Assembly (NCBI RefSeq): GCF_036675665.1
Contig: NZ_JAKFEO010000015.1
Location: 70,889 to 134,888, forward strand
Direction: 5' to 3'
Length of the DNA stretch: 64,000 bases
DNA from: Hydrogenophaga sp.
GTDB taxonomy: Bacteria > Pseudomonadota > Gammaproteobacteria > Burkholderiales > Burkholderiaceae_C
Part shown: piece by piece, positions 1 through 64,000 of the stretch
How positions within the stretch are numbered: the stretch's first letter is position 1
How the letters are laid out: every line of letters starts with the position of its first letter
Notes under the pieces: model-generated
What the model was told of the DNA's origin: nothing
Seen by the model: the letters and a program-made list of their open reading frames with translations, nothing else
Database searches by the model: none
Translations under genes and position numbers: made by a program

Positions 1-603
1 GATCAGGGACATCTCGGCGCGCATGTCCTGCATGCTGTCGACCGGGGGCACGGGGAAGTAGCCACCCTTGACGGTGGGACGGTGGCCACGGTTGCCACCT
101 TCGAGCTTGGCACCGCTGTTCCACGGCGCTTCGTATTCGTCGATCTCGCACATCACGCGGCCGGGTTCATTGCTCCAGCGCACGCCGTCGAAGATGAAGA
201 ATTCTGGCTCTGGTCCGAAGTATGCGGTGTCGCCCAGGCCGGAGGCCTTGAGGTAGGCTTCGGCGCGCTTGGCGATGGAGCGCGGATCGCGGTCGTAGGC
301 CTTGCCGTCACCCGGCTCGATCACGTCGCACTGCAGGAACAGCGTGGTTTCTTCGAAGAAAGGATCGATGTTGGCGGTGTTGGAGTCGGGCATGAGCTGC
401 ATGTCCGAGGCTTCAATGCCTTTCCAGCCAGCGACCGAAGAGCCGTCGAACGCGTGGCCCGAGGTGAATTTGTCTTCGTCGAAGTGGGACACAGGCACGG
501 TGACGTGCTGCTCTTTGCCCCGGGTGTCGGTGAAACGGAAGTCAACGAACTTGACGTCGTTGTCCTTCACCATTTGCATCACGTCTGCGACGGTCTTGGC
601 CAT
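1..603 (-). CDS. glnA: glutamine synthetase type I (5' part of gene; C-terminal coding region lies left of the window)
   Basis: Absent from the ORF track because it runs off the left edge. Reverse complement from the ATG (cat at 601-603) reads MAKTVADVMQMVKDNDVKFVDFRFTDTRGKEQHVTVPVSHFDEDKFTSGHAFDGSSVAGWKGIEASDMQLMPDSNTANIDP..., the conserved GlnA N-terminus. A sigma-54 promoter and NtrC-type sites lie upstream. Confidence 0.95.
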   Translation of the reverse strand, partial: MAKTVADVMQMVKDNDVKFVDFRFTDTRGKEQHVTVPVSHFDEDKFTSGHAFDGSSVAGWKGIEASDMQLMPDSNTANIDPFFEETTLFLQCDVIEPGDGKAYDRDPRSIAKRAEAYLKASGLGDTAYFGPEPEFFIFDGVRWSNEPGRVMCEIDEYEAPWNSGAKLEGGNRGHRPTVKGGYFPVPPVDSMQDMRAEMSLI

Positions 604-656
604 CAAATACTCCTGTAGCTGGGTGAGTGAAAAATGAAAATCGACTTGGGAATGAA

Positions 657-671
657 GCAGTATTTGTGCCA
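657..671 (-). promoter_or_regulatory. sigma-54 (-24/-12) promoter of glnA
   Basis: Reverse complement of 657-671 is TGGCACAAATACTGC (TGGCAC-N5-CTGC, with GG and GC 10 nt apart). It lies about 54 nt upstream of the glnA ATG at 603. Confidence 0.7.
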
Positions 672-821
672 AACGCAACCCGAGTTCACCTGAACGGGGC
701 ATCTGCCTCCAAACGCCCGGGGATTATGGCGCAGGCGATGCGCCACAAAGGTTCGCAGCAAAGCGCTTGAGAAGGGTTTTTCAGCCTTGAGCGCGAAGGC
801 TGGACCGATGAACGGGACATT

Positions 822-867
822 CGCACGATTGCGGTGCGCCCCAAAAAATGAGCACCAACAAGGTGCA
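822..867. promoter_or_regulatory. two tandem NtrC-type enhancer dyads upstream of glnA
   Basis: 851-867 AGCACCAACAAGGTGCA and 822-838 CGCACGATTGCGGTGCG resemble the NtrC dyad TGCACC-N5-GGTGCA. They lie 150-210 nt upstream of the sigma-54 promoter, just past the stop of the cinA-like gene. Confidence 0.55.
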
Positions 868-869
868 CA

Positions 870-1685
870 TCAATTGCGCACCATCTCAGGGCCCAGCTCG
901 GCCCCATGCAGCCGCAGGCCGGCAAGCAGGCTGGCAAAGGCGTCTGCAACCGCGCCAGAGCCCCCCTTGACGCCCAGTTCGATGTGGCGCCCGAACTCGG
1001 GATGGTCGACGCTGGGCAGGCTGAACACCTTGACCGGATACTCACGCTCAATCCGCTCCATCAATGGCGTCAGCGCTGCCTCTATGGCGCCCATCACGAT
1101 CACCGAGCGCTCCAGCGAGGAACCTTGATGGTGCAGGTGAGCGTAGGGGTGGTCCAGCACCCACTCGATCATCGGCCACGCCATGACTGGAAATCCAGGC
1201 ACGAAGTGAACCTGCCCCCCACCGGCACCAGTGCAACTGAACCCGGGGATCTTGTTGTACGGGTTCTGGATGATGGTCGAACCCAGTGGGAACACCCCCA
1301 TGTTGTAGCGGTGCACGTTGTCCGCGCGCTGGGGGTCGAAGACCTGACCCTGCTCGGCGGCCACATCGCGCATGCGCGACTCGATCAGCATCTTGGCCTC
1401 GGGATGCAAGGCGAGTTCGACCCCCAATGCAGCAGCCGCACACTGACGGGTGTGATCGTCAGGGGTGGCACCGATGCCGCCACATGAAAAAACGATGCCC
1501 GGCTGAGCAAACGCGTCTCGCAGATTGGCTGTGATGCTCGGGCGGTCGTCGCCCACAAACCGCGCCCAGGACAGTGACATGCCTCGCGCGCTCAACAGCT
1601 CGATGACCTTGGACAGGTGCTTGTCCGAGCGCTTGCCCGAGAGGATTTCGTCGCCAATGATGATCAGGCCGATGGCTGGCGTCAT
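870..1685 (-). CDS. CinA-like / MoCF-biosynthesis (molybdopterin-binding) domain protein
   Basis: Lies inside ORF 870..2000(-). The plausible start is MTPAIGLIIIGDEILSGKRSDKHL (cat at 1683-1685). The IGDEILSG and CGGIGATPDD motifs are typical of the MoaB/MogA/CinA fold. The upstream 105 codons of the tracked ORF are Arg/Cys/Trp-rich junk. Confidence 0.8.
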   Translation of the reverse strand: MTPAIGLIIIGDEILSGKRSDKHLSKVIELLSARGMSLSWARFVGDDRPSITANLRDAFAQPGIVFSCGGIGATPDDHTRQCAAAALGVELALHPEAKMLIESRMRDVAAEQGQVFDPQRADNVHRYNMGVFPLGSTIIQNPYNKIPGFSCTGAGGGQVHFVPGFPVMAWPMIEWVLDHPYAHLHHQGSSLERSVIVMGAIEAALTPLMERIEREYPVKVFSLPSVDHPEFGRHIELGVKGGSGAVADAFASLLAGLRLHGAELGPEMVRN

Positions 1686-1713
1686 GAGGTGCTCAACAAA
1701 AAGAAGGGAATGG

Positions 1714-2610
1714 TCACGTCGCACCGGTCTGATCTGGCCCGTGCAGTTGCGGCGCGTCAGCACGGGCTTCAGACGGGCGAACACGTTCTGGATCTGCATC
1801 AAGCACCTCCACCGGCACCACGGCACGCAGGCGCTGCAGCGCCGCGAGCGCGAAGTGGGCGAACCAGAGCGAGGCAAAGGCAAACACAAGCGTGTATATC
1901 CAGATGGCCAATGGCACCAAGAGCGGCGCCATGGCAATGAACATGGCGCCCGAAGCCCACAACAAAGTGGGGGCTGCGCCCAAATAGCCACTGAGCACAC
2001 CCATGAGCAGCAAACTGCCGCGGTGTTCTCTCAAGATGGATTTGCGCTCGTCACTGCTGGCATGCGTGGCCAACGCGTCAAACGCAAAAACGCGGTATGT
2101 GAGCCAGCCCCAGATCAGGGGCGGCAGGATCAGCACCAAGGGGGGGACCAGCCACAACGGCAGGGAAATCACCAGCGCAACGATGGCCAGCAGTGTGGAG
2201 CCCAATGACCAGAGCACACTGATCACCAGCGACCCGCCGTGTTTGCGCTCCAGACTGGCGAAGCGACGCTGGCCCACCAGATCCACCATCGCCGGGGTCA
2301 TGAACATCGCCACCAGCAACAGACACAACAGCACGATCACGGGAGTGGCCAGCACCAACACCAGCAGCGGCGCAAACACGCCTCTGAGCGGACCCATTCC
2401 GATTTGGTCCATCCAGGCCAGCAAGGTTTCCACGAGCTCAAACGATGCCAGCCAGGCACCCACCGAGGCGACGGCGTCCTCCCAGAAAAAGTAACCCAGG
2501 CCGAACGACAGGACGACCATCAAGATCAGGGGGAGAAAGGACAGGGCGATCACCCGAGGGTGGACGCAGTACGCAACGGCCCGCCAGAAAGAATCGAACA
2601 ACAAGGTCAT
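1714..2610 (-). CDS. polytopic inner-membrane protein (EI24/CysZ-like family, tentative)
   Basis: Lies inside ORF 1714..2688(-), with the start chosen at MTLLFDSFWRAV (cat 2608-2610). It has several long hydrophobic helices. The family assignment is from memory only. Confidence 0.6.
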   Translation of the reverse strand: MTLLFDSFWRAVAYCVHPRVIALSFLPLILMVVLSFGLGYFFWEDAVASVGAWLASFELVETLLAWMDQIGMGPLRGVFAPLLVLVLATPVIVLLCLLLVAMFMTPAMVDLVGQRRFASLERKHGGSLVISVLWSLGSTLLAIVALVISLPLWLVPPLVLILPPLIWGWLTYRVFAFDALATHASSDERKSILREHRGSLLLMGVLSGYLGAAPTLLWASGAMFIAMAPLLVPLAIWIYTLVFAFASLWFAHFALAALQRLRAVVPVEVLDADPERVRPSEARADAPQLHGPDQTGAT

Positions 2611-2736
2611 CACACGAGAATACAGCCAATCCAAGGCACAGACGGACTCGGGACAACGTGCATCGGCGTGCCGCTGCACGAATGACAATCACGTTGAAGA
2701 CAACTCAAACGCTGCATGAGGGCTAGCATCCGTGCG

Positions 2737-3558
2737 ATGAATCGCATCGTGATTTCAGGCGTGGGACTCGAGGTGGCTCACATTCCCGGCCCAACCAACA
2801 AAAGTCCACTTGTCTTTCTGCATGAAGGCTTGGGCAGCGTGTCCCTCTGGCGGCAGCGAGGACGACTCTGGCCCGCTGAACTGTGCGCCGCGACAGGTCG
2901 CACCGGCTGGATGTATTCAAGACGCGGTTACGGACAATCCGACCCGGTGGAGGACGTCAGGGGCCCTCCGCGCCGCAGCGGACCATGGCACATCGGCCGC
3001 CACGAGCCCGACTACATGCATCTGGAGGCCAACGAAGTGTTGCCACAGGTGCTCCAGCAGTTGGGCATCGGCAGTCCGGTTCTGGTTGGGCACTCCGACG
3101 GGGCCACGATTGCATTGCTGCACGCTGCACGCCATGACGTGGCAGGTTGCGTGGCGCTAGCGCCCCATGTGTTCGTGGAAGAGATGTCATTGAAGGCCAT
3201 CGCTCAGGCCAAAGCGCTCTTTCAGGCCGCGCCACCATCCGCAGATGGACTGCGGCAGCGGCTGGCCCGTCATCACCGAGACGTCGACAACGCATTCTGG
3301 CAGTGGAACGACGTCTGGCTCAGCGAAGCATTCCGCACGTTCGACATCAGGGCAGAAATTCGGTCCATTGCTTCACCGCTGCTCATGGTGCAAGGCATGG
3401 ACGACGAGTACGGCTCCATGGCGCAATTGAGGTCGATTGAAACAGTGGTCGCCGATACCGTGAGGCTCGAGTTTCCCCAGTGCGGGCACAACCTCCACAG
3501 AGATCAGCCCGATCGCCTCACCGAAGCGGTACAAGGCTTTTTGAGCCGCATTGTTTGA
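2737..3558 (+). CDS. alpha/beta-fold hydrolase
   Basis: Lies inside ORF 2716..3558(+), with the start at MNRIVISG (ATG 2737). It shows LVFLHEGLGS (oxyanion region), VLVGHSDGA (nucleophile-elbow-like G-x-S/D-x-G) and a C-terminal CGHNLH histidine. Confidence 0.75.
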   Translation: MNRIVISGVGLEVAHIPGPTNKSPLVFLHEGLGSVSLWRQRGRLWPAELCAATGRTGWMYSRRGYGQSDPVEDVRGPPRRSGPWHIGRHEPDYMHLEANEVLPQVLQQLGIGSPVLVGHSDGATIALLHAARHDVAGCVALAPHVFVEEMSLKAIAQAKALFQAAPPSADGLRQRLARHHRDVDNAFWQWNDVWLSEAFRTFDIRAEIRSIASPLLMVQGMDDEYGSMAQLRSIETVVADTVRLEFPQCGHNLHRDQPDRLTEAVQGFLSRIV

Positions 3559-3721
3559 CGACCGTTTGGAAGCTACCCACTTTATAGGATGTACGAACGT
3601 CCAGCAGTGTGCACAATCGGTCTCGGGTGTAATGTGGACCAAATAGCCCATCAAACGCTGTCCAAACCCCAAGAAATTCACACCTTCTTCGTGTATCGAG
3701 ATTGCAGACTCTCCATGGCTG

Positions 3722-4501
3722 GTGACAACTGCATACACTTTGATACAGATAGACGAATACCCTCCGATGCTCATGACCGACTGGACCAACCCATGGCTGC
3801 TTGCAGTGCTGGTGCCCGCTTTGCTGGCGCTGGGCGCGCTGCTGCACCGCATGTGGGCAGAACGGCAGGCCAGGGAGAGAAGGCGCATCCCGAAACACTG
3901 GCCCTTGAGCACCCGCGCGCTGGCCAACAGCGAAGAAGCCAGGGTGTGGCATTGGCTGGCCAGAGCCTTTTACGATCATCACGTGATGATCAAGCTCCCG
4001 GTGACGCGCTTCACCCTGCCGCGGGACCGGGAACAGGGCATGGAGTGGTACAAGTTGCTGGGCAGCGTGTATTGCACCTTCACCGTGTGCCGATCTGACG
4101 GCCGGGTGCTCGGTTGCCTTGATGTGCCTGGAAGTGCGGGTCTTCCGCGCAGCACACGAGCACTTAAGCACTCATTGCTGACCCAGTGCGGCCTGCCCTA
4201 CTGGGTCGTTCGCTCCAACAGCCTTCCCACCGTGGCCGAAATCCGAGCTGAATTCCTGGGAGAGTCTGCGCTGAGCCAGTCGATGCGCGAGCGCGAAATG
4301 GAGGAGCGCGCCATCATTGCCGCGCAGGCCAACCTGCGCACGGTGTTGACCCGCCAACGCAGCACCCGCGCCAGCGACTTCTCCCCGCTCTCCACGTGGC
4401 CCAACAGCACCACGGGTGAACCACGAAGCGACTTCAACTCTCAGTGGCAAGAGAACTCGTTCCTGATGCCGCTCGACAGCCGCAAAGGCGATCTCCTCTG
4501 A
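3722..4501 (+). CDS. membrane-anchored hypothetical protein (DUF2726-like, tentative)
   Basis: ORF 3722..4501(+). It has an N-terminal TM helix (WLLAVLVPALLALGALL) and balanced composition in the globular part (ARVWHWLARAFYDHHVMIKLPVTRF). The start may be an internal Met near 3767. Confidence 0.55.
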   Translation: MTTAYTLIQIDEYPPMLMTDWTNPWLLAVLVPALLALGALLHRMWAERQARERRRIPKHWPLSTRALANSEEARVWHWLARAFYDHHVMIKLPVTRFTLPRDREQGMEWYKLLGSVYCTFTVCRSDGRVLGCLDVPGSAGLPRSTRALKHSLLTQCGLPYWVVRSNSLPTVAEIRAEFLGESALSQSMREREMEERAIIAAQANLRTVLTRQRSTRASDFSPLSTWPNSTTGEPRSDFNSQWQENSFLMPLDSRKGDLL

Positions 4502-4516
4502 ACGACGTCGCGGGCA

Positions 4517-5263
4517 TCAGCCCGAGGTCTTTTGAGTAAGCGACGCGACCTCTTCTCGACTCAGCCATCGCCAGCGCCCGGGCATCAAATCACCGGTCAG
4601 CGAAAGCACCCCCACCGACGATCGATGCAGGGCCTCTACCCTGTTGCCCACCGCAGCCACCATGCGCTTGACCTGGTGGTATTTGCCTTCGGTCAGCGTC
4701 AATTTCAGGTGAAACTCGCTCTCAGCCGAACACGCTTGGGCCTTCACAGGCTTGGGATCGTCGTCCAGAACCACGCCTTCCAGCAGTCGGATCACTTGCT
4801 GCTCATCCAGAGGATGTTTGACCTGCACGTCGTACACTTTGGGCACGTGATGGCGGGGAGACGTCAACCGGTGAATGAACTTTCCGTCATCCGACATCAA
4901 CAACAGACCCGTGGTGTCCTGGTCAAGACGACCCACCGCCTGCACGCCTGCAGCCGCTCCACCGCCACGGCCACGCAAGGGGCCGGGCAACAAGGTGTAG
5001 ACGCTCGGATAGGTGCTGGGCTTTTGCGAGCACTCGAAACCCGCAGGTTTGTGAACCATGAGGTAGGCGCGCTCGTGGTAGACCCAGGTCTCGCCCTGAA
5101 CCTGGAACACCAAATCCTCCTCGACAAACGCGGCTGTGGGATCGGTGCATGCTTGCCAGCCCGTCCCCTCTTCCACCTTCACCAGCCCTTGCTGAATGAG
5201 TCCGCAACAGATTCGGCGGGTACCAAAACCTTGTGAAAAAAGAATGTCCTGCAATTGCATCAT
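4517..5263 (-). CDS. RsuA-family rRNA pseudouridine synthase (S4 domain plus catalytic domain)
   Basis: ORF 4517..5263(-). It carries an N-terminal S4-like region, the catalytic motif GRLDQDTTGLLLMSDDG, and YHQVKRM near the C-terminus. Confidence 0.85.
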   Translation of the reverse strand: MMQLQDILFSQGFGTRRICCGLIQQGLVKVEEGTGWQACTDPTAAFVEEDLVFQVQGETWVYHERAYLMVHKPAGFECSQKPSTYPSVYTLLPGPLRGRGGGAAAGVQAVGRLDQDTTGLLLMSDDGKFIHRLTSPRHHVPKVYDVQVKHPLDEQQVIRLLEGVVLDDDPKPVKAQACSAESEFHLKLTLTEGKYHQVKRMVAAVGNRVEALHRSSVGVLSLTGDLMPGRWRWLSREEVASLTQKTSG

Positions 5264-5365
5264 GATGCGGGGATTGTCGCCGCTGCGCAGCTGCTCGCCT
5301 TCGTGTCAGGACAATGATCCATCGCATGCATCGCACCTCGAAGTTCAACTGCGCAAATGCCTGAT

Positions 5366-5407
5366 TTAAAAAGAAAAAGGCCGCCAACCGTACCTGGTTA
5401 GCGGCCT
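5366..5407 (-). terminator. rho-independent terminator of ssrA
   Basis: On the minus strand, GGCCGC (rc of 5401-5406) pairs with GCGGCC (rc of 5379-5384). It is followed by TTTTTCTTTTT (rc of 5368-5378), about 14 nt downstream of the tmRNA CCA end. Confidence 0.8.
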
Positions 5408-5420
5408 CTATCAGGTCGTA

Positions 5421-5797
5421 TGGTGGAGCTGGGGGGATTTGAACCCCCGTCCGCAAGCCTTCTTCGAGCAGTTCTACATGTGTAGCCGTCTGATTTAAGT
5501 CTCGCCGCCCGAGTCGCGCAGTGGCACGCTAAACGGGAAGCCAGCATCCTTGAGTCTCGCCCTGCGTCAAGGTGCCCGACGCAAAGCCAGCCGATGAAAT
5601 TATCCTTGCAGCCGGGAGGTCTTGCGACCCCCTTGCCCAGCCCATCGGCCTGCTGTTGCAAGGCTCACCGCTGATTAAGCGGCGAGTGCGAAACGTTCGT
5701 CGTTTGCAGTTGGTTTTTTTCTGTTGCTTTACGAGGTGACAGAACCTCGACATGCCCTGCTGCGCGTCCGAACCCACGTCGAAACCAGTGCAGCCCC
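5421..5797 (-). ncRNA. ssrA: tmRNA (SsrA), tag peptide ANDERFALAA
   Basis: The 5' end GGGGCTGCACTGGTTTCGACG is the rc of 5777-5797. The 3' end GCGGACGGGGGTTCAAATCCCCCCAGCTCCACCA is the rc of 5421-5454 (T-arm plus CCA). The internal tag reading frame is the rc of 5675-5707, GCAAACGACGAACGTTTCGCACTCGCCGCTTAA, which reads ANDERFALAA-stop. Confidence 0.97.
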
Positions 5798-5809
5798 AAG
5801 GCTCCTATT

Positions 5810-6487
5810 TTAAGACGATTCAAGCAATTGCAAGACCTGCAATGGAGAAGAAACTTCAGCGTCGGCACCCCAGGACGCCACGTCAGCCCCTGCACCCAGA
5901 TAGCCATAACGCGCTGCCACGGTCCACATGCCAGCCGAACGCCCTGCGCGGATGTCGCGCTCGTCATCACCCACATAGATGCACTGGGCTGGAAGCAACG
6001 ACATGCGGCGTGCCGCCTCCAGCAGGGGCGCGGGGTGCGGCTTGGCGTGAGACGTCGTGTCACCGCTGATCACAGTGGCTGCCGAATCGAACAGCCCCAT
6101 GGAGCGGGTGATGGGCGCCGTGAAACGCTGAGCCTTGTTGGTCACAACCCCCCAGCGCAAACCGCGCTCAAGCAAAGAAGACACCAGTTGGGCCACTTCC
6201 TCGAAGGGGCGAGTGCGCTGGGTCAGGCAGTTTTCATAGTGAATGAAGAACTCTTCCTTGTATTGCTCGTAGTTGACATGCTCAGCGTTCATACCGAATG
6301 CCACTTGCAACATGCCGCGCGCACCGGAACCCACATGGGGCCGGTATTCCGCCAATGGCTTGGACGGCAAGCCACGACGCATGCGCATGCCATCCGCTGC
6401 CGCACCCAAATCGGGCGCGCTGTCAATCAGCGTCCCGTCCAGATCAAACAACACTGCGCGCACCCCGTGGAAAGCGACAGACCTCAT
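5810..6487 (-). CDS. gph: phosphoglycolate phosphatase (HAD superfamily)
   Basis: ORF 5810..6487(-). It has the HAD motif [13 protein letters not shown] and a C-terminal YVGDDERD motif. Its position next to ubiG is typical for gph. Confidence 0.85.
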
Positions 6488-7191
6488 GCTTTTCGGCTAG
6501 CAAACAGATAGTTCACGCTGGTGTCCTGACTCAACCAGTAGCGACGAGTCAGTGGGTTGTACTCCATGCCGCGGGTATCCGACAGCTCAAGTCCCGCGTC
6601 GCGACCATACCTAGCCAACTCGCTCGGCCTGATGAATTTGGCGTACTCATGGGTTCCTTTGGGCAACAGTTGCAGGATGTATTCGGCACCCAGGATTGCA
6701 AACAGAAACGACTTGGGGTTGCGATTCAGGGTCGAAAAGAAGACCCAGCCACCAGGTTTCACGAGAGCCGCACATGCACGAACAACGGAAGATGGATCGG
6801 GCACATGCTCAAGCATTTCCATGCAGGTGACCACATCGAACGAACCCGGCTCCTGCAAAGCCATGGCCTCTGCACTGATTTCCAAGTAGTCGACATTGGT
6901 CGTGCCTGCTTCGAGCGCGTGCAACTGGGCTACCCGCAGTGCTTTGACCGAAAGATCGATCCCGGTCACCGTGGCACCCTTTCTCGCCATGGCATCCGAA
7001 AGAATGCCACCGCCGCATCCGATATCCAGTACACGTTTGCCTGCAAGTTGGGCCATTCCATCAATCCAGCTCAATCGCAATGGATTGATCTGGTGAAGTG
7101 GACGAAACTCGCTTTCTGGATCCCACCAGCGATGAGCCAGATCGGAGAATTTGGCCAACTCGGCTGGGTCGGCATTGAGGTTGTGATTCAT
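6484..7191 (-). CDS. ubiG: bifunctional 3-demethylubiquinone / 2-polyprenyl-6-hydroxyphenol O-methyltransferase
   Basis: ORF 6484..7191(-). It shows [34 protein letters not shown] and the SAM motif [12 protein letters not shown]. It overlaps the gph start by 4 nt. Confidence 0.9.
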
Positions 7192-7214
7192 TGCTTGATT
7201 ATCGTCAGCCCATG

Positions 7215-7243
7215 AAAAAACCGCGCCGAAGCGCGGTTTTTTT
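7215..7243 (-). terminator. rho-independent terminator after ompA-like gene (symmetrical, A/T runs on both sides)
   Basis: aaaaaaCCGCGCcgaaGCGCGGttttttt is a 6-bp GC stem flanked by A6 and T7 runs. It lies 17 nt downstream of the stop at 7260. Confidence 0.75.
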
Positions 7244-7259
7244 GGGGCAACCCGAAGGT

Positions 7260-7910
7260 TTACTTGTTGGCCCGGGTGCCGACAACTTCCACTTCGACGC
7301 GGCGGTTCTTGGCGCGGCCTTCGCGGGTGGCGTTGTCTGCCACTGGCTGGGTCAGACCCTTGCCTTCGGTGTAGATGCGGTTGCTTTCGATGCCCTTGCT
7401 CACCAAATAGGCCTTGACGGCTTCAGCACGGCGGTTGGACAGGGCTTGGTTGTAACCAGCAGCGCCGGTGGAGTCGGTGTGACCCACGGCAATCACAACT
7501 TCCAGATTGATACCAGACACCTTGCTGGCGAGGTCGTCCAGCTTGGCTTTGCCTTCTGGCTTGAGCACGGCTTTGTCGAAGTCGAAGAACGCATCGGCAG
7601 CGTAGGTCACTTTGGACGCTGCAGGAGCGGGTGCGGCGGCAGGAGCGGGCGCGGGGCGTGCGGCTGGGGCAGGTGCTGGTGCTGCAGCAGGAGCCGGTGC
7701 AGGAGCAGCCACAGGAACGATGGCACCGTCGCAACCGACAGCGGCAGTTGCAGGCGTCCAGCTGGAATTGCGCCAGCACAGTTCATTGGTACCGTTTTTC
7801 CAGACCAGTTCGCTGGTGCCATTGCGCCAGTTGTCGATGGTTTGGGCGCCGGCGGCCGTTGCCATGGCGGCCGTTGCGATCAGCATTGCCACTTTGTTGA
7901 GTTTTTTCAT
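7260..7910 (-). CDS. OmpA-family peptidoglycan-binding outer-membrane/periplasmic protein
   Basis: Lies inside ORF 7260..7994(-), with the start at [23 protein letters not shown] (signal peptide, cat 7908-7910). The C-terminal OmpA_C motifs are [27 protein letters not shown] and NRRVEVEV. Confidence 0.85.
7617..7709 (-). repeat. coding Ala-Pro low-complexity linker of the OmpA-like protein
   Basis: It encodes [31 protein letters not shown]. The DNA is an imperfect GCn/CCn tandem, and the linker sits between the N-terminal and OmpA_C domains. Confidence 0.8.
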
Positions 7911-8171
7911 GGTTTTCCTCTTGGTAAGCCGCAGACAATCTGCGTACAAAAAAAGACGCTTGAAGTGACCACCACTCAAAACGCTGGATTTCATTGTGCC
8001 ACAAGCGCTATAGCGCCAACCGGCAGGTACGGGCGCCTCGGGGACTGTATTCCGACTGTCCCAGCATTCGTTGTGGTGTTACAACAAAGAGCGTGCCAAG
8101 GCGCGATCCGGTGCCACCCGTAAAATGGCGAGTTGCCTTTTGGCCCATCCGACGCATTTCTGCCCCTGCTC

Positions 8172-10820
8172 ATGACACAGTTCGCCAAAGAGACCCTGCC
8201 CATCAGTCTTGAAGAGGAAATGCGCCGCAGCTACCTCGACTACGCAATGAGCGTGATTGTCGGGCGGGCGCTTCCCGATGCACGCGATGGCCTCAAGCCC
8301 GTGCACAGGCGCGTGTTGTTTGCCATGCACGAGCTCAACAACGACTGGAACCGGCCCTACAAGAAATCGGCCCGTATCGTCGGCGATGTCATCGGTAAAT
8401 ACCACCCGCACGGCGACAGCGCGGTGTACGACACGATCGTTCGGATGGCGCAAGATTTTTCGCTCCGTCACATGCTGGTGGATGGACAGGGCAACTTCGG
8501 CTCGGTGGACGGCGACAATGCGGCCGCCATGCGGTACACGGAAATCCGCCTGTCGAAAATCTCGCACGAGATGTTGGCCGACATTGACAAGGAAACCGTC
8601 AACTTCGGCCCCAACTACGATGGCTCTGAAAAGGAGCCCTTGGTACTGCCATCACGTCTGCCCAACTTGCTGGTCAACGGCTCGTCGGGCATTGCGGTGG
8701 GCATGGCCACCAACATTCCGCCGCACAACCTCAACGAAGTGGTTGATGCTTGCCTGCACTTGCTCAAGCAGCCCGATGCATCGATCGATGAGTTGATGGA
8801 GATCATCCCGGCGCCCGACTTCCCCACGGCCGGCATCATCTACGGCATCAATGGCGTGAAGGATGGCTATCGTACGGGCCGCGGCCGGGTTGTGATGCGC
8901 GCGAAGTGCCACTTTGAAGACATCGACCGCGGTCAGCGCCAGTCGATCATCGTGGACGAGCTCCCATACCAAGTCAACAAGAAGACTCTGCAGGAGCGCA
9001 TTGCCGAGCTGGTGCACGAAAAGAAGATCGAGGGCATCAGCCACATCCAGGACGAGTCGGACAAATCGGGCATGCGCCTGGTGATCGAGCTCAAGCGGGG
9101 CGAAGTGCCGGAGGTGGTGCTCAACAACCTGTACAAGCAAACACAACTGCAGGACACCTTCGGCATCAACATGGTGGCGCTGGTCGACGGCCAACCCCGT
9201 TTGTGCAACCTCAAGGATCTGATCCAGGTGTTCCTGGAGCACCGCCGTGAGGTCGTGACCCGTCGCACCGTGTTCAACCTTCGCAAGGCACGCGAACGGG
9301 GTCATGTGCTTGAAGGCCTGGCAGTGGCACTGGCCAACATTGACGATTTCATCAAGATCATTCGCGAATCGCCCACGCCCCCCGTGGCAAAAGCCGAACT
9401 GATGGCACGTCCGTGGGACAGCCAACTCGTGCGCGAGATGCTCACCCGCACGCGCAGCGATGGCGGCGTGATCAACGCCGACGATTACAGACCCGACGGC
9501 CTGGAGAAGGCGTTCGGCATGGGCGGTGACGGTCTGTACCGGCTTTCCGAGACACAGGCGCAGGAAATCCTGCAGATGCGCCTGCAGCGCCTGACCGGCC
9601 TGGAGCAGGACAAGATCGTCGCTGAGTACAAGGAGGTCATGGGCGAGATCGACGATCTGCTCGACATCCTGTCCAAACCCGAGCGCGTCTCGACCATCAT
9701 CGGCGACGAGCTGGTGGTGGTGAAGCAGGAGTTCGGCCAGACCAAGCTCGGTGCGCGCCGCAGCGAAATCGAGCACAACGCGCAAGACCTGGCCACCGAG
9801 GACCTGATCACGCCCACCGACATGGTGGTCACACTCAGCCACAGCGGTTACATCAAGAGCCAGCCGCTCTCCGAGTATCGGGCGCAAAAGCGCGGCGGGC
9901 GGGGCAAACAAGCCACCGCCACGAAGGAAGACGACTGGATCGATCAACTCTTCATCGCCAACACACACGACTACATCCTGTGCTTCTCCAACCGCGGTCG
10001 GCTTTACTGGCTCAAGGTGTGGGAAGTGCCTGCGGGTTCGCGCGGCTCGCGCGGTCGACCGATCGTCAACATGTTCCCGCTGCAGGAAGGCGAGAAGATC
10101 AATGTTGTGTTGCCACTGACGGGCGAGATGCGCACGTTCCCATCAGACCGCTATGTGTTCATGGCGACGAGCATGGGTACCGTCAAGAAAACCGCACTGG
10201 ATGAATTCAGCAATCCGCGCAAGGCGGGCATCATCGCGGTGGACCTGGACGAAGGCGACTTCCTGGTCGGGGCTGCGCTCACCGATGGCCAACACGATGT
10301 GATGCTGTTCAGCGACGGCGGCAAAGCCGTGCGATTTGACGAGAACGACGTGCGCCCCATGGGCCGCAACGCACGTGGTGTGCGCGGCATGATGATTGAA
10401 GAGACCCAAAGCGTGATCGCCATGCTGGTGGCCGAAGACGAGTATCAGAGCGTGCTGACCGCGACCATCAACGGCTACGGCAAACGCACGCCGATCTCCG
10501 AATACACCCGCCATGGCAGAGGCACCAAGGGCATGATCGCCATCCAGCAAAGCGAGCGCAACGGCAAGGTGGTGGCCGCCACGCTGGTGCACACCGACGA
10601 CGAGATCATGTTGATCACCGACAAGGGCGTGCTGGTGCGCACCCGGGTCGCCGAGATCCGTGAAATGGGACGCGCCACGCAAGGCGTCACACTGATCGCG
10701 CTGGATGAAGGTGCCGAACTCTCGGGCCTGCAGCGCATCGTTGAGAACGATGCCAATGTGCCAGAGCTTGACGACTCGAATGAGACGAACGAGGTCGACG
10801 ATCCGGGCACTGAAGCGTGA
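8172..10820 (+). CDS. gyrA: DNA gyrase subunit A
   Basis: Lies inside ORF 8133..10820(+), with the start at [49 protein letters not shown] (ATG 8172). It includes the AAMRYTE active-site Tyr region and the QRDR motif [10 protein letters not shown]. Confidence 0.97.
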
Positions 10821-11926
10821 TGGCGCGCCCCTTCAACTTCTCAGCTGGCCCGGCGGCCATGCCCACCGAAGTGTTGCAGCAAGCCGCTGACGAGATGCTC
10901 GACTGGCGCGGCAGCGGCATGAGCGTGATGGAGATGAGCCACCGCGGCAAGGAGTTCAGCGCCATCATTGAGGCAGCAGAAGCCGATCTGCGTGAACTGC
11001 TGGCAGTGCCAGCAGAGTTCCGTATCTTGTTCATGCAAGGTGGCGGACTGGCCGAGAACGCCATCGTGCCGCTCAACCTCTCGCGCGGCGGCAAGGTGGA
11101 CTTTGTGGTCACCGGGAGCTGGAGCGAGAAGTCCATCAAGGAAGCAGCGCGCTACGCTCAACCCGTGCTGGCGGCCAGCAACGCCGATTCCGGCCACACC
11201 ACCTTGCCTTCGCCCGCCACCTGGAAGCTCAGCGCAGACGCTCAGTACGTGCACATCTGCAGCAACGAAACCATCCACGGCATCGAATTCCACGAATTGC
11301 CCAACCTCAAGGCTTTGGGCAGCAACGCGCCGCTGGTGATCGATTTTTCCTCCCATGTGGCATCGCGACCGGTGGACTGGTCGCGCGTGGGCCTGGCCTT
11401 TGGAGGCGCTCAAAAGAACCTGGGCCCGGCTGGTGTGACTCTCGTGGTCGTTCGCGAAGAACTGCTGGGCCATGCCCTGCCCGTCTGCCCGAGCGCATTC
11501 GACTACAAGACTGTGGCGGCGAATGCCTCGATGTACAACACGCCGCCCACCTTCAGCATCTACGTGGCCGGCCTTACCTTTCAATGGCTCAAGCGACAGA
11601 CCGAAGGTGGCCTGAGCGGCGTGGCGGCCATGGAGCAACGCAACATCGCCAAGGCCTCGCTGCTCTACGACTTCATTGACGCCTCCGCTTTCTACTTGAA
11701 CAAGGTCGCGCCCAACTGCCGTTCGCGCATGAACGTTCCGTTCTTTCTGCGCGACGAAGCCCTGAACGATGCATTTCTGGCCGGCGCCAAGGGCGCGGGC
11801 CTGTTGCAACTCAAGGGGCACAAATCGGTGGGCGGGATGCGCGCGAGCATCTACAACGCCATGCCGCTGGAAGGCGTGCAAACGCTGGTGCAATACATGC
11901 GCGACTTTGAAAAAACACGGGCCTGA
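10820..11926 (+). CDS. serC: phosphoserine aminotransferase
   Basis: ORF 10817..11926(+). The N-terminus [22 protein letters not shown] and the motif [10 protein letters not shown] are present. The GTG at 10817 and the ATG at 10820 overlap the gyrA stop, suggesting translational coupling. Confidence 0.95.
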
Positions 11927-11950
11927 CCCCAGGCCTCAGAACCCGAAGAC

Positions 11951-13048
11951 ATGACCCAACCCACTCAGTCAGATGCCCTGGCGGTCCTGCGCGTCCAGAT
12001 CGACGCGCTGGACCAGCAGTTGCTGTCGTTGCTCAACGAGCGTGCGCGCGTGGCCGAGGAAGTCGGCGTCATCAAGCGGCAAGAAGGTTCGCCATTTTTC
12101 AGACCGGACCGCGTGGCCCAGGTGATCGAAAAAATCCAGGGTGCCAATCAAGGCCCTCTCCTGAACCAGCATGTGGCATCGATCTGGCGCGAAATCATGT
12201 CGGCCTGCCTCGCGCTCGAAGCACCGCAGCGCGTGGCGGTGCTGGGCCCGCAGGGCACTTTCTGCGAGCAGGCAGCCATCGAGTTCTTCGGCAGCGCGGC
12301 CAACCTGATCTACTGCGCCGACTTCGACGAGGTGTTCCACGCCACCGCCGCCGGCACCGCGCAATTTGGTGTGGTGGGCATGGAGAACTCCACCGAGGGT
12401 GTGGTGGCACGGTCGCTGGACCTGTTCCTGCGTTCGCCCGTGCATGTGGTGGGTGAAGTGAGCCTGCTGGTGCGTCACAACCTGCTGCGCCAGCTCAACA
12501 CGCTGGACGGCATCGAAGTGGTCATGGCGCATCCCCAGGCCTTGGCCCAGTGCCAGAACTGGCTCTCGCAGCACCTGCCCAAGGCCGAAAAGCGGGCGGT
12601 CTCCAGCAATGCCGAAGGCGCTCGGCTTGCGGCCACCAATCCTGCTTGGGCCGGCATCGCCAGTGAGCGCGCTGCTGCTCAATTCGGCTTGCACATCGTC
12701 TCGCACGCCATCCAGGACGAGGCCTACAACCGCACGCGCTTTGCCGTGATCGCCTTGCCCCAGACGCTGGCCATGCCGCCTGCCTCGGGACGCGACTGCA
12801 CCAGCCTGGTGGTGTCGGTCCCCAATCGGCCAGGGGCGGTGCACGACCTGTTGGTGCCTCTCAAGAACAACGGTGTCTCGATGACGCGTTTCGAGTCGCG
12901 ACCGGCGAAATCCGGACAGTGGGAGTACTACTTCTATATCGACATCGCAGGCCACCCATCGCAGCCCAATGTGGCCGCCGCCCTACAAGAACTGCAAGGC
13001 CTGTGCGCTTTCTACAAGGTGCTGGGCGCGTACCCGGTGAACGAATGA
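11951..13048 (+). CDS. pheA: bifunctional chorismate mutase / prephenate dehydratase
   Basis: ORF 11951..13048(+). It has an N-terminal CM domain (LRVQIDALDQQLLSLLNERARVA), a PDT domain, and a C-terminal ACT domain with the ESRP motif (MTRFESRPAK). Confidence 0.93.
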   Translation: MTQPTQSDALAVLRVQIDALDQQLLSLLNERARVAEEVGVIKRQEGSPFFRPDRVAQVIEKIQGANQGPLLNQHVASIWREIMSACLALEAPQRVAVLGPQGTFCEQAAIEFFGSAANLIYCADFDEVFHATAAGTAQFGVVGMENSTEGVVARSLDLFLRSPVHVVGEVSLLVRHNLLRQLNTLDGIEVVMAHPQALAQCQNWLSQHLPKAEKRAVSSNAEGARLAATNPAWAGIASERAAAQFGLHIVSHAIQDEAYNRTRFAVIALPQTLAMPPASGRDCTSLVVSVPNRPGAVHDLLVPLKNNGVSMTRFESRPAKSGQWEYYFYIDIAGHPSQPNVAAALQELQGLCAFYKVLGAYPVNE

Positions 13049-13926
13049 TGTTTGAACAACTGGGATTGATCGGCTGCGGCATGATGGGCGGCTCGTTTGC
13101 GCTGGCTCTCAAGCGCGCCGGTCTGGTCAAACGCGTGGTCGGCTACAGCAAGTCTCCCTCCACCACCGAAAGGGCACGCCAGCTGGGTGTGATCGACGTT
13201 GAAGCCCCCTCTGCGTTGCTGGCCGTCTCGGGCGCTGATCTGGTGCTGCTCGCCGTGCCCGTGTCGGCCACCGAAGCCACCTTCAAGGCCATCCGGCACT
13301 TGGTGCGCGGTGACGTGCTGATCATGGATGTGGGATCGACCAAACGCGAAGTAATCGATGCGGCGCGACGCGTGCTCAAGGACCAGGTGGGCGTGTTCGT
13401 GCCAACGCATCCGATCGCGGGCAAGGAACTCGCCGGTGTCGACCATGCAGATCCCGATCTGTACAAGGGCCGTCAGGTCATCCTCACGCCGATCGAGCGC
13501 ACGCTCACGGCGCAACTGGACAAGGCACACAAGGTCTGGACCGCCCTGGGTTGCCACGTCAAGCAGATGTCGCCCGAAGCGCACGACGCTGCCTACGCAG
13601 CGGTGAGCCACTTGCCCCACCTGGTGGCGTTTGCCTTGATGAACGGCATCCAGAGCCAACAACAGGCGGCAGACTTCCTGTCGCTGGCCGGCCCAGGCTT
13701 TCGCGATTTCACGCGCATTGCGGCCAGCGACGCCGCCATCTGGCGCGACATCCTCATGTCCAATCGCGAAGAACTCCTGGCACAGTCTCGATTTTTTCAG
13801 CGGGCTTTGCATGCGTTGGAGACGGCCATCAATGCCGACAACCCGGACGCGCTGGAAGCCCTCATTGACCAAGCCAGCAGTGCCCGCGCCCATTGGCGCA
13901 TGACCGCCATCAAGCCCCAGAGCTGA
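13045..13926 (+). CDS. tyrA: prephenate dehydrogenase
   Basis: Lies inside ORF 12919..13926(+), with the start at [26 protein letters not shown] (Rossmann GxGxxG). The ATGA overlap with the pheA stop suggests coupling. Confidence 0.88.
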
Positions 13927-13963
13927 GCGACGCACGCTGCGGCGTTCTCGCGTCACCGCGCAC

Positions 13964-15973
13964 ATGTACTCCATTCCGTTCCTCGACATTCCTCCGCTGG
14001 CCACGGCTGACGGCACCGTACGCCTGCCGGGCTCCAAGAGCATCTCCAACCGGGTGCTCTTGCTGGCAGCCTTGAGCGAGGGTCACACCGACGTGACCGA
14101 CCTCCTGGACTCCGACGACACGCAAGTCATGCTGGACGCCCTGCGCCAGCTCGGCTGCAGGATCGAGCCACAACCCGACGGCGCCTTGCGTGTCCATGGC
14201 CTGGGCGGCGTCCTCCCGGTGCGACACGCGCGGTTGTTTCTGGGCAATGCAGGTACGGCCATGCGCCCCCTGACCGCTGCACTGGCTTTGCTGGCGTCGA
14301 CACACGGTGCCGAGTTCGAGCTCAGTGGCGTCCCGCGCATGCATGAGCGACCCATTGGTGACCTGGTGGATGCCCTGCGCCAACTGGGCTGCGCCGTGGA
14401 CTGCCTGGGCCAGGAAGGCTATCCGCCGCTCAAGCTCGGTGCGGGCACACCCCTTGCGCTGCAACTCGACCAGCCCATCCGCGTGCGGGGCGACGTCTCC
14501 AGCCAGTTCCTCACGGCGCTGCTGCTGGCCCTGCCGCTGGTGGCGCAGAAGCAAGGCGTCGTCATCGATGTCGTGGGCGAACTGATTTCGCGCCCATACA
14601 TCGAAATCACGCTGAACCTGCTCTCTCGTTTCGGTGTGCATGTGCAACGGGATGGCTGGCAACGTTTCACCATCCCTGCCGGTAGCCGCTACTGCTCGCC
14701 GGGGCGCATACCCGTCGAGGGCGACGCGTCATCGGCCAGCTACTTCATCGCGCTGGGTGCCATCGCGCATAGCACGCACGGCATCACCATCGAAGGCGTC
14801 GGTCTGGCCTCGATCCAGGGGGACATCCGGTTCGTCGAAGCGGCCAGACTCATGGGCGCCGAGATCACCGGAGAAGCCAATCACCTGCGCATTCGCCGTT
14901 GCGCGTGGCCACTCAAGGCCATCGACCTCGACTGCAACCACATCCCGGACGCCGCCATGACGTTGGCCGTGATGGCGCTCTATGCCGACGGCACCACCAC
15001 GCTGCGCAATATCGCCAGCTGGCGCGTGAAGGAAACCGACCGCATCGCCGCCATGGCCAACGAATGCCGCAAACTGGGTGCCACGGTGGAAGAAGGCACC
15101 GACTTCATCCGCATCACGCCGCCCACCACTTGGCGCTCCGCGAGCATCCACACCTACGACGACCACCGGGTGGCGATGTGCTTCTCACTGGCCAGCTTCA
15201 ACCCGGCGGGCCTGCCGGTGCGCATTGAAGATCCGAAATGCGTCGCCAAGACTTTTCCCGACTACTTCGAGACCTTGTTCGAGGTTTGCAGCACGCCAGC
15301 CCAAGCCATCCCAGTCATCTGCATTGACGGCCCCACGGCTTCCGGCAAGGGCACGTTGGCCTCTGAAGTGGCGCAGCGCCTGGGCTACCACCTGCTCGAC
15401 TCCGGCGCACTGTACCGGGCAACCGCGCTCGCAGCGCAAGACGCCGGCGTGTCGCTGGACGACGAACCCGCCCTGGCCCGCCTGGCCGCACAGCTGCCGC
15501 TGGCTTTCCGTGACCACAAGGTGTTTCTGGGTGGTCGCGACATCACCGACCCGCTGCGACTGGAATCCACCGGCGGCATGGCGTCCCGGGTATCCCAACA
15601 CCTGGCGGTGCGATCTGCCCTGTATGCCCTCCAGCAAAGCTTCCGGCGCCTGCCCGGTCTGGTGGCCGACGGGCGTGACATGGGCACGGTGATCTTCCCG
15701 GACGCGGCTTTGAAGGTGTTCCTGACCGCCACCGCCGAGCAGCGCGCCGAGCGGCGCCATAAGCAATTGATTTCAAAGGGAATTGCTGCTAACATCGACA
15801 GTCTTTTGGCAGACCTGCGAACGCGTGATTTGAGGGACTCATCCCGCACACACGCACCTCTCAAGCCGGCCGAAGACGCCTTGAAACTGGACAACTCCGA
15901 ACTGGACATCGAGCAATCGGTGCAAGTGGTGATGAACTGGTGGCAGGGCAAAACGGCGTTCTCGGGGAGCTGA
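13964..15973 (+). CDS. aroA-cmk: fused 3-phosphoshikimate 1-carboxyvinyltransferase (EPSP synthase) / cytidylate kinase
   Basis: A single 669-aa ORF. The first ~440 aa are AroA ([20 protein letters not shown] ... [11 protein letters not shown]). The frame then runs without a stop into Cmk ([38 protein letters not shown]). Confidence 0.93.
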
Positions 15974-16157
15974 GCGCGCTGCACAAACGGCCCTGACGGC
16001 ACAGCCGGGCGCTCCCAGCCCGCATGCTCGACGGTTCTTTTCAACCAACCCCGCGGTGTTTCGCACCGCAATGTCAACGCCGCCCACACGTCGATCCCTG
16101 CGCAAACCGAGTCACACCGGTTGAAGGCGCCGACGCTGAGTGGTTTTAGGAAATTCA

Positions 16158-17843
16158 ATGTCTGAATCTTTTGCCGCCCTGTTCGAAGAATCCCTGAAAC
16201 GCGCCGAAATGCGCTCGGGCGAAGTCATCACCGCTGAAGTCGTTCGCATCGAACACAGCCACGTGGTGGTCAACGCCGGTCTGAAGTCGGAAGCCTATGT
16301 GCCGCTGGCCGAATTCAAGAACGACCTGGGTGAACTCGAAGTGCAGGTCGGAGACTTCGTCTCCGTTGCAATCGACTCCGTGGAAAACGGTTTCGGCGAC
16401 ACCCTGCTGTCGCGCGACAAGGCCAAGCGCCTGGCCTCGTGGATGTCCCTGGAGAAAGCACTCGAATCGGGTGAATTCGTCACCGGCACGACGTCCAGCA
16501 AGGTCAAGGGCGGCCTGAAGGTCATGGTCAACGGCATCAGCGCCTTCCTGCCGGGCTCGCTGGTCGACAGCCGTCCCACCAAGGACCTGACCCCGTACGA
16601 GAACAAGACCCTGGAATTCAAGGTCATCAAGCTCGACCGCAAGCGCAACAACGTGGTGCTGAGCCGCCGCGCCGTGGTGGAAGCCTCCATGGGCGAGGAA
16701 CGCGCCAAGTTGATGGACACCCTGAAAGAAGGCGCCATCGTGCACGGCGTGGTCAAGAACATCACCGAATACGGTGCGTTCGTGGACCTCGGCGGCATCG
16801 ACGGTCTGCTGCACATCACCGACATGGCATGGCGTCGCGTGCGCCACCCGAGCGAAGTGGTGCAGGCTGGCCAGGAAATCACCGCCAAGATCCTGAAGTT
16901 CGATACCGAGAAGCACCGTGTCTCGCTGGGCCTCAAGCAGATGGGCGACGACCCCTGGATGGGCGTTGCCCGCCGCTACCCACAAAGCACCCGCATGTTC
17001 GGCAAGATCACCAACATCGCCGACTACGGCGCGTTCGTGGAACTCGAGCCAGGCATCGAGGGCCTGGTGCATGTGTCCGAAATGGACTGGACCAACAAGA
17101 ACGTGGCGCCTTCCAAGCTGGTGTCGCTGGGTGACGAAGTCGAAGTCATGGTGCTCGACATCGACGAAGACAAGCGCCGCATCTCGCTGGGCATGAAGCA
17201 GTGCCGTGCCAACCCATGGCACGAGTTTGCTGAACAGACCAAGCGCGGTGACCGCGTCAAGGGCCCGATCAAGTCGATCACCGACTTCGGCGTGTTCGTG
17301 GGACTGGCCGCCGGCATCGACGGCCTGGTTCACCTGTCCGACCTGTCGTGGAACGAAACCGGCGAAGCCGCTGTGCGCAACTACAAGAAGGGCCAGGAAG
17401 TCGAAGCCATCGTGCTGGCCATCGATGTGGAGCGCGAGCGCATCTCTCTGGGCATCAAGCAACTCGACGGCGACCCGTTCACCACCTTCGTGTCGGTGAA
17501 TGACAAGGGCTCCATCGTGACCGGCAAGGTCAAGACCGTCGACGCCAAAGGCGCCGAGATCGACCTGGGTGAAGACGTGTTGGGCTACCTGCGCGCCAGC
17601 GAAATCAGCCGTGACCGTGTGGAAGACGCACGCAACATGCTGAAAGAAGGCGACGAAGTCACCACCGTGGTGGTGAACATCGACCGCAAGACGCGCAACA
17701 TCCAGTTGTCCATCAAGGCCAAGGATGCCGCTGACCAGCAGGAAGCCATGGCGACCCTGAGCCAGCAGTCCTCGCGCGAAAGCGCCGGCACCACCAGCCT
17801 GGGCGCCCTGCTGCGCGCCAAGCTGGACAACAACAACGGCTAA
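16158..17843 (+). CDS. rpsA: 30S ribosomal protein S1
   Basis: Lies inside ORF 16140..17843(+), with the start at [13 protein letters not shown] (ATG 16158). It contains six S1 repeats (e.g. [22 protein letters not shown]). Confidence 0.97.
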
Positions 17844-17912
17844 GCACGAATGCTGGCGTCTGATCAGACACATACCTCACGGCGTGTGTTCTGACCGGAC
17901 GCCGGTCCTTGA

Positions 17913-18257
17913 ATGCCCAAGCCCAAACCCGAACACATGACCCGCAGCGACCTTGTTGAAGCGTTGGCCAGCCGATTTGGTCAGCTCACCCACCGCGACG
18001 CCGAGTTCGCCGTCAAGGCCATCCTCGATGCCATGGGCGACGCACTGGTCAAAGGCCATCGGATCGAGATCCGCGGCTTTGGCAGCTTTTCGGTCAATCG
18101 CCGCTCCCCCCGCGTGGGACGCAACCCGCGTTCTGGCGAGAGCGTGATGATTCCCGAGAAGCGTGTACCGCACTTCAAGCCGGGCAAGGCCCTGCGCGAA
18201 CAGGTGGACGCCAAGACGGCCGAGATTCTCGGGCGCGAACCGAAGAAACCGACGTGA
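17913..18257 (+). CDS. ihfB: integration host factor beta subunit
   Basis: ORF 17913..18257(+). It shows [14 protein letters not shown]...[47 protein letters not shown]. The true start may be the Met at 17937. Confidence 0.9.
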
Positions 18258-18316
18258 TGGCCGCTGCCTTGGCGGCGACCTGATCGCTACAATCGGCCCA
18301 CCACAAAGGGGACGAT

Positions 18317-18622
18317 TTGAAATACCTGATGTGGCTGCTCAACGCAGCCATTTTTTTTGTTTTGTTCGCCTTCGCGCTGAACAACCAGGACAGCGTGACG
18401 CTCAACCTGTTCTTTGGTGCCAGTTGGCAGGCGCCGCTGGTGCTCGTCATACTGGTCGCACTCGTGCTCGGCGTGTTCCTCGGCGTGCTGGTCATGCTGC
18501 CACTGTGGCTGCGGGCCAAACGCTCGCGGCGCCGCGCTGCGTCGGCCATCGCGGCCAGCACCTCCTTCGACGCAGACTCCACACTATTTCCAGACCCCAG
18601 CGACCGCCGCCATGGACTTTGA
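18317..18622 (+). CDS. lapA: lipopolysaccharide assembly protein A (YciS-like small membrane protein)
   Basis: A 101-aa ORF with two TM helices, lying directly upstream of lapB and overlapping it. Confidence 0.7.
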   Translation: MKYLMWLLNAAIFFVLFAFALNNQDSVTLNLFFGASWQAPLVLVILVALVLGVFLGVLVMLPLWLRAKRSRRRAASAIAASTSFDADSTLFPDPSDRRHGL

Positions 18623-19757
18623 TTTCACATGGCTGCTGTGGGGTCTGCCCCTGGCGTTTGCTGCGGGCTGGGGAGCCTCCCGCCTGGATCTTCGTCAATG
18701 GCGCATGGAAAGCCGCCAGGCGCCCAAGGCTTACTTCCGCGGCCTGAACCACCTGCTGAATGAACAGCAGGACCAGGCGATCGACGCTTTCATTGAGGCG
18801 GTGCAAGGCGACCCTGACACAGCGGAGTTGCACTTTGCGCTGGGCAACCTGTTCAGGCGCCGTGGCGACTATGACCGCGCCGTGCGAGTGCATGAACACC
18901 TGCTCTCGCGAGCCGACATCAGCCACAAAGACCGCGACCGCGCCCAGCATGCCCTGGCCCTGGACTTCCTCAAGGCGGGACTGCTGGACCGTGCTGAGGC
19001 CGCTCTCAACAAACTCGAGGGCTCGGCGTTCGAAGGCGAGGCCTTGCTGGCATTGCTGGGCATTTACGAGCGTTCACGCGATTGGCCGCGGGCCAAGGAG
19101 ATCGCCCAAAGGCTGGAGGCCGCCGAGCAAGGCAGCTTCTCCACGCGACTGGCCCACTACCTCTGCGAAGAAGCTGAAATTGCCCAACAGGGCGGCGACA
19201 GCACGCAGGCCTTGCGCCTCCTGGAAGAGGCTGTGCAGCGGGCACCACAGCTCTCACGAGGTTGGATGGCTCTGTCTGCACAGAAGGCCCAGGGTGGCGA
19301 CGCCGCAGGCGCGCTGGACGCCCTGTTCCATCTCAACCAGCATGCTCCACAGGGATTGCCGCTGGCGGCCCACTCACTCGCCGACCTGGCCCGGCAAACC
19401 GGACGCCAGGCAGAGGCTGTCAAGGTGCTGCAGGCAAGCCACGAGCGAGCGCCGTCGATCGACATCACGCAAGCCCTGGCCAGCCTGAGCCTCAACCCTG
19501 AGGTCATGCGCAACCACTACCTCAACCACCTGGAACGCGAGCCCTCACTGGTCATCACCGCGCAGTGGTTGGCGGGAGAAACATTGTCAAGTGAACGCGC
19601 ACAAGCACGGGTGCAACAGGCCTTGGAGCAAGCGAGCGCGCCATTGCGGCGCTACCGCTGCGCAGCCTGCGGTTTTGAGGCCCGCCAACACTTCTGGCAG
19701 TGTCCTGGTTGCCAGACCTGGGACAGTTACCCGGCCCGCCGGGTCGAAGAGTTGTAG
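18612..19757 (+). CDS. lapB: lipopolysaccharide assembly protein B (TPR plus rubredoxin-type zinc finger)
   Basis: Lies inside ORF 18414..19757(+), with the start at MDFDFTWLLWGLPLAFAAGW (ATG 18612). It has TPR repeats and a C-terminal CAACGFEARQHFWQCPGCQTWDSYP. Confidence 0.85.
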   Translation: MDFDFTWLLWGLPLAFAAGWGASRLDLRQWRMESRQAPKAYFRGLNHLLNEQQDQAIDAFIEAVQGDPDTAELHFALGNLFRRRGDYDRAVRVHEHLLSRADISHKDRDRAQHALALDFLKAGLLDRAEAALNKLEGSAFEGEALLALLGIYERSRDWPRAKEIAQRLEAAEQGSFSTRLAHYLCEEAEIAQQGGDSTQALRLLEEAVQRAPQLSRGWMALSAQKAQGGDAAGALDALFHLNQHAPQGLPLAAHSLADLARQTGRQAEAVKVLQASHERAPSIDITQALASLSLNPEVMRNHYLNHLEREPSLVITAQWLAGETLSSERAQARVQQALEQASAPLRRYRCAACGFEARQHFWQCPGCQTWDSYPARRVEEL

Positions 19758-19808
19758 CCAGGGGCAACACCTGCGGTCCGGCCCAAGCCGGTTCCGCAGT
19801 TTCTGAAG
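19758..19808 (+). repeat. double-hairpin intergenic repeat, copy E (5'-truncated)
   Basis: ccaggggcaacacctgcggtccggcccaagccggttccgcagtttctg aligns with the 3' two-thirds of copies A-D. It contains the nested hairpin CTGCGG..CCGGC-ccaa-GCCGG..CCGCAG. It lies between convergent lapB and the oxoprolinase gene, co-oriented with lapB. Confidence 0.6.
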
Positions 19809-19823
19809 CGAGCTTTGCGCTCG

Positions 19824-22800
19824 TCAAGCTTTTCCGTAGCCGCCACCGCCGGGGGTGTGGATCTCGAAGATGTCGCCTGGCTTCATTTCCGCCTGCCCGA
19901 TGTGGCCCAGCTCCTCCTCTGAGCCATCTACCCGCACCACTCGATTGAGGCCCACCTGACCGGCCTGCCCACCGCCCATGCCGAACGCGCCGTGGAGGCG
20001 GCCATTGGACAGGATGCTGGCAGTCATGTCTTCGAGGAAACGAACGCGCCGCACGCCGCCGTGCCCCCCGTGCCAGCGGCCTGTGCCGCCTGAGCCTTCG
20101 CGGATCTCGTAGCTCTCCAGCCGAACCGGGAAGCGGAACTCCAGCACTTCGGGATCGGTCAGGCGTGAGTTGGTCATGTGGGTCTGCACCACGCTCGTGC
20201 CATCAAATCCCTCTCCCGCGCCACTGCCGCCCGAGATCGTTTCGTAATACTGGTGGGCCGCGTTGCCGAAGGTGAAGTTGTTCATCGTGCACTGACTCGC
20301 AGCCATCACGCCCAGCGCGCCATACAAGGCGTTGGTGATGCAGCTGGAGGTCTCCACGTTGCCGGCCACCACCGATGCCGGCGGATTGGGGTTGAGCATG
20401 GAGCCCGCGGGGATGATGACCTTGAGTGGCTTGAGGCAGCCGGCGTTCAGCGGGATATCGTCGTCGACCAAGGTGCGGAACACATAGAGCACAGCGGCCA
20501 TGCACACCGCGGTGGGGGCGTTGAAGTTGTTGAGTTGCTGAGCCGACGTTCCAGTGAAGTCGATCTCTGCGCTGCGCTGTGCGGTATTCACCCGCACGGC
20601 CACCTGAATCTGCGCACCGTTGTCCAGCGGCAGGGTGAATGCGCCGTCTTTGAGGCGCGTGATCACGCGTCGCACCGACTCTTCCGCGTTGTCCTGTACA
20701 TGGCGCATGTAGGCTTGCACCACGTCAAGACCGAACTGCTCGACCATCTTGCGCAGCTCCTGCACACCCTTTTCGTTGGCGGCGATCTGTGCCTTGAGGT
20801 CGGCCATGTTCTGCTGCGGGTTGCGAGAGGGAAACTCTCCGCCTTGCAACAGCGCCACCATCTCGGCTTCGAGCAAGACGCCACGATCAACCAACTTGAC
20901 GTTGTTGATCTGCACGCCCTCTTGTTCGATGCGCGTTGAGAACGGAGGCATGGACCCTGGAGTGGTGCCCCCGATGTCGGCATGGTGGCCGCGCGAGCCG
21001 ACGTAGAACGTGGGCTTGTTGCCCAGGTACACCGGCGTGATCACGGTCACGTCGGGCAGGTGGGTTCCACCGTGGTATGGGTCATTGAGCGCATACACAT
21101 CGCCACGCTGCATCTTGCCGGCGTTCTCACGGATCACGGTCTTGATGCTCTCGCCCATGGAGCCCAGGTGCACCGGCATGTGAGGTGCATTGGCAATCAA
21201 GTTGCCCTCGGCGTCGAACAGCGCGCACGAGAAGTCGAGTCGCTCCTTGATGTTGACCGAGTAGGCAGTGTTCTGCAGTTGCAGCCCCATCTGCTCGGCG
21301 ATGTTCATGAACAGATTGTTGAACACCTCCAGCAGCACGGGGTCCACCGTGGTGCCCACGGCGTAGGTCACGGTACGCGGCACGCGGCGGTCCAGAACCA
21401 GGTGATCGAGCGCGGTCAGAACAGCTTCCCAACCCGGCTCCACCACCGTTGTGGCATTCTTTTCGGCAATGATCGCCGGCCCTGGAATCACGTCACCCGG
21501 GCGCAGATCCTCGCGCACCACCAGGGCAGCGTCCAACCATTGACCACCGGAATACATGCGCACGGTTTCGCGCCGCGGCACTTCGCGGGCTTCATGCGTT
21601 TCAAAGCGGGGTTCGTCGGGCGCGTCGCCCGGCACCACCGCTTCCACCGACACCGCTTCCACCACCAGGCGCTTGCCTTGCATCAGGAAAGAGAAGCGCT
21701 GGCGGTAAGCGGACTCGAAGCCAGCCTGGATCGTGGCAAGGTCCCCGAATGGCACAACCAATGCCGAGTCGCTGCCTTCGTAGCGCACGTGCACCCTGTG
21801 GTGCACCTTGGCTTCACCCGCATTCACCTGCTGGCGTTCCAGTTCCGCTTGCGCGGTTGCGCCCAATGCATCGAGTTTTTCAGCAATCAGCGGCAAGGAG
21901 GTGGCCGCCAGCGGCAACTCCACCGCCTGCTCACGAATGACGTTTTGATCCGCCAGACCCATGCCGTAAGCGCTGAGCACGCCTGCAAGCGGGTGCACGA
22001 ACACGCGCGTCATGCCCAATGCATCAGCGACCAGGCAGGCGTGTTGCCCGCCCGCACCGCCGAAGCACTGCAGTGTGTAGCGTGTGACGTCATAACCGCG
22101 TGCGACTGAAATCTTCTTGATCGCGTTGGCCATCTGCTGAACCGCGATATTGATGAAACCTTCTGCCACTTCTTCAGGTGGACGACCGGTCTGCGCCGCC
22201 AATTCACCGAATCGAGCCTGCACCGCCTCCAGGCTCAACGCCTCGTTGGCCTTGGGGCCGAACACCTTGGGGAAATGGCGCGGCTGGATCTTGCCGGTCA
22301 TCACGTTGGCATCGGTGACCGCCAGCGGTCCGCCACGGCGGTAGCTGGCGGGTCCTGGGTTGGCACCTGCACTTTCGGGGCCCACACGGAAGCGGGCACC
22401 GTCGAATGAAAGAATGGAGCCTCCACCGGCCGCCACGGTGTGGATGCTCATCATGGGTGCGCGCATGCGCACACCCGCCACCTGGGTTTCAAACTCGCGT
22501 TCGAATTCACCCGCATAGTGTGAAACGTCGGTGGAGGTGCCACCCATGTCAAAGCCGATCACCTTGTCCTGGCCCGCCAGGCCCGCCGTGCGGGCCATGC
22601 CCACAATGCCGCCAGCCGGACCTGAGAGGATCGCATCCTTGCCCTGGAACGCTCGCGCGTCCGTCAATCCGCCCGAAGACTGCATGAAGAACAGCTTGAC
22701 ACCCGGCATCTCGCCGGCCACCTGCTCCACATAGCGTCGCAGGATGGGCGAGAGGTAGGCGTCGACCACGGTCGTGTCGCCGCGGCTCACGAACTTCATC

Positions 22801-23417
22801 ATCGGACTGGTCTCATGCGAGGTGCTCACCTGCGTGAAGCCGACCTCACGGGCAATGCGACTGGCGGCCTGTTCGTGGGCGGTGAAGCGGTAGCCGTGCA
22901 TGAACACGATGGCCATGCTGCGCAGTCCGCGCGCGTATGCGGCCAACAAATCTCGACGCAACGCCACCTCATCCAGCACCTGCAGCACATTGCCGTGCGC
23001 GCTGACACGTTCCTGTGCCTCAATCACCTCGCTGTACAGCAACTCGGGCAAGACAATGCGGCGATCGAACAGGCGCGGGCGGTTTTGGTACGCGATGCGA
23101 AGCGCATCACGAAAACCGCGTGTGGTCACGAGCAGCGTTGGTTCGCCCTTGCGCTCCAGCAGCGCGTTGGTGGCCACAGTGGTGCCCATCTTCACGCACT
23201 CCACGAGCGCAGGCGTCACAGGCTCGCCGTGTTTCAAACCCAGCAGGTGGCGAATGCCGGCCACCGCCGCATCACGGTACTGCTCGGGGTTCTCGGACAA
23301 AAGCTTGTGGGTGGTGAGTGAACCATCCGGCTTCTTGGCCACGATGTCGGTGAAGGTGCCGCCACGATCGATCCAGAATTGCCAGCGGCTGCCCAGTGGG
23401 GAAGTGTTGTCTTGCAT
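19824..23417 (-). CDS. ATP-dependent 5-oxoprolinase / N-methylhydantoinase family, fused HyuA-HyuB (OplAH type)
   Basis: A 1197-aa ORF. The N-terminus [21 protein letters not shown] marks the hydantoinase A ATPase. The C-terminal half ([20 protein letters not shown]) is the hydantoinase B/oxoprolinase domain. Confidence 0.9.
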
Positions 23418-23429
23418 GATTTGCGAACT

Positions 23430-24392
23430 TTAACGTTGAAGGTAGTAGGGAACGAAGATCAGGTTGGCTTCGCTGCCCACCGATCTCACCCATTCACGGG
23501 AAAACTTTTCGCCCAGACGCTTGAGTTCAGCTTCGAAGCCGAGTGGCACGCGGCCCACCTTGATGCCGCGGCGCTGCAACTCCTGGGTGGATTCGTTGGC
23601 CACCGCCTCACTCAGCGCCCAGCCGCGTACCTCGGCGCGGGCGGCAGCCTGGGTCACCGCCTCACGGACTGATGTGGGCAAAGCGTCAAAAGCCTTGGCA
23701 TTGACGAACACAATGTTTTTGGGGAACCAGGCGTTGATACCGTAGTAGAAGCCGATCTGGTCCCACACGCGGTTCTCCACCCCGGTCACGGCGGAGGTGA
23801 TCATGCTGTCCACCCTGCGGTCGGCGAGCGCCTGATTGACCTCGACCATCGGCACATCCACCGGCGAAGCACCCAGCATCTCGGCGATGCGCACGGTGGA
23901 CTGGTTGTAGGTGCGCATGCGTGTGCCTTTGAAGTCGGCCGCCGAGTGCACTGGCTGGTTGGTGAACAACCCTTGAGGTGGCCAGGGCACCACGTACAAA
24001 GCCTTCAACCCTCTCGCTCCAAAATGCTTCTCGATCAATGGGCGCTGCAAATGCCAGAGCCGACGGGCATCACCATAGCTTTGCACCACGAAGGGAATGG
24101 CATCGGCCCCCGCGATCGGGATATCCCCCACCATGCTGGTCATGATGGTCTCACCCGCCTCCACCTTGCCCTCTTGCACCGCCCGACGGATCTCCACGAG
24201 CTTGAACAGGGTGTTGTCGGGGCGAAGCTCGATGCGCAACGCGCCAGCCGTGGCTTGCTCCACATCGCCCGCGAACTGGGCAAGGTTCTGCGTGTGAAAT
24301 GAGTCCGCCCTGTAGCCAGTTGCCAGTTGCCAGCGCGTCTGCGCGTGCGTCACCGAGGCCGCAGTCAATGCGGCCAGCAGAAACAGCTTCAT
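23430..24392 (-). CDS. TRAP transporter substrate-binding protein (DctP family), paralogue 2
   Basis: ORF 23430..24398(-). The start was chosen at MKLFLLAALTAASVTHAQT (GGAG sits 6 nt upstream of the ATG at 24392). It is a paralogue of the proteins at 26339..27307 and 29293..30258. Confidence 0.85.
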   Translation of the reverse strand: MKLFLLAALTAASVTHAQTRWQLATGYRADSFHTQNLAQFAGDVEQATAGALRIELRPDNTLFKLVEIRRAVQEGKVEAGETIMTSMVGDIPIAGADAIPFVVQSYGDARRLWHLQRPLIEKHFGARGLKALYVVPWPPQGLFTNQPVHSAADFKGTRMRTYNQSTVRIAEMLGASPVDVPMVEVNQALADRRVDSMITSAVTGVENRVWDQIGFYYGINAWFPKNIVFVNAKAFDALPTSVREAVTQAAARAEVRGWALSEAVANESTQELQRRGIKVGRVPLGFEAELKRLGEKFSREWVRSVGSEANLIFVPYYLQR

Positions 24393-24419
24393 GGGCATCT
24401 CCGGTTCAGTGGGCCAGGC

Positions 24420-25718
24420 TCAACTCTGCATCTGGCGCGGCAGCCACAGCACGATGTCGGGAACAAAGTAGGTCAGGAGCACCGCGACCAGCATCAGCAG
24501 GAACAGCGGCAATGCGGTGCGGGCAATCCAGGTCACTTCGCGCCGGGTCAATCCCTGGATCACAAACAAATTGAAGCCCACCGGGGGTGTGATCTGTGCC
24601 ATCTCGACCACCAGCACGATGAAGATGCCGAACCAGATGAGGTCGAAGCCGGCGGCTTCGACGGTGGGCAACAACACCGCAATGGTCAGCACCACCATCG
24701 AAATGCCATCCAGAAAACACCCGAGCACGATGAAGAACACGATCAACATCAGCATCAGATTGAACGGCGACAGGTGCAACCCGCCGATGAATTCGGCCAG
24801 GTGGCGCGGCAGACCAATGAAGCCCATGGCCAGGGTGAGGAACGCAGCGCCCGCCAGGATCAACCCGATCATGCAGTAGATGCGACAGGCAGCGACCAAA
24901 CCGTCCTTGAAGCGCGCCCAGTCCAGCGAGCCCTCGATCCTGGCCAGGAACAGAGCGCCGCCAACACCCAATGCGGCCGCTTCGGTGGCGGTGGCAATGC
25001 CGCTGTAGATACCCCCCAGCACCAGAGCGATCAGTGAGACCACCGGGATCAGGTGCCGCGAGGCATGGATCTTCTGAGCAAAGGTCATGGCCGTATCGGC
25101 GGCGGGAACCTTGTCCTTGTTGAACAGAGCCCACACGATGATGTAGCCCATGAACAGCATTGCCAGCATCAAGCCCGGCAACACACCGGCCAGAAACAGC
25201 TTGGAGATCGAGACGTTGGCCGCGACACCGTAGACGATCATGATGATCGAAGGGGGAATCAGCAGGCCCAGCGTGCCAGCGCCGGCGAGCGTGCCCACCG
25301 AGATGTCTTCAGGGTACCCCCGCTTCTTCAACTCCGGCAGCGTGATCTTGCCGATGGTGGCGCAGGTGGCCGCGGACGAACCCGAGATCGCCGCGAAGAT
25401 GGTGCAGCCCACGACGTTGGTGTGGAGCAGGCGGCCCGGCAGTCGATCGAGCCAGGGGGCCAGGCCCTTGAACATGTCGTCCGAAAGCTTGCTTCGAAAC
25501 AGAATCTCGCCCATCCACAGGAACAGCGGCAGCGCCGTCAGAGTCCAGCTTGATGTTGAACCCCAGATGGTCAACATCATGCTGTCACCGACGGGGCGAG
25601 AGGTGAACAGATCCATGCCGATCAGCGCCACCGCGAGCAGGGACAGGCCAATCCACAAACCGCCACCCAGCAGGGCGAGCAGCAGCAGCATCAGGCCTGC
25701 GGCAATCAAGATATCCAT
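24420..25718 (-). CDS. TRAP transporter large permease (DctM)
   Basis: A 432-aa polytopic ORF. It is a close paralogue of 30886..32181 (FRSKLSDDMFKGLAPWLDRLPGRLLHTNV versus FRTKLSESMFRGLAPWVNALPGRLLHTNI). Confidence 0.9.
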   Translation of the reverse strand: MDILIAAGLMLLLLALLGGGLWIGLSLLAVALIGMDLFTSRPVGDSMMLTIWGSTSSWTLTALPLFLWMGEILFRSKLSDDMFKGLAPWLDRLPGRLLHTNVVGCTIFAAISGSSAATCATIGKITLPELKKRGYPEDISVGTLAGAGTLGLLIPPSIIMIVYGVAANVSISKLFLAGVLPGLMLAMLFMGYIIVWALFNKDKVPAADTAMTFAQKIHASRHLIPVVSLIALVLGGIYSGIATATEAAALGVGGALFLARIEGSLDWARFKDGLVAACRIYCMIGLILAGAAFLTLAMGFIGLPRHLAEFIGGLHLSPFNLMLMLIVFFIVLGCFLDGISMVVLTIAVLLPTVEAAGFDLIWFGIFIVLVVEMAQITPPVGFNLFVIQGLTRREVTWIARTALPLFLLMLVAVLLTYFVPDIVLWLPRQMQS

Positions 25719-25745
25719 GGAAATTCCTTCGAGGCAGAGCGGGAG

Positions 25746-26285
25746 TTATTCGATGTGCGCGGCTTCTGTGCTCACCGCAATGAAGTGGCCGCCCTGCCAG
25801 CGCATCAGCAGCGCATGGGCAAATGACAGCGCAAAGCCAACGCAACCCAGCGCCATGCCGAGTTGGGGAATCCACAGAGGCGTGGCGTCTGCACCCGGGG
25901 AGATGTCGTGCGTGTCCCAAGAGACCCAAACGAGTCGGATGGCGTACCAGGCCAACGCCAGCGCGATGACCAACCCTCCGGCGAGACAGATCCATTCCAG
26001 CGCACCACGAACACGTGTCGGCAAACGGTCCAGCAACAGCGTCACGCGAATGTGATCGCCATGCCGCAGCGTGGTGGGCAGGGCGAGAAACAGCGCACAA
26101 GCAATGGCATAGCCCGCATAGGCATCAAGCCCCGGGATGTCCCAATGCACTTCACGCGCCACGACACCGAGCAGCACGGCGGCAAAAGCCGCGATCATGG
26201 ATACGCACGACAGGAACATCAGCCCCTGGTAGAAACGAAAGGCGAATTGGGACACCGCACTCTCCTGGGTTCGGTTGAAGGGCAA
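25746..26285 (-). CDS. TRAP transporter small permease (DctQ)
   Basis: A 179-aa ORF with four TM segments. Its position between DctP and DctM fits, and it is a paralogue of 30390..30893. Confidence 0.8.
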   Translation of the reverse strand: MPFNRTQESAVSQFAFRFYQGLMFLSCVSMIAAFAAVLLGVVAREVHWDIPGLDAYAGYAIACALFLALPTTLRHGDHIRVTLLLDRLPTRVRGALEWICLAGGLVIALALAWYAIRLVWVSWDTHDISPGADATPLWIPQLGMALGCVGFALSFAHALLMRWQGGHFIAVSTEAAHIE

Positions 26286-26338
26286 AAAAAAGGGAGTGAG
26301 GCGAGCGGGCAGAAGCGCCCGCCCGTCAGGGAGGCGGC

Positions 26339-27307
26339 TTACCGCACGCCGCGGTAAGCGTCGATCACGGCCTGGCCTTCGGGGCCGGCGGTCTTGAGCC
26401 AGTCGCTGGTCATGGTTTCGCCGATGGCGGCGAGCTCTTTCTTGAGGCTGTCGGACGGTTCTGCAATCGTCATGCCCTTGGCGCCGAGTTCCTTGATGAA
26501 CTCGCCGTTGAGTCTCTCACTGGTGACCCAGCCGCGCTGCTCAGCCGCAGCAGCCGCCTTGATCACGGCGTCCTGCAGGGGCTTGTCCAGCGCATCAAAG
26601 GCCTTCTGGTTCACCACGGTGGCGTTGCGCGGCAACCATGCGCTGACCGGGTAGAAGTACTTCACCTGCTCGTACAGCTTGCTCTCGACACCACTGGCGC
26701 TGGAGGTGAGGAAGTTCTGCACCCCACCGGTGGCCAGCGCCTGCGGCAGTTCTGCCAGCTGGATGGTGACCGGCTGGGCCTTGAGCAACTGCGCAATGCG
26801 CGTGGTGGCGGGGTTGTAGGCACGCATCTTCGTGCCAGCCAGATCGGCGGGGCTATTCACCGGCTTGATCGAGTAGAGCGACTGACCGGGCCATGGCACG
26901 GTGAACAACACTTTCATGCCCTGGGAACCCAACAGCTTGTCCTGGGCCGGTTTGCCTGCTTCGTACAGGCGCTTGGCCGCGGGGTAGGTGGTGGCCAGAA
27001 AGGGGATGGAGTCCAGACCGAACAGGGCGTTCTCGTTGGCCGACCCCGACAGGATGAACTCGGCCACCGGCACCTGAGCGGTCTGCACGGCGCGCTTGAT
27101 CTCGTTGGCCTTGTAGAGCGAGCCGCCCGGATGCACCGTGATCTTGAGTTTGCCGCCGGTGAGCTGGTCCACCTCGTCGGCGAACTGCTGCACGTTCTGG
27201 GTCTGGAAACTGTTGGCGGAATACCCCGTGGGAAGGTCCCACCTGGTTTGTGCCGAAGCGGCGCCGGCAAGGGTGACAGCGGTAAGGCAGAACAGCATCT
27301 TTTTCAT
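26339..27307 (-). CDS. TRAP transporter substrate-binding protein (DctP family), paralogue 1
   Basis: Lies inside ORF 26339..27439(-), with the start at MKKMLFCLTAVTLAGAASAQTRWDL (cat 27305-27307). Confidence 0.85.
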   Translation of the reverse strand: MKKMLFCLTAVTLAGAASAQTRWDLPTGYSANSFQTQNVQQFADEVDQLTGGKLKITVHPGGSLYKANEIKRAVQTAQVPVAEFILSGSANENALFGLDSIPFLATTYPAAKRLYEAGKPAQDKLLGSQGMKVLFTVPWPGQSLYSIKPVNSPADLAGTKMRAYNPATTRIAQLLKAQPVTIQLAELPQALATGGVQNFLTSSASGVESKLYEQVKYFYPVSAWLPRNATVVNQKAFDALDKPLQDAVIKAAAAAEQRGWVTSERLNGEFIKELGAKGMTIAEPSDSLKKELAAIGETMTSDWLKTAGPEGQAVIDAYRGVR

Positions 27308-27321
27308 CGTAGGCTCCTGGT

Positions 27322-28146
27322 TCAAAAAATGGCTAACTGGTGATTGAGAAGGTCGGTGATCAGCATCGCACCGGGGGCGTGCGTGATGCAGAACGCGGGA
27401 CGGGCCTGCTGGATCGCGGCCTGCGGTGTGACGCCACAAGCCCAGAACACCGGCAGTTCATCGGGCAGCACGTCCACCGCGTCGCCATAGTCGGGCCGCG
27501 AAAGGTCGTGAATGCCGATCTGGGACGGATCACCGATGTGCACCGGTGCACCGTGGACACTGGGAAAGCGCGATGTGACCTGCACCGCTCGGATGGCGTC
27601 TGCAGCCTTCATGGGGCGCATGGACACCACCAAAGGGCCACTGAAAAGGCCGGCTGGTTCCGTGGGGATGTTGGTTCGATACATGGCAACGTTGCGCCCC
27701 TGCTCAACATGGCGCAACGACAAACCAGCCACCATCAGCGCCTGCTCAAAGGAAAACGAACAACCGATCACGAAGCTCACCAGACCTTCACGCCAGAGGC
27801 TGGTGATGTCCGTGGGCTCGTCGATCAGTTCACCATGGCGCCAGACGCGATAGCGCGGCAAGTCGGAACAGATGTTGATGTCCGGACCCAGCGTCGGCAA
27901 CAGGCGATCACCTGGTTCCGACACCGCCAGCAGCGGGCAGGGCTTGGGGTTGCGCTGGCAGTAACGCAGGAAATCCACGGCCAACGACTCCGGCAGGATG
28001 ACAACGTTGCCCTGTACATGCTGGTCGGCCAGGCCGCTGGTGTGTGAACTCCAACGACCCAGGCGGATCAAGCTGCGCACATGGGAAGCGTTCTGCAGGC
28101 CGTCCTGCCCGAACACATCCACCGCCAATTGGGGAGTTGAATCCAC
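27322..28146 (-). CDS. DUF1445 / UPF0317 'putative hydro-lyase' (D-glutamate cyclase-like fold)
   Basis: A 274-aa ORF with a GTG start. It shows [38 protein letters not shown] and PVHIGDP. The last motif, [10 protein letters not shown], is as I recall characteristic of this family. Confidence 0.85.
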
Positions 28147-28244
28147 CGCGTCTCCTGCTGCTTTCGCATGTCACCGTGATGACGATGGGCGGATTGTGGA
28201 GGGCGATCAGCGTGAACTCAAATTCAAAATTTTTCGCTTATCTC

Positions 28245-28259
28245 ATCGATTTTTTCGAT
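28245..28259. promoter_or_regulatory. LysR-type T-N11-A box (ATC-N9-GAT)
   Basis: ATCGATTTTTTCGAT is a perfect dyad in the only AT-rich stretch of this region. It lies 3 nt past the LysR stop and about 100-113 nt upstream of the DUF1445 start at 28146. Confidence 0.45.
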
Positions 28260-28261
28260 GC

Positions 28262-29197
28262 TCACGAACGGGGCACGGTGCGCCTGGATGGTGCACGCGC
28301 GGCGCGAGTCTTGGTACCAAACTGCGCTTCAACGAAGGTCAAGGCCGATTTCACCACCGTCTCCACGGCGTCCGTGGTGGGGTCTGTCCGATAGCTGGCG
28401 TGGATCGGCAACGGCTGCAACGCGCTGTCGCATGCCAGCGGGCGCAGGTCGGGGTAGTTCTGCATGCGCTGGACCGCGTAAAGAGGCAGCGTGGCCACAC
28501 CGAAGCCCCCCTGCACCAGCTGCACCATGGCCGAGATCGACGAGATGGTGTGCACACGACCGGGTTCCACGCCCTCCTGCCGAAACAGATCGATCAGCGC
28601 CACATGCGGGTGGGAACCGCGTTGGAAGGTCAACAGTTCCAGTTCGGACAATTCGCTCAATGCATAACGGCGCTTGCGATGCAGTTGCGCATGCCCCATG
28701 AACACCATCTCCATCGGTGGCAGGCTTCGGCTGCGCACGCCGTCGGCCGCCGCGGGCAACGCGGCAAACACGATGTCCTGCGTGCCGCGTTGCACCTGCT
28801 CCACCAGGATGGGCGTGGTCTCCACCGTGAGTTCCAGCGCCAGCGCAGGGTGGTCGGCGCGCAGTTTCTCGATCCAGGGGATCAACCACGAATGCAGTAC
28901 CGATTCGATGGCGCCAATGCGCAGCGATACCGCCAACGCGGCACCCGATCCCATCTCGGCCTTCACCTCGCGCTGCAGCTCCAGCAGCCGCTGGGCATAA
29001 GTGAAGAAGCGTGTTCCCGCCACCGTCAGGCGGAACTGCTTGTCACGCCGATCCAGCAGCAGAACACCGAGTTCTTCCTCCAGCGCTGCAATGCGGCTGG
29101 ACATGGCCGATTGCGTGAGGAACAGCTTGTCGGCCGCACGCGTGACGCTTTTGAGCGACGCCACCCAGTAAAACGCTTCGACAAATCGCAGGTTCAT
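28262..29197 (-). CDS. LysR-family transcriptional regulator
   Basis: Lies inside ORF 28262..29353(-), with the start at MNLRFVEAFYWVASLKSVTRAADKLFLTQSAMSSRIAALEEELGVLLLDRR (wHTH, cat 29195-29197). Confidence 0.9.
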   Translation of the reverse strand: MNLRFVEAFYWVASLKSVTRAADKLFLTQSAMSSRIAALEEELGVLLLDRRDKQFRLTVAGTRFFTYAQRLLELQREVKAEMGSGAALAVSLRIGAIESVLHSWLIPWIEKLRADHPALALELTVETTPILVEQVQRGTQDIVFAALPAAADGVRSRSLPPMEMVFMGHAQLHRKRRYALSELSELELLTFQRGSHPHVALIDLFRQEGVEPGRVHTISSISAMVQLVQGGFGVATLPLYAVQRMQNYPDLRPLACDSALQPLPIHASYRTDPTTDAVETVVKSALTFVEAQFGTKTRAARAPSRRTVPRS

Positions 29198-29214
29198 GGA
29201 ATCGACTCCGGGGG

Positions 29215-29242
29215 AAATACCCGAGCGTCTGGCCCGGTATTT
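29215..29242. promoter_or_regulatory. inverted repeat in LysR / TRAP-2 divergent intergenic region (candidate operator)
   Basis: AAATACC-N14-GGTATTT, followed by the small palindrome GCATTTATGC. It sits between the LysR start (29197) and the dctP start (29293). Confidence 0.3.
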
Positions 29243-29292
29243 GCATTTATGCTGATGGTCCTCGTCATTCAACCCATTGTCCCGGAGAAACC

Positions 29293-30258
29293 ATGAAGAA
29301 CCAATTTGGCCTGTTCGCCGCCGCCCTTGTCCTGGGCTCCGCTGCCCACGCACAAACCAAATGGGATTTGCCGGCAGCCTACCCGGCGACCAACTTCCAT
29401 TCCGTCAACCTCGCTTCATTCGCGTCCGATGTGCAGAAGGCCACGGGCGGCAAACTGCAGATCACCGTGCACCCCGGTGCATCGTTGTTCAAAGCTCCCG
29501 AGATCAAGCGCGCCGTGCAAGGCGGGCAGGCACAGATCGGCGAGATCCTGTTGGCCGCGTACCAGAATGAATGGCAGATGTTCGGCGCCGATGGCCTGCC
29601 CTTCCTGGCCACCAGTTACGCCGATTCCATGAAGCTCTACAAGGCACAGAAGCCCATTCTGGAGAAGAAGCTCGCAGAGCAGGGCATGACGCTGCTCTAC
29701 ACCGTGGCCTGGCCTCCGCAAGGCATCTACAGCAAGAAGCCCCTGAGCAGCGCGGCCGACCTCAAAGGCAGCAAGTGGCGCGCCTACAGCCCGGCCACCT
29801 CGCGCATCGCCGAACTGGTGGGCGCACAACCGGTCACCGTGCAGGCCGCCGAGCTGTCGCAGGCGCTGGCCACCGGTGCGGTCGAAGCCAACATGACCTC
29901 GGGCGCCACCGGCGTGGACAGCAAGCTTTACGAGCACCTGAAGTTCTACTACGACGTGCAGGCCTGGTTGCCGAAGAACGCCATCATCGTGAACAAGCGC
30001 GCGTTCGACGCACTGGACAAGCCCACGCAGGACGCGCTGCTCAAGGCCGGCGCTGACGCCGAAGCCCGCGGCTGGGCTGCTTCGCAAAAGGTCAACACCG
30101 ACACGCTGGCCATCCTCAAGGCCAATGGCATGGCGGTGGAGCCGCCGTCGGCTGCGCTCAAGGCCGACATGCAGAAGGTGGGTGAGACCATGCTCAAGGA
30201 ATGGCTTGAAAAAGCGGGTCCCGACGGCCAAGCCATGCTCGACGCGTATAAAAAGTAA
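29293..30258 (+). CDS. TRAP transporter substrate-binding protein (DctP family), paralogue 3
   Basis: A 321-aa ORF. It has the signal peptide MKNQFGLFAAALVLGSAAHAQT, and GGAGA lies upstream of the ATG. Confidence 0.88.
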   Translation: MKNQFGLFAAALVLGSAAHAQTKWDLPAAYPATNFHSVNLASFASDVQKATGGKLQITVHPGASLFKAPEIKRAVQGGQAQIGEILLAAYQNEWQMFGADGLPFLATSYADSMKLYKAQKPILEKKLAEQGMTLLYTVAWPPQGIYSKKPLSSAADLKGSKWRAYSPATSRIAELVGAQPVTVQAAELSQALATGAVEANMTSGATGVDSKLYEHLKFYYDVQAWLPKNAIIVNKRAFDALDKPTQDALLKAGADAEARGWAASQKVNTDTLAILKANGMAVEPPSAALKADMQKVGETMLKEWLEKAGPDGQAMLDAYKK

Positions 30259-30260
30259 AC

Positions 30261-30340
30261 ACCCCCCGCCGCGCTCCGCGCGACCCCCTCAAGGGGGCGA
30301 GACCTGCCGCCCGGCAAAGCCGGTTCGGCGGTCTCACTGG
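30261..30340 (+). repeat. double-hairpin intergenic repeat, copy A
   Basis: accccccgccgcgctccgcgcgaCCCCCtcaaGGGGGcgagacCTGCCGCCCGGCaaaGCCGGttCGGCGGtctcactgg. It lies between dctP (stop 30258) and dctQ (start 30390), in the same orientation as the operon. Confidence 0.7.
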
Positions 30341-30389
30341 GTTGGACCCGGGCACGCGCAACGGGTCATTCATCTGAAGTCACATCCCC

Positions 30390-30893
30390 ATGCGCAAATT
30401 CCTCGATTCTCTCTACCTCGGCGCGGCCTGGCTGGCCGCGCTGTTCATGATCGGCGTGCTGCTCATGGTGCTGTTGTCCGTGCTGGGTCGCGCGCTGCAG
30501 TTCTATGTGCCCGGCACCGACGCCTATGCAGGCTACGCCATGGCAGGTGCGGGGTTTCTCGCGCTGGCGCACACCCTCAAAAGCGGTGAACACATCCGCG
30601 TGACGCTGATCATCGGCAAACTCACCGGCCGCGCGCGGCGCGGACTGGAGCTGTGGTCGTTGTCGGTAGCGGTGCTTCTGGCCGGCCTGCTCGCGGTCTA
30701 CGCCTGGCGGCTGGCCTGGCAGTCGCACCAATTCCACGACATCTCCACCGCCGCCGATGCCACGCCGCTGTGGATTCCGCAGATTCTCATGGCCGTGGGC
30801 ACCACGGTGCTGCTGATCGCCTTCGTCGACGATTGGGTGCTGGAGTTGCAGCGCAAGCGTTCGCACGACAGCGTGGAGACGCGACATGAATGA
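30390..30893 (+). CDS. TRAP transporter small permease (DctQ)
   Basis: A 167-aa ORF with four TM segments. It overlaps the dctM start by 8 nt. Confidence 0.8.
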   Translation: MRKFLDSLYLGAAWLAALFMIGVLLMVLLSVLGRALQFYVPGTDAYAGYAMAGAGFLALAHTLKSGEHIRVTLIIGKLTGRARRGLELWSLSVAVLLAGLLAVYAWRLAWQSHQFHDISTAADATPLWIPQILMAVGTTVLLIAFVDDWVLELQRKRSHDSVETRHE

Positions 30894-32181
30894 AGTCCTC
30901 GTCACCACCATGCTCATCGTCTCGCTGTTCGCCCTGCTGGGCAGCGGCGTCTGGATCGGCCTCACGCTCGCGGGCGTGGCCTGGATCGGCATGGAGATGT
31001 TTTCCTCGCGGCCGGCGGGCGACGCCATGGCCATCACCATCTGGGGATCGGCCAGCAGCTGGACGCTGACCGCGCTGCCCTTGTTCGTGTGGATGGGTGA
31101 GATCCTGTTCCGAACGAAGCTCTCGGAGAGCATGTTCCGTGGTCTGGCACCCTGGGTCAACGCCCTGCCCGGTCGGCTGCTGCACACCAACATCCTGGGC
31201 AGCACCATCTTCGCTGCGGTCTCGGGTTCGTCGGCCGCCACCTGCGCCACCATCGGCAAGATGAGCATCCCCGAGCTCACCAAGCGTGGCTACCCGCCTG
31301 AAAAGATCGTCGGATCGCTCGGTGGCGCCAGCACGCTCGGCCTGCTGATTCCACCCTCGATCATCATGATCGTTTACGGCGTGGCGGCCGAGGTATCCAT
31401 CGCCAAGCTGTTCGTGGCGGGTGTGCTTCCCGGCCTGATGCTGGCCGGGCTGTTCAGTGGACACCTGATGATCTGGGCACTGCTCAACCCGAAGAAGGTG
31501 CCGCGGAGCGACACGAGCATGACGCTGACGCAGAAGCTGAGCGAGTCGCGCCACCTGATCCCGGTGATCGTGCTCATCGGCGGCGTGATCGGCACCATCT
31601 ACACCGGCGTCGCCACCGCCACCGAAGCGGCGGCGGTGGGCGTGGTGGGCGCACTCATCCTCTCGGGTGCGCAAGGCTCGCTGAACTGGACCACGTTCCG
31701 CGACTCGTTGCTGGGCGCCACACGCCTCTATTGCATGATCGCGCTGATCCTCGCGGGTGCGGCCTTTCTCACACTGGCCATGGGATACATCGGCCTGCCG
31801 CGCCACCTGGCAGAGTTCGTCACCGGGCTGAACCTGTCGCCAGGCGTGCTGCTGGTGGCGCTGGCGCTGTTCTACATCGTGCTCGGCTGTTTTCTTGACG
31901 GCATTTCCATGATCGTGCTGACCATGGGCGTGATCCTGCCCACGGTCACTGCCGCCGGCCTCGATCTGATCTGGTTCGGCGTCTTCGTGGTGATCGTGGT
32001 GGAGATGGCGCAGATCACGCCACCCGTGGGCTTCAACCTCTTTGTGCTGCAGGGCATGACCCAGCGCGAAATCACCTGGATCGCCAAGGTCTGCATGCCC
32101 TACTTCCTCCTGATGGTGCTGGCGCTGCTGTTGCTGTGGTGGTTTCCGCAAATCGTTACCTGGTTGCCATCGAGAATGTGA
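30886..32181 (+). CDS. TRAP transporter large permease (DctM)
   Basis: A 431-aa polytopic ORF, paralogue of 24420..25718. Confidence 0.9.
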   Translation: MNEVLVTTMLIVSLFALLGSGVWIGLTLAGVAWIGMEMFSSRPAGDAMAITIWGSASSWTLTALPLFVWMGEILFRTKLSESMFRGLAPWVNALPGRLLHTNILGSTIFAAVSGSSAATCATIGKMSIPELTKRGYPPEKIVGSLGGASTLGLLIPPSIIMIVYGVAAEVSIAKLFVAGVLPGLMLAGLFSGHLMIWALLNPKKVPRSDTSMTLTQKLSESRHLIPVIVLIGGVIGTIYTGVATATEAAAVGVVGALILSGAQGSLNWTTFRDSLLGATRLYCMIALILAGAAFLTLAMGYIGLPRHLAEFVTGLNLSPGVLLVALALFYIVLGCFLDGISMIVLTMGVILPTVTAAGLDLIWFGVFVVIVVEMAQITPPVGFNLFVLQGMTQREITWIAKVCMPYFLLMVLALLLLWWFPQIVTWLPSRM

Positions 32182-32204
32182 CCTCGCCATCACCTAAGAT
32201 GCAA

Positions 32205-32238
32205 GGCCCGCCACGATCAAACTGGCGGGCCTTTTTTT
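32205..32238 (+). terminator. rho-independent terminator after TRAP-2 operon
   Basis: GGCCCGCC-acgatcaaact-GGCGGGCC followed by TTTTTTT. Confidence 0.85.
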
Positions 32239-32263
32239 GTATTGCAGATCAACAAGGATTTTC

Positions 32264-33250
32264 GTGTTCAAGAATGTGACGATCTACCGCATTGCCCCCG
32301 GCTGGACGGCGACGCTGGCAGACATGGAAGCTGCGCTGGACGCGGCCCGTTTCAAGCCCTGTGGTGCCACGCAGGACAAATCGGTCGGCTGGGTGGAGCC
32401 GCGTGGTGAGGCCCACGGCCCGCTGGTGGAGTCGGTGGCCGGCCAGCGCATCCTGAAACTCCAGATCGAGACCAAGGGCGTACCCGGCTCGGTGGTGAAA
32501 AAGAAGGCGCAGGAAGAGGCCGACCACATCGAGGCCACCACCGGCCGCAAGCCCGGCAAGAAGGAAACCAAGGCGCTGCGCGAAGATGCGCTGCTGACCC
32601 TGCTGCCGCAAGCGTTTGCGCGCCAGATGAACGTGTGGGTCTGGCTCGACCTGGAAGCCGGCTGGCTCGTGACCGACGCCAGCAGCCAAGGAAAGATCGA
32701 CGAGGTCGTGACCGCCCTGGTGCGAGCCTTCGATGGCCTGGTGATCACCCTGCTGCAGACCACCGTGACGCCGCAAACCGCGATGACGCAATGGCTTTCG
32801 GCCACCACGCCCGACGAATGGCCGGGCGGCTTCGCGGTGGAACGCGAGTGCGAGCTGAAATCGGGCGACGAGGAAAAGTCGTCGGTGAAATTCACCCGCC
32901 ACAACCTCGCCACCGACGAGGTGCGCCAGCACATCACCGAGGGCAAACTGCCCACGCGCCTGGCGCTGAGCTGGGAAGGCCGCATCGGCTTCGTGCTCAC
33001 CGAGTCGCTGCAGCTCAAGAAGATCAACTTCCTCGAAGGCGTGTTCGACGGCCGGCCCGACGAAGGCGAGAACGGTTTTGATGCCGACGTGGCCCTGTCC
33101 ACCGGCGAGCTGCAGAAGCTGCTGCCCGAACTGGTCGAGGCGCTGGGCGGCGAGATGGCGTTCGGCGCCGCACCCGCGGGCGAGGCACCGGCTGCGGCTC
33201 AGCCCGCCGCGGTCACCGCCGATGGTGACGATGAAGGCCCGCCCTTCTAA
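32264..33250 (+). CDS. rdgC: recombination-associated protein RdgC
   Basis: Lies inside ORF 32237..33250(+). The likely GTG start gives VFKNVTIYRIAPGW (RdgC proteins start MxFKN). It has an acidic Ala/Pro-rich C-terminal tail. Confidence 0.85.
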   Translation: MFKNVTIYRIAPGWTATLADMEAALDAARFKPCGATQDKSVGWVEPRGEAHGPLVESVAGQRILKLQIETKGVPGSVVKKKAQEEADHIEATTGRKPGKKETKALREDALLTLLPQAFARQMNVWVWLDLEAGWLVTDASSQGKIDEVVTALVRAFDGLVITLLQTTVTPQTAMTQWLSATTPDEWPGGFAVERECELKSGDEEKSSVKFTRHNLATDEVRQHITEGKLPTRLALSWEGRIGFVLTESLQLKKINFLEGVFDGRPDEGENGFDADVALSTGELQKLLPELVEALGGEMAFGAAPAGEAPAAAQPAAVTADGDDEGPPF

Positions 33251-33260
33251 AGCCTGAGCG

Positions 33261-33653
33261 ATGAACACCGTGCCCAGCGTCATCGCCATCTGCCTGGGGG
33301 CCTGCGTGGGTGCTCTGGCCCGTTGGCGCCTGGGTCTGTGGCTCAGCGCGCCGGGCTCGCTGCTGCCCTGGGGCACCCTCGCCGCCAACTGGATCGGTGC
33401 CTACGCCATCGGCCTGTCGCTGGCCTTCTTCAATGCGCAGCCGCAGCTCGACCCCGTGTGGCGCCTGGCCATCGTCACCGGCCTGCTGGGGGCGCTGACG
33501 ACCTTTTCCACCTTCTCGGCCGAGGTGGTGACGCTGCTGCAGCAAGGCCGCCTCGTGCTGGCCAGCGGCGTGGCCAGCCTGCACCTCGTCGGTTCGCTGC
33601 TGCTGACCTGGCTGGGCTTGCGCACGGCCGCGCTCTGGCTCACCCCGGCCTAG
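33261..33653 (+). CDS. crcB: fluoride ion channel CrcB/FluC
   Basis: A 130-aa ORF with four TM segments. It shows [10 protein letters not shown] and [12 protein letters not shown] motifs. Confidence 0.9.
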
Positions 33654-34608
33654 GCAGGCCGTACAACGCCGCCACCGCGCCGGCCTGCTGCGCCATGCGC
33701 TGGCGCATCGCGGGTGGCGCCAGCACCTCGATCTCATCGCCGAAGCCCAGCAATTGCCGGGCGCCCTGCTCAATGGACTCCACGCGGATCGTGACCTCAT
33801 CACCCGTCTGATCGGCATATGGAATGCGCGCATTCGCCAGCCACTTCATGGCACGGTCTGACACGCGGACACGAACCTCGATCGACCGCAGGTCCGATTC
33901 GAAGCGCGCGGCAGATGCCCGCCAGGTGCCGGCAAGGTCGAAGCTTTTGGGGCGTCTGAAGGCAGCGCCCGTTTTCAGATCCAGCATGCTCGCCAACCGG
34001 TAGGTGCGCACGCCGTCACCCCCATCGCCCCGAGCTGGTGCCTCCACCGCGCGCGCCACCAGATACCACGCACCCGCCTTGAGCACCAGCCCCAGCGGCT
34101 CCAGCAAACGCTGCGTCATGCCCCGCCAGCTGTCGTAACGCACGTCGATGCGCCGTGCGCGCCAGACCGCATCAGCCGCCTCGCGCAGGAACCGCGGTGC
34201 GTCCTGGGTGCGGTACCAATCCACCGCGTCGATGTGCAGACGCTGGCCCACACGGTCGGCCTGTTCACGCCACTCGCCGGGCAGGCTGGCCACCATCTTC
34301 AGGCGGGCCGACGCCGCCGCGGCACCCAGGCCCAGCTCGGTGGCCGGCCCGGGCAGGCCGGCGAGCAACAGCGCGTTGGCCTCGGGCTCGGTCATGCCGG
34401 TGAGCTGCGTGCTCCAGCCCTCGCGCAACTGGAAACCGCCATGCCGCCCGCGCTCGCCCCACAGCGGCACGCCCGCCGCCGAGAGCTGATCGATGTCGCG
34501 CAGCACGGTGCGCTCCGACACCTCCATGGCCTGCGCCAGCGCGCCCGCCGTCAGACGGCCGCGCGCCTGCAGCAGCATCAGGATGGAGAGCAATCGGCTG
34601 GCTTTCAT
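33640..34608 (-). CDS. YafY-family transcriptional regulator (HTH plus WYL domain)
   Basis: Lies inside ORF 33640..34632(-), with the start at [50 protein letters not shown] central VRYDSWRG...AWYLVA WYL-like segment is present. Its 3' end overlaps crcB convergently by 14 nt. Confidence 0.8.
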
Positions 34609-34686
34609 GGCCCGCCGATTTAAACATGACACGAGATGTCAGGTTATGAGGCAGATCATCGTCACACCGTTTTCAAGGAGCCCCCG

Positions 34687-35415
34687 ATGTCTTCCACCCC
34701 GTCCGAATCCTCCCTGGTCGAACTGCGCCGCTACACATTGCACCCCGGCCAGCGAGACACCCTGATCGATCTGTTCGACCGCGAGTTCGTCGAAACCCAG
34801 GAGGCGGTCGGCATGCGCGTGATCGGCCAGTTCCGCGACCTCGACGACGACCAGCGTTTCGTCTGGCTGCGCGGCTTTGCCGACATGGCCCGCCGCCGCG
34901 CGGGTCTGGAGGCCTTCTACGGCGGCCCGGTGTGGCACGCGCACCGCGACGCCGCCAACGCCACCATGGTGGATTCGGACGACGTGTTCCTGCTTCGCCC
35001 GGCCTGGCCTGGCGCGGGCATCGACAACCCGACATCCGGGCGCCCGGCAATCGGCACTGCAACACCACCCGGCCTGCTGGACGCCAGCGTCTTCCCCCTG
35101 CGTGCACCCGCCAGCGACGACCTGCTCAGGCTGTGCCGCGAGGTGCTCTCGCCCGTGCTCCGGCAGGGCGGCGCGCGGCAGATCGGCTGGTACGTGAGCG
35201 AAACCCGCCCCAACGACTTTCCGCGCCTGCCGGTGCGCGAAGGCGAGCCGGTGCTGGTCGGCCTGGCGCTGTTCGACCACCTCACCGCCTTCGAGGCCTT
35301 CGCCCGCGGCGGCGCCTGGGCGCGCGACGCACAGCCTGCACTCGCGCCCTGGCTGGCGCGCCCCGCCGAAAGCCACCGCCTGGTGCCCACCGCGCGCTCG
35401 GCCCTGCACGCCTGA
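34687..35415 (+). CDS. NIPSNAP-family protein (tentative)
   Basis: Lies inside ORF 34636..35415(+), with the start at MSSTPSESSLVELRRYTLHPGQRDTLIDLFDREF. ELRxYxLxPG is the typical NIPSNAP opening. A second half repeat is also present. Confidence 0.65.
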   Translation: MSSTPSESSLVELRRYTLHPGQRDTLIDLFDREFVETQEAVGMRVIGQFRDLDDDQRFVWLRGFADMARRRAGLEAFYGGPVWHAHRDAANATMVDSDDVFLLRPAWPGAGIDNPTSGRPAIGTATPPGLLDASVFPLRAPASDDLLRLCREVLSPVLRQGGARQIGWYVSETRPNDFPRLPVREGEPVLVGLALFDHLTAFEAFARGGAWARDAQPALAPWLARPAESHRLVPTARSALHA

Positions 35416-35447
35416 ACCTCAACCCTTCGTCACCCAAGGAGCCACCC

Positions 35448-35930
35448 ATGACCACCCTCGGTTCACACGACTTCGACTTCCTGCACGGCACCTGGCGGGT
35501 CACGCACCGGCGCCTGCGCGAGCGCCTGTGCGGCAGCGACGACTGGCAGACCTTCGACGGCAGTTGCAGCGCCCACCCCGTGCTGGACGGCCAGGGCATC
35601 GTCGACGACAACCTGCTGAACCTGCCCGACGGCAGCTACCACGCCGTCACGCTGCGCGCGCACGACCCGCAGACCAGCCGCTGGTCCATCTGGTGGCTCG
35701 ATGGCCGCCACCCGCACCGCCTCGATGTGCCCGTGGTCGGTTCGTTCGAAGAGGGTGTGGGCACTTTCTTCGCCGACGACGAGCTCGACGGCCGTGCCAT
35801 CCGTGTGCGCTTCCGCTGGACCGACACGCACACCGCATCGCCGTTCTGGGAGCAGGCGTTTTCCATCGACGCCGGCGCCACCTGGGAAGTCAACTGGACG
35901 ATGCGTTTCCACCGCCAGCGCGCCGCGTGA
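35448..35930 (+). CDS. conserved hypothetical protein, 160 aa (DUF1579-like beta-barrel, very tentative)
   Basis: This is the C-terminal part of tracked ORF 34932..35930(+). The ATG at 35448 is preceded by AAGGAG. The sequence MTTLGSHDFDFLHGTWRVTHRRL... has balanced composition, unlike the Arg/Pro-rich upstream part of the tracked ORF. Confidence 0.55.
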   Translation: MTTLGSHDFDFLHGTWRVTHRRLRERLCGSDDWQTFDGSCSAHPVLDGQGIVDDNLLNLPDGSYHAVTLRAHDPQTSRWSIWWLDGRHPHRLDVPVVGSFEEGVGTFFADDELDGRAIRVRFRWTDTHTASPFWEQAFSIDAGATWEVNWTMRFHRQRAA

Positions 35931-36013
35931 AACCAACGGTGCGGTGGCGAACAGACGCTCGCGCGTCGCGCTTTCACAGTGGGTAGCCGAACCCCACACG
36001 TTGGCACCGCACC

Positions 36014-37084
36014 ATGACCCAGATCCGCACAGGACAGGCCCCCGCCCCGCTGGAGCGGGCGCAGTTCGCCGAGCGCTTTCGCGCCCTCTTCGTGGATCCG
36101 GGATTCCGCGCCGAAGACAGCGGTATCGCGCGCCTGGAGGCCATCGCCTGGGACGCCTACAAGGAAGGCCGCAAGGCCCCCTTCACGGAAAAGGCGGGAG
36201 CAGGCTACGCCGACCCGGACTACGACCTCTCGGTCGAATGGGTGGCCACCAAGGCCCGCATCGACGCGGCCCAGGCCCGGTGGGCGCTGGCCGACACACC
36301 CACCCGTGTGCTGCTGGTGTGCGGCTCGGCGCGCAACGACGGCACCTGCCCAGGCGAAATCTCCAAGACCTTTCGCCTCACACAGATCGCGCGCGAGGCA
36401 CTGGAGGCCACCGGCATCGAATGCGACGTGCTCGACCTGAGCCATCTCACCTCCAGCTACCGCCTGCACATCCATCCCTGCAAAGGCTGCGTGTCCACCG
36501 CCATGCCGCTGTGCCACTGGCCCTGCAGCTGTTACCCCAACCACGCACTGGGCCAGACGCACGACTGGATGGCCGAGATCTACGAGCGCTGGACCGCCGC
36601 GCACGCGGTGTTCATCGTCACGCCGGTGTATTGGTACCAGAGCCCCAGCCCACTCAAGCTGATGATCGACCGTCTGGTGTGCGCCGACGGCGGCAACCCC
36701 GACCCCACCTCCACCGGCGGCAAGAAGGCCGCGCTGGCCAAGACCTTGGAGATGGCCGGCTGGGACTACCCGAAACACCTGGCAGGCCGGGCCTACGGCG
36801 TGGTGGTGCATGGTGACGTGGCCGGCATCGAAGGCTCGCGCCGCTCGCTGTGCGACTGGCTCGACTGGATGGGATTCATCGACGCCGGTACCAACGCCCG
36901 GATCGACCGGCACATCGGCTACTACGAACCCTACGCCACCAGCCACGAAGCGCTGGACCGCGATCTCGACGTGCAGGAAGAAACGCGCCAGGCCGCGCAG
37001 GCCCTCGGCAAGGCCGTGGTCGAACTGCGCGGTGGGCGTCTGCGGCCGCTGCAGCCGGAGCGCGCCCGTCCGCGCCCCAAATGA
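36014..37084 (+). CDS. flavodoxin-fold NAD(P)H-dependent FMN reductase-like protein with Cys cluster
   Basis: A 356-aa ORF. VLLVCGSARNDGTCPGEISKT is a flavodoxin-like FMN loop. The Cys cluster is HPCKGCVSTAMPLCHWPCSC (C-x2-C-x8-C-x3-C-x-C). Confidence 0.65.
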   Translation: MTQIRTGQAPAPLERAQFAERFRALFVDPGFRAEDSGIARLEAIAWDAYKEGRKAPFTEKAGAGYADPDYDLSVEWVATKARIDAAQARWALADTPTRVLLVCGSARNDGTCPGEISKTFRLTQIAREALEATGIECDVLDLSHLTSSYRLHIHPCKGCVSTAMPLCHWPCSCYPNHALGQTHDWMAEIYERWTAAHAVFIVTPVYWYQSPSPLKLMIDRLVCADGGNPDPTSTGGKKAALAKTLEMAGWDYPKHLAGRAYGVVVHGDVAGIEGSRRSLCDWLDWMGFIDAGTNARIDRHIGYYEPYATSHEALDRDLDVQEETRQAAQALGKAVVELRGGRLRPLQPERARPRPK

Positions 37085-37113
37085 CCGCACGACCCAACCC
37101 ACAGGAGACCGGC

Positions 37114-37650
37114 ATGGACACGCGCCATCATTTCGTCACTGGCTTCTTTGCCACCGTGGAGGAAGCCCGCCAGGTGCGCGATGCACTCATCAAGCGGGGA
37201 CTGCCAGCCGATCACATCGACATCCATCAGGACCAGACGCCCGCGGGCGCCGCGGCACCCGACAACGACAGCAATGCGGTGCTCAAGGACATGGTGGTGG
37301 ACGGCGCCGTCGGCACCGCGGTGGGCACGGGCATCGGCGCGCTGGCGCAGGTGGCTCTGGTGGCGGCCAACGTGAGCCTGTTCATCGCGAGTCCCTTGCT
37401 GGCGCCGCTGGTGATGATGGGCTGGGGCGCGAGCATCGGTGCGGTGGTGGGCGCGGCCATGGGCGCCGTCGCCGACCCGACGGCCAAACCGAAGGACCGT
37501 GAGGGCTGGCTGTCCGAACTGGTGACGGACGCGATCGCCAGCGGTCAGGTGGTGCTGGTGGCCAGAACCGAGGACGAAGGACAGACCGCCATCGCACGCG
37601 AGGTGATTTCAGCGTCGGTCGGTGATGTGAAAGACGTCGCCGCGACCTGA
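37114..37650 (+). CDS. general-stress-type membrane protein with Gly-zipper segment
   Basis: Lies inside ORF 36850..37650(+). The ATG at 37114 is preceded by AGGAGA. It shows HHFVTGFFATVEEARQVRDALIKRGLPADHIDI, then GAVGTAVGTGIGALAQVALVAANV...MGWGASIGAVVGAAMGAV. Confidence 0.6.
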   Translation: MDTRHHFVTGFFATVEEARQVRDALIKRGLPADHIDIHQDQTPAGAAAPDNDSNAVLKDMVVDGAVGTAVGTGIGALAQVALVAANVSLFIASPLLAPLVMMGWGASIGAVVGAAMGAVADPTAKPKDREGWLSELVTDAIASGQVVLVARTEDEGQTAIAREVISASVGDVKDVAAT

Positions 37651-37663
37651 CACCGCAGCGGCC

Positions 37664-37927
37664 TCAGCCACCGCCGCGTTGCATGTACAGGTCGAAGCGT
37701 TTCATGAACGCGTAGCGCTGCCCGGCATCCAGCCCGCTGAAGGCGAAGTTCACCCGCAGCACCGGCATGCGCATGAGCGCGATCACGCGCGGTGGCTGCT
37801 GCGCCCAGCGCAGCGCGAGCTGTCCGGGCGGCACCTCAATGAGGGCATGAGCACCTTCGCGGCGCCAGACGCAAGCGCCCACCGCCGCCGGCAACCAACC
37901 CAGCCACTCGGCCTCGGTACAACCCAT
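37664..37927 (-). CDS. small hypothetical protein ending in GGG, last gene of the AOR cluster
   Basis: In the frame of ORF 37664..38272(-). The start is the ATG at 37927 (MGCTEAEWLGWLPAAVG...) or the GTG at 37963, which sits 2 nt after GAGGG. The protein ends ...FDLYMQRGGG-stop. No family was recognised. Confidence 0.5.
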   Translation of the reverse strand: MGCTEAEWLGWLPAAVGACVWRREGAHALIEVPPGQLALRWAQQPPRVIALMRMPVLRVNFAFSGLDAGQRYAFMKRFDLYMQRGGG

Positions 37928-37968
37928 GTCGCGTTCGAAACTTTCCGCGTAGCTCGCCTGCACAGCCC

Positions 37969-38223
37969 TCAACCCCCGGCAATGGGCGGCCAGATGGCCA
38001 GCACATCGCCTTCGGCCAGCGTCGCGCTCAGACGCTCGTCGGGCTGGATGTACCTGCCGTTGACCAGCACCAGGTGCACCAGCTTGGGCGGCAGGCCGAA
38101 GGGCTCGATGATCTGGCTGATGGGCGTGGCGGGATCGATGTCCAGCGACACCTGATTGCTGCGCCGGGCCTCGGGGGGCAGGTAGTCGGTGAGCGTGGCA
38201 AACAGCTTGAAAGTGATGTTCAT
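37969..38223 (-). CDS. MoaD/ThiS-family ubiquitin-like sulfur-carrier protein (AorD-like)
   Basis: Lies inside ORF 37969..38241(-), with the start at MNITFKLFATLTDYLP (cat 38221-38223). The 84-aa protein ends ...GDVLAIWPPIAGG-stop, the diagnostic C-terminal Gly-Gly. Confidence 0.8.
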   Translation of the reverse strand: MNITFKLFATLTDYLPPEARRSNQVSLDIDPATPISQIIEPFGLPPKLVHLVLVNGRYIQPDERLSATLAEGDVLAIWPPIAGG

Positions 38224-38244
38224 GGATGGCATTGTGATCAACGG

Positions 38245-38327
38245 GGAACGATCCGCCGCCGGGCCGCCCCAAGGCGGATCAGCCCCCTCGGGGGGCAGCG
38301 ACCCGCGCAGCGGCGGAGCGTGGGGGC
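38245..38327 (-). repeat. double-hairpin intergenic repeat, copy D (diverged)
   Basis: The reverse complement reads gcccccacgctccgccgctgcgcgggtcgctgCCCCCcgaGGGGGctgaTCCGCCttggggcggcccggcGGCGGAtcgttcc. It lies between the aorC-like stop (38335) and the moaD-like start (38223), in the same orientation as the operon. Confidence 0.6.
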
Positions 38328-38334
38328 AAAACGT

Positions 38335-39675
38335 TCAACGCCTGCGCTCATCCGCGGCACCTGCCCATTGCCCTTGCCCCTGCGCGCTGGCCAGGTAGGC
38401 ATCCATCAACTTGGTGGGGTCGTGCATCAGGCGGTCTTTCCAGTCGCCCAGCTTCACCTGGCCTTCCACCAGGCCTCGCATCACGCCCACGTGTTCGGTC
38501 CAGCCGACCGAGTTGCAGCCGACCATGACGTCGCCCTGGAATTGCAGACTCAGGTGGCGCCCGCCGGCCTTGTCGGTGAGCTCGGCGTGTTCGCCCCCGG
38601 GCACACCTTCCCAGTTGCCAAAGCTGGTGGAAATCATGCCCAGGGTGTCGAGCACGTTGATCTGCGTCACGCCCTTGAGATCGGCCTTCTGGCCCACCAT
38701 GTTGAGCGCGGCCACGCGCGCCTGCTCGGCGGCGTTGGGCTGGATGGCACTCACGATGGTCTTGCCGCTGACCTTGTCAAACGCTTCGGCGCAATCACCG
38801 GCGGCAAAGATGCCGGGCACATTGGTCTGCAGGTGTTCGTCGGTGAGCACGCCCACCAGGCAGGTGATGCCCGAGTCTTTCAGGAAGCCGATGGCCGGGC
38901 GCACGCCGGTGGCGCTGATCACCAGATCGGCCTCGACGGTCTGCCCGCCCGAGAGCTTGACGCGCAGGCCCTTGGCCGGCTCGGACGAGCCCAGGCCGAT
39001 GGCACTGGCTATCCGGCCCACCACGCCCGCGGGCTCCGAGGCGAGTTCGATCCCTTCCACCTTGGTGCCGGTGTAGACCTTCACGCCCTTCTTCTCGCAC
39101 CAGTCGCGGATCATGCCGCCCGCGGTCGGGCCCATCATGCGCGGCACCATGCGGTCGCCCATTTCCACCACGCTCAGCTCCACGCCGCGCGCGGCCAAGG
39201 CTTCCATGATGATGCAGCCGATGAAGCCGGCGCCCATCTGCAGCACGCGGGCGCCTGGCTTGGCCAGGGCCATGATGGCGCGCGCGTCTTCCAGCGTCCA
39301 GCAGGGATGCACGCCGGGCGAGTCCATGCCGGGAATCGGCGGGCGCACCGGGTGCGAGCCGGTGGCGATCAGCAGCTTGTCGAACGTGAGCTGGGTGCCG
39401 TTGTCCAGCGTCACGGTGCGCGCCTGGGCATCCACCGCCGTGGCGCGTCCGGGCACCTGGTCGATGCGCAGGTCGGTGTAGTGCGTGAGGCCCTTGCGCA
39501 GGTAGGTGCCGGTTTCCTTGACGTTGCCCATCAGCAGATACGGAATGGCCATGCGCGAATACGGCGGCTCGGCCTCGTCACCCACCAGGGTGATGGTGTC
39601 GGCGGGGGCATGCTTGCGGATGGTCTCGGCGGCGATGACACCGGCGGGGCCGGCGCCCAGGATGACGTGGTGCAT
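38335..39675 (-). CDS. FAD-dependent pyridine-nucleotide-disulfide-family oxidoreductase (AorC-like electron-transfer subunit)
   Basis: A 446-aa ORF. It has the N-terminal dinucleotide fold MHHVILGAGPAGVIAAE and a second fold VLQMGAGFIGCIIMEAL. GAGGAGA lies upstream of the ATG. Confidence 0.88.
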   Translation of the reverse strand: MHHVILGAGPAGVIAAETIRKHAPADTITLVGDEAEPPYSRMAIPYLLMGNVKETGTYLRKGLTHYTDLRIDQVPGRATAVDAQARTVTLDNGTQLTFDKLLIATGSHPVRPPIPGMDSPGVHPCWTLEDARAIMALAKPGARVLQMGAGFIGCIIMEALAARGVELSVVEMGDRMVPRMMGPTAGGMIRDWCEKKGVKVYTGTKVEGIELASEPAGVVGRIASAIGLGSSEPAKGLRVKLSGGQTVEADLVISATGVRPAIGFLKDSGITCLVGVLTDEHLQTNVPGIFAAGDCAEAFDKVSGKTIVSAIQPNAAEQARVAALNMVGQKADLKGVTQINVLDTLGMISTSFGNWEGVPGGEHAELTDKAGGRHLSLQFQGDVMVGCNSVGWTEHVGVMRGLVEGQVKLGDWKDRLMHDPTKLMDAYLASAQGQGQWAGAADERRR

Positions 39676-39689
39676 GTCTTGTCTCCTCG

Positions 39690-39723
39690 AAAAAAGAAAG
39701 GGGGCAGCGTGGTGACTGCCCCC
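39690..39723 (-). terminator. intrinsic-terminator-like hairpin between aorB-like and aorC-like genes
   Basis: On the minus strand it reads GGGGGCAG-tcaccacg-CTGCCCCC followed by TTTCTTTTTT. It lies 33 nt after the AOR stop, and the RBS and ATG of the next gene follow immediately. Confidence 0.6.
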
Positions 39724-39756
39724 TGGGTTCAGGCCAAGGCGATTCGGGCCCGGGCT

Positions 39757-41604
39757 CTACAGGCTCAAGCGAGCCCGGGTCTCGGCCGTGGGGCGACCTT
39801 CCGTGTCCCAGCCGCGCGCGGCGTAGTACTTGGGCAGCATCTCGGGCAGCTTGCTCACCATGCCCTTGGATGCACCGGTCTTGGCGGCTTCGGTCAGCAG
39901 GCGCTTGGGCAGGCTGTCGTCCTTGGAGGTGAAGCCGGCGGCGTTGTTGAATTCACGCTCCATGTTCCAGATGCGCTCACCGATCTTCTCCAGCTCTTCG
40001 GTGGTGAACTCTTCGTCGCACGCGGCCTGCAATTGCGGCGCCAGATCGGCCACGCCCCAGGCGAAGGTGGTGAACACGCACAGGCCCGACGAGTCGAACG
40101 CGGCGGTGGCGTCCTGGAACGCCTTCACCAGTTCCGGCTTGCCTTCGCTCTCGACCGGATCGGTCTTGACCGGAATGCCCAGCACTTCAGACGCGATGGT
40201 GTAGCCGCGCAGGTGGCAGGCGCCGCGGTTGGAGGTGGCATAGGCCAGGCCGATGCCCTGGATCGCGCGGCCGTCGTAGGCCGGGAATTCCTGGCCCTTC
40301 ACGCTCATGGACAGATCGGGGTGGCCGTACTTTTCGGTCAGGCGTTTGGAGCCCATGCCGATTTCCTTGCCGAAGCCTTCGCCCTTGGCGGTGATCTCGG
40401 CGAAGTGGGCCAGCGCTTGCGCCGAGCCGAAATTCGCGTCGATGCCGAGTTGCTCCTTCGTGAGCACGCCCATCTCGTAGAGCTCCATCACCGCGCCCAC
40501 GGTGGCGCCGAAGCTGATGGGGTCGAAGCCCTCTTCGTTGCACAGCAGGTTGGCGTATTGCAGGGCCTCCAGATCGTTCACGCCGTTGGCCGCGCCCAGC
40601 GCCCAGGCCGCTTCGTATTCCAGGCCACCATTGGCGCCCCAGTACTGCGGCTTGTTCTTCACGGTGAAGTGGTTTTCGTCCATCTTGCTGATGCGCCCGC
40701 ACGCGATGGTGCAACCGAAGCAGGCCTGGTTGGTCACCAGGTGCTTCTTGCCGTCGCTCTCACGCGGCGTCACCATGGCTTCGGCCGAGATGTCCTTCGC
40801 GCCTTCGAACTGCACGTCGCGGTGGTTGCGCGTGGGCAGCGCGCCGATCTCGTTGATCACGTTCATGAGCACCTGCGTGCCGTAGGCTGGCAGGCCCTGG
40901 CCCGTCACCGCGTTCTCGGCCAGGATCTTCTTCTTCTCGAAGGTGGTCTTCATGAAGGCCTTGGGGTCGCGGATGTTGCCCACGCCCTTGGTGCCACGCA
41001 CGGCAATGGCCTTGAGGTTCTTGCTGCCCATCACGGCGCCCACGCCCGAGCGGCCAGCCGCGCGGTGCAGATCGTTCACCACCGCCGCATAGAGCACGCC
41101 GTTTTCACCGGCCTTGCCGATGCTCGACACACGCACCAGCGGGTCCTGCAGGCTCGACTTGAGCACCTCTTCGGTCTTCCACACGCTCTGGCCCCAGAGG
41201 TGGCCTGCGTCGCGCAGCTCGGCCTCGTCGTCGTTGATGTAGAGGTAGACCGGCTTCGGGGACTTGCCCTCGAAGATGATCATGTCCCAGCCGGCCATCT
41301 TGAGTTCGGCGCCCCAGTAGCCGCCCGAGTTCGAGCAGGCGATGGCGCCGGTCAGCGGGCCCTTGGTGATGACGGTGTAGCGGCCGCCGGTGGAGGCCAT
41401 CGTGCCGGTCAACGGGCCGGTGGCCCAGATGATCTTGTTCTCAGGTGACAGCGGATCGACCTTGGGGTCGACCTCGCTCACCAGGTACTTGCTGCCCAGC
41501 CCGCGCGAGCCGATATAGGCACGTGCCCACTCGGTGTTCAGCGGTTCGGACTTCACGGTGCCCGCGGTCAGGTTGACGCGGAGGATTTTTCCAGCCCATG
41601 ACAT
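39757..41604 (-). CDS. tungsten-containing aldehyde:ferredoxin oxidoreductase, catalytic subunit (AOR family, AorB-like)
   Basis: A 615-aa ORF. MSWAGKILRVNLTAGTVKSEPLN...GSRGLGSKYLVSEVDPKVDPLSPENKIIWATGPLTGTMASTGGRYTVITKGPLTG...SNSGGYWGAELKMAGWDMIIFEGKS is closely parallel to archaeal AOR N-termini. The 4Fe-4S Cys motif CFGCTIACGR is present. Confidence 0.95.
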   Translation of the reverse strand: MSWAGKILRVNLTAGTVKSEPLNTEWARAYIGSRGLGSKYLVSEVDPKVDPLSPENKIIWATGPLTGTMASTGGRYTVITKGPLTGAIACSNSGGYWGAELKMAGWDMIIFEGKSPKPVYLYINDDEAELRDAGHLWGQSVWKTEEVLKSSLQDPLVRVSSIGKAGENGVLYAAVVNDLHRAAGRSGVGAVMGSKNLKAIAVRGTKGVGNIRDPKAFMKTTFEKKKILAENAVTGQGLPAYGTQVLMNVINEIGALPTRNHRDVQFEGAKDISAEAMVTPRESDGKKHLVTNQACFGCTIACGRISKMDENHFTVKNKPQYWGANGGLEYEAAWALGAANGVNDLEALQYANLLCNEEGFDPISFGATVGAVMELYEMGVLTKEQLGIDANFGSAQALAHFAEITAKGEGFGKEIGMGSKRLTEKYGHPDLSMSVKGQEFPAYDGRAIQGIGLAYATSNRGACHLRGYTIASEVLGIPVKTDPVESEGKPELVKAFQDATAAFDSSGLCVFTTFAWGVADLAPQLQAACDEEFTTEELEKIGERIWNMEREFNNAAGFTSKDDSLPKRLLTEAAKTGASKGMVSKLPEMLPKYYAARGWDTEGRPTAETRARLSL

Positions 41605-41675
41605 GTTGATGCTCCTTCGGTTGATCGGTTGGGGTCAGAGCACATCGCTTTGCGAGGGGTCTGACCCACAAGGTT

Positions 41676-42152
41676 TCAGGCTGCAGATGGCTGGTTGCCC
41701 AGCTTGTCGGCCCACTGCTTCATCTTGTCCATGCCGGTCCAGTTGGCATCGATGAAGGTGATGGCGGCGGTCGGGCAGGCTTCGGCGCAGGCCGGCTCGC
41801 CACCGCACAGGTCGCACTTCTGGACCTTGCCGGTTTCCTGCACGTAGTTGATCGTGCCGAAGGGGCAGGCGATCGTGCAGACCTTGCAACCCACGCAGGT
41901 GGTCTCGTTCACCACCTTCGCACCCGTCATCCTGTCCACCGTGATCGCTTCCACCGGGCAGGCGTGCAGGCACCAGGCCTCGTCGCACTGTGTGCAGGTG
42001 TAAGGCACCTTCTTGCCGGTGTGGTGGAAGTCAAAAACCTTGATGCGCGACTTCGACGTGGCGTAGGTGCCGTAGTTCTCGAACGAACAGGCCATTTCGC
42101 ACTGCAGGCAGCCGGTGCATTTGTCGGGATTGATGTGTAGAACTTTTTGCAT
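41676..42152 (-). CDS. 4Fe-4S dicluster ferredoxin-like subunit (AorA-like)
   Basis: Lies inside ORF 41676..42209(-), with the start at MQKVLHINPDKCTGCLQCEMAC (cat 42150-42152). It has four CxxCxxCxxxCP-type motifs. Confidence 0.88.
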   Translation of the reverse strand: MQKVLHINPDKCTGCLQCEMACSFENYGTYATSKSRIKVFDFHHTGKKVPYTCTQCDEAWCLHACPVEAITVDRMTGAKVVNETTCVGCKVCTIACPFGTINYVQETGKVQKCDLCGGEPACAEACPTAAITFIDANWTGMDKMKQWADKLGNQPSAA

Positions 42153-42287
42153 CGTTGTGTCTCCGTGTGGGTAACAGACGCGGTGCGCACGAACAGCGCC
42201 TATGCACATCTGCTCATATGATTTTTTGTGTCTGCCGCCATTTCAGGTTCAGGGTTTACCCGTGTTTATGGAACGCTGCGCGAAATA

Positions 42288-42302
42288 GTCTCAGATTGAG
42301 AC
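42288..42302. promoter_or_regulatory. perfect 15-bp palindrome in aorA / xdhC divergent region (candidate operator)
   Basis: GTCTCA-GAT-TGAGAC sits in the relatively AT-rich 259-nt intergenic region between 42152 and 42412. Confidence 0.3.
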
Positions 42303-42411
42303 AAGCCACAACGCGGCGCGCCAGGCCCGCTTCGTGGCATGCTCTTCCTCGCTGGTGGTGACCGTTCCCTCCAGTGCCATTCATTCACCCTGAAAACACA
42401 CCAACTTCCTC

Positions 42412-43503
42412 ATGGAAAACCTCGACGTCACCGTCCTGCGCACGCTGCACGGCTGGCGCGCCCAGGGCCAGCGCGCCCTGCTCGCCACCGTGGTCCGCAC
42501 CTGGGGTTCGTCACCGCGCCCGGTGGGCTCGATCATGGCGCTGTGCGAGACCGGCGCGGTGGTCGGCTCGGTCTCGGGCGGCTGCATCGAGGACGACCTG
42601 ATCTACCGCTACAGCCGCGCGCACACAGCCCCCGCCGGCGCGGCACCCATGGCGGGCATCACCCACGAGATCCCCGACGGCGCGCCCGAGCGCGTGAAGT
42701 ACGGCGTGAGCGCCGACGAAGCGCACCGCTTCGGCCTGCCCTGCGGCGGCACGCTGGAGCTGGTGCTCGAATTCAACCCGGACGCGGCCTCGCTGCTCGC
42801 GCTGGTGCAGACCCTGGCCGACGGCCAGATGGTGCAGCGGCGCACCGAGATGGCCAGCGGCCGCGTGGAGTTGCGCGCGGTCACCGCGCCCTCGCCGCTG
42901 ATCGACGACAGCGAGGTGCTCGCCAACACCTTCGGCCCCGAGTACCGCATGCTGCTCATCGGTGCCGGCCAGCTCACCGAATACCTCGCCACCATGGCCC
43001 TGTTCAGCGGCTTCGCGGTCACCGTGTGCGACCCGCGCGAGGAATACCGCGCGGCCTGGCAGGTGAGCGGCGTCACCCTGCTCACCGAGATGCCCGACGA
43101 CGTGGTGCGCGACTTCAAGGTCGACCGCCGCAGCTGCGTGATCGCGCTCACCCACGACCCCAAGCTCGACGACCTGGCCCTGCTCGAGGCACTGGAAACC
43201 GAGGCCTTCTACGTGGGTGCCATCGGTTCGCGGCGCAACAACGAGGCGCGCCACGCCCGCATGATCGAGCACTTCGACCAGACGCCCGAGAGCCTGGTGC
43301 GGCTGCGCGGGCCGATCGGCATCTACATCGGCAGCAAGACCCCGCCCGAGATCGCGGTGAGCATCATGGCCGAGGTGCTGGCGGTGAAGAACGGCGTGCC
43401 GCTGCCGCGCGACATGGACGTGACCCACGCCAAAAACGCGCTGACAGACGTCACCGCCGAGCCGTCGGGCCCGGCCTGCTTTTCCCCCACCACCGCCCGG
43501 TGA
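42412..43503 (+). CDS. XdhC/CoxI-family molybdenum/tungsten-cofactor insertion chaperone
   Basis: A 363-aa ORF. The N-terminal XdhC_CoxI region is LATVVRTWGSSPRPVGSIMALCETGAVVGSVSGGCIEDD. The Rossmann-like C-terminal part is LLIGAGQLTEYLA. Confidence 0.85.
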   Translation: MENLDVTVLRTLHGWRAQGQRALLATVVRTWGSSPRPVGSIMALCETGAVVGSVSGGCIEDDLIYRYSRAHTAPAGAAPMAGITHEIPDGAPERVKYGVSADEAHRFGLPCGGTLELVLEFNPDAASLLALVQTLADGQMVQRRTEMASGRVELRAVTAPSPLIDDSEVLANTFGPEYRMLLIGAGQLTEYLATMALFSGFAVTVCDPREEYRAAWQVSGVTLLTEMPDDVVRDFKVDRRSCVIALTHDPKLDDLALLEALETEAFYVGAIGSRRNNEARHARMIEHFDQTPESLVRLRGPIGIYIGSKTPPEIAVSIMAEVLAVKNGVPLPRDMDVTHAKNALTDVTAEPSGPACFSPTTAR

Positions 43504-44192
43504 ACACCGCCGCCCTGCCACCGCCGCTGCGCACCGGCGTGCTCATCCTCGCCGCGGGCGCCGGCCGGCGCATGGGCGGGCGGGCCAAGTGTTTGCTGGA
43601 GGTGCAGGGCCACAGCCTGCTGGAGCGGCTGGCGCGTTCGGTGCGCAGCGTCGGGCTTCAAACGCCGGTGCTGGTGCTCGGCCACCACGCCACCGAGATC
43701 CAGGCACACCTGGCGCAATGGCCCGGGCACCTCAGCCCGCGCCAGGTGGTCAACCCCACGCCCGAAGACGATCCGGCCTCGTCGCTGCACCTGGGCCTGC
43801 ACGCGCTCGGCAGCGACGTGCAGGCGGTCATGGTGCTGCTGGCCGACCAACCCCTGATCGACGCCGACGACATCGGGGCCGTGCTTGGCGCGTTCCAGCG
43901 CCGCCCGGCCGGATGCCGGGTGTTGATGCCGATGGTGAACGGGGTGCCCGGCCATCCGGTGATGTTCGATGCCGCGGTGCGCGCCGAGCTGCTCGCAGCG
44001 CCCGGCACCAGCCTGCGGCAGTGGCGCGCCGCCCACCCACAAGCCACCCTGCCCTGGGTTGTGGACAACCCGCACCACACGCGCGACCTGGACACGCCCG
44101 AGGACCTTGTCGCCCTGGCCCGCGACACCGGCTGGGTCTGCCGCTGGCCGGTGGCCCCGACGGGGGTTAACACCGATCCCGTGAGCCGTTGA
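43500..44192 (+). CDS. MobA/MocA-like molybdenum-cofactor nucleotidyltransferase
   Basis: This is the C-terminal part of the tracked frame 42339..44192(+). The GTG at 43500 overlaps the xdhC stop (GTGA). GVLILAAGAGRRMGGRAKCLLEV is the signature LAAGxxxRMG loop. Confidence 0.75.
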   Translation: MNTAALPPPLRTGVLILAAGAGRRMGGRAKCLLEVQGHSLLERLARSVRSVGLQTPVLVLGHHATEIQAHLAQWPGHLSPRQVVNPTPEDDPASSLHLGLHALGSDVQAVMVLLADQPLIDADDIGAVLGAFQRRPAGCRVLMPMVNGVPGHPVMFDAAVRAELLAAPGTSLRQWRAAHPQATLPWVVDNPHHTRDLDTPEDLVALARDTGWVCRWPVAPTGVNTDPVSR

Positions 44193-44232
44193 TCCGCGTG
44201 CATGGGCGTTCAAACGCTGCTCTAATTCCTGG

Positions 44233-45351
44233 GTGAACTCCCACATGCAGTCACCCTTGACCCATCCGCACCGCCTGGCCTTGATCGAGCAGGCGCGCAA
44301 ATCGGTTCTGGACACGCGGGACCCGAGCACCCCGGTGCAACTCTCGCCGTGGATCGACCGTTCGTGGCGGCGCTGCCTGGGCATGGGCTTCAACCCGCAC
44401 CAGCCGGTCGCCTTCGATGCGGTCACCCACAGCGCCGTGCGCAACGCCATCGAGGCCAACCAGCCTCTGCTGCGGGCGGCGGCACCGGTGATCCAGTCGC
44501 TCACGCGGGCCATGGCCAACACGCGCTACTTCGCCATCCTCACCGACGCCAGCGGCCTGGTGATCGACGTCAATGGCCCGGTGGACCGCCACAACCCGCA
44601 GGCGTCGACCATCGCGCGCGTGGGCGTGGACTTGTCCGAACGCGCCGTGGGCACCACCGCCATCGGCGCCACGCTGGCCGAGCTGCAGCCGGTGTGGCTG
44701 CACCGCGGCGAACACTTCTTTGACGCCACCAGTGTCTACAGCTGCGCCGGTGCGCCCATCTGGGGGCCCGACGGTCAGTGCGTGGGCATGCTCGATCTCA
44801 CCGGTGTGAACGTGGTGGAACAACCCGCCCTCAAGCACCTCGTCACGCAGTCGGCACGCAGCATCGAGAACGCGCTGGCGCTGGCCCGACCCCACCGGCT
44901 GCTGCTGTGCCTCAGCTGGCCGGGCAGCCTGCCGGGCGACGCCAGCGAAGGCCTGGTCTGCGTGGACGCCGACGGGCAGATCACCGCGCTCAACCGCTCG
45001 GCGGCCGACATGCTCGGCATCGTGGCCGGCATGGCGCCCGGCCACTGCAGCGACGTGTTTGCCGTGCCGGTGGAAACGCTGTTCGACGCCGCGCACCTGC
45101 AGCGCGGCCCGCTCGACGTGCCGCTGTGGTCGGGCCTGCGTCTGAGCGTGCTGGCCCAGCTCAACCAGGGCGGCGAACGCGGCCCGGTGCATGGCGCCAG
45201 CCATGGCCTGCCGCTCAAGGACGTGGAGACCGCCATGATCCGCAAGGCGGTGGACGACGCGCGTGGCAACGTCAAGGAAGCCGCCCGCGCGCTGGGCATC
45301 AGCCGCGCCACGGTGTACCGCAAGCTCGGCGCCCAGCGCGACCGGGGCTGA
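44233..45351 (+). CDS. AcoR-like GAF-PAS-HTH(Fis) regulator lacking the sigma-54 AAA+ module
   Basis: A 372-aa ORF (GTG 44233 or ATG 44245). Its N-terminal half aligns by eye with the 49296..51491 activator (GTTAIGATLAE...CAGAPIWGPDGQCVGMLDLTG versus GTNAIGTALTE...CSASPIFDPYGQVIGALDVTG). The C-terminus GNVKEAARALGISRATVYRKL is the Fis-type HTH. No Walker A (GETGTGK) or GAFTGA motif is present. Confidence 0.8.
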   Translation: MNSHMQSPLTHPHRLALIEQARKSVLDTRDPSTPVQLSPWIDRSWRRCLGMGFNPHQPVAFDAVTHSAVRNAIEANQPLLRAAAPVIQSLTRAMANTRYFAILTDASGLVIDVNGPVDRHNPQASTIARVGVDLSERAVGTTAIGATLAELQPVWLHRGEHFFDATSVYSCAGAPIWGPDGQCVGMLDLTGVNVVEQPALKHLVTQSARSIENALALARPHRLLLCLSWPGSLPGDASEGLVCVDADGQITALNRSAADMLGIVAGMAPGHCSDVFAVPVETLFDAAHLQRGPLDVPLWSGLRLSVLAQLNQGGERGPVHGASHGLPLKDVETAMIRKAVDDARGNVKEAARALGISRATVYRKLGAQRDRG

Positions 45352-45363
45352 CCCGCCCGGCCC

Positions 45364-45747
45364 TCAGCGGGGGGCTGAATCCTGTGCGTCCAGTTCGGCC
45401 AGCTCGGCCTCGTTGAACACACGCGAGCGCGTGTGGAACGCCTTGCCCTCCGGTCCCTCGAGCGAGAACGTGCCGCCGTGGCCTTCGATCACGTCGATGA
45501 TGAGCTGCGTGTGGCGCCAGGTCACGTACTGCGCCTTGCCGATGTAGAACGGGCACCCCCCGATGTCGCCCAGGTACACGTCGCCCGCGCCGGTGGTGAT
45601 CTCGCCCAGCAGGTAGCAGTTGGCTGCGCTGTTGTCGCAGCAGCCGCCGGACTGGTGGAACATGAGACCGGGACCGTGCTGCCGCTTGAGCTGCTCGATC
45701 AGTTCCACGGCGGCAGGGGTGGCAATGACTTTTTCAACCATGGGCAT
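45364..45747 (-). CDS. DUF779-family protein (usual partner of acetaldehyde dehydrogenase)
   Basis: A 127-aa ORF showing LMFHQSGGCCDNSAANCY...GGCPFYI. Confidence 0.8.
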   Translation of the reverse strand: MPMVEKVIATPAAVELIEQLKRQHGPGLMFHQSGGCCDNSAANCYLLGEITTGAGDVYLGDIGGCPFYIGKAQYVTWRHTQLIIDVIEGHGGTFSLEGPEGKAFHTRSRVFNEAELAELDAQDSAPR

Positions 45748-45782
45748 TTCCCGAGATACCTTTCCGGAGCGGAGTGCCCCAA

Positions 45783-45864
45783 CCAGAACGCGGCGGAACC
45801 GGCTTTGCCGGGCCGCACCGCGTTGCCCCCTGGGGGTGACGCGCCGCAGGCGCGGCGCGGGGGG
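45783..45864 (-). repeat. double-hairpin intergenic repeat, copy C
   Basis: The reverse complement reads ccccccgcgccgcgcctgcggcgcgtcaCCCCCagGGGGGcaacgcggtgCGGCCCGGCaaaGCCGGttCCGCCGcgttctgg. It lies between the aldehyde dehydrogenase stop (45866) and the DUF779 start (45747), in the same orientation as the operon. Confidence 0.7.
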
Positions 45865-45865
45865 T

Positions 45866-47386
<1,521 letters not shown>

Positions 47387-47448
47387 GTTGTCTTCCTCGG
47401 GGGTGAACGTTGATGACGAAGCCTGTTTCGTCAGGCCCTCTTCACACC

Positions 47449-47463
47449 TCAAGTTCCATGCCA
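47449..47463 (-). promoter_or_regulatory. weak sigma-54-like promoter candidate upstream of aldehyde dehydrogenase
   Basis: The reverse complement is TGGCATGGAACTTGA. The -24 GG is fine, but the -12 reads GA instead of the near-invariant GC. It lies 63-77 nt upstream of the ATG. Confidence 0.3.
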
Positions 47464-47586
47464 CATGCGTTTTCAGGCGAATCGCTGCAAGACAGCACAC
47501 ATCCAGGCGAGGCACTGTCCCGAATCCGCCCGGGCACGTGGAACAGCTGTATCAACAAGGCACACCCGGGGCGAACTGAGTGGCGC

Positions 47587-48465
47587 TCAGGGCGCGGTGA
47601 GCGTCATGCCGTGCTGCCTGAAGATCGCGAGCAACTCGCCGCTGCCGCGGATCGATTGCAGGGCGGCTTCCAGCGCCTGGCCCAGGTCCTTGTTCTCGGC
47701 CTTGATCGCCATGCCCACCGGCCAGCCGTTGTCGGGCAGGCCGCTGAGCGCCAGCGGCGTGAGGCGGTATTGCCCCGGCCTGACCTCGGCGCGCGAGAGC
47801 ACCGACTCGGCTTGCGCGCGCGTCACGTAGGCCGCGGCGGCCTTGCCCTCCAGCAGGGCCTGCACGGCTTGCGTGCCGGTGTTGTGGATGCCGACCTGCG
47901 TGCGCAGCAGGCCGCCGCTGTAACCCATGAGCGCGCTGGTGGCCCCGGCGCCGCGCTCGGCCGCGAGCTGAAAACCCTTGAGATCGTCCGGGCTGCTCAC
48001 ATCGGCAATGCGCGAGGTGTCATACACGAGCACCAGCGACTGGCGCATGTAAGGCGCCAGGATCAGCACCTGGCGGTTGCGCGCCATGAGGTATTTGTCG
48101 CCCGGCACCTGCAGCATCACGTCGGCCGGGCCGTAGCCCAGGTAGTGACCACGCCAGACCATGTTGCGCAGATCGTCGTTCATGTTCTCGCCCGCATCGA
48201 ACGGCAGCAGCGCGAGCTTGAGATCGAGCTGTCTGGCCAGCGCGGTGGCGATCGACACGTCCAGCCCCTGCACGTCGTTGGCGGGGCCGTCGGAGAACGG
48301 CGCGTTGTCCTTGTAGACCGCCACCTTGAGCACGCCGCTGGCGCGGATCTTCGCCAGATCGCTCAGTTCGGTCTGCGCCTGCGCCAGCAGCGGCATGCCT
48401 GCCAGCAGGGGCAGCAGGCCGGCCAGGATCTGGCGGCGATCCAGCTGTCTGTTTTTTTCTGTCAT
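47587..48465 (-). CDS. quinoprotein-dehydrogenase-associated periplasmic substrate-binding protein (MoxJ-like)
   Basis: Lies inside ORF 47587..48684(-), with the start at MTEKNRQLDRRQILAGLLPLLAGMPLLAQA (Tat/Sec-type signal, cat 48463-48465). The fold looks like a type-3 SBP (GVLKVAVYKDNAPFS). Confidence 0.75.
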   Translation of the reverse strand: MTEKNRQLDRRQILAGLLPLLAGMPLLAQAQTELSDLAKIRASGVLKVAVYKDNAPFSDGPANDVQGLDVSIATALARQLDLKLALLPFDAGENMNDDLRNMVWRGHYLGYGPADVMLQVPGDKYLMARNRQVLILAPYMRQSLVLVYDTSRIADVSSPDDLKGFQLAAERGAGATSALMGYSGGLLRTQVGIHNTGTQAVQALLEGKAAAAYVTRAQAESVLSRAEVRPGQYRLTPLALSGLPDNGWPVGMAIKAENKDLGQALEAALQSIRGSGELLAIFRQHGMTLTAP

Positions 48466-48511
48466 GTCCTGTCTCCTCGCGGTGCGCGCCGCAAGCGGCT
48501 CGCGGGTCTCA

Positions 48512-49003
48512 TCACTGTTCGCGGCGGGTTTCGAGGTAGGTCTTGATCGACCAGATGGCTTCCTGCGTGAGCGTGCCTTCAAAGGGCGGCATGTACACAC
48601 GGCCATCGCGCACGCGGCCACGGCGCACGGTGGCCACGTAGAACTCGTCCATTTCCTTGTAGCAGGCGGCCTTCCTGGCCGCATCGGCCATGCCGGAGCA
48701 GTCGCTGTCGAACTTGCGCAGGTCGGGCGACATGCCGCCCGAGATGGCTTCCAGCCCGTGGCAGCGGGCGCAGTTCTGGTTGTAGGCCGAGGTGCCGATG
48801 CGCAGCGCTTCCTTGTTGGCCGGGCCGGTGCTGAACGGGTTGGCGTCCAGCCACTTGGCGCCGAGCTGCGGCAAGGTGCTGGTGTCCACCGATTGCGGGA
48901 TCACGTCGCCGTGGGCCATCACGGCGGCCACGCCGCATGTCACGGCCACGGCCAGCAGGCCGCGAGCGGCGCGCTTCGAGAGAGAAAAGGATCGGGTTTT
49001 CAT
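48512..49003 (-). CDS. c-type cytochrome, alcohol/methanol-oxidation-associated (ExaB/MoxG-like)
   Basis: Lies inside ORF 48512..49036(-), with the start at MKTRSFSL (cat 49001-49003). It has a signal peptide and the heme motif CARCH. Confidence 0.8.
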   Translation of the reverse strand: MKTRSFSLSKRAARGLLAVAVTCGVAAVMAHGDVIPQSVDTSTLPQLGAKWLDANPFSTGPANKEALRIGTSAYNQNCARCHGLEAISGGMSPDLRKFDSDCSGMADAARKAACYKEMDEFYVATVRRGRVRDGRVYMPPFEGTLTQEAIWSIKTYLETRREQ

Positions 49004-49151
49004 CGCGAGGTCTCCAGGGTGAAAAGGCGGGTTCACCGGGGCTGGTCAGCAAGAAGCAGGCCTTCCACCAAAAACCGGACAGCCACCACCCACGTGTTCC
49101 AAATTGCATCAGTTGCACAGTCCGTCGTCGCGACGCGTGACACACCCTCTT

Positions 49152-49166
49152 GCTCAACTGGTGCCT
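49152..49166 (-). promoter_or_regulatory. sigma-54-like promoter candidate upstream of cytochrome c / SBP genes
   Basis: The reverse complement is AGGCACCAGTTGAGC (GG-N10-GC spacing correct, with GGCAC at -24 and GAGC at -12). It lies about 150 nt upstream of the ATG at 49003. Confidence 0.4.
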
Positions 49167-49295
49167 TCTGGACCACCTTTTCACCGGAAGCAGCAGGCCG
49201 GCAAATTGCTACCCAGGCACGGGCACATCCGGCCCGGGTTGTTGCACACCGGGATTACCAGTGTTGTTTCCCGGGACAGTTATGAAGAAAATTGC

Positions 49296-51491
<2,196 letters not shown>

Positions 51492-51492
51492 G

Positions 51493-52491
51493 TCATTGCC
51501 CCGGTCCACGCTCCATCCACACCGGCTCCAGTTCGCGCCACGCGCGCTGCACATTGAAGCCCTGGCGCTGCGCGTAGCCCGCCCAGTTGGCGTACGCAGG
51601 CATGGCGATCAAAGCGCTCTCGCCCGCATGACGACCTTCGTCCATCGCCGCCAGAACGCGCGCGCGCAGCTCGGCGAGGTATGCGCGGGTCGCCACCACC
51701 GCCGGCGGCAGCGCCCCGTCGTCCCAGGTGCTGGACACCGTGTTGCCGATCACATGCCTCGGCCGCAACGCAGCGATGCGGTCCAGCGCCAACAACCACG
51801 CGTCCACCCCACCCTGCGCCAGCTCGGGCAGGCGCTGGTTCACCACCAGCCCGCCGGCCCACACCACGCGGCTGGCCTCGTCCCACAGCACCAGATCGCT
51901 CTCGGTGTGGCCCGGCGCCGGTAGCAGCACACGCAAGGTGTGCGGGCCCACGCGCAGCAGCTCGCCGGACATCAACACGCGGCTGGGCAGCACGATGCCC
52001 GTGCCCGCCATCGCACCCTGACCAGCGCGCTCACCCAGGCTGGCCAGGCAGGCCGGACAACGCTGCCGCATCGCACTGCGCGTGCCTTCGCTGGACAGGA
52101 TCTCCAGCTGGCCCGCCGCCAGCCGGTCGGCAAACGCCGAGTTCGCCAGCACGTTCTCGGCGTGGGCGTGGGTATTGACCACCCAGCGCACCTGCGCGCC
52201 GAAGCGGCAGGCCAGCGAGTCGCGCACACGCAGGCCGTGGCGGTGGCTCGGGCCGGGGTCGATCACCAGGGCTTCACCGCCCGAGACCACCACCGAGGTG
52301 GGCACCACATGACCGGCATTGGCGGCCGATACCTCACCCACCACGTCGGGCGGCCACACCCACACGCCGGGCACCACCGCTTGCCACGGCACCGCGTGGG
52401 CGGCGCTGCAGTCGGGCCTGGGTGCGGTGGAGGCACAGCCCATCAACAGCGCGAGCAAGCCCGCCCCCAACGCGCGGCGCAGGCCGTTCAT
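51493..52491 (-). CDS. metallo-beta-lactamase-fold lipoprotein ('quinoprotein relay system zinc metallohydrolase'-like, member 1)
   Basis: This is the C-terminal 332 aa of tracked ORF 51493..53442(-), with the start at MNGLRRALGAGLLALLMGCAS (lipobox LMGC, cat 52489-52491). Its motif VNTHAHAEN stands in place of the canonical HxHxDH. Confidence 0.8.
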   Translation of the reverse strand: MNGLRRALGAGLLALLMGCASTAPRPDCSAAHAVPWQAVVPGVWVWPPDVVGEVSAANAGHVVPTSVVVSGGEALVIDPGPSHRHGLRVRDSLACRFGAQVRWVVNTHAHAENVLANSAFADRLAAGQLEILSSEGTRSAMRQRCPACLASLGERAGQGAMAGTGIVLPSRVLMSGELLRVGPHTLRVLLPAPGHTESDLVLWDEASRVVWAGGLVVNQRLPELAQGGVDAWLLALDRIAALRPRHVIGNTVSSTWDDGALPPAVVATRAYLAELRARVLAAMDEGRHAGESALIAMPAYANWAGYAQRQGFNVQRAWRELEPVWMERGPGQ

Positions 52492-53582
52492 GCGAGCGCC
52501 CTGCGCACGCTCTTGCGCAGGGCGCTCAGCATGTCGGGCTCGTGGCCCAGATGGCCGCTGTGCGGCTCCACATGCACCACCGCCCCGCCCGCGGCGCGGC
52601 CCAGCGCGGCCCAGCGCCGGCTGTTGGCGGGGGGACAGATCGCGTCGAAGCGGCCGTGCACCCAGTCCACCGGCAGGCCGTGTCGAGCGGCCTGCAACAC
52701 GCCTCGGTCGAGCTGGCCAGAGCGCACGAAACCGCCGTGGCGCAGGTAGTGCGCCTGGATGCGGAATTTGCCCAGCGCGTTGCGGTCGGCGCGGGTTTTC
52801 CCGGGTCTGTTCAGCCGGGCGATGGCACGCTTCTCGGCCTTGCGCAGGCTCGCCCATTCGCGCCGGATCGCCGTCGCCAGGCGCGGTGTGCCCAGCGCCG
52901 CATGCAACAGGCTGCGCCGCTGGCTGCGCGCGGCCGATGCCGTTTCCAGCAATCCCCAGCCGCGCGCGGCGCGCAGCGATGCCACACCGGGTGTCCCACT
53001 TTGAATCAGTTGTGTCAGGCGCTGCAACGCAACAGACAACACGGCACCGGGAAAAACCGGCCACAGTGCGCCCCAGCCGAGCGAGTGCCGCACGCGCGAC
53101 GAGGGCAACAGCAAGCCGCCGAGCTCTCGCGCGCTGAGCGCAAACGCACCGCGCAACACCAGGCGTTGCACACGCAACGGGTGCGCCAGCGTGTAGGCCA
53201 AGGCCACCACCGTGCCCCACGAACCGGCCAGCACCGACCAGCGCTCCAGCCCCAGGTGTTCGCGCAGCGCTTCCATGTCGGCCACCAGCGCGGCCGTGTG
53301 GTTGCCGGCCGTGCGGCCCTTCGGGAGCGAGGCGCCGCAGCCGCGTTGATCGGGCGCCACCACCCGTTGCCGCGACAGGTCGAACGGCCTCAGCATGCCG
53401 GGCTGGCAACTGCTGCCAGGACCACCGTGCAGCAGCAGCCACGACTCACCCTCTGGCGCCCCCACAGCGCGCCAGGCCATGCGGTGCAGGCCGCCCAGCG
53501 GCAGGTGTTGCGGACGTGGCCACGCGGGGCTGGCCACCGGTGGGGGTGGCACAGTTTTCGTGGCATCGATATTGCTATTCAT
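52488..53582 (-). CDS. alpha/beta hydrolase, proline-iminopeptidase-like (S33)
   Basis: Lies inside ORF 52488..53663(-), with the start at MNSNIDATK (cat 53580-53582). It has HGGPGSS (oxyanion), the nucleophile elbow LAGSWGT, and a C-terminal SGHLGH. The ATGA overlap with the downstream MBL gene suggests coupling. Confidence 0.8.
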   Translation of the reverse strand: MNSNIDATKTVPPPPVASPAWPRPQHLPLGGLHRMAWRAVGAPEGESWLLLHGGPGSSCQPGMLRPFDLSRQRVVAPDQRGCGASLPKGRTAGNHTAALVADMEALREHLGLERWSVLAGSWGTVVALAYTLAHPLRVQRLVLRGAFALSARELGGLLLPSSRVRHSLGWGALWPVFPGAVLSVALQRLTQLIQSGTPGVASLRAARGWGLLETASAARSQRRSLLHAALGTPRLATAIRREWASLRKAEKRAIARLNRPGKTRADRNALGKFRIQAHYLRHGGFVRSGQLDRGVLQAARHGLPVDWVHGRFDAICPPANSRRWAALGRAAGGAVVHVEPHSGHLGHEPDMLSALRKSVRRALA

Positions 53583-53657
53583 GAGGGGCGGCTTGTGGCA
53601 ATGGTGCTGGCGAGCTTGCAGACATGTTTCGTGCCAACCCATTATTGGAGACCTTCT

Positions 53658-53732
53658 ATGCAATGGACGACCCCCGCCTTCACCGACCTTCGCTTCGGCT
53701 TTGAAATCACGATGTACATCGCCAACCGCTGA
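53658..53732 (+). CDS. pqqA: pyrroloquinoline quinone precursor peptide PqqA
   Basis: A 24-aa ORF, MQWTTPAFTDLRFGFEITMYIANR, with the conserved E-x3-Y (E16, Y20). GGAG lies 7 nt upstream. It is hidden at the end of the spurious tracked ORF 52422..53732(+). Confidence 0.92.
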   Translation: MQWTTPAFTDLRFGFEITMYIANR

Positions 53733-53751
53733 TCTGCATCACTCGGTTCGG

Positions 53752-53785
53752 GGCGCACGGGTGAACAACGCGTGCGCCTTTTCAT
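53752..53785 (+). terminator. attenuator/terminator hairpin between pqqA and pqqB
   Basis: GGCGCACG-ggtgaacaacg-CGTGCGCC followed by TTTTCATT. Confidence 0.6.
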
Positions 53786-53806
53786 TGCTCTTTCAGGTGT
53801 CCTGAC

Positions 53807-54724
53807 ATGCGCATCCGTGTTCTGGGTTCATCGGCCGGTGGCGGCTTCCCGCAGTGGAACTGCAACTGCCCCAACTGCGACGGCTTGCGCCAGGGTCGCA
53901 TCCGGGCCACCGCGCGCACGCAATCGTCGATCGCCGTCACGGCCAACGGCCTGGACTGGCTGCTGGTCAATGCCTCACCCGACATCCTCACGCAGATCCG
54001 CGACACCCCCGATCTGCAGCCGGCCCGCGCCGTGCGCGACAGCGGCATTGCCGCGGTGCTGCTCATGGACGCGCAGATCGACCACGTGACCGGTCTCATC
54101 ATGCTGCGCGAGCGTGGTTCGAAGCTGCCGTTGCTGGCCACCCCCGAGGTGCTGTCCGACATCTCCAGCGGCTTCCCCATCACCGGCATCCTCTCGCACT
54201 ACTGCGGCGTGGCCACCACCGAACTGCCGTCGGACGGCCGCACCATCACGGTCGACGGCCTGCCCGGCATCGAGATGCAGACCGTGGCCATTGCCTCCAA
54301 GCCACCACCGTATTCACCCTTTCGCGGCAACCCGCGCGCCGGTGACAACATCGGCCTGGTGATCCAGAACCCCGCCACCGGCGCACGCGTGTTCTACGCG
54401 CCCGGCCTGGGCGCCGTCACACCCGAGCTGCTCACCCTCATGGCGAGTTGCTCGGTGTTGCTGGTGGATGGCACTTTCTGGACCGAAGACGAAATGATCA
54501 CGCTCGGCCTCTCGACGAAGAAGGCCGCCGAGATGGGCCACCTGCCGCAAAGCGGCCCGGGCGGAATGATCGAACAGCTGGACCAGCTGCCGCGCTCCAT
54601 CCGCAAGATCCTCATCCACATCAACAACACGAACCCGATGCTGATCGAGGATTCCGCCGAGCGCGCCAAGCTCACCCGCCACGGCATCGAGGTGGCGCGC
54701 GACGGCATGGACATCGTGTTCTGA
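53807..54724 (+). CDS. pqqB: PQQ biosynthesis protein B (MBL fold)
   Basis: A 305-aa ORF starting [28 protein letters not shown]. Confidence 0.93.
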
Positions 54725-54737
54725 CACCCACCACCCC

Positions 54738-55469
54738 ATGGACATCGCCACCACCCCACGCCCCCTCGCAGGCCTGCCCGCCTGGACACGCGACGAGTTC
54801 GAGGCACAGCTGCGCGACAAGGGCCGCTCGTACCACATCCACCACCCGTTCAACGTGCGCATGAACGCCGGCGGCTGCACGCCCGACGAGCTGCGCTGCT
54901 GGGTGGCCAACCGCTTCTATTACCAACTCTGCATCCCGCGCAAGGACGCCGCCATCCTGGCCAACATGCCCGATCGCGCGCACCGCCGCCTGTGGGTGGA
55001 GCGCATCCTCGACCACGACGGCCATGGCGACTACGAGGGTTCGGCCTGCGGTGGCCTGGAGGCCTGGATCCGGCTGGGCGAAGCGGTGGGCATCGAACGC
55101 GACGACCTGCTCTCGCTCCAAGGTGTGGCGCCCGCCGTGCGCTTTGCCTGCGACGCCTATGTGAACTTCGCAGCCCAGGCACCGTGGCAGGAAGCCGTGT
55201 GCTCATCGCTCACCGAGATGTTCGCCCCGCAGATCCACAAGGACCGTCTCGCCAGCTGGCCCACGCACTACCCCTGGATCGAAGCCGACGGCCTGGGCTA
55301 TTTCCGCAAGCGCATACCGCTGGCCGGGCGCGACGTGGAGCACGGCCTGCAGGTCACGCTGGACCACTTCACCACACGCGCCGCGCAACACCGCGCGCTC
55401 GACATCCTGCAGTTCAAGCTGGACATCCTCTGGAACATGCTGGATGCCATCGAGAAAGCCTGTCAATGA
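54738..55469 (+). CDS. pqqC: pyrroloquinoline-quinone synthase
   Basis: A 243-aa ORF showing [32 protein letters not shown]. Confidence 0.95.
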
Positions 55470-55476
55470 ATGAAAG

Positions 55477-55559
55477 CCCCCCTGCGCCGCTTCGCGTCTT
55501 CCCCCCGCAGGGGGACCACACCTGCGGCCTGGCAAAGCCAGTTCCGTGGTGTGTGCTGG
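55477..55559 (+). repeat. double-hairpin intergenic repeat, copy B (inside pqq operon)
   Basis: cccccctgcgccgcttcgcgtcttCCCCCCgcaGGGGGaccacaCCTGCGGCCTGGCaaaGCCAGttCCGTGGtgtgtgctgg. It fills most of the unusual 153-nt gap between pqqC and pqqD. Confidence 0.7.
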
Positions 55560-55622
55560 TCTTGAGACCTCTTCCTGCCCGCTGTATCTGCCGTTTGCCA
55601 GCACTTTGACTTGAGCACCTTC

Positions 55623-55874
55623 ATGAATCATCCCAAGCTCTCGCGCCGTTTCCGCCTGCAGTACGAGGAAGCGCAGACGCGCTGGGTGCTGCTCTACCCC
55701 GAGGGCATGGTGCAGCTCAACGACAGCGCGGCCGAGATCCTCCAGCGCTGCGACGGTGAGCGCAGCGTGGCTGAGATTGTGAGCGAGCTGGAAGCTGCGT
55801 TCTCGGTTCAAGGCCTCACGCCGCAGGTGGAATCTTTGCTGGAAGAAGGAGGTCGCCGTGGCTGGATCGACTGA
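55623..55874 (+). CDS. pqqD: PQQ biosynthesis peptide chaperone PqqD
   Basis: ORF 55611..55874(+), where the tracked start is a TTG. The likelier start is the ATG at 55623, giving MNHPKLSRRFRLQYEEAQTRWVLLYPEGMVQLNDSAAEIL. Confidence 0.85.
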   Translation: MNHPKLSRRFRLQYEEAQTRWVLLYPEGMVQLNDSAAEILQRCDGERSVAEIVSELEAAFSVQGLTPQVESLLEEGGRRGWID

Positions 55875-57027
55875 GTTCGCGCCGGTCTCCGAAGCGCTCG
55901 CCATGCTGGCCGCGAAAACGCACCCGGCCGGCCCACCGCTGTGGCTGCTGGCCGAGCTCACCTACCAGTGCCCGCTGCATTGCGTGTTTTGCTACAACCC
56001 CACGCAACACGCGCACATCAGGAACGAGTTGACCACCGCGCAGTGGGTCGACGTGATGCGCCAGGCGCGCAAGCTCGGTGCCGCGCAGCTCGGCTTCTCG
56101 GGCGGTGAGCCGCTGGTGCGCGACGACCTCGAAGAACTGGTGCAGGAAGCGCACGCGCTGGGCTACTACACCAACCTCATCACCTCCGGCGTGGGCCTGA
56201 ACGAAGCGCGTGCACAGCGTTTGAAGGACGCCGGGCTGGACCACATCCAGCTTTCGTTCCAGGACAGCACGCGCGAGCTCAACGACTTCCTGAGCCACAC
56301 GCGCACCTTCGAGCTCAAGCAGAAGGTGGCACGCCTGATCAAGGCGCACGACTGGCCGATGGTGATGAACTGCGTGCTGCACCGGCACAACCTGCCGCAC
56401 GTGGGCGAGATCATCGAGATGGCGCTCGCGCTCGATGCCGAATACCTCGAACTCGCCAACACGCAGTACTACGGCTGGGCCTGGATCAACCGGGACCACC
56501 TCATGCCCACGCACGAAGCGCTGATCGAGGCCGAGGCCGTGGTCAACCGCTACCGCGAAACCATCGGCCAGCGCTGCAAGCTGCTGTTCGTGGTGCCTGA
56601 CTATTTCGAACAGCGCCCCAAGGCCTGCATGAACGGCTGGGGCTCGGTGTTCCTCTCGGTCGCGCCCGACGGCGTGGCCATGCCCTGCCACAACGCGCGC
56701 GACCTGCCCGGCCTGAAGCTGCCCAACGTGCGCGACATGGCCTTGGCCGACATCTGGCGGAAGAGCCAGGCCTTCAACGCCTTCCGTGGCGAAGACTGGA
56801 TGAAGCCGCCCTGCCGCACCTGCGACGAGCGCCACAAGGACTTTGGCGGCTGCCACTGCCAGGCCTTCCTGATCACCGGCGACGCCACCCAGGCCGACCC
56901 GGTGTGCAGCAAATCACCGCACCACGACAAGGTGGTGCAACTGGTGAAACAGGCACCCGCGCAGCGCCACATTCCCATCGTGTTTCGCGGCGACACCGCG
57001 TCGCGCGCATTGCACCCGCAGGCCTGA
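55858..57027 (+). CDS. pqqE: PQQ biosynthesis radical-SAM enzyme PqqE
   Basis: A 389-aa ORF (GTG start, 17-nt overlap with pqqD). It has the radical-SAM motif CPLHCVFCYN and a C-terminal SPASM Cys cluster. Confidence 0.93.
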   Translation: MAGSTEFAPVSEALAMLAAKTHPAGPPLWLLAELTYQCPLHCVFCYNPTQHAHIRNELTTAQWVDVMRQARKLGAAQLGFSGGEPLVRDDLEELVQEAHALGYYTNLITSGVGLNEARAQRLKDAGLDHIQLSFQDSTRELNDFLSHTRTFELKQKVARLIKAHDWPMVMNCVLHRHNLPHVGEIIEMALALDAEYLELANTQYYGWAWINRDHLMPTHEALIEAEAVVNRYRETIGQRCKLLFVVPDYFEQRPKACMNGWGSVFLSVAPDGVAMPCHNARDLPGLKLPNVRDMALADIWRKSQAFNAFRGEDWMKPPCRTCDERHKDFGGCHCQAFLITGDATQADPVCSKSPHHDKVVQLVKQAPAQRHIPIVFRGDTASRALHPQA

Positions 57028-57102
57028 GCGCCTGGGCATTCGTGCCCTTCGTGGCTTGCCACCCACACATGGCCTGGGCTCGGCGCCGCATGCATGCGCC
57101 AC

Positions 57103-57116
57103 GGCACGCGCATCGC
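57103..57116 (+). promoter_or_regulatory. sigma-54-like promoter candidate upstream of the orphan 573-aa gene
   Basis: GGCACGCGCATCGC corresponds to cGGCACG-N4-TCGC against the consensus TGGCACG-N4-TTGC, with correct GG-N10-GC spacing. It lies 38 nt upstream of the ATG at 57154, leaving a short leader with AAGGAG. Confidence 0.4.
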
Positions 57117-57153
57117 TCCCAAACTGAAAACCCCTCAATTCCAAGGAGTTTTC

Positions 57154-58875
57154 ATGATCGACGGCGCAGAACATTTTCACTACCTCGGCATGGCCCCGCG
57201 ACACCACAGCGTGCTGATGGTGTTTCAGGAAGGTGTGCTCATCCTCGACAGGGACCAGCCGGGCTGGGGCTGCATGTCGCCATTGACACTGGATCGGTTG
57301 ATGTCCGACTCGCCCGCCCATTCACCCTCCGGCTCCCGCTCCGGCAACGGGTCCTCGCGAAGCGACAGCGATGTCATCGACAGCCTCTCCGAAAGCGAGT
57401 TCAGCGCGGACAGCTCCGCCAGCACTTCCTCCTCACGCTCGGGTTCGGCATCGCCGGCCGCATCGCGGCCGGGCAGCCCGGCAACACCCCGCAACGGCCC
57501 GGACGCGCGACCCCATCCAGGGTGGTCCCCGTCCGGGGCGCTTCTGGGCTGGCACCCGTGCGAGGCCGTGGTGCACGTCGGTCCGGTGACCCTCAGGGCC
57601 ATCAACGCCTACAAAGCGCTCCAGGGCCCCGACGAACTTCAGGCCTTCGTGGCGCAGCTCAAGGGCGGCCACTGGAACCCGCAGCCGGTGGGCAGCCCGG
57701 GCGATGCCACGATGGTGGCCTTGCAGATGTTCGGCCAACTGCAGGTGATGCTCTGGGACGGCACCTGGCATGCCGCGGGCAACGTCGAGCACCAGCAACA
57801 AGCCATGACCGCCCAGCACGCCTGCCAGCTGGTGGCGAACTCGGTGGTGGCCCAGGTCTGCAGCCTGGCTCTGGTGCCGCACGCCGAACGCAGCGATTAC
57901 CTCGCCCACGTGCAGTCGGGCGCGATCTCGGTGATGGTCTTCGACCAGGGCCTGCTGGTGCGCTCGCACCCCGACCCCGCGCTGGCGGGCTGGCACGATC
58001 TCGACGACACCACCCGCGGCGCCTTCGTGTCACCAGGCGACGCCAACATGATCGAACTGGCCTGCCGCACGAACTACCCGCGCGAGAACAGCATGTTCCA
58101 GACCTTCTTCATCGGGATGATGGACGTGATATCCGACGAAGGTCCCTTCGTGGCGGCGATCTTTTCGCACAAGACGCGGCGCTGGTCTCACATGCGCCTG
58201 GACATGCCGCATGTGCAGTTGCCGAACGACCCCACAGGCCCCACGCCGGCGGCCGTGATCCAGACCTTGCGGCAGGCACGCCCCGCACCGCTGCACGATC
58301 TGCAATCCTCCAGCGGACCCGTGCGGCTTTCCAGCGGCGCCTGGCAGGTGCCGCTCTTCCTCGGCGCGATCCAGTGCATCGATGCCAGTGTGGACGTGCC
58401 AGGGTTGATCGGCACCCATTGGCACGACACCTTGCAGCCGGTGATCGAACGGCAGTTGGTTGCGCATCACGCACAAGAGGCGGCCTGGCTGGCCAGTGGC
58501 GTGATCAAACAGCCGATCGACCGCCTGATCGACCTCACGCGACGCGACCTGGCCCTGCGCCGGGACGAGGTGTGGGTGATGTGGCCCGTGGAACTGCTCG
58601 ACGATCTCCTGAAGACGCTGGCCCCGCAGGACAAGACACGCGTGATCCACGCCCCCAAGGCCGCCGACGTGGAACTCGCGCTGGGGCAGAAGGCCTGCAC
58701 CTTGTTCGTCTTCCAGACCGCCGGGCAGCCCAGCCAGTCCGTAGCGCTGGCGCAAGGTAACCGATGCTGGAGCGGTCGCGAGCACTTCAGCCTGAAGGAG
58801 CTGAAAGCGCGCGTGACCAAGTCCCTGGCCGGCGGTCCGGGCGAGCATCTGGTGGCGCTGGCCTACGTGGTGTAG
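57154..58875 (+). CDS. orphan hypothetical protein, 573 aa, with Ser-rich disordered segment
   Basis: Lies inside ORF 57094..58875(+). The ATG at 57154 is preceded by AAGGAG 7 nt upstream. Composition is balanced (D, E, K, F, I, M and W present), unlike the competing frames. Residues ~50-120 read SDSPAHSPSGSRSGNGSSRSDSDVIDSLSESEFSADSSASTSSSRSGSASPAASRPGSPATP. No family was recognised. Confidence 0.7.
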   Translation: MIDGAEHFHYLGMAPRHHSVLMVFQEGVLILDRDQPGWGCMSPLTLDRLMSDSPAHSPSGSRSGNGSSRSDSDVIDSLSESEFSADSSASTSSSRSGSASPAASRPGSPATPRNGPDARPHPGWSPSGALLGWHPCEAVVHVGPVTLRAINAYKALQGPDELQAFVAQLKGGHWNPQPVGSPGDATMVALQMFGQLQVMLWDGTWHAAGNVEHQQQAMTAQHACQLVANSVVAQVCSLALVPHAERSDYLAHVQSGAISVMVFDQGLLVRSHPDPALAGWHDLDDTTRGAFVSPGDANMIELACRTNYPRENSMFQTFFIGMMDVISDEGPFVAAIFSHKTRRWSHMRLDMPHVQLPNDPTGPTPAAVIQTLRQARPAPLHDLQSSSGPVRLSSGAWQVPLFLGAIQCIDASVDVPGLIGTHWHDTLQPVIERQLVAHHAQEAAWLASGVIKQPIDRLIDLTRRDLALRRDEVWVMWPVELLDDLLKTLAPQDKTRVIHAPKAADVELALGQKACTLFVFQTAGQPSQSVALAQGNRCWSGREHFSLKELKARVTKSLAGGPGEHLVALAYVV

Positions 58876-58890
58876 GGCCTGAAGGAAACG

Positions 58891-58916
58891 CATCAGCCGC
58901 CCGAGGGCGGCTGATG
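58891..58916. terminator. perfect 11-bp hairpin between convergent genes (bidirectional terminator candidate, no T run)
   Basis: CATCAGCCGCC-cgag-GGCGGCTGATG lies between the stops at 58875 (+) and 58945 (-). Confidence 0.5.
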
Positions 58917-58944
58917 GCATGGGGGACACGGATGCGCAGGTGGG

Positions 58945-59517
58945 TCAGCGCTTGCCGCCACCACCACCGTTTCCACCCCCGTTGCCGCCACCACCGCCGT
59001 TGCCCCCTCCCTTGCCACCGCCTTTGCCACCGCCTTTGCCAGCTCCCAGGCCGCCCTGAGCACCCACGGACAGGCCGGGACCGATGGACGCCGACGCCAC
59101 CGTCGAGCGGCTCGTGGCGGCGGGGGAGGACTTGGTCGTCTTCTGCGACTTCGCCGCGGCAGCAGCGCGCGCGTCGTCCGCGTTCTTTGCCTGGTTGGCG
59201 TCGCTCACCACATCACCCAGGCGCAAGCCCAGCGAATTGGCAATCGCACCCCAGCCCATGCCGCTGTCGCGCAGACCCTGCACGCTGCTGGTTGCCGTGC
59301 CCAGCTGGGCGCTGGTGGGGTTGGTGATGCCTTGCTTGGCGAGGTCGGCCTTGGCGATGTGGGTCGCAAAGTCCTGCTTTGGCGCGGCCGCGGTCGTGGT
59401 GGTCGGCGTGGTGGTGGTCACCGTCACGCCAACGGTCGTCTGCGCGAATGCTCCGGTCGCCGCGAACAACGCGACGCACACGCCCGTCTTGAGCAAAAGG
59501 GGATGGGCAAATTTCAT
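58945..59517 (-). CDS. secreted hypothetical protein with Thr-rich N-terminal segment and poly-Gly (GGGK/GGGN) C-terminal tail
   Basis: Lies inside ORF 58945..59550(-), with the start at MKFAHPLLLKTGVCVALFAATGAFAQT (signal peptide, cat 59515-59517). It shows TVGVTVTTTTPTTTTAAAP and ends GAGKGGGKGGGKGGGNGGGGGNGGGNGGGGGKR. Confidence 0.7.
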   Translation of the reverse strand: MKFAHPLLLKTGVCVALFAATGAFAQTTVGVTVTTTTPTTTTAAAPKQDFATHIAKADLAKQGITNPTSAQLGTATSSVQGLRDSGMGWGAIANSLGLRLGDVVSDANQAKNADDARAAAAAKSQKTTKSSPAATSRSTVASASIGPGLSVGAQGGLGAGKGGGKGGGKGGGNGGGGGNGGGNGGGGGKR

Positions 59518-59682
59518 GAACGGCTCCTGAGTTGTTGTGTCACGGCCCATGCTAAGGCGGCCATGTACCTGGGAGCACGCTGAATGGTTACCAGCGGTAG
59601 CTTTGAGCCACCAGAAGTCAACCGCGTGTGTGCCAGCGCACGCTCGTCATGCCACACCAGCGCCTTCGCTCGGTGCGCGCCG

Positions 59683-60003
59683 TCATGGCTTGACGGTCAG
59701 CACCCAGGTGGAGAGGGTCTTGAGGTCGTCCGTGCTCAGGCTCGAGTGCGCGGGCATGGGAATGCGACCCCACTTGCCCTTGGAGCCGTTTTGAATCGAT
59801 TGCGCGAGCGACGCGGCGGCGTCTTTCTCGGTCGCGTATTTGTCGGCGATGGCGGCAAAGGCCGGGCCCACCACTTTTTCGCCATTGGCATGGCATGAGT
59901 AACAACCGCTGGCCTTGGCCAGGTCGGGAGCGCCGGCCAGATCGGCTTGCGCGAAGGCGCTGGCGCTGGTGATCAAGGTCGCGATGAAGAAGGTCGAGCG
60001 CAT
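59683..60003 (-). CDS. small soluble class I cytochrome c (c551/c552-like)
   Basis: Lies inside ORF 59683..60063(-), with the start at MRSTFFIATLITSASAFA (cat 60001-60003). It has the heme motif CYSCH and the distal Met region WGRIPMP. Confidence 0.85.
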   Translation of the reverse strand: MRSTFFIATLITSASAFAQADLAGAPDLAKASGCYSCHANGEKVVGPAFAAIADKYATEKDAAASLAQSIQNGSKGKWGRIPMPAHSSLSTDDLKTLSTWVLTVKP

Positions 60004-60088
60004 GGCAGGTCCACCTGAAAACTGAAAGGTCCAAAGAGAAAGGTGCCGGCCCGGTGCGTGCACCGCACCTGGCCGACACCCCGGGCGA

Positions 60089-61816
60089 TCACTTCATCAG
60101 CTTGAAGGTCCAGACGGAGCCGCCCTGTTCGAGGAAGTTGACCTTCTTGGCCACTTCACCGCCCCACAGCGGCACGGCACCGCCCCAGCCGGAGACCACG
60201 CTCACGTACTGCTCGCCACCTTCGGTCCAGGTGATGGGAGGGGCCACCACGCCAGAGCCGGTCTGGAACTGCCACACCACCGTGCCTGTCTTGGCGTCGG
60301 CGGCCTTGAGGTAACCCTCGGGCGTGCCCCAGAACACCAGGTCGCCGGCGGTCAGCACACCACCCCACAGCGGCGCGCTGTTCTTGACTTCCCAGGCCAC
60401 CTTGCCGGTCTTGGGATCGATCGCGCGCAGCGAGCCGATGTGGTCGTCGAACAGCGGCTTGATGGTGAAGCCCGCACCCAGGAAGGCAGCGCCCTTCTTG
60501 TAGGTGATGGGCTCGTTCCAGATCTCCATGCCCCATTCGTTGGTGGGCACGTAGAACAGGCCGGTGCGCGGGCTGTAGGCCATGGGCATCTGGTTCTTGC
60601 CACCCAGGAAGCCGGGCGCGGAGAACACCGACTTGCCCTTGGCGCCGTCGCCGCCGGCAGCGGCTGCGGTCGGGTCGCCCGGGCGGTTGGTGTCGTCGAA
60701 GTTCGGCCGGCCGGTCTTCAGATCGATGCTGGTGGCCCAGGTCACCTTCTTCACGAACGGGAAGGCGTTGACCAGCTTGCCGGTGGTGGCGTCGTTCACA
60801 TAGAAGAAGCCGTTGCGGTCCGCCTTGGCGCCCATGCGCTTGCCGTCCATGTCGAAGGTGATGAACTCGTTCACACCGTCGTAGTCCCAGCCGTCGTTCG
60901 GCGTGTTCTGGTAGTGCCACACGATCTTGCCGGTCTTGGGATCGATCGCCACGGTGGAGGCGGAGTACAGGTTGTCGCCCTTGCGCACGTGGCTGTTCCA
61001 CGGGCCGGGGTTGCCGGTGCCGAAGTAGGCCAGGCCGGTCTTCGGATCGTAGGTGCCGCCCAGCCATGGGCTGGAGCCGCCGGTTTTCCAGGTGTCACCG
61101 GGCCAGCTGGCGTTGGTGGTGCCGGTGATGCCGTTTTCCTTGCCGTCCTTGAAGCCCATGTGGCCTTCGACCACGGGGCGCGACCAGACCATCTTGCCGG
61201 TGCGCGGATCGCGCGCTTCCACACGGCCGACCACGCCGAACTCACCACCGGAGACACCGGTCATGAGCAGACCTTGTGCGATCAGCGGTGCGGCGGTGTA
61301 GCTGTAGCCGGCGGCGTAGTCGTCGATCTTCTCGCGCCACACCACCTTGCCGGTGTCCTGGTCCAGCGCCACCAGTTGTGCGTCGAGCGTGCCGAAGATC
61401 ACCAGGTTGTCGTAGAGCGCGGCACCGCGGTTGATCACGTCGCAGCACGGCATGATGCCTTCGGGCAGGCGGTGCTCGTACTTCCAGAGCTTCTGGCCGG
61501 TCTTGGTGTCCACCGCGTAGATGCGCGAGTAGGAGGCCGTCACGAACATCTTGCCCTTGTTGACCAGCGGCTGCGACTGCTGGCCGCGCTGCTTCTCGCC
61601 ACCAAACGACATGGACCACACCGGCACCAGCTTGCTGATGTTGCGGGCGGTGATGCCGTTGAGATCCGAGTGGCGCTGACCCTGGGTACCCAGGCCCCAG
61701 CTCAACACGTTCTCGGGCGACTTGGCGTCGTCGGCAATCATGGCGTCGGTGACGCCCTGGGCGCCTGCGTGGGCCGTGGCGGCCATGATCATGAGGCTCA
61801 GTAGGGTGCGTTTCAC
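60089..61816 (-). CDS. PQQ-dependent alcohol dehydrogenase, type I quinoprotein, with lanthanide-type active-site signature
   Basis: Lies inside ORF 60089..61990(-). The GTG at 61816 is preceded by GGAGA and gives [21 protein letters not shown] (signal peptide). It has the vicinal disulfide PCCDV, W-motif propeller repeats, and [11 protein letters not shown] (D311-Y-D313; codons 60878-60886). Confidence 0.93.
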
Positions 61817-61927
61817 AGTGTGTCTCCTGCTCGTTCGTGGGTTGGATGGCTGCTGCCGTGCAACATGCGCGGCCGCTTGTGATGCCCTGCGCGACAGGTC
61901 AGTCGTGGGCTGCACGCGACTTGAATG

Positions 61928-61942
61928 GCAACATCTGTGCCA
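61928..61942 (-). promoter_or_regulatory. sigma-54 (-24/-12) promoter of the PQQ-ADH operon
   Basis: The reverse complement is TGGCACAGATGTTGC, an exact TGGCAC-N5-TTGC. It lies about 112 nt upstream of the GTG start at 61816. Confidence 0.75.
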
Positions 61943-62104
61943 GGGTTCGTGGTGCACCGCGCAGCGGTTTTTCCAAGGGTTTTCGAGCACCTGTTGCCGC
62001 GAAAAACGGGGGCCACTGCGCCATGCCGCCGGTGGCGGCTGTCACGTTGTGGCGAGAGTGTTCAAAAACGAATCACCGGCCGCCCGGCCTGCAACAGGCT
62101 GCGT

Positions 62105-63070
62105 TCAACGCCGTGTCGCGGGGCCGCTGAGCACCTGCTGCTCGTAGCGCGGGTACCACTGCGTGATGCTGCGGTGCAGCTCGGCCGGCTGGGCGGCCCA
62201 GGCCTGGAATCGCGCGGGCACCGGCAGGCGCAGCACCTCGCTCAGATCGAGCCCGCGCTCGGCGCTCTCGCGCATGTGCGTGGTGAGCCAGCGCAGCCAG
62301 TCGCGCGTCTGGTCCACGCCGCCCTGGCCGCTGTGCAGCGGACCGTGGCTGGGCACCACCAGCCGGATGTTCTCGGTGGTGATCCACCGCGAGAGCTTCG
62401 CCAGGCTGGCCTGCCACGCGTCAAAGTCGGCGTGCGGCGTGGTGGGCACGCGCTCGGCAAACACCAGGCCGCCGGCAAACAGAACGCCGGTGGTGTGGTC
62501 GATCAACACGAGGTCGTCGCTGGTGTGGCCGCTCAGGCGGCGCAGCTCCAGCTGGTGACTCCCGAGTTGAAACACGCCGGCCTCGACGGGTTGGCGCGAG
62601 GGGGTGGACTCGGTGCCCTTCATCCAGTCGCCACACAGGCGGTAGAGGTTGTCGGCGTAGGCGCGACCCTCGGCCTGCATGCCGCCGATGCTGCCGGGCA
62701 GCGCCTGCGTGGGGCGGTCGGCCCAGGCCTGGTTGCCAAAGAAGTGGTCGGGGTGCAGGTTGAGGCTGAGCACGCGCACCACCGGCTCGCGCGTGACGCG
62801 CTCGATGGCGCGGCGCTGCTGCTCGCCGTAGCCGCGCGATGGGCCGGTGTTGACCACCACCACGCCCGCGCCGGTGGCGATGAAGGCGGTGTTGATGATG
62901 TTGCAGCCGTTGGCGCGCGAGAAGTCGTCCACCGCGCCTTCCATGACCCAGGTGCGCTCGGCGATCTGGCGTGGGCGCAGGTCGTGGTCGAGGCGGACCA
63001 TGTCGGGCACGGGCTGCGCCATCGCGGCGCTGGCCCATGCCGCGGCCAGCCACGGCAGCAGGCTTCTCAA
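62105..63070 (-). CDS. metallo-beta-lactamase-fold periplasmic protein ('quinoprotein relay system zinc metallohydrolase'-like, member 2)
   Basis: This is the C-terminal part of tracked ORF 62105..63970(-). The TTG at 63070 overlaps the upstream stop (TTGA) and gives LRSLLPWLAAAWASAAMAQP (signal peptide). Its motif LNLHPDHF stands in place of HxHxDH. Confidence 0.8.
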   Translation of the reverse strand: MRSLLPWLAAAWASAAMAQPVPDMVRLDHDLRPRQIAERTWVMEGAVDDFSRANGCNIINTAFIATGAGVVVVNTGPSRGYGEQQRRAIERVTREPVVRVLSLNLHPDHFFGNQAWADRPTQALPGSIGGMQAEGRAYADNLYRLCGDWMKGTESTPSRQPVEAGVFQLGSHQLELRRLSGHTSDDLVLIDHTTGVLFAGGLVFAERVPTTPHADFDAWQASLAKLSRWITTENIRLVVPSHGPLHSGQGGVDQTRDWLRWLTTHMRESAERGLDLSEVLRLPVPARFQAWAAQPAELHRSITQWYPRYEQQVLSGPATRR

Positions 63071-63864
63071 GCGCTCACCTCGGCGTCGATGCGGTTGCCG
63101 TTGTTGTCGCGCCCCAGCAGCCGGAAGCCGCTGCCGGTCTGCGGCGGCAGCTCGACCGTGATGAGCGGGTTTTCCGACACCGGTTCGTGCAGCGCCAGGC
63201 GCCACCAGGGCACGCCCGCGCCGTCCACCAGTTGCAGCTGTTCGATGTAGAAGGCCGGGATGCCGGCGACCAGGCCGGTGTCCATGGGGTGCATCACGCG
63301 CACGCGCAGGCGGCGGCTGCCTTCGAGCACGTTGTTGAAGAAACGCGCCTGCACCTGGTTGAGCGTGCGGCTCCACGAACCATCGGCGCGCGTGGCGCCC
63401 GGCACCGTGCAGCCACCACCGGCCGCCTGCACCCAGGTGCTGCCCACGTGCCAGGCGCCGTCGCGCGTCTGCACCAGGGCGCGCACGGGCGAGGCCTGCT
63501 CCATGCGGATGCGAAACGCCAGCATGGGCAAGGCCTTGAGTGGTTCGAACTCCAGCACCTCGCGCACCGGGTTGCGGTCCACCACCACCTGGATGCGCGC
63601 CACGCCACCGCCGGTGTTGCCGAGCGCACGCGCGTCCACCAGCAGCGGCACGTTCATCGCATCGTCGGCAAAGGTCGGGCCGTTCACCACCACGGCGCTG
63701 GAGAAGCGCATGGGCGCGTCGCCCAGGTACTGCTTGCGCAGGCCGGGCCACTGCATGGAGCCCAGCGGGTCGCCGCCGGTGGGGTCGTCGGTGGCCCACA
63801 GCGCAGTGCTCGCCGCGCCCAGCGCAGCGCCCAGGAACAGGCGGCGGGTGTTGTCTTGTGACAT
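63067..63864 (-). CDS. quinoprotein-dehydrogenase-associated SoxYZ-like fused carrier protein
   Basis: A 265-aa ORF with the Tat signal MSQDNTRRLFLGAALGAAS. The SoxY-like half ends in WVQAAGGGCTVPG (Cys152, codon 63409-63411). A SoxZ-like Ig-fold half follows. Confidence 0.75.
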   Translation of the reverse strand: MSQDNTRRLFLGAALGAASTALWATDDPTGGDPLGSMQWPGLRKQYLGDAPMRFSSAVVVNGPTFADDAMNVPLLVDARALGNTGGGVARIQVVVDRNPVREVLEFEPLKALPMLAFRIRMEQASPVRALVQTRDGAWHVGSTWVQAAGGGCTVPGATRADGSWSRTLNQVQARFFNNVLEGSRRLRVRVMHPMDTGLVAGIPAFYIEQLQLVDGAGVPWWRLALHEPVSENPLITVELPPQTGSGFRLLGRDNNGNRIDAEVSA

Positions 63865-63873
63865 GAAGAACTT

Positions 63874-64000
63874 TCAGGAACCTTTTTGGCGGATCCAGCC
63901 GCGCTGCGGGTCGTAGCCCCACAGCGCCAGCACAAAGAAGGCGATGCTGCACACCACCACCACCGCCCACGACGTGGCGTTGAACTGCCCATACATCGCA
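63874..64000 (-). CDS. 3' end of a membrane-protein gene (or a 40-aa ORF from the ATG at 63996); runs off the right edge
   Basis: The reverse complement reads (A)MYGQFNATSWAVVVVCSIAFFVLALWGYDPQRGWIRQKGS-stop, with one hydrophobic helix. The frame stays open to the window edge, and identity cannot be determined. Confidence 0.35.
   Translation of the reverse strand, partial: AMYGQFNATSWAVVVVCSIAFFVLALWGYDPQRGWIRQKGS

Follow-up and report, generated by a model that had tools for sequence, protein, structure and literature searches.

A locus of Hydrogenophaga sp. raises the question of why a gene for a DUF1445 protein, a relative of the animal D-glutamate cyclase, shares an operon with a TRAP transporter and a fused HyuA-HyuB enzyme. 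The window, the whole stretch of DNA that was analyzed, comprises 64,000 nucleotides.

Gene arrangement and regulator

Pfam and NCBIfam searches verify every gene named in the first-pass annotation and bear out its description of six co-directional genes after a LysR gene, all of them on the minus strand. The LysR-type transcriptional regulator (28262..29197; 311 aa) carries HTH_1 and LysR_substrate domains and lies upstream of the operon, separated from it by a spacer of 115 nt. The first gene of the operon encodes a DUF1445/UPF0317 "putative hydro-lyase" of the YcsI family (27322..28146; 274 aa). It is followed by the TRAP solute-binding protein DctP1 (26339..~27298), the small membrane subunit DctQ1 (25746..26285; PF04290, E=3e-22), the large membrane subunit DctM1 (24420..25718; PF06808, E=1e-82; TIGR00786, 389 bits against a cut-off of 268), the second and more divergent solute-binding protein DctP2 (23430..24398), and a 1197-aa fused HyuA-HyuB ATP-dependent lactam/hydantoin hydrolase (19824..23417). 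The intergenic gaps from the DUF1445 gene to the gene of the fused enzyme are, in order, 23, 53, 27, 21, and 12 nt; the short spacing described earlier stands, with its range corrected from 13 to 54 nt to 12 to 53 nt. A second TRAP system, outside the stretch first described, is encoded on the plus strand and is divergent from the LysR gene. It is headed by a third solute-binding protein, DctP3 (29293..30258; PF03480, E=4e-38), with DctQ2 (30390..30893; PF04290, E=3e-19) and DctM2 (30886..32181; PF06808, E=4e-81) downstream. The whole island thus spans 19824-32181, with lapB and rdgC as its flanks. A matching cluster is found on an Acidovorax plasmid as well as in many species, which argues against a chance arrangement.

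The open reading frame of the LysR regulator extends from 28262 to 29353, and since the helix-turn-helix begins at residue 53 of this frame, the ATG at 29197 is assigned as the true start. The spacer between this gene and the DUF1445 gene contains a candidate LysR box, ATCGAAAAAATCGAT (28245..28259, minus strand), an inverted repeat of the T-N11-A type. This is the single perfect copy in the 64-kb window, for which the chance expectation is 0.06 matches with up to three mismatches. Thirteen related OplAH-type loci each contain exactly one copy of the pattern ATCGA-W5-TCGAT, located in 12 of them ∼100 to 190 bp upstream of the DUF1445 gene and in the remaining one (L049) ∼1.2 kb upstream, right after lysR. 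It constitutes a conserved candidate LysR box ahead of OplAH-type operons.

Binding proteins and the fused HyuA-HyuB enzyme

Judged by sequence, all three DctP proteins belong to the subfamily of DctP6 and DctP7 from Bordetella pertussis. All find their best PDB matches in the B. pertussis structures 2PFZ and 2PFY, and DctP3 is the closest to 2PFZ (63% identity). DctP1 has 2PFZ as its best PDB match (324 bits, 50% identity), and DctP2, which shares 42% identity with DctP1, matches 2PFY (244 bits) and 2PFZ (229 bits) best, at 35 to 37% identity. These two structures represent DctP6 and DctP7 crystallized with pyroglutamate, for which DctP7 shows a Kd of 0.3 µM, and a 5-oxoprolinase of the eukaryote type is encoded near the corresponding genes (PMC13274462, PMC5812351). 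The ligands of TRAP binding proteins must carry a carboxylate, which is contacted by a conserved arginine (PMC4646407); this residue is kept in all three proteins of the island.

The 1197-aa enzyme contains the four Pfam domains Hydant_A_N, Hydantoinase_A, Hydant_A_C, and Hydantoinase_B. It is 46 to 84% identical to each of the DUF1445-linked OplAH enzymes compared, and only ∼35% identical to the N-methylhydantoinase 7HK5 in the PDB. In Achromobacter, an enzyme of 70% identity is encoded beside the TRAP system of a 2PFZ orthologue (89 to 90% identity), which lies between this OplAH and a DUF1445 gene. Among the NCBIfam models, no curated equivalog matches the protein; it reaches 312 and 186 bits with the caprolactamase models, whose cut-offs are 1000, and with the acetophenone carboxylase models it likewise falls far under the cut-off. 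From its family, its context, and the Bordetella precedent, the enzyme is presumed to be an OplAH-type 5-oxoprolinase. The substrates of the HyuA/HyuB family include many lactams and hydantoins, which counts against a firm assignment to 5-oxoproline.

The DUF1445 protein, its partners, and possible functions

The DUF1445 gene shows a GTG start with AGGAGA ahead of it. Its product matches PF07286 (DUF1445/D-Glu_cyclase; E=9e-69), the "putative hydro-lyase" model NF003969 (416 bits against a cut-off of 324), and the PDB entries 3DB9 (E=1e-83) and 2PIF (E=1e-79). An AlphaFold2 model with a pLDDT of 89 superimposes on 2PIF with TM scores of 0.85 to 0.93, and Foldseek retrieves 2PIF and 3DB9, a weak NrpR-like match, and nothing else. 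The protein shares 46% identity with the N-terminal DUF1445 domain of a fish DGLUCY orthologue, in line with the relation to mammalian D-glutamate cyclase proposed in the first-pass annotation. The cyclase itself consists of DUF1445 plus DUF4392, and activity is on record only for this two-domain enzyme of animals as a whole (PMC5339696). The mouse enzyme converts D-glutamate to 5-oxoproline of the D-form only (PMC5339696). DUF4392 is a Mn-dependent metalloenzyme (PMC5132392); no DUF4392 was found in the 64-kb window, and no D-amino-acid catabolic genes lie within the island.

The linkage of DUF1445 was surveyed in the 80 closest homologues, each from another species, a sample that is not an unbiased set; partners within a radius of 8 kb were annotated by means of a few reference proteins. 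OplAH lies within this distance in 23 of the 80 loci, compared to ∼1.4 expected if each genome held up to five paralogues (p ∼ 1e-21). Seventeen loci combine DUF1445 with DUF4392 without an oxoprolinase within 8 kb, and a further 23 contain none of the partners. The partner sets comprise TRAP with OplAH, MFS with OplAH, TRAP with PxpABC, and NRAMP with either PxpABC or PxpA, PxpBC, and biotin carboxylase. The last is the mumTLUHC type of Acinetobacter, where mumU is the DUF1445 gene according to the annotation of locus L099 and has a PxpA homologue and machinery for ATP-dependent amide activation as neighbors. Family members occur within PxpABC operons in Bacillota, in Azospirillum, and on plasmids, with the order pxpA-DUF1445-pxpBC in Klebsiella, Shinella, and Acinetobacter. 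Natural HyuA-HyuB-DUF1445 fusions of 1477 and 1480 aa were found, along with three fragments. Two ring-opening enzymes unrelated to each other, OplAH and PxpABC, are linked to DUF1445 across bacteria. The mixed partners, the fusions, the OplAH counts, and the LysR box support the earlier proposal that connects the family with the import of 5-oxoproline or a related lactam and with its ATP-dependent ring opening, and the observed combinations of OplAH or PxpABC with TRAP, MFS, or NRAMP support the suggested non-orthologous replacement of oxoprolinase and transporter.

Other neighbors point to D-glutamate. In bacteria, DUF1445 frequently neighbors DUF4392 or is fused to it; DUF4392 adjoins homologues 58 to 70% identical to the window protein in 20 loci, and close homologues also have class IV (D-amino-acid-type) aminotransferases (three genera), MurD-like ligases (eight loci), and AmpD-like amidases nearby.

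With a probability of roughly 0.45, we regard the island as a LysR-controlled system for the uptake and catabolism of 5-oxoproline (pyroglutamate), in which OplAH takes the L-form and DUF1445 the D-form. Within this model, we infer the substrates, the split between enantiomers, the direction in which DUF1445 works, and the LysR effector. By homology to the liganded structures, the two TRAP transporters with their three DctP6/DctP7-type binding proteins would concentrate the lactam in the cell. The OplAH-type enzyme would then convert 5-oxo-L-proline to L-glutamate at the expense of ATP, while DUF1445, as a stand-alone homologue of the cyclase N-terminal domain, may interconvert 5-oxo-D-proline and D-glutamate without ATP. 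On thermodynamic grounds, opening of the L-lactam would need ATP because the L-glutamate pool is very large, and the D-lactam could be opened by mass action because the D-glutamate pool is small and drained by a racemase, transaminase, or dehydrogenase; in the reverse direction, excess D-glutamate might be trapped as the lactam. Several observations count against this model: DUF4392 is missing from the window, and D-amino-acid catabolic genes are missing from the island. The OplAH-DUF1445 fusion fits better with sequential than with parallel steps, it was not possible to show that 5-oxoproline is used by B. pertussis, and deletion of mumU in Acinetobacter baumannii gave no phenotype in urea and calprotectin tests (PMC5050338).

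It is also conceivable, if rather unlikely, that the island imports and opens a different substrate, be it a carboxylated lactam, a hydantoin, or a cyclic imide, such as 6-oxopipecolate, a hydroxy-oxoproline, or a hydantoin carboxylate, with DUF1445 catalyzing a hydro-lyase or cyclization step on this substrate or its ring-opened product. The breadth of the HyuA/HyuB family (N-methylhydantoinase, caprolactamase, acetone and acetophenone carboxylases), the missing equivalog assignment, the 35 to 37% identity of DctP2 to the pyroglutamate binders, and divergent DUF1445 genes adjoining dihydropyrimidinase and amidase-signature enzymes would suit such a substrate. To be weighed with these is that EC 4.2.1.48 is reported to be active on D-glutamate derivatives too. 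Against it stand the closeness of DctP3 and DctP1 to a protein with submicromolar pyroglutamate affinity, the fact that PxpABC, the other recurrent partner, is a proven 5-oxoprolinase, and the 58 to 70% identity of the window protein to DUF1445 in D-glutamate or peptidoglycan contexts. Fortuitous adjacency of DUF1445 to an unrelated transporter and hydrolase, which the 23 partnerless loci might suggest, has a negligible probability: it is already contradicted by operons that recur in different classes and phyla and vary in their partners, by gene fusions, and by the common regulator box.

Two further explanations give DUF1445 another role. Its fusion to OplAH, its position embedded among pxp genes, and its association with three kinds of ATP-dependent machinery would fit a chirality-independent helper that acts on a reactive or phosphorylated intermediate, blocks re-cyclization of the product, or forms a complex with OplAH or PxpABC. 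Such a role appears doubtful, as the 17 DUF4392-type and 23 partnerless loci indicate that DUF1445 works without oxoprolinases, free D-glutamate is the substrate of the animal enzyme, and characterized PxpABC systems, e.g., pxpTABC of Corynebacterium glutamicum, function from operons that lack a DUF1445 gene. A 5-oxoproline racemase, which would supply the L-form to an L-specific OplAH or PxpABC and, together with a DUF4392 cyclase, give an ATP-driven route from D- to L-glutamate, would account for sequential coupling, for the OplAH fusion, and for clusters of the DUF1445-PxpA-PxpB-PxpC-DUF4392 type. The nearly invariant cysteine of the WACG motif could serve this idea. It is nonetheless improbable: the first cysteine, that of the GCS motif, lacks conservation across the family, the model lacks an Asp/Glu-racemase-like fold by the Foldseek matches given above, and full-length mouse DGLUCY, which contains DUF1445, yields 5-oxo-D-proline in assays resolving D and L standards.

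The association with both OplAH and PxpABC provides a testable lead to the function of DUF1445. Literature searches found no report of a bacterial role for DUF1445, oxoprolinase, and transporter together in D-glutamate or D-5-oxoproline salvage, in agreement with the first-pass annotation.

Comparison with known systems

The nearest counterpart is the DctP6/DctP7 locus (BP1887/BP1891) of B. pertussis, which shares the binding-protein subfamily (37 to 63% identity to 2PFZ/2PFY), several DctP proteins per locus, and the combination of TRAP with a fused HyuA-HyuB enzyme. Hydrogenophaga differs in its single operon headed by DUF1445 and in its second complete TRAP system, whereas the membrane components of Bordetella are reported to be defective. 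No mention of DUF1445 in connection with the Bordetella locus was found in the literature examined; in the relative Achromobacter, the DUF1445 gene lies ∼3 to 5 kb from the 2PFZ orthologue.

The pxp operons of Bacillus subtilis and C. glutamicum (pxpTABC) follow the same plan of a transporter, an ATP-dependent 5-oxoprolinase, and a local regulator, with unrelated parts: PxpABC instead of OplAH, an NRAMP-like carrier instead of TRAP, and regulators of the GntR/KipR type instead of LysR. DUF1445 is present in Bacillus as YcsI and absent from the C. glutamicum operon. For YcsG, import of Mn2+ has been reported as well. The B. subtilis order pxpA(ycsF)-ycsG-ycsI-pxpB-pxpC, as given in the first-pass annotation, agrees with the literature (PMC10448178, PMC13274462). 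The mumRTLUHC operon of A. baumannii, interpreted as a urea and Mn metabolism operon, likewise contains a LysR-type regulator and a DUF1445 gene, with the different partners NRAMP, PxpA, a fused PxpBC ("allophanate hydrolase"), and biotin carboxylase (PMC5050338). Mammalian DGLUCY (C14orf159/9030617O03Rik) shares the DUF1445 domain, at the 46% identity measured through the vertebrate orthologue, as one of two domains in contrast to the single-domain window protein. Other HyuA/HyuB enzymes (7HK5, the caprolactamase CapAB, and acetone and acetophenone carboxylases) share the domain set and ATP-dependent chemistry of the window enzyme but lack its link to TRAP binders of the pyroglutamate type.

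The pairing of TRAP with OplAH is already known from Bordetella as a putative pyroglutamate system, noted since 2007 (Rucktooa 2007, as cited in PMC5812351 and PMC13274462). Import and ring opening of pyroglutamate are most likely the task of the Hydrogenophaga island as well, to which we infer that DUF1445 adds a role for the D-enantiomer.

Layout of the island and its candidate regulatory sites

The island at positions 19824-32181 of the window is flanked by lapB and rdgC and contains two complete TRAP DctPQM sets, at 23430-27298 on the minus strand and at 29293-32181 on the plus strand. On the minus strand, lysR (28262-29197) is followed by the gene of the DUF1445 protein (27322-28146), with a GTG start and AGGAGA ahead of it, and by those for DctP1 (26339-27298), DctQ (25746-26285), DctM (24420-25718), DctP2 (23430-24398), and a 1197-aa protein with all four hydantoinase/oxoprolinase domains (19824-23417). 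From the DUF1445 gene through the last gene, the intergenic gaps are 23, 53, 27, 21, and 12 nt. The lysR start was moved inward from the maximal ORF to an ATG at 29197, since residue 53 of that ORF is where the helix-turn-helix starts. A 95-bp spacer separates lysR from the divergent second TRAP system, which begins with DctP3 (29293-30258, plus strand), followed by DctQ2 (30390-30893, plus strand) and DctM2 (30886-32181, plus strand). The gene list of the first-pass annotation is confirmed by Pfam and NCBIfam, but its extent is too short, since it stops before the second TRAP system. The divergent arrangement is seen again in four of the numbered loci collected around DUF1445 relatives (L005, L006, L009, and L011).

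PxpABC, DUF4392, NRAMP, and biotin carboxylase genes are all absent from the 64-kb window, and phmmer searches with PxpA (LamB_YcsF), PxpB (CT_C_D), and PxpC (CT_A_B) from Klebsiella and Lactiplantibacillus return no homologue there. Elsewhere in the window, a 669-aa ORF (13964-15973, plus strand) upstream of rpsA encodes a fusion of EPSP synthase (aroA) and cytidylate kinase (cmk).

The 115-nt spacer after lysR carries a perfect inverted repeat of the T-N11-A type, ATCGAAAAAATCGAT, at 28245-28259, which is unique in the window. Each of 13 related loci has a single copy of the pattern ATCGA-W5-TCGAT, which in 12 of them lies ∼100 to 190 bp upstream of DUF1445 irrespective of the transporter type; in the remaining locus, L049, it is found ∼1.2 kb upstream, directly after lysR. 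This placement suggests that DUF1445 heads a LysR-controlled operon, with the repeat as candidate box. The hairpin CATCGAAAAAATCGATG after lysR was considered as a terminator and rejected, as it is conserved ahead of DUF1445 in 13 loci, among them L017 with its divergent lysR; it is more likely a candidate LysR box. A consensus promoter scan, uninformative in this high-GC genome, gives no sigma-70-like site, and terminator-like sites are no commoner than in shuffled sequence. Besides the LysR-type box, the promoter regions at 28147-28261 (minus strand) and 29198-29292 (plus strand) share a stretch of ∼29 nt, TyAyGCTGATsGyCCTC..CA.TC..CCC, which might serve both transcription units as a shared promoter or activation site and so coregulate them.

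Binding proteins and the OplAH-type enzyme

The best solved relatives of DctP1, DctP2, and DctP3 are 2PFZ and 2PFY, the structures of DctP6 and DctP7 from Bordetella pertussis. The three proteins score 229 to 324 bits against this pair, compared to at most 91 bits against other liganded TRAP binding proteins, and all retain the carboxylate-binding arginine. Identity to 2PFZ is 63% for DctP3, the nearest of the three, 50% for DctP1, and 35% for DctP2. According to two publications (PMC5812351, PMC13274462), DctP6 and DctP7 were crystallized with bound pyroglutamate, for which DctP7 has a Kd of 0.3 µM, and a "eukaryotic-type 5-oxoprolinase" is encoded close to their genes, an arrangement taken there as evidence for TRAP-type uptake of 5-oxoproline.

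The 1197-aa enzyme is a single polypeptide in which four Pfam domains, HyuA (N-terminal, core, and C-terminal) and HyuB, span residues 14 to 1196. It thus has the form by which OplAH-type enzymes (EC 3.5.2.9) were recognized, one chain of about 1,200 to 1,300 aa with HyuA and HyuB domains. A PDB search yields N-methylhydantoinase (∼35% identity) as the sole match, with no characterized OPLAH among the PDB entries. The enzyme stays below the NCBIfam equivalogs for caprolactamase (312 and 186 bits, with cutoffs of 1,000) and acetophenone carboxylase (at most 164 bits, with cutoffs of 1,250 to 1,500). In Achromobacter, a 2PFZ orthologue (89 to 90% identity) is flanked by a DUF1445 gene and by an OplAH gene whose product shares 70% identity with the window enzyme, a presumed 5-oxoprolinase; the Bordetella counterpart of this Achromobacter enzyme is called a eukaryotic-type 5-oxoprolinase in PMC13274462. 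By the Achromobacter arrangement, the Bordetella-type locus and the island of the window are versions of one system.

The DUF1445 protein and its genomic partners

The 274-aa DUF1445 protein scores 230 bits against PF07286 (cutoff, 25) and 416.5 bits against NF003969, "putative hydro-lyase" (cutoff, 324), and is 98% identical to a Hydrogenophaga protein of that name at NCBI. The family comprises 3,586 cluster representatives at 50% identity and two crystal structures, 2PIF and 3DB9. An AF2 model (pLDDT, 89) shares their fold, with Foldseek TM scores of 0.85/0.93 and 0.76/0.88, respectively, and Foldseek returned no other informative structural relative. An Asp/Glu-racemase-like two-cysteine fold, considered because of the motifs GCSFSFE and FWACGVTPQ, was rejected, as the fold search gives no sign of it and conservation is lacking for the first cysteine.

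Mouse D-glutamate cyclase, DGLUCY, converts D-glutamate to 5-oxo-D-proline, the product being assigned as the D-form with both standards resolved; it consists of DUF1445 and DUF4392, and the catalytic domain is not named (PMC5339696). DUF4392 (TON_0340) is an Mn-dependent metalloenzyme (PMC5132392). The kinship with DGLUCY claimed in the first-pass annotation holds for the N-terminal domain, as the window protein is 46% identical to that of a fish orthologue, but the activity is known for the two-domain enzyme, in contrast to the single domain and the lack of any DUF4392 homologue in the window. In the representative library (P0124, P0149, P0146, P0142, and P0185), DUF1445 is also joined to MGMT-type DNA_binding_1, PALP (PLP dependent, threonine dehydratase-like), NUDIX, and FKBP_C domains. 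Its fusions with DUF4392 have the two domains in either order and extend beyond vertebrates to sponge, cnidarian, and choanoflagellate sequences.

Neighborhoods were compared for the 80 closest DUF1445 genes, one per species, with flanks of up to 10 kb, collected with a profile from an 11-sequence alignment and annotated with a few reference proteins and a GC3-based choice of ORFs. An OplAH-type gene lies within 8 kb of DUF1445 at 23 of the 80 loci, 15 of which also have TRAP genes, and Pxp genes are found at 7; since the loci were chosen for their closeness to the query, the percentages do not describe the family as a whole and the counts are not unbiased. About 1.4 OplAH loci per 80 would be expected by chance if each genome had at most five HyuA/HyuB paralogues, which is our own assumption. 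DUF4392 within 4 kb (20 loci) and TRAP genes only (11 loci) make up further classes, with overlaps of OplAH and Pxp at one locus and of Pxp and DUF4392 at three; 23 loci have none of the four, 9 of them on contigs with truncated flanks. The OplAH proteins linked to DUF1445 show 46 to 84% identity to the window enzyme.

More telling than the OplAH count is the exchange of partners. The order LysR-DUF1445-TRAP-OplAH is shared by the window, Acidovorax, Rhodoferax, Polaromonas, and Caldimonas, with an MFS transporter replacing TRAP in Variovorax, Paraburkholderia, Burkholderia, and Rhizobium, and PxpBCA replacing OplAH, with TRAP kept, in Azospirillum and Ferrovibrio. Acidovorax DW039 and Variovorax paradoxus are strains or species with the window's cluster. 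Bacillota show NRAMP-PxpB-PxpA/C-DUF1445, and Klebsiella plasmids, Shinella, L. plantarum, and A. baumannii show NRAMP-PxpA-DUF1445-PxpBC-biotin carboxylase. Natural HyuA-HyuB-DUF1445 fusions also emerged when 1.84 billion representative proteins were scanned, two full length (1,477 and 1,480 aa) and three fragments, two of the fusions coming from Planctomycetota MAGs, with an interdomain linker of ∼30 residues. The proposal that DUF1445 is tied to the uptake and opening of a lactam is thus supported at the level of genomic association.

Other settings were also observed. At L010 (2469-5700, a MAG), OplAH beside DUF1445 is broken into more than 10 ORF fragments, with PxpB, PxpC, and PxpA on the opposite side, reflecting either decay with Pxp replacing OplAH or assembly frameshifts. 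Five Achromobacter loci (L018 to L021 and L025, ∼4500-10800) share a DctP-DctQ-DctM-DUF2848-amidase (PF01425)-DUF1445 block, the DctP of which belongs to a different subfamily (∼27% identity to the window DctPs). Amidase-signature enzymes recur beside DUF1445 at ∼14 loci and might represent amide-opening partners of a third kind. A further cyclic-amide hydrolase context is the GntR-controlled operon on an Agrobacterium plasmid (L098, 4777-10811), which encodes an ABC binding protein, dihydropyrimidinase (hydA), an SDR, a DUF1445 protein at 43% identity, and a heme-binding protein.

Another type of surroundings involves D-glutamate and murein. DUF1445 proteins adjoining DUF4392 or genes of the D-Glu/murein type are 58 to 70% identical to the window protein; such neighbors include class IV (D-amino-acid-type) aminotransferases in Marinomonas, Thalassotalea, and Pseudoalteromonas, the last also with a GH3 hydrolase and an M15 peptidase, MurD-like ligases at eight loci, and AmpD-like amidases. 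These bacterial contexts lend independent support, from gene order, to a connection between DUF1445 and D-glutamate, and as the DUF1445 proteins are so similar across all contexts, they probably share one activity. Alphaproteobacterial MAGs (L027, L028, L036, L050, and L052, ∼10000-14500) have a conserved order of DUF1445, DUF4392, an ORF of ∼460 aa with no Pfam match, and a MurD-like Mur ligase, which looks like an uncharacterized D-glutamate or murein-peptide module. At L024, L051, and L081, genes for an AmpD-like N-acetylmuramoyl-L-alanine amidase and a TerB-domain protein lie just upstream.

Proposed function and relation to known systems

5-Oxoproline arises unavoidably from glutamate and glutamine, and peptidoglycan turnover releases D-glutamate. 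In the proposed pathway, the TRAP systems would import pyroglutamate (5-oxoproline), OplAH would open its L-form with ATP, and DUF1445 would interconvert 5-oxo-D-proline and D-glutamate without ATP. With a large L-glutamate pool, opening of the L-lactam would need ATP coupling; the D-lactam could feasibly be opened by mass action, the D-glutamate pool being small and drained. A probability of roughly 75% is given to 5-oxoproline as the substrate of the island's transporters and OplAH. The enantiomer role of DUF1445 is tentative and somewhat doubtful, the support for this activity of the window protein being its identity to the DGLUCY N-terminal domain and the D-Glu-related contexts of its homologues. 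Searches of the open literature yielded no functional study of a bacterial DUF1445 protein and no description of bacterial handling of 5-oxo-D-proline, in agreement with the first-pass statement that a bacterial role in D-glutamate or D-5-oxoproline salvage is undemonstrated; the ycsI linkage may already be remarked upon in Niehaus 2017, on the discovery of PxpABC, or in Rucktooa 2007.

Another carboxylated lactam or a hydantoin is an unlikely substrate of the island, although the diversity of the HyuA/HyuB family, the divergence of DctP2, and the occurrence of DUF1445 beside dihydropyrimidinase and amidases elsewhere would fit it. The fusions with OplAH would also suit a DUF1445 that acts as a chirality-independent helper of ATP-dependent lactamases, yet DUF1445 loci without any oxoprolinase speak against this role, which appears rather improbable. 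Less credible still is a 5-oxoproline racemase: DUF1445 has no racemase fold, and the D-form is the sole product of the animal enzyme.

Going beyond the interconversion of 5-oxo-D-proline and D-glutamate in this island, DUF1445 proteins might be the missing bacterial 5-oxo-D-proline catalysts and form a two-enantiomer module with ATP-dependent oxoprolinases. In its radical form, DUF1445 and its OplAH clade, with 46 to 84% identity between members and fused to DUF1445 in Planctomycetota, would be one ATP-consuming unit that converts peptidoglycan-derived D-glutamate or 5-oxo-D-proline to L-glutamate. This generalization is a long shot; if true, it would provide a D-glutamate salvage route independent of glutamate racemase. 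Few candidate functions fit a DUF1445 protein associated with oxoprolinases of two unrelated types, with several types of transporter, with DUF4392, and with genes for D-amino acids or murein; these candidates are open to simple, cheap assays, and knowledge of the function would help to locate the catalytic domain in the human heart enzyme DGLUCY.

The layout with NRAMP and biotin carboxylase is that of the A. baumannii operon mumTLUHC (L099, 5898-12105), seen also at L002 and L094. The operon was interpreted as serving urea metabolism (PMC5050338). By our annotation, mumU encodes DUF1445, mumL a PxpA homologue, and mumH ("allophanate hydrolase") a PxpB-PxpC fusion, a content in view of which the interpretation may need revisiting. 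Like the island, the Bordetella DctP6/DctP7 locus combines pyroglutamate-type TRAP binding proteins with a nearby oxoprolinase, and by this analogy the TRAP and OplAH half belongs to an already described, putative kind of system. The new part, the link of DUF1445 to oxoprolinase loci, holds as a genomic pattern. The island is a probable pyroglutamate TRAP-plus-oxoprolinase locus with an uncharacterized enzyme of the D-glutamate cyclase family. What it offers is a sharp hypothesis that can be tested cheaply, not a mechanism of a new category.

Follow-up and report, generated by a model that had tools for sequence, protein, structure and literature searches.

What does a SoxYZ-like carrier do next to an alcohol dehydrogenase? 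This question is raised by two genes in the 64-kb stretch of Hydrogenophaga DNA analysed here (the window), which precede the gene for a PQQ-dependent alcohol dehydrogenase. An original prediction, made from the DNA letters, described their products as a SoxYZ-like carrier and a metallo-beta-lactamase (MBL)-fold partner and offered, as a speculative model, that together they process the aldehyde product of the dehydrogenase. The coordinates and sequence features of the pair, including the 265-residue carrier, its Cys152 codon and a TTGA overlap, were all verified, as was the statement that the names of the two families come from annotation alone, with no published biochemistry for TIGR04557 or TIGR04558.

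The carrier and its single cysteine

The carrier gene (63067–63864, minus strand) runs from an ATG at 63864 to a stop codon at 63067 and encodes a periplasmic protein of family TIGR04557 (SoxYZ-like carrier), matched with 217.7 bits against a curated cut-off of 140. Pfam domains were found for SoxY at residues 44–152 (1.4e-27) and for SoxZ at residues 185–262 (2.4e-5). When the carrier family profile was compared with the PDB, SoxY (4uwq_B, 3.9e-22) and SoxZ (2.1e-9) were retrieved, and a predicted AF2 model (pLDDT 91.2) was matched by Foldseek to SoxY 2oxg_Y with a TM of 0.85. The Pfam, PDB profile and model results all give the same architecture, in which one polypeptide begins with a SoxY-like half and ends with a SoxZ-like half. 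By sequence, the homology of carrier and MBL partner to their named families is far beyond chance, and near-identical Hydrogenophaga proteins already bear the TIGR04557 and TIGR04558 names. The carrier nevertheless missed the cut-offs for true SoxY (TIGR04488, 54.8 versus 125 bits) and true SoxZ (TIGR04490, 23.9 versus 76 bits).

The only cysteine of the carrier, Cys152 (codon TGC, 63409–63411, minus strand), lies in the loop A-A-G-G-G-C-T-V-P between the two domains. In the family profile it was aligned with the SoxY carrier cysteine, in the terminal GGC, of three solved structures (4uwq, 2nnc and 2oxg). Cys152 occupies the position of the substrate-carrying cysteine of SoxY, and both the predicted SoxY–SoxZ fusion and its SoxY-homologous cysteine were borne out by the profile searches and the PDB alignment. 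The cysteine is also conserved. Of 71 diverse full-length homologues, 65 had the GGGC cysteine, most of them with no second cysteine, and G150, G151 and C152 were invariant in the carrier alignment A1; judged from these alignments, it is the hallmark of the family.

Comparison with the SoxYZ proteins of Paracoccus pantotrophus (2oxg) and Thermus (4uwq) showed common SoxY and SoxZ folds and a carrier cysteine that follows Gly-Gly at the homologous position. Both systems are periplasmic and both have partner enzymes encoded next door. The window carrier differs, however, in being a single polypeptide with an internal GGGC-T-x-P loop. Its halves are fused and 113 residues follow the motif, so that it has no free C-terminal GGCGG arm on a separate SoxY subunit. 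Because Cys152 sits on an internal loop fixed at both ends, its reach into the active site of a partner would be limited.

The N-terminus of the carrier contains T-R-R-L-F-L-G, a Tat-type signal. The twin-arginine motif occurred in 96 of 120 close homologues and in only 5 of 43 diverse ones, and it is specific to the Comamonadaceae clade.

Gene coupling, operon and distribution

The MBL-fold partner is encoded at 62105–63070 (minus strand) as a periplasmic protein of 321 residues, with a TTG start at 63070 preceded by a Shine-Dalgarno sequence (GAGGTG) 5 nt upstream and with a Sec-type signal (...SAAMA/QP). It matched TIGR04558 (quinoprotein relay system zinc metallohydrolase 1) with 405.6 bits against a cut-off of 300, and Pfam Lactamase_B. 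The TGA of the carrier gene and the TTG of the MBL gene share 4 nt (TTGA, 63067–63070). The same 4-nt overlap of carrier stop and MBL start was found in 77 of 80 Burkholderiales genomes, and the genes adjoined in 78 of the 80 loci. Metagenomic relatives with 27–40% identity also carried the two genes overlapping or at most 7 nt apart. By gene arrangement, the two are translationally coupled across distant lineages, as had been proposed for the window. The MBL gene was decayed in two of about 90 loci and absent in one. Two apparent carrier–MBL 'fusion' proteins (P0157 and P0179) proved to be fragments with truncated domains; they most likely represent frameshift read-through across the 4-nt overlap and were therefore left out as Rosetta-stone evidence.

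The pair does not form the free-standing two-gene operon originally described, since a PedC-like ABC-2 permease gene ends 9 nt upstream of the carrier gene. Only its 3′ end lies in the window (63874–64000, minus strand; 41 codons plus the stop codon at 63874–63876, ending ...GWIRQKGS*). The full permease orthologue of Hydrogenophaga sp. Root209 (L001:8741–9991) matched TIGR03861 with 337 bits, with a binding protein (TIGR03863) and a YVTN propeller (TIGR03866) encoded upstream of it. In the window, a pedABC-like transporter operon ends with the carrier and MBL genes, and its remainder lies beyond the window edge. On the downstream side, a weak terminator-like hairpin with a T-rich tail (62075–62088, minus strand) was found 17 nt past the MBL stop codon. 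It is only suggestive, as two such sites were found in the region against a chance expectation of 1.3.

The dehydrogenase gene (60089–61837, minus strand; TIGR03075, 739.5 bits) starts 268 nt past the MBL stop codon. A perfect sigma-54 −24/−12 element, TGGCACAGATGTTGC (61928–61942, minus strand; TGGCAC-N5-TTGC), was located 91 nt before its start at 61837, and the pattern occurs only twice on the minus strand of the window. A sigma-54 activator gene is present at 49104–51491 (plus strand). These elements agree with the sigma-54-driven dehydrogenase that had been predicted downstream of the pair. The best match among solved structures was PedH (6zcv, 812 bits, against 652 bits for ExaA). The dehydrogenase contains W-D-Y-D-G, with an extra Asp as in the D-F-D of PedH (6zcw) and unlike the D-F-S of ExaA (1flg), as well as a vicinal Cys-Cys pair (PCCDV). 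Its D-x-D motif and nearest relative suggest a lanthanide-dependent enzyme of the PedH type.

Several accessory genes were found nearby. A small c-type cytochrome (59683–60063, minus strand; Pfam Cytochrom_C) follows the dehydrogenase here and in nearly all related loci, and the cofactor biosynthesis genes pqqABCDE (53658–57027, plus strand; PqqA peptide at 53658–53732) are in an arrangement kept in related loci. The cytochrome c550 PedF is encoded at 48512–49036 (minus strand; TIGR04494, 198.3 bits versus a cut-off of 122). The adjacent product in the PedG position (47587–48465, minus strand) had been called MoxJ-like. It matched Pfam SBP_bac_3 and reached only 33.7 bits against the TIGR03871 cut-off of 212, and is better described as a generic periplasmic binding protein. 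A second, divergent MBL-fold protein (51493–52491, minus strand) is a predicted lipoprotein (lipobox LLMGC), and its gene is translationally coupled, through an ATGA overlap, to an alpha/beta-hydrolase gene (52488–53663). It does have the MBL fold, but not membership of the relay families, with scores below both cut-offs (TIGR04558, 138.5 bits; TIGR04559, 120.2 bits), the ligand motif H-A-H-A-E-N and no His at position 263. The window also encodes two cytoplasmic aldehyde oxidation systems, ExaC and a tungsten-type (AOR-type) aldehyde oxidoreductase.

All 61 dehydrogenases encoded directly downstream of the pair had both D-[YF]-D and the vicinal Cys-Cys. Among 69 nearby dehydrogenases with a readable motif, 61 were of the lanthanide type, while about eight loci had only a Ca-type (D-F-S) enzyme nearby. 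Wherever the full sequence of a nearby dehydrogenase was readable, it contained the Cys-Cys pair. In distant loci the carrier and MBL genes followed PedF and PedG or adjoined pqqBCDE; some contigs had them next to pqq genes or by themselves, and no dehydrogenase lay near enough to be seen there. The two genes travel with accessory genes of PQQ dehydrogenases. The genome scan, which used a narrower carrier alignment, gave Burkholderiales only; the taxonomic breadth comes from 10 metagenome look-ups, several on short contigs.

The carrier and MBL protein are recognizable as orthologues of PP_2677 and PP_2678 in the ped cluster of Pseudomonas putida KT2440, which share the domain architecture and the carrier-to-MBL order before a PedH-type dehydrogenase. 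In the window, by comparison, the pair is joined onto the pedABC-like operon, PedF and PedG are encoded at a distance of 13 kb, the carrier bears a Tat-type signal, and the MBL protein lacks two canonical metal ligands and has gained a Cys56/Cys146 pair. The P. putida rhodanese partner PP_2666 also has no counterpart nearby. Searches of the window, and of the sequence within 10 kb of the pair at the 80 Burkholderiales loci, gave no homologue of this CXXCW protein. Elsewhere, three loci (L087, L090 and L091) had the pair next to a gene for a CXXCW rhodanese-like protein (TIGR03865) or a tandem rhodanese, the CXXCW protein being found in L090 and L091. A rhodanese-type CXXCW protein as recurrent third partner suggests sulfur rather than acyl chemistry.

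The metal site of the MBL-fold partner

The predicted metal-ligand positions of the window MBL protein are N104, H106, D108, H109, H182, G201 and H242. Compared with the complete binuclear set (HxHxDH, His196, Asp/Cys221 and His263), two canonical ligands are missing. Asn104 replaces the first His of HxHxDH (position 116), and Gly201 replaces the bridging Asp (position 221). The clade consensus is NLHPDY plus Gly, with Tyr at position 121 in most members. The full HxHxDH, H, D, H set was present in seven of eight MBL orthologues from outside the Burkholderiales, and the site appears degenerate in one large Burkholderiales clade. The MBL protein may therefore follow a chemistry unlike that of canonical binuclear hydrolases. 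With Asn116 and Gly221, and Tyr121 in most of the clade, the window protein may not be a hydrolase at all.

The sequence and fold neighbours were class B1/B2 lactamases, an uncharacterised Burkholderia MBL, chlorothalonil dehalogenase and alkylsulfatases. An AF2 model, for which an alignment of close homologues only was used, had a pLDDT of 81.4 with low confidence near residues 46–55, where Cys56 sits; its predicted fold neighbours among the 50 Foldseek matches listed included 8d2z, CphA, Chd and SdsA1. The closest solved relatives by sequence and fold were the subclass B2 enzyme CphA and the Burkholderia cenocepacia MBL 8d2z (TM 0.73–0.81). CphA has the Asn116-x-His118-x-Asp120 pattern in common with the window protein. 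Identity to these relatives is only 17–20%, however, and the window protein lacks Cys221, carries additional helical insertions and a helical C-terminal extension of 60 residues, and has nothing that points to a beta-lactam substrate. SoxH of sox clusters is likewise a periplasmic MBL-fold protein encoded beside a SoxY-type carrier. The likeness to SoxH rests on the NCBIfam family name, and the window copy lacks His116 and Asp221. A NirA-like tail on the MBL protein of L091 was rejected as chimeric, with the contig end running into adapter-like sequence.

The glyoxalase-II-like activity proposed for the partner was not supported by these searches. For the window protein there were no GloB (TIGR03413) matches at E ≤ 0.01, and glyoxalase II appeared neither among the best 60 PDB sequence matches to the family profile nor among the 50 Foldseek matches listed. 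Distant MBL orthologues did give weak GloB matches (5.7e-13 to 7e-7).

Possible roles of the pair

The explanation we favour, with a probability of roughly 0.4, is that a thiol carrier and an adduct-processing MBL partner maintain the quinoprotein. We infer an adduct, its source and its target as follows. Cys152 would form a covalent adduct, as in the Sox system, and the MBL partner would act on the loaded carrier and regenerate the free thiol. The adduct would most simply be sulfur-linked, as a persulfide, an S-sulfonate or a mixed disulfide, given that the carrier is homologous to SoxYZ, that a rhodanese-type protein partners the pair in other lineages, and that SoxH-type MBLs have been proposed to remove sulfate from SoxY (PMC10045233, PMC11237559). 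The alkylsulfatases among the fold neighbours of the MBL protein, the full ligand set in most distant MBL orthologues, and SoxYZ fusions beside PQQ-ADH or xoxF in bacteria unable to oxidise thiosulfate also count in favour of this explanation. The pair might shield the electrophilic PQQ and the strained vicinal disulfide from sulfur nucleophiles or repair them after attack, or it might aid maturation of the enzyme; its role would be quinoprotein maintenance and no step in carbon flux. A 2026 review, which describes PP_2677 and PP_2678 as uncharacterised, notes that the RB-TnSeq phenotypes of P. putida on alcohols are minimal and offers maintenance-type hypotheses (PMC12997753). Expression or fitness data for these two genes were absent from the supplements of two lanthanide-response papers. 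Counted against the maintenance reading were the many organisms, P. aeruginosa among them, whose dehydrogenases have the same disulfide but which lack the pair (PMC12997753), the lack of a rhodanese nearby, the degenerate MBL site, the anchored Cys152 loop, and the loci with a decayed or absent MBL gene.

The same vicinal disulfide could instead be the direct target of a thiol-disulfide relay, in which the carrier thiol, with the CXXCW protein where present, forms or re-forms it during maturation or after accidental reduction, and the MBL protein is a scaffold or regulator. The Cys-Cys pair in every fully readable nearby dehydrogenase is consistent with such a relay, as are the recurrence of a CXXC-type partner and a metal site in the window MBL that suits a non-catalytic role, and for lanthanide enzymes the review leans towards disulfide formation or stabilisation of the cofactor (PMC12997753). 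We consider it unlikely all the same. A one-cysteine carrier alone could not pass two electrons, the window has no CXXCW gene, and the complete catalytic ligands of most distant MBL orthologues argue for an enzymatic partner. Ca-type enzymes such as ExaA also make the disulfide without the pair genes (PMC12997753). The original prediction had named persulfide or redox relay chemistry as alternatives, and these fit the evidence better than its main model. In that model, an aldehyde captured on Cys152 as a thiohemiacetal is oxidised by the PQQ dehydrogenase to a thioester and hydrolysed by the MBL proteins, giving a periplasmic aldehyde-to-acid relay. This is chemically coherent, PedE and PedH do oxidise aldehydes, the genes of the pair and of the dehydrogenase are tightly linked, and the distant orthologues with weak GloB matches have the HxHxDH and bridging Asp common to glyoxalase II. 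It is nevertheless quite improbable. Besides the missing glyoxalase II signal and the loss of His116 and Asp221, the pair is also found with no dehydrogenase nearby, its recurrent third partner is a rhodanese, and ExaC and the AOR-type enzyme are already encoded in the window. Fitness effects on alcohols are minimal (PMC12997753), and a loop anchored at both ends would have to extend down the active-site funnel to the PQQ at its base.

We give similarly little credence to a role in metal handling, whereby the pair would help to deliver a lanthanide to PedH or control its insertion. The pair is predicted to be co-transcribed with homologues of PedA1A2BC, which P. putida needs for lanthanide-dependent growth (PMC6839425), most readable dehydrogenases nearby are of the lanthanide type, and two MBL ligand positions are now the oxygen donors Asn and Tyr in the clade. 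The invariant feature of the family, however, is a thiol, a poor ligand for hard Ln3+ ions; the loci with only Ca-type enzymes and the Zn/Fe-type His ligands kept in distant MBL orthologues also argue against it, and one P. putida proteome table shows a lower abundance of PP_2666 in the presence of lanthanum. A genuine carrier of a residual Sox pathway, oxidising thiosulfate for energy, was rejected on HMM cut-offs and gene context and is very improbable. Homology to SoxY, SoxZ and SoxH would favour it. Against this stand the low SoxY and SoxZ scores, the internal GGGC in place of a C-terminal GGCGG, and the lack of soxAX, soxB, soxCD or other sulfur-oxidation genes among the window genes scanned, as originally noted. 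SoxYZ fusions of the same clades also adjoin PQQ-ADH or xoxF in bacteria unable to oxidise thiosulfate. A further proposal, that the SoxYZ scaffold has been repurposed outside sulfur energy metabolism as a periplasmic thiol shuttle dedicated to quinoproteins, is improbable. Here Cys152 would bear a non-canonical adduct, either an acyl or hemithioacetal group from the aldehyde product, as in the original prediction, or a group stripped from damaged PQQ or the vicinal disulfide, to be discharged by the MBL protein. If true, periplasmic alcohol oxidation would include a covalent carrier pathway of a new kind.

Both families are already known and named in databases, and the window adds no new kind of system. 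It does provide a clean, compact example, with transporter operon, carrier, MBL protein and sigma-54-driven PedH-like gene together, and any mechanistic proposal must explain the degenerate metal site of a 'metallohydrolase' in one large clade. PQQ and lanthanide-dependent alcohol dehydrogenases have a central part in methylotrophy, in the soil turnover of volatile alcohols and in Pseudomonas biocatalysis, and the carrier–MBL pair accompanies them across Proteobacteria and beyond. The identity of the load on Cys152 would reveal a route of enzyme maturation or protection, a missing factor for heterologous expression of lanthanide enzymes, or a new use of the SoxYZ principle.

The carrier and its cysteine

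Analysis of the carrier ORF (63067-63864, minus strand) showed a protein of 265 aa, with the N-terminus MSQDNTRRLFLGAALGAASTALWA and a sole cysteine, Cys152 (codon 63409-63411), within WVQAAGGGCTVPG. Pfam assigned SoxY to residues 44-152 and SoxZ to residues 185-262, and the protein scored 217.7 bits on TIGR04557 (cut-off 140) but far under the HMM cut-offs of the true SoxY and SoxZ families. A profile built from 43 diverse homologues matched solved chains of SoxY (up to 3.9e-22) and SoxZ (2.1e-9), and placed Cys152 exactly on the SoxY carrier cysteine. The SoxY/SoxZ relationship claimed in the original prediction is thus present, and its coordinates and sequence features (ORFs, Cys152 codon, TTGA overlap and sigma-54 element) were all correct when rechecked.

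The AlphaFold model of the carrier was confident (pLDDT 91.2), and superposition of its N-terminal domain on SoxY from Paracoccus gave a TM-score of 0.85. In the model, Cys152 occupies a loop (residues 148-156, with slightly reduced confidence) that joins the final strand of the SoxY half to the SoxZ domain, and is therefore tethered at both ends. The cysteine of SoxY, in contrast, is carried on a free C-terminal arm.

When 1.84 billion representative proteins were searched exhaustively, 601 relatives of the carrier were found, 71 of them with E <= 1e-30. The GGGC cysteine was kept in 65 of 71 full-length representatives, at identities down to ~25%, and most had no second cysteine. Across the curated alignment G150, G151 and C152 were invariant. 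The homology holds and the cysteine is conserved, so that on these two counts the original prediction stands. The twin-arginine signal was restricted to close Comamonadaceae relatives; ordinary signal peptides were found in the family outside them.

The MBL partner and its metal site

The gene for the metallo-beta-lactamase (MBL) partner (62105-63070, minus strand) starts at a TTG (63070) inside the carrier stop codon, giving TTGA, with a GAGGTG ribosome-binding site 5 nt upstream. Its product has a Sec-type signal peptide at the N-terminus; both proteins are periplasmic, as predicted from their signal peptides. It has an MBL fold, and its score of 405.6 bits exceeds the cut-off (300) of TIGR04558, ‘quinoprotein relay system zinc metallohydrolase 1’. 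The closest solved relatives were an uncharacterised Burkholderia cenocepacia MBL (8d2z) and class B1/B2 lactamases such as CphA, together with chlorothalonil dehalogenase and alkylsulfatases. Glyoxalase II, to which the partner had been likened, was absent among the nearest solved relatives.

Metal ligands were placed on the standard class B numbering using HMMER alignments to CphA and 6xfr. At the ligand positions the window protein has Asn116, His118, Asp120, His121, His196, Gly221 and His263. Comparison of 80 MBL sequences from the retrieved loci, nearly all Burkholderiales, found the motif N-L-H-P-D-Y in 76 and a Cys56/Cys146 pair in 77, with Gly221 nearly universal. Of eight orthologues from other lineages, seven had the full HxHxDH, GH[TS], (G/S)D and PGHG set, without the cysteine pair. 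Judged from these retained ligands, the family is ancestrally a canonical binuclear MBL enzyme. The site is degenerate in the Burkholderiales clade, and the label ‘zinc metallohydrolase’ is therefore insecure for the window protein. Ligand loss and gain of the cysteine pair coincide, the pair occurring in the Burkholderiales clade alone, and most of the clade has Tyr121 beside Asn116 and Gly221.

The second MBL of the window (51493-52491, minus strand) is a predicted lipoprotein (lipobox LLMGC). Its ligands read H-A-H-A-E-N with no His263, so that its metal site has degenerated in the half opposite to that affected in the MBL partner. Its gene is coupled (ATGA) to that of a prolyl-aminopeptidase-like alpha/beta hydrolase (52488-53663, minus strand), which is divergent from pqqA; this pair adjoins pqqB again in several genomes.

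Genomic setting of the pair

The window edge lies 136 nt upstream of the carrier, and the sequence between includes the 3′ end of a permease gene (63874-64000, the last 41 codons), ending 9 nt before the carrier ATG. The closest genome found, Hydrogenophaga sp. Root209, encodes a carrier 98% identical to that of the window. Upstream of it are genes for a YVTN beta-propeller (TIGR03866), a periplasmic binding protein (TIGR03863) and the PedC ABC-2 permease (TIGR03861), with the ATPase gene (TIGR03864) divergently transcribed. The permease spacing and these upstream genes indicate that the carrier/MBL pair forms the tail of a pedABC-like operon. Pseudomonas putida relies on the homologous transporter, PedA1A2BC, for lanthanide-dependent growth (PMC6839425).

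Downstream of the pair, the PQQ alcohol dehydrogenase (60089-61837, minus strand) had PedH, a lanthanide enzyme, as its nearest relative (812 bits, versus 652 for Ca-dependent ExaA). Its D-x-D signature is WDYDG, compared with WDFDG in PedH and WDFSG in ExaA. A perfect sigma-54 element, TGGCAC-N5-TTGC (61942-61928), lies 91 nt before its start; that strand of the window has just two such matches, the other perfect consensus, TGGCACCCAGTTTGC (15069-15083, minus strand), being distant from the ped cluster. The wider window holds pqqABCDE and genes for a small cytochrome c, PedF, an SBP_bac_3 protein, a sigma-54 activator, and an alpha/beta hydrolase translationally coupled to the second, divergent MBL lipoprotein. 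It also contains ExaC aldehyde dehydrogenase (45866-47386) and a tungsten-type aldehyde oxidoreductase cluster (37969-43503). Among the window genes scanned there was no sox gene and no other gene for sulfur oxidation.

Other features of the window were recorded. The tungsten-type aldehyde:ferredoxin oxidoreductase (39757-41634) is accompanied by a PadH-like FAD subunit (38335-39756), a MoaD-like protein and an XdhC-family maturation factor; ExaC adjoins this cluster, so that the periplasmic dehydrogenase genes have two cytoplasmic systems for aldehyde oxidation as neighbours. The interval from pqqE to the cytochrome c gene contains a 593-aa ORF (57094-58875, plus strand) with strong coding bias, found only in the two closest genomes and with no Pfam or NCBIfam match, and beside it a gene (58945-59550, minus strand) for an exported protein ending in GGGK/GGGN repeats. 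G+C is 58-65% over positions 1-30000, where rpsA and genes for TRAP transporters lie, as against 65-70% in the half with ped and pqq.

Among 80 Burkholderiales genomes, the MBL gene directly followed the carrier in 78 and overlapped it by a 4-nt stop/start in 77. Wherever a dehydrogenase lay directly downstream (n = 61), it was of the D-[YF]-D type with the CC pair; a Ca-type (D-F-S) enzyme was the only one nearby in ~8 of the 80 loci. Tight coupling was also seen in metagenomic relatives of 27-40% identity, in other settings. Gene order and sequence show that the carrier is obligately coupled to its MBL partner and belongs to the accessory set of PQQ dehydrogenases. The MBL gene was decayed in two loci and missing in one. 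It was fragmented or rearranged in Root209 (L001:10795-11640), and only a remnant of 66 residues was left of it in Cupriavidus gilardii (L077:10789-10986), with the carrier gene intact in both.

Three distant loci (L081, L089 and L090) share the order PedF, PedG-like, carrier, MBL. In another (L087) the pair stands beside pqqBCDE and a tandem rhodanese, without a dehydrogenase on the 18-kb contig, and in L091 a CXXCW rhodanese-like gene is its only companion. Both L090 and L091 encode CXXCW proteins that passed the TIGR03865 cut-off; no CXXCW homologue was found in the window, nor within 10 kb of the pair in any of the 80 Burkholderiales loci. In the ped-like operon of L090, a gene flanked by those for the YVTN propeller and a PedB-like binding protein (L090:10157-10645) encodes an exported protein of 162 aa that contains ten consecutive Asp residues and has an acidic tail, possibly a Ca/lanthanide-binding protein. 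An apparent fusion of MBL with a NirA-like segment (L091:10813-11904) was rejected; at the end of the contig it continues into sequence resembling an adapter (…EEHTSELQSH), and it is probably an assembly chimera.

Possible roles of the pair

By analogy with SoxYZ, Cys152 would bear a covalent adduct, which the MBL partner would process. Our preferred reading, held tentatively at a probability of about 0.4, is that this adduct is sulfur-linked and that the pair has a maintenance role. It draws on the recurrent rhodanese partner and on the location of the pair next to pqq genes without a dehydrogenase. It draws also on proposals that SoxH-type MBLs release sulfate from SoxY, made without direct proof (PMC10045233, PMC11237559), and on the absence of phenotypes on alcohols. 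In a 2026 review of the ped cluster, the P. putida proteins PP_2666 (rhodanese), PP_2677 (SoxYZ-like) and PP_2678 (SoxH-like) are named as uncharacterised; the review reports that, in lanthanide-free conditions, RB-TnSeq phenotypes on alcohols were minimal, and suggests that lanthanide enzymes are matured at the level of disulfide or cofactor, or that PQQ is shielded from sulfur nucleophiles (PMC12997753).

A thiol-disulfide relay from the carrier to the vicinal disulfide of the dehydrogenase, whose PCCDV cysteines are present, seems rather unlikely. The original prediction went further, with aldehyde captured as a thiohemiacetal, oxidised to a thioester and released by the MBL proteins; this specific mechanism found no support in the sequence evidence and we consider it improbable. 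We give equally little weight to a role of the pair in lanthanide handling. A true Sox function of the carrier is very improbable: SoxYZ fusions beside PQQ-ADH and soxH, or xoxF, are known from symbionts and bacteria unable to oxidise thiosulfate (PMC11237559). Such fusions are also recorded in Hyphomicrobium (PMC11582611). The remaining probability falls to something other than these readings.

No biochemical study of the carrier family or the MBL partner family was found in the literature. The pair are orthologues of families already named and already flagged as uncharacterised, and the question of their role is real and testable, but not new. To it the locus makes modest additions: the fusion with a pedABC operon, a strict pairing, in this order, with a lanthanide-type enzyme, and the degenerate MBL metal site.
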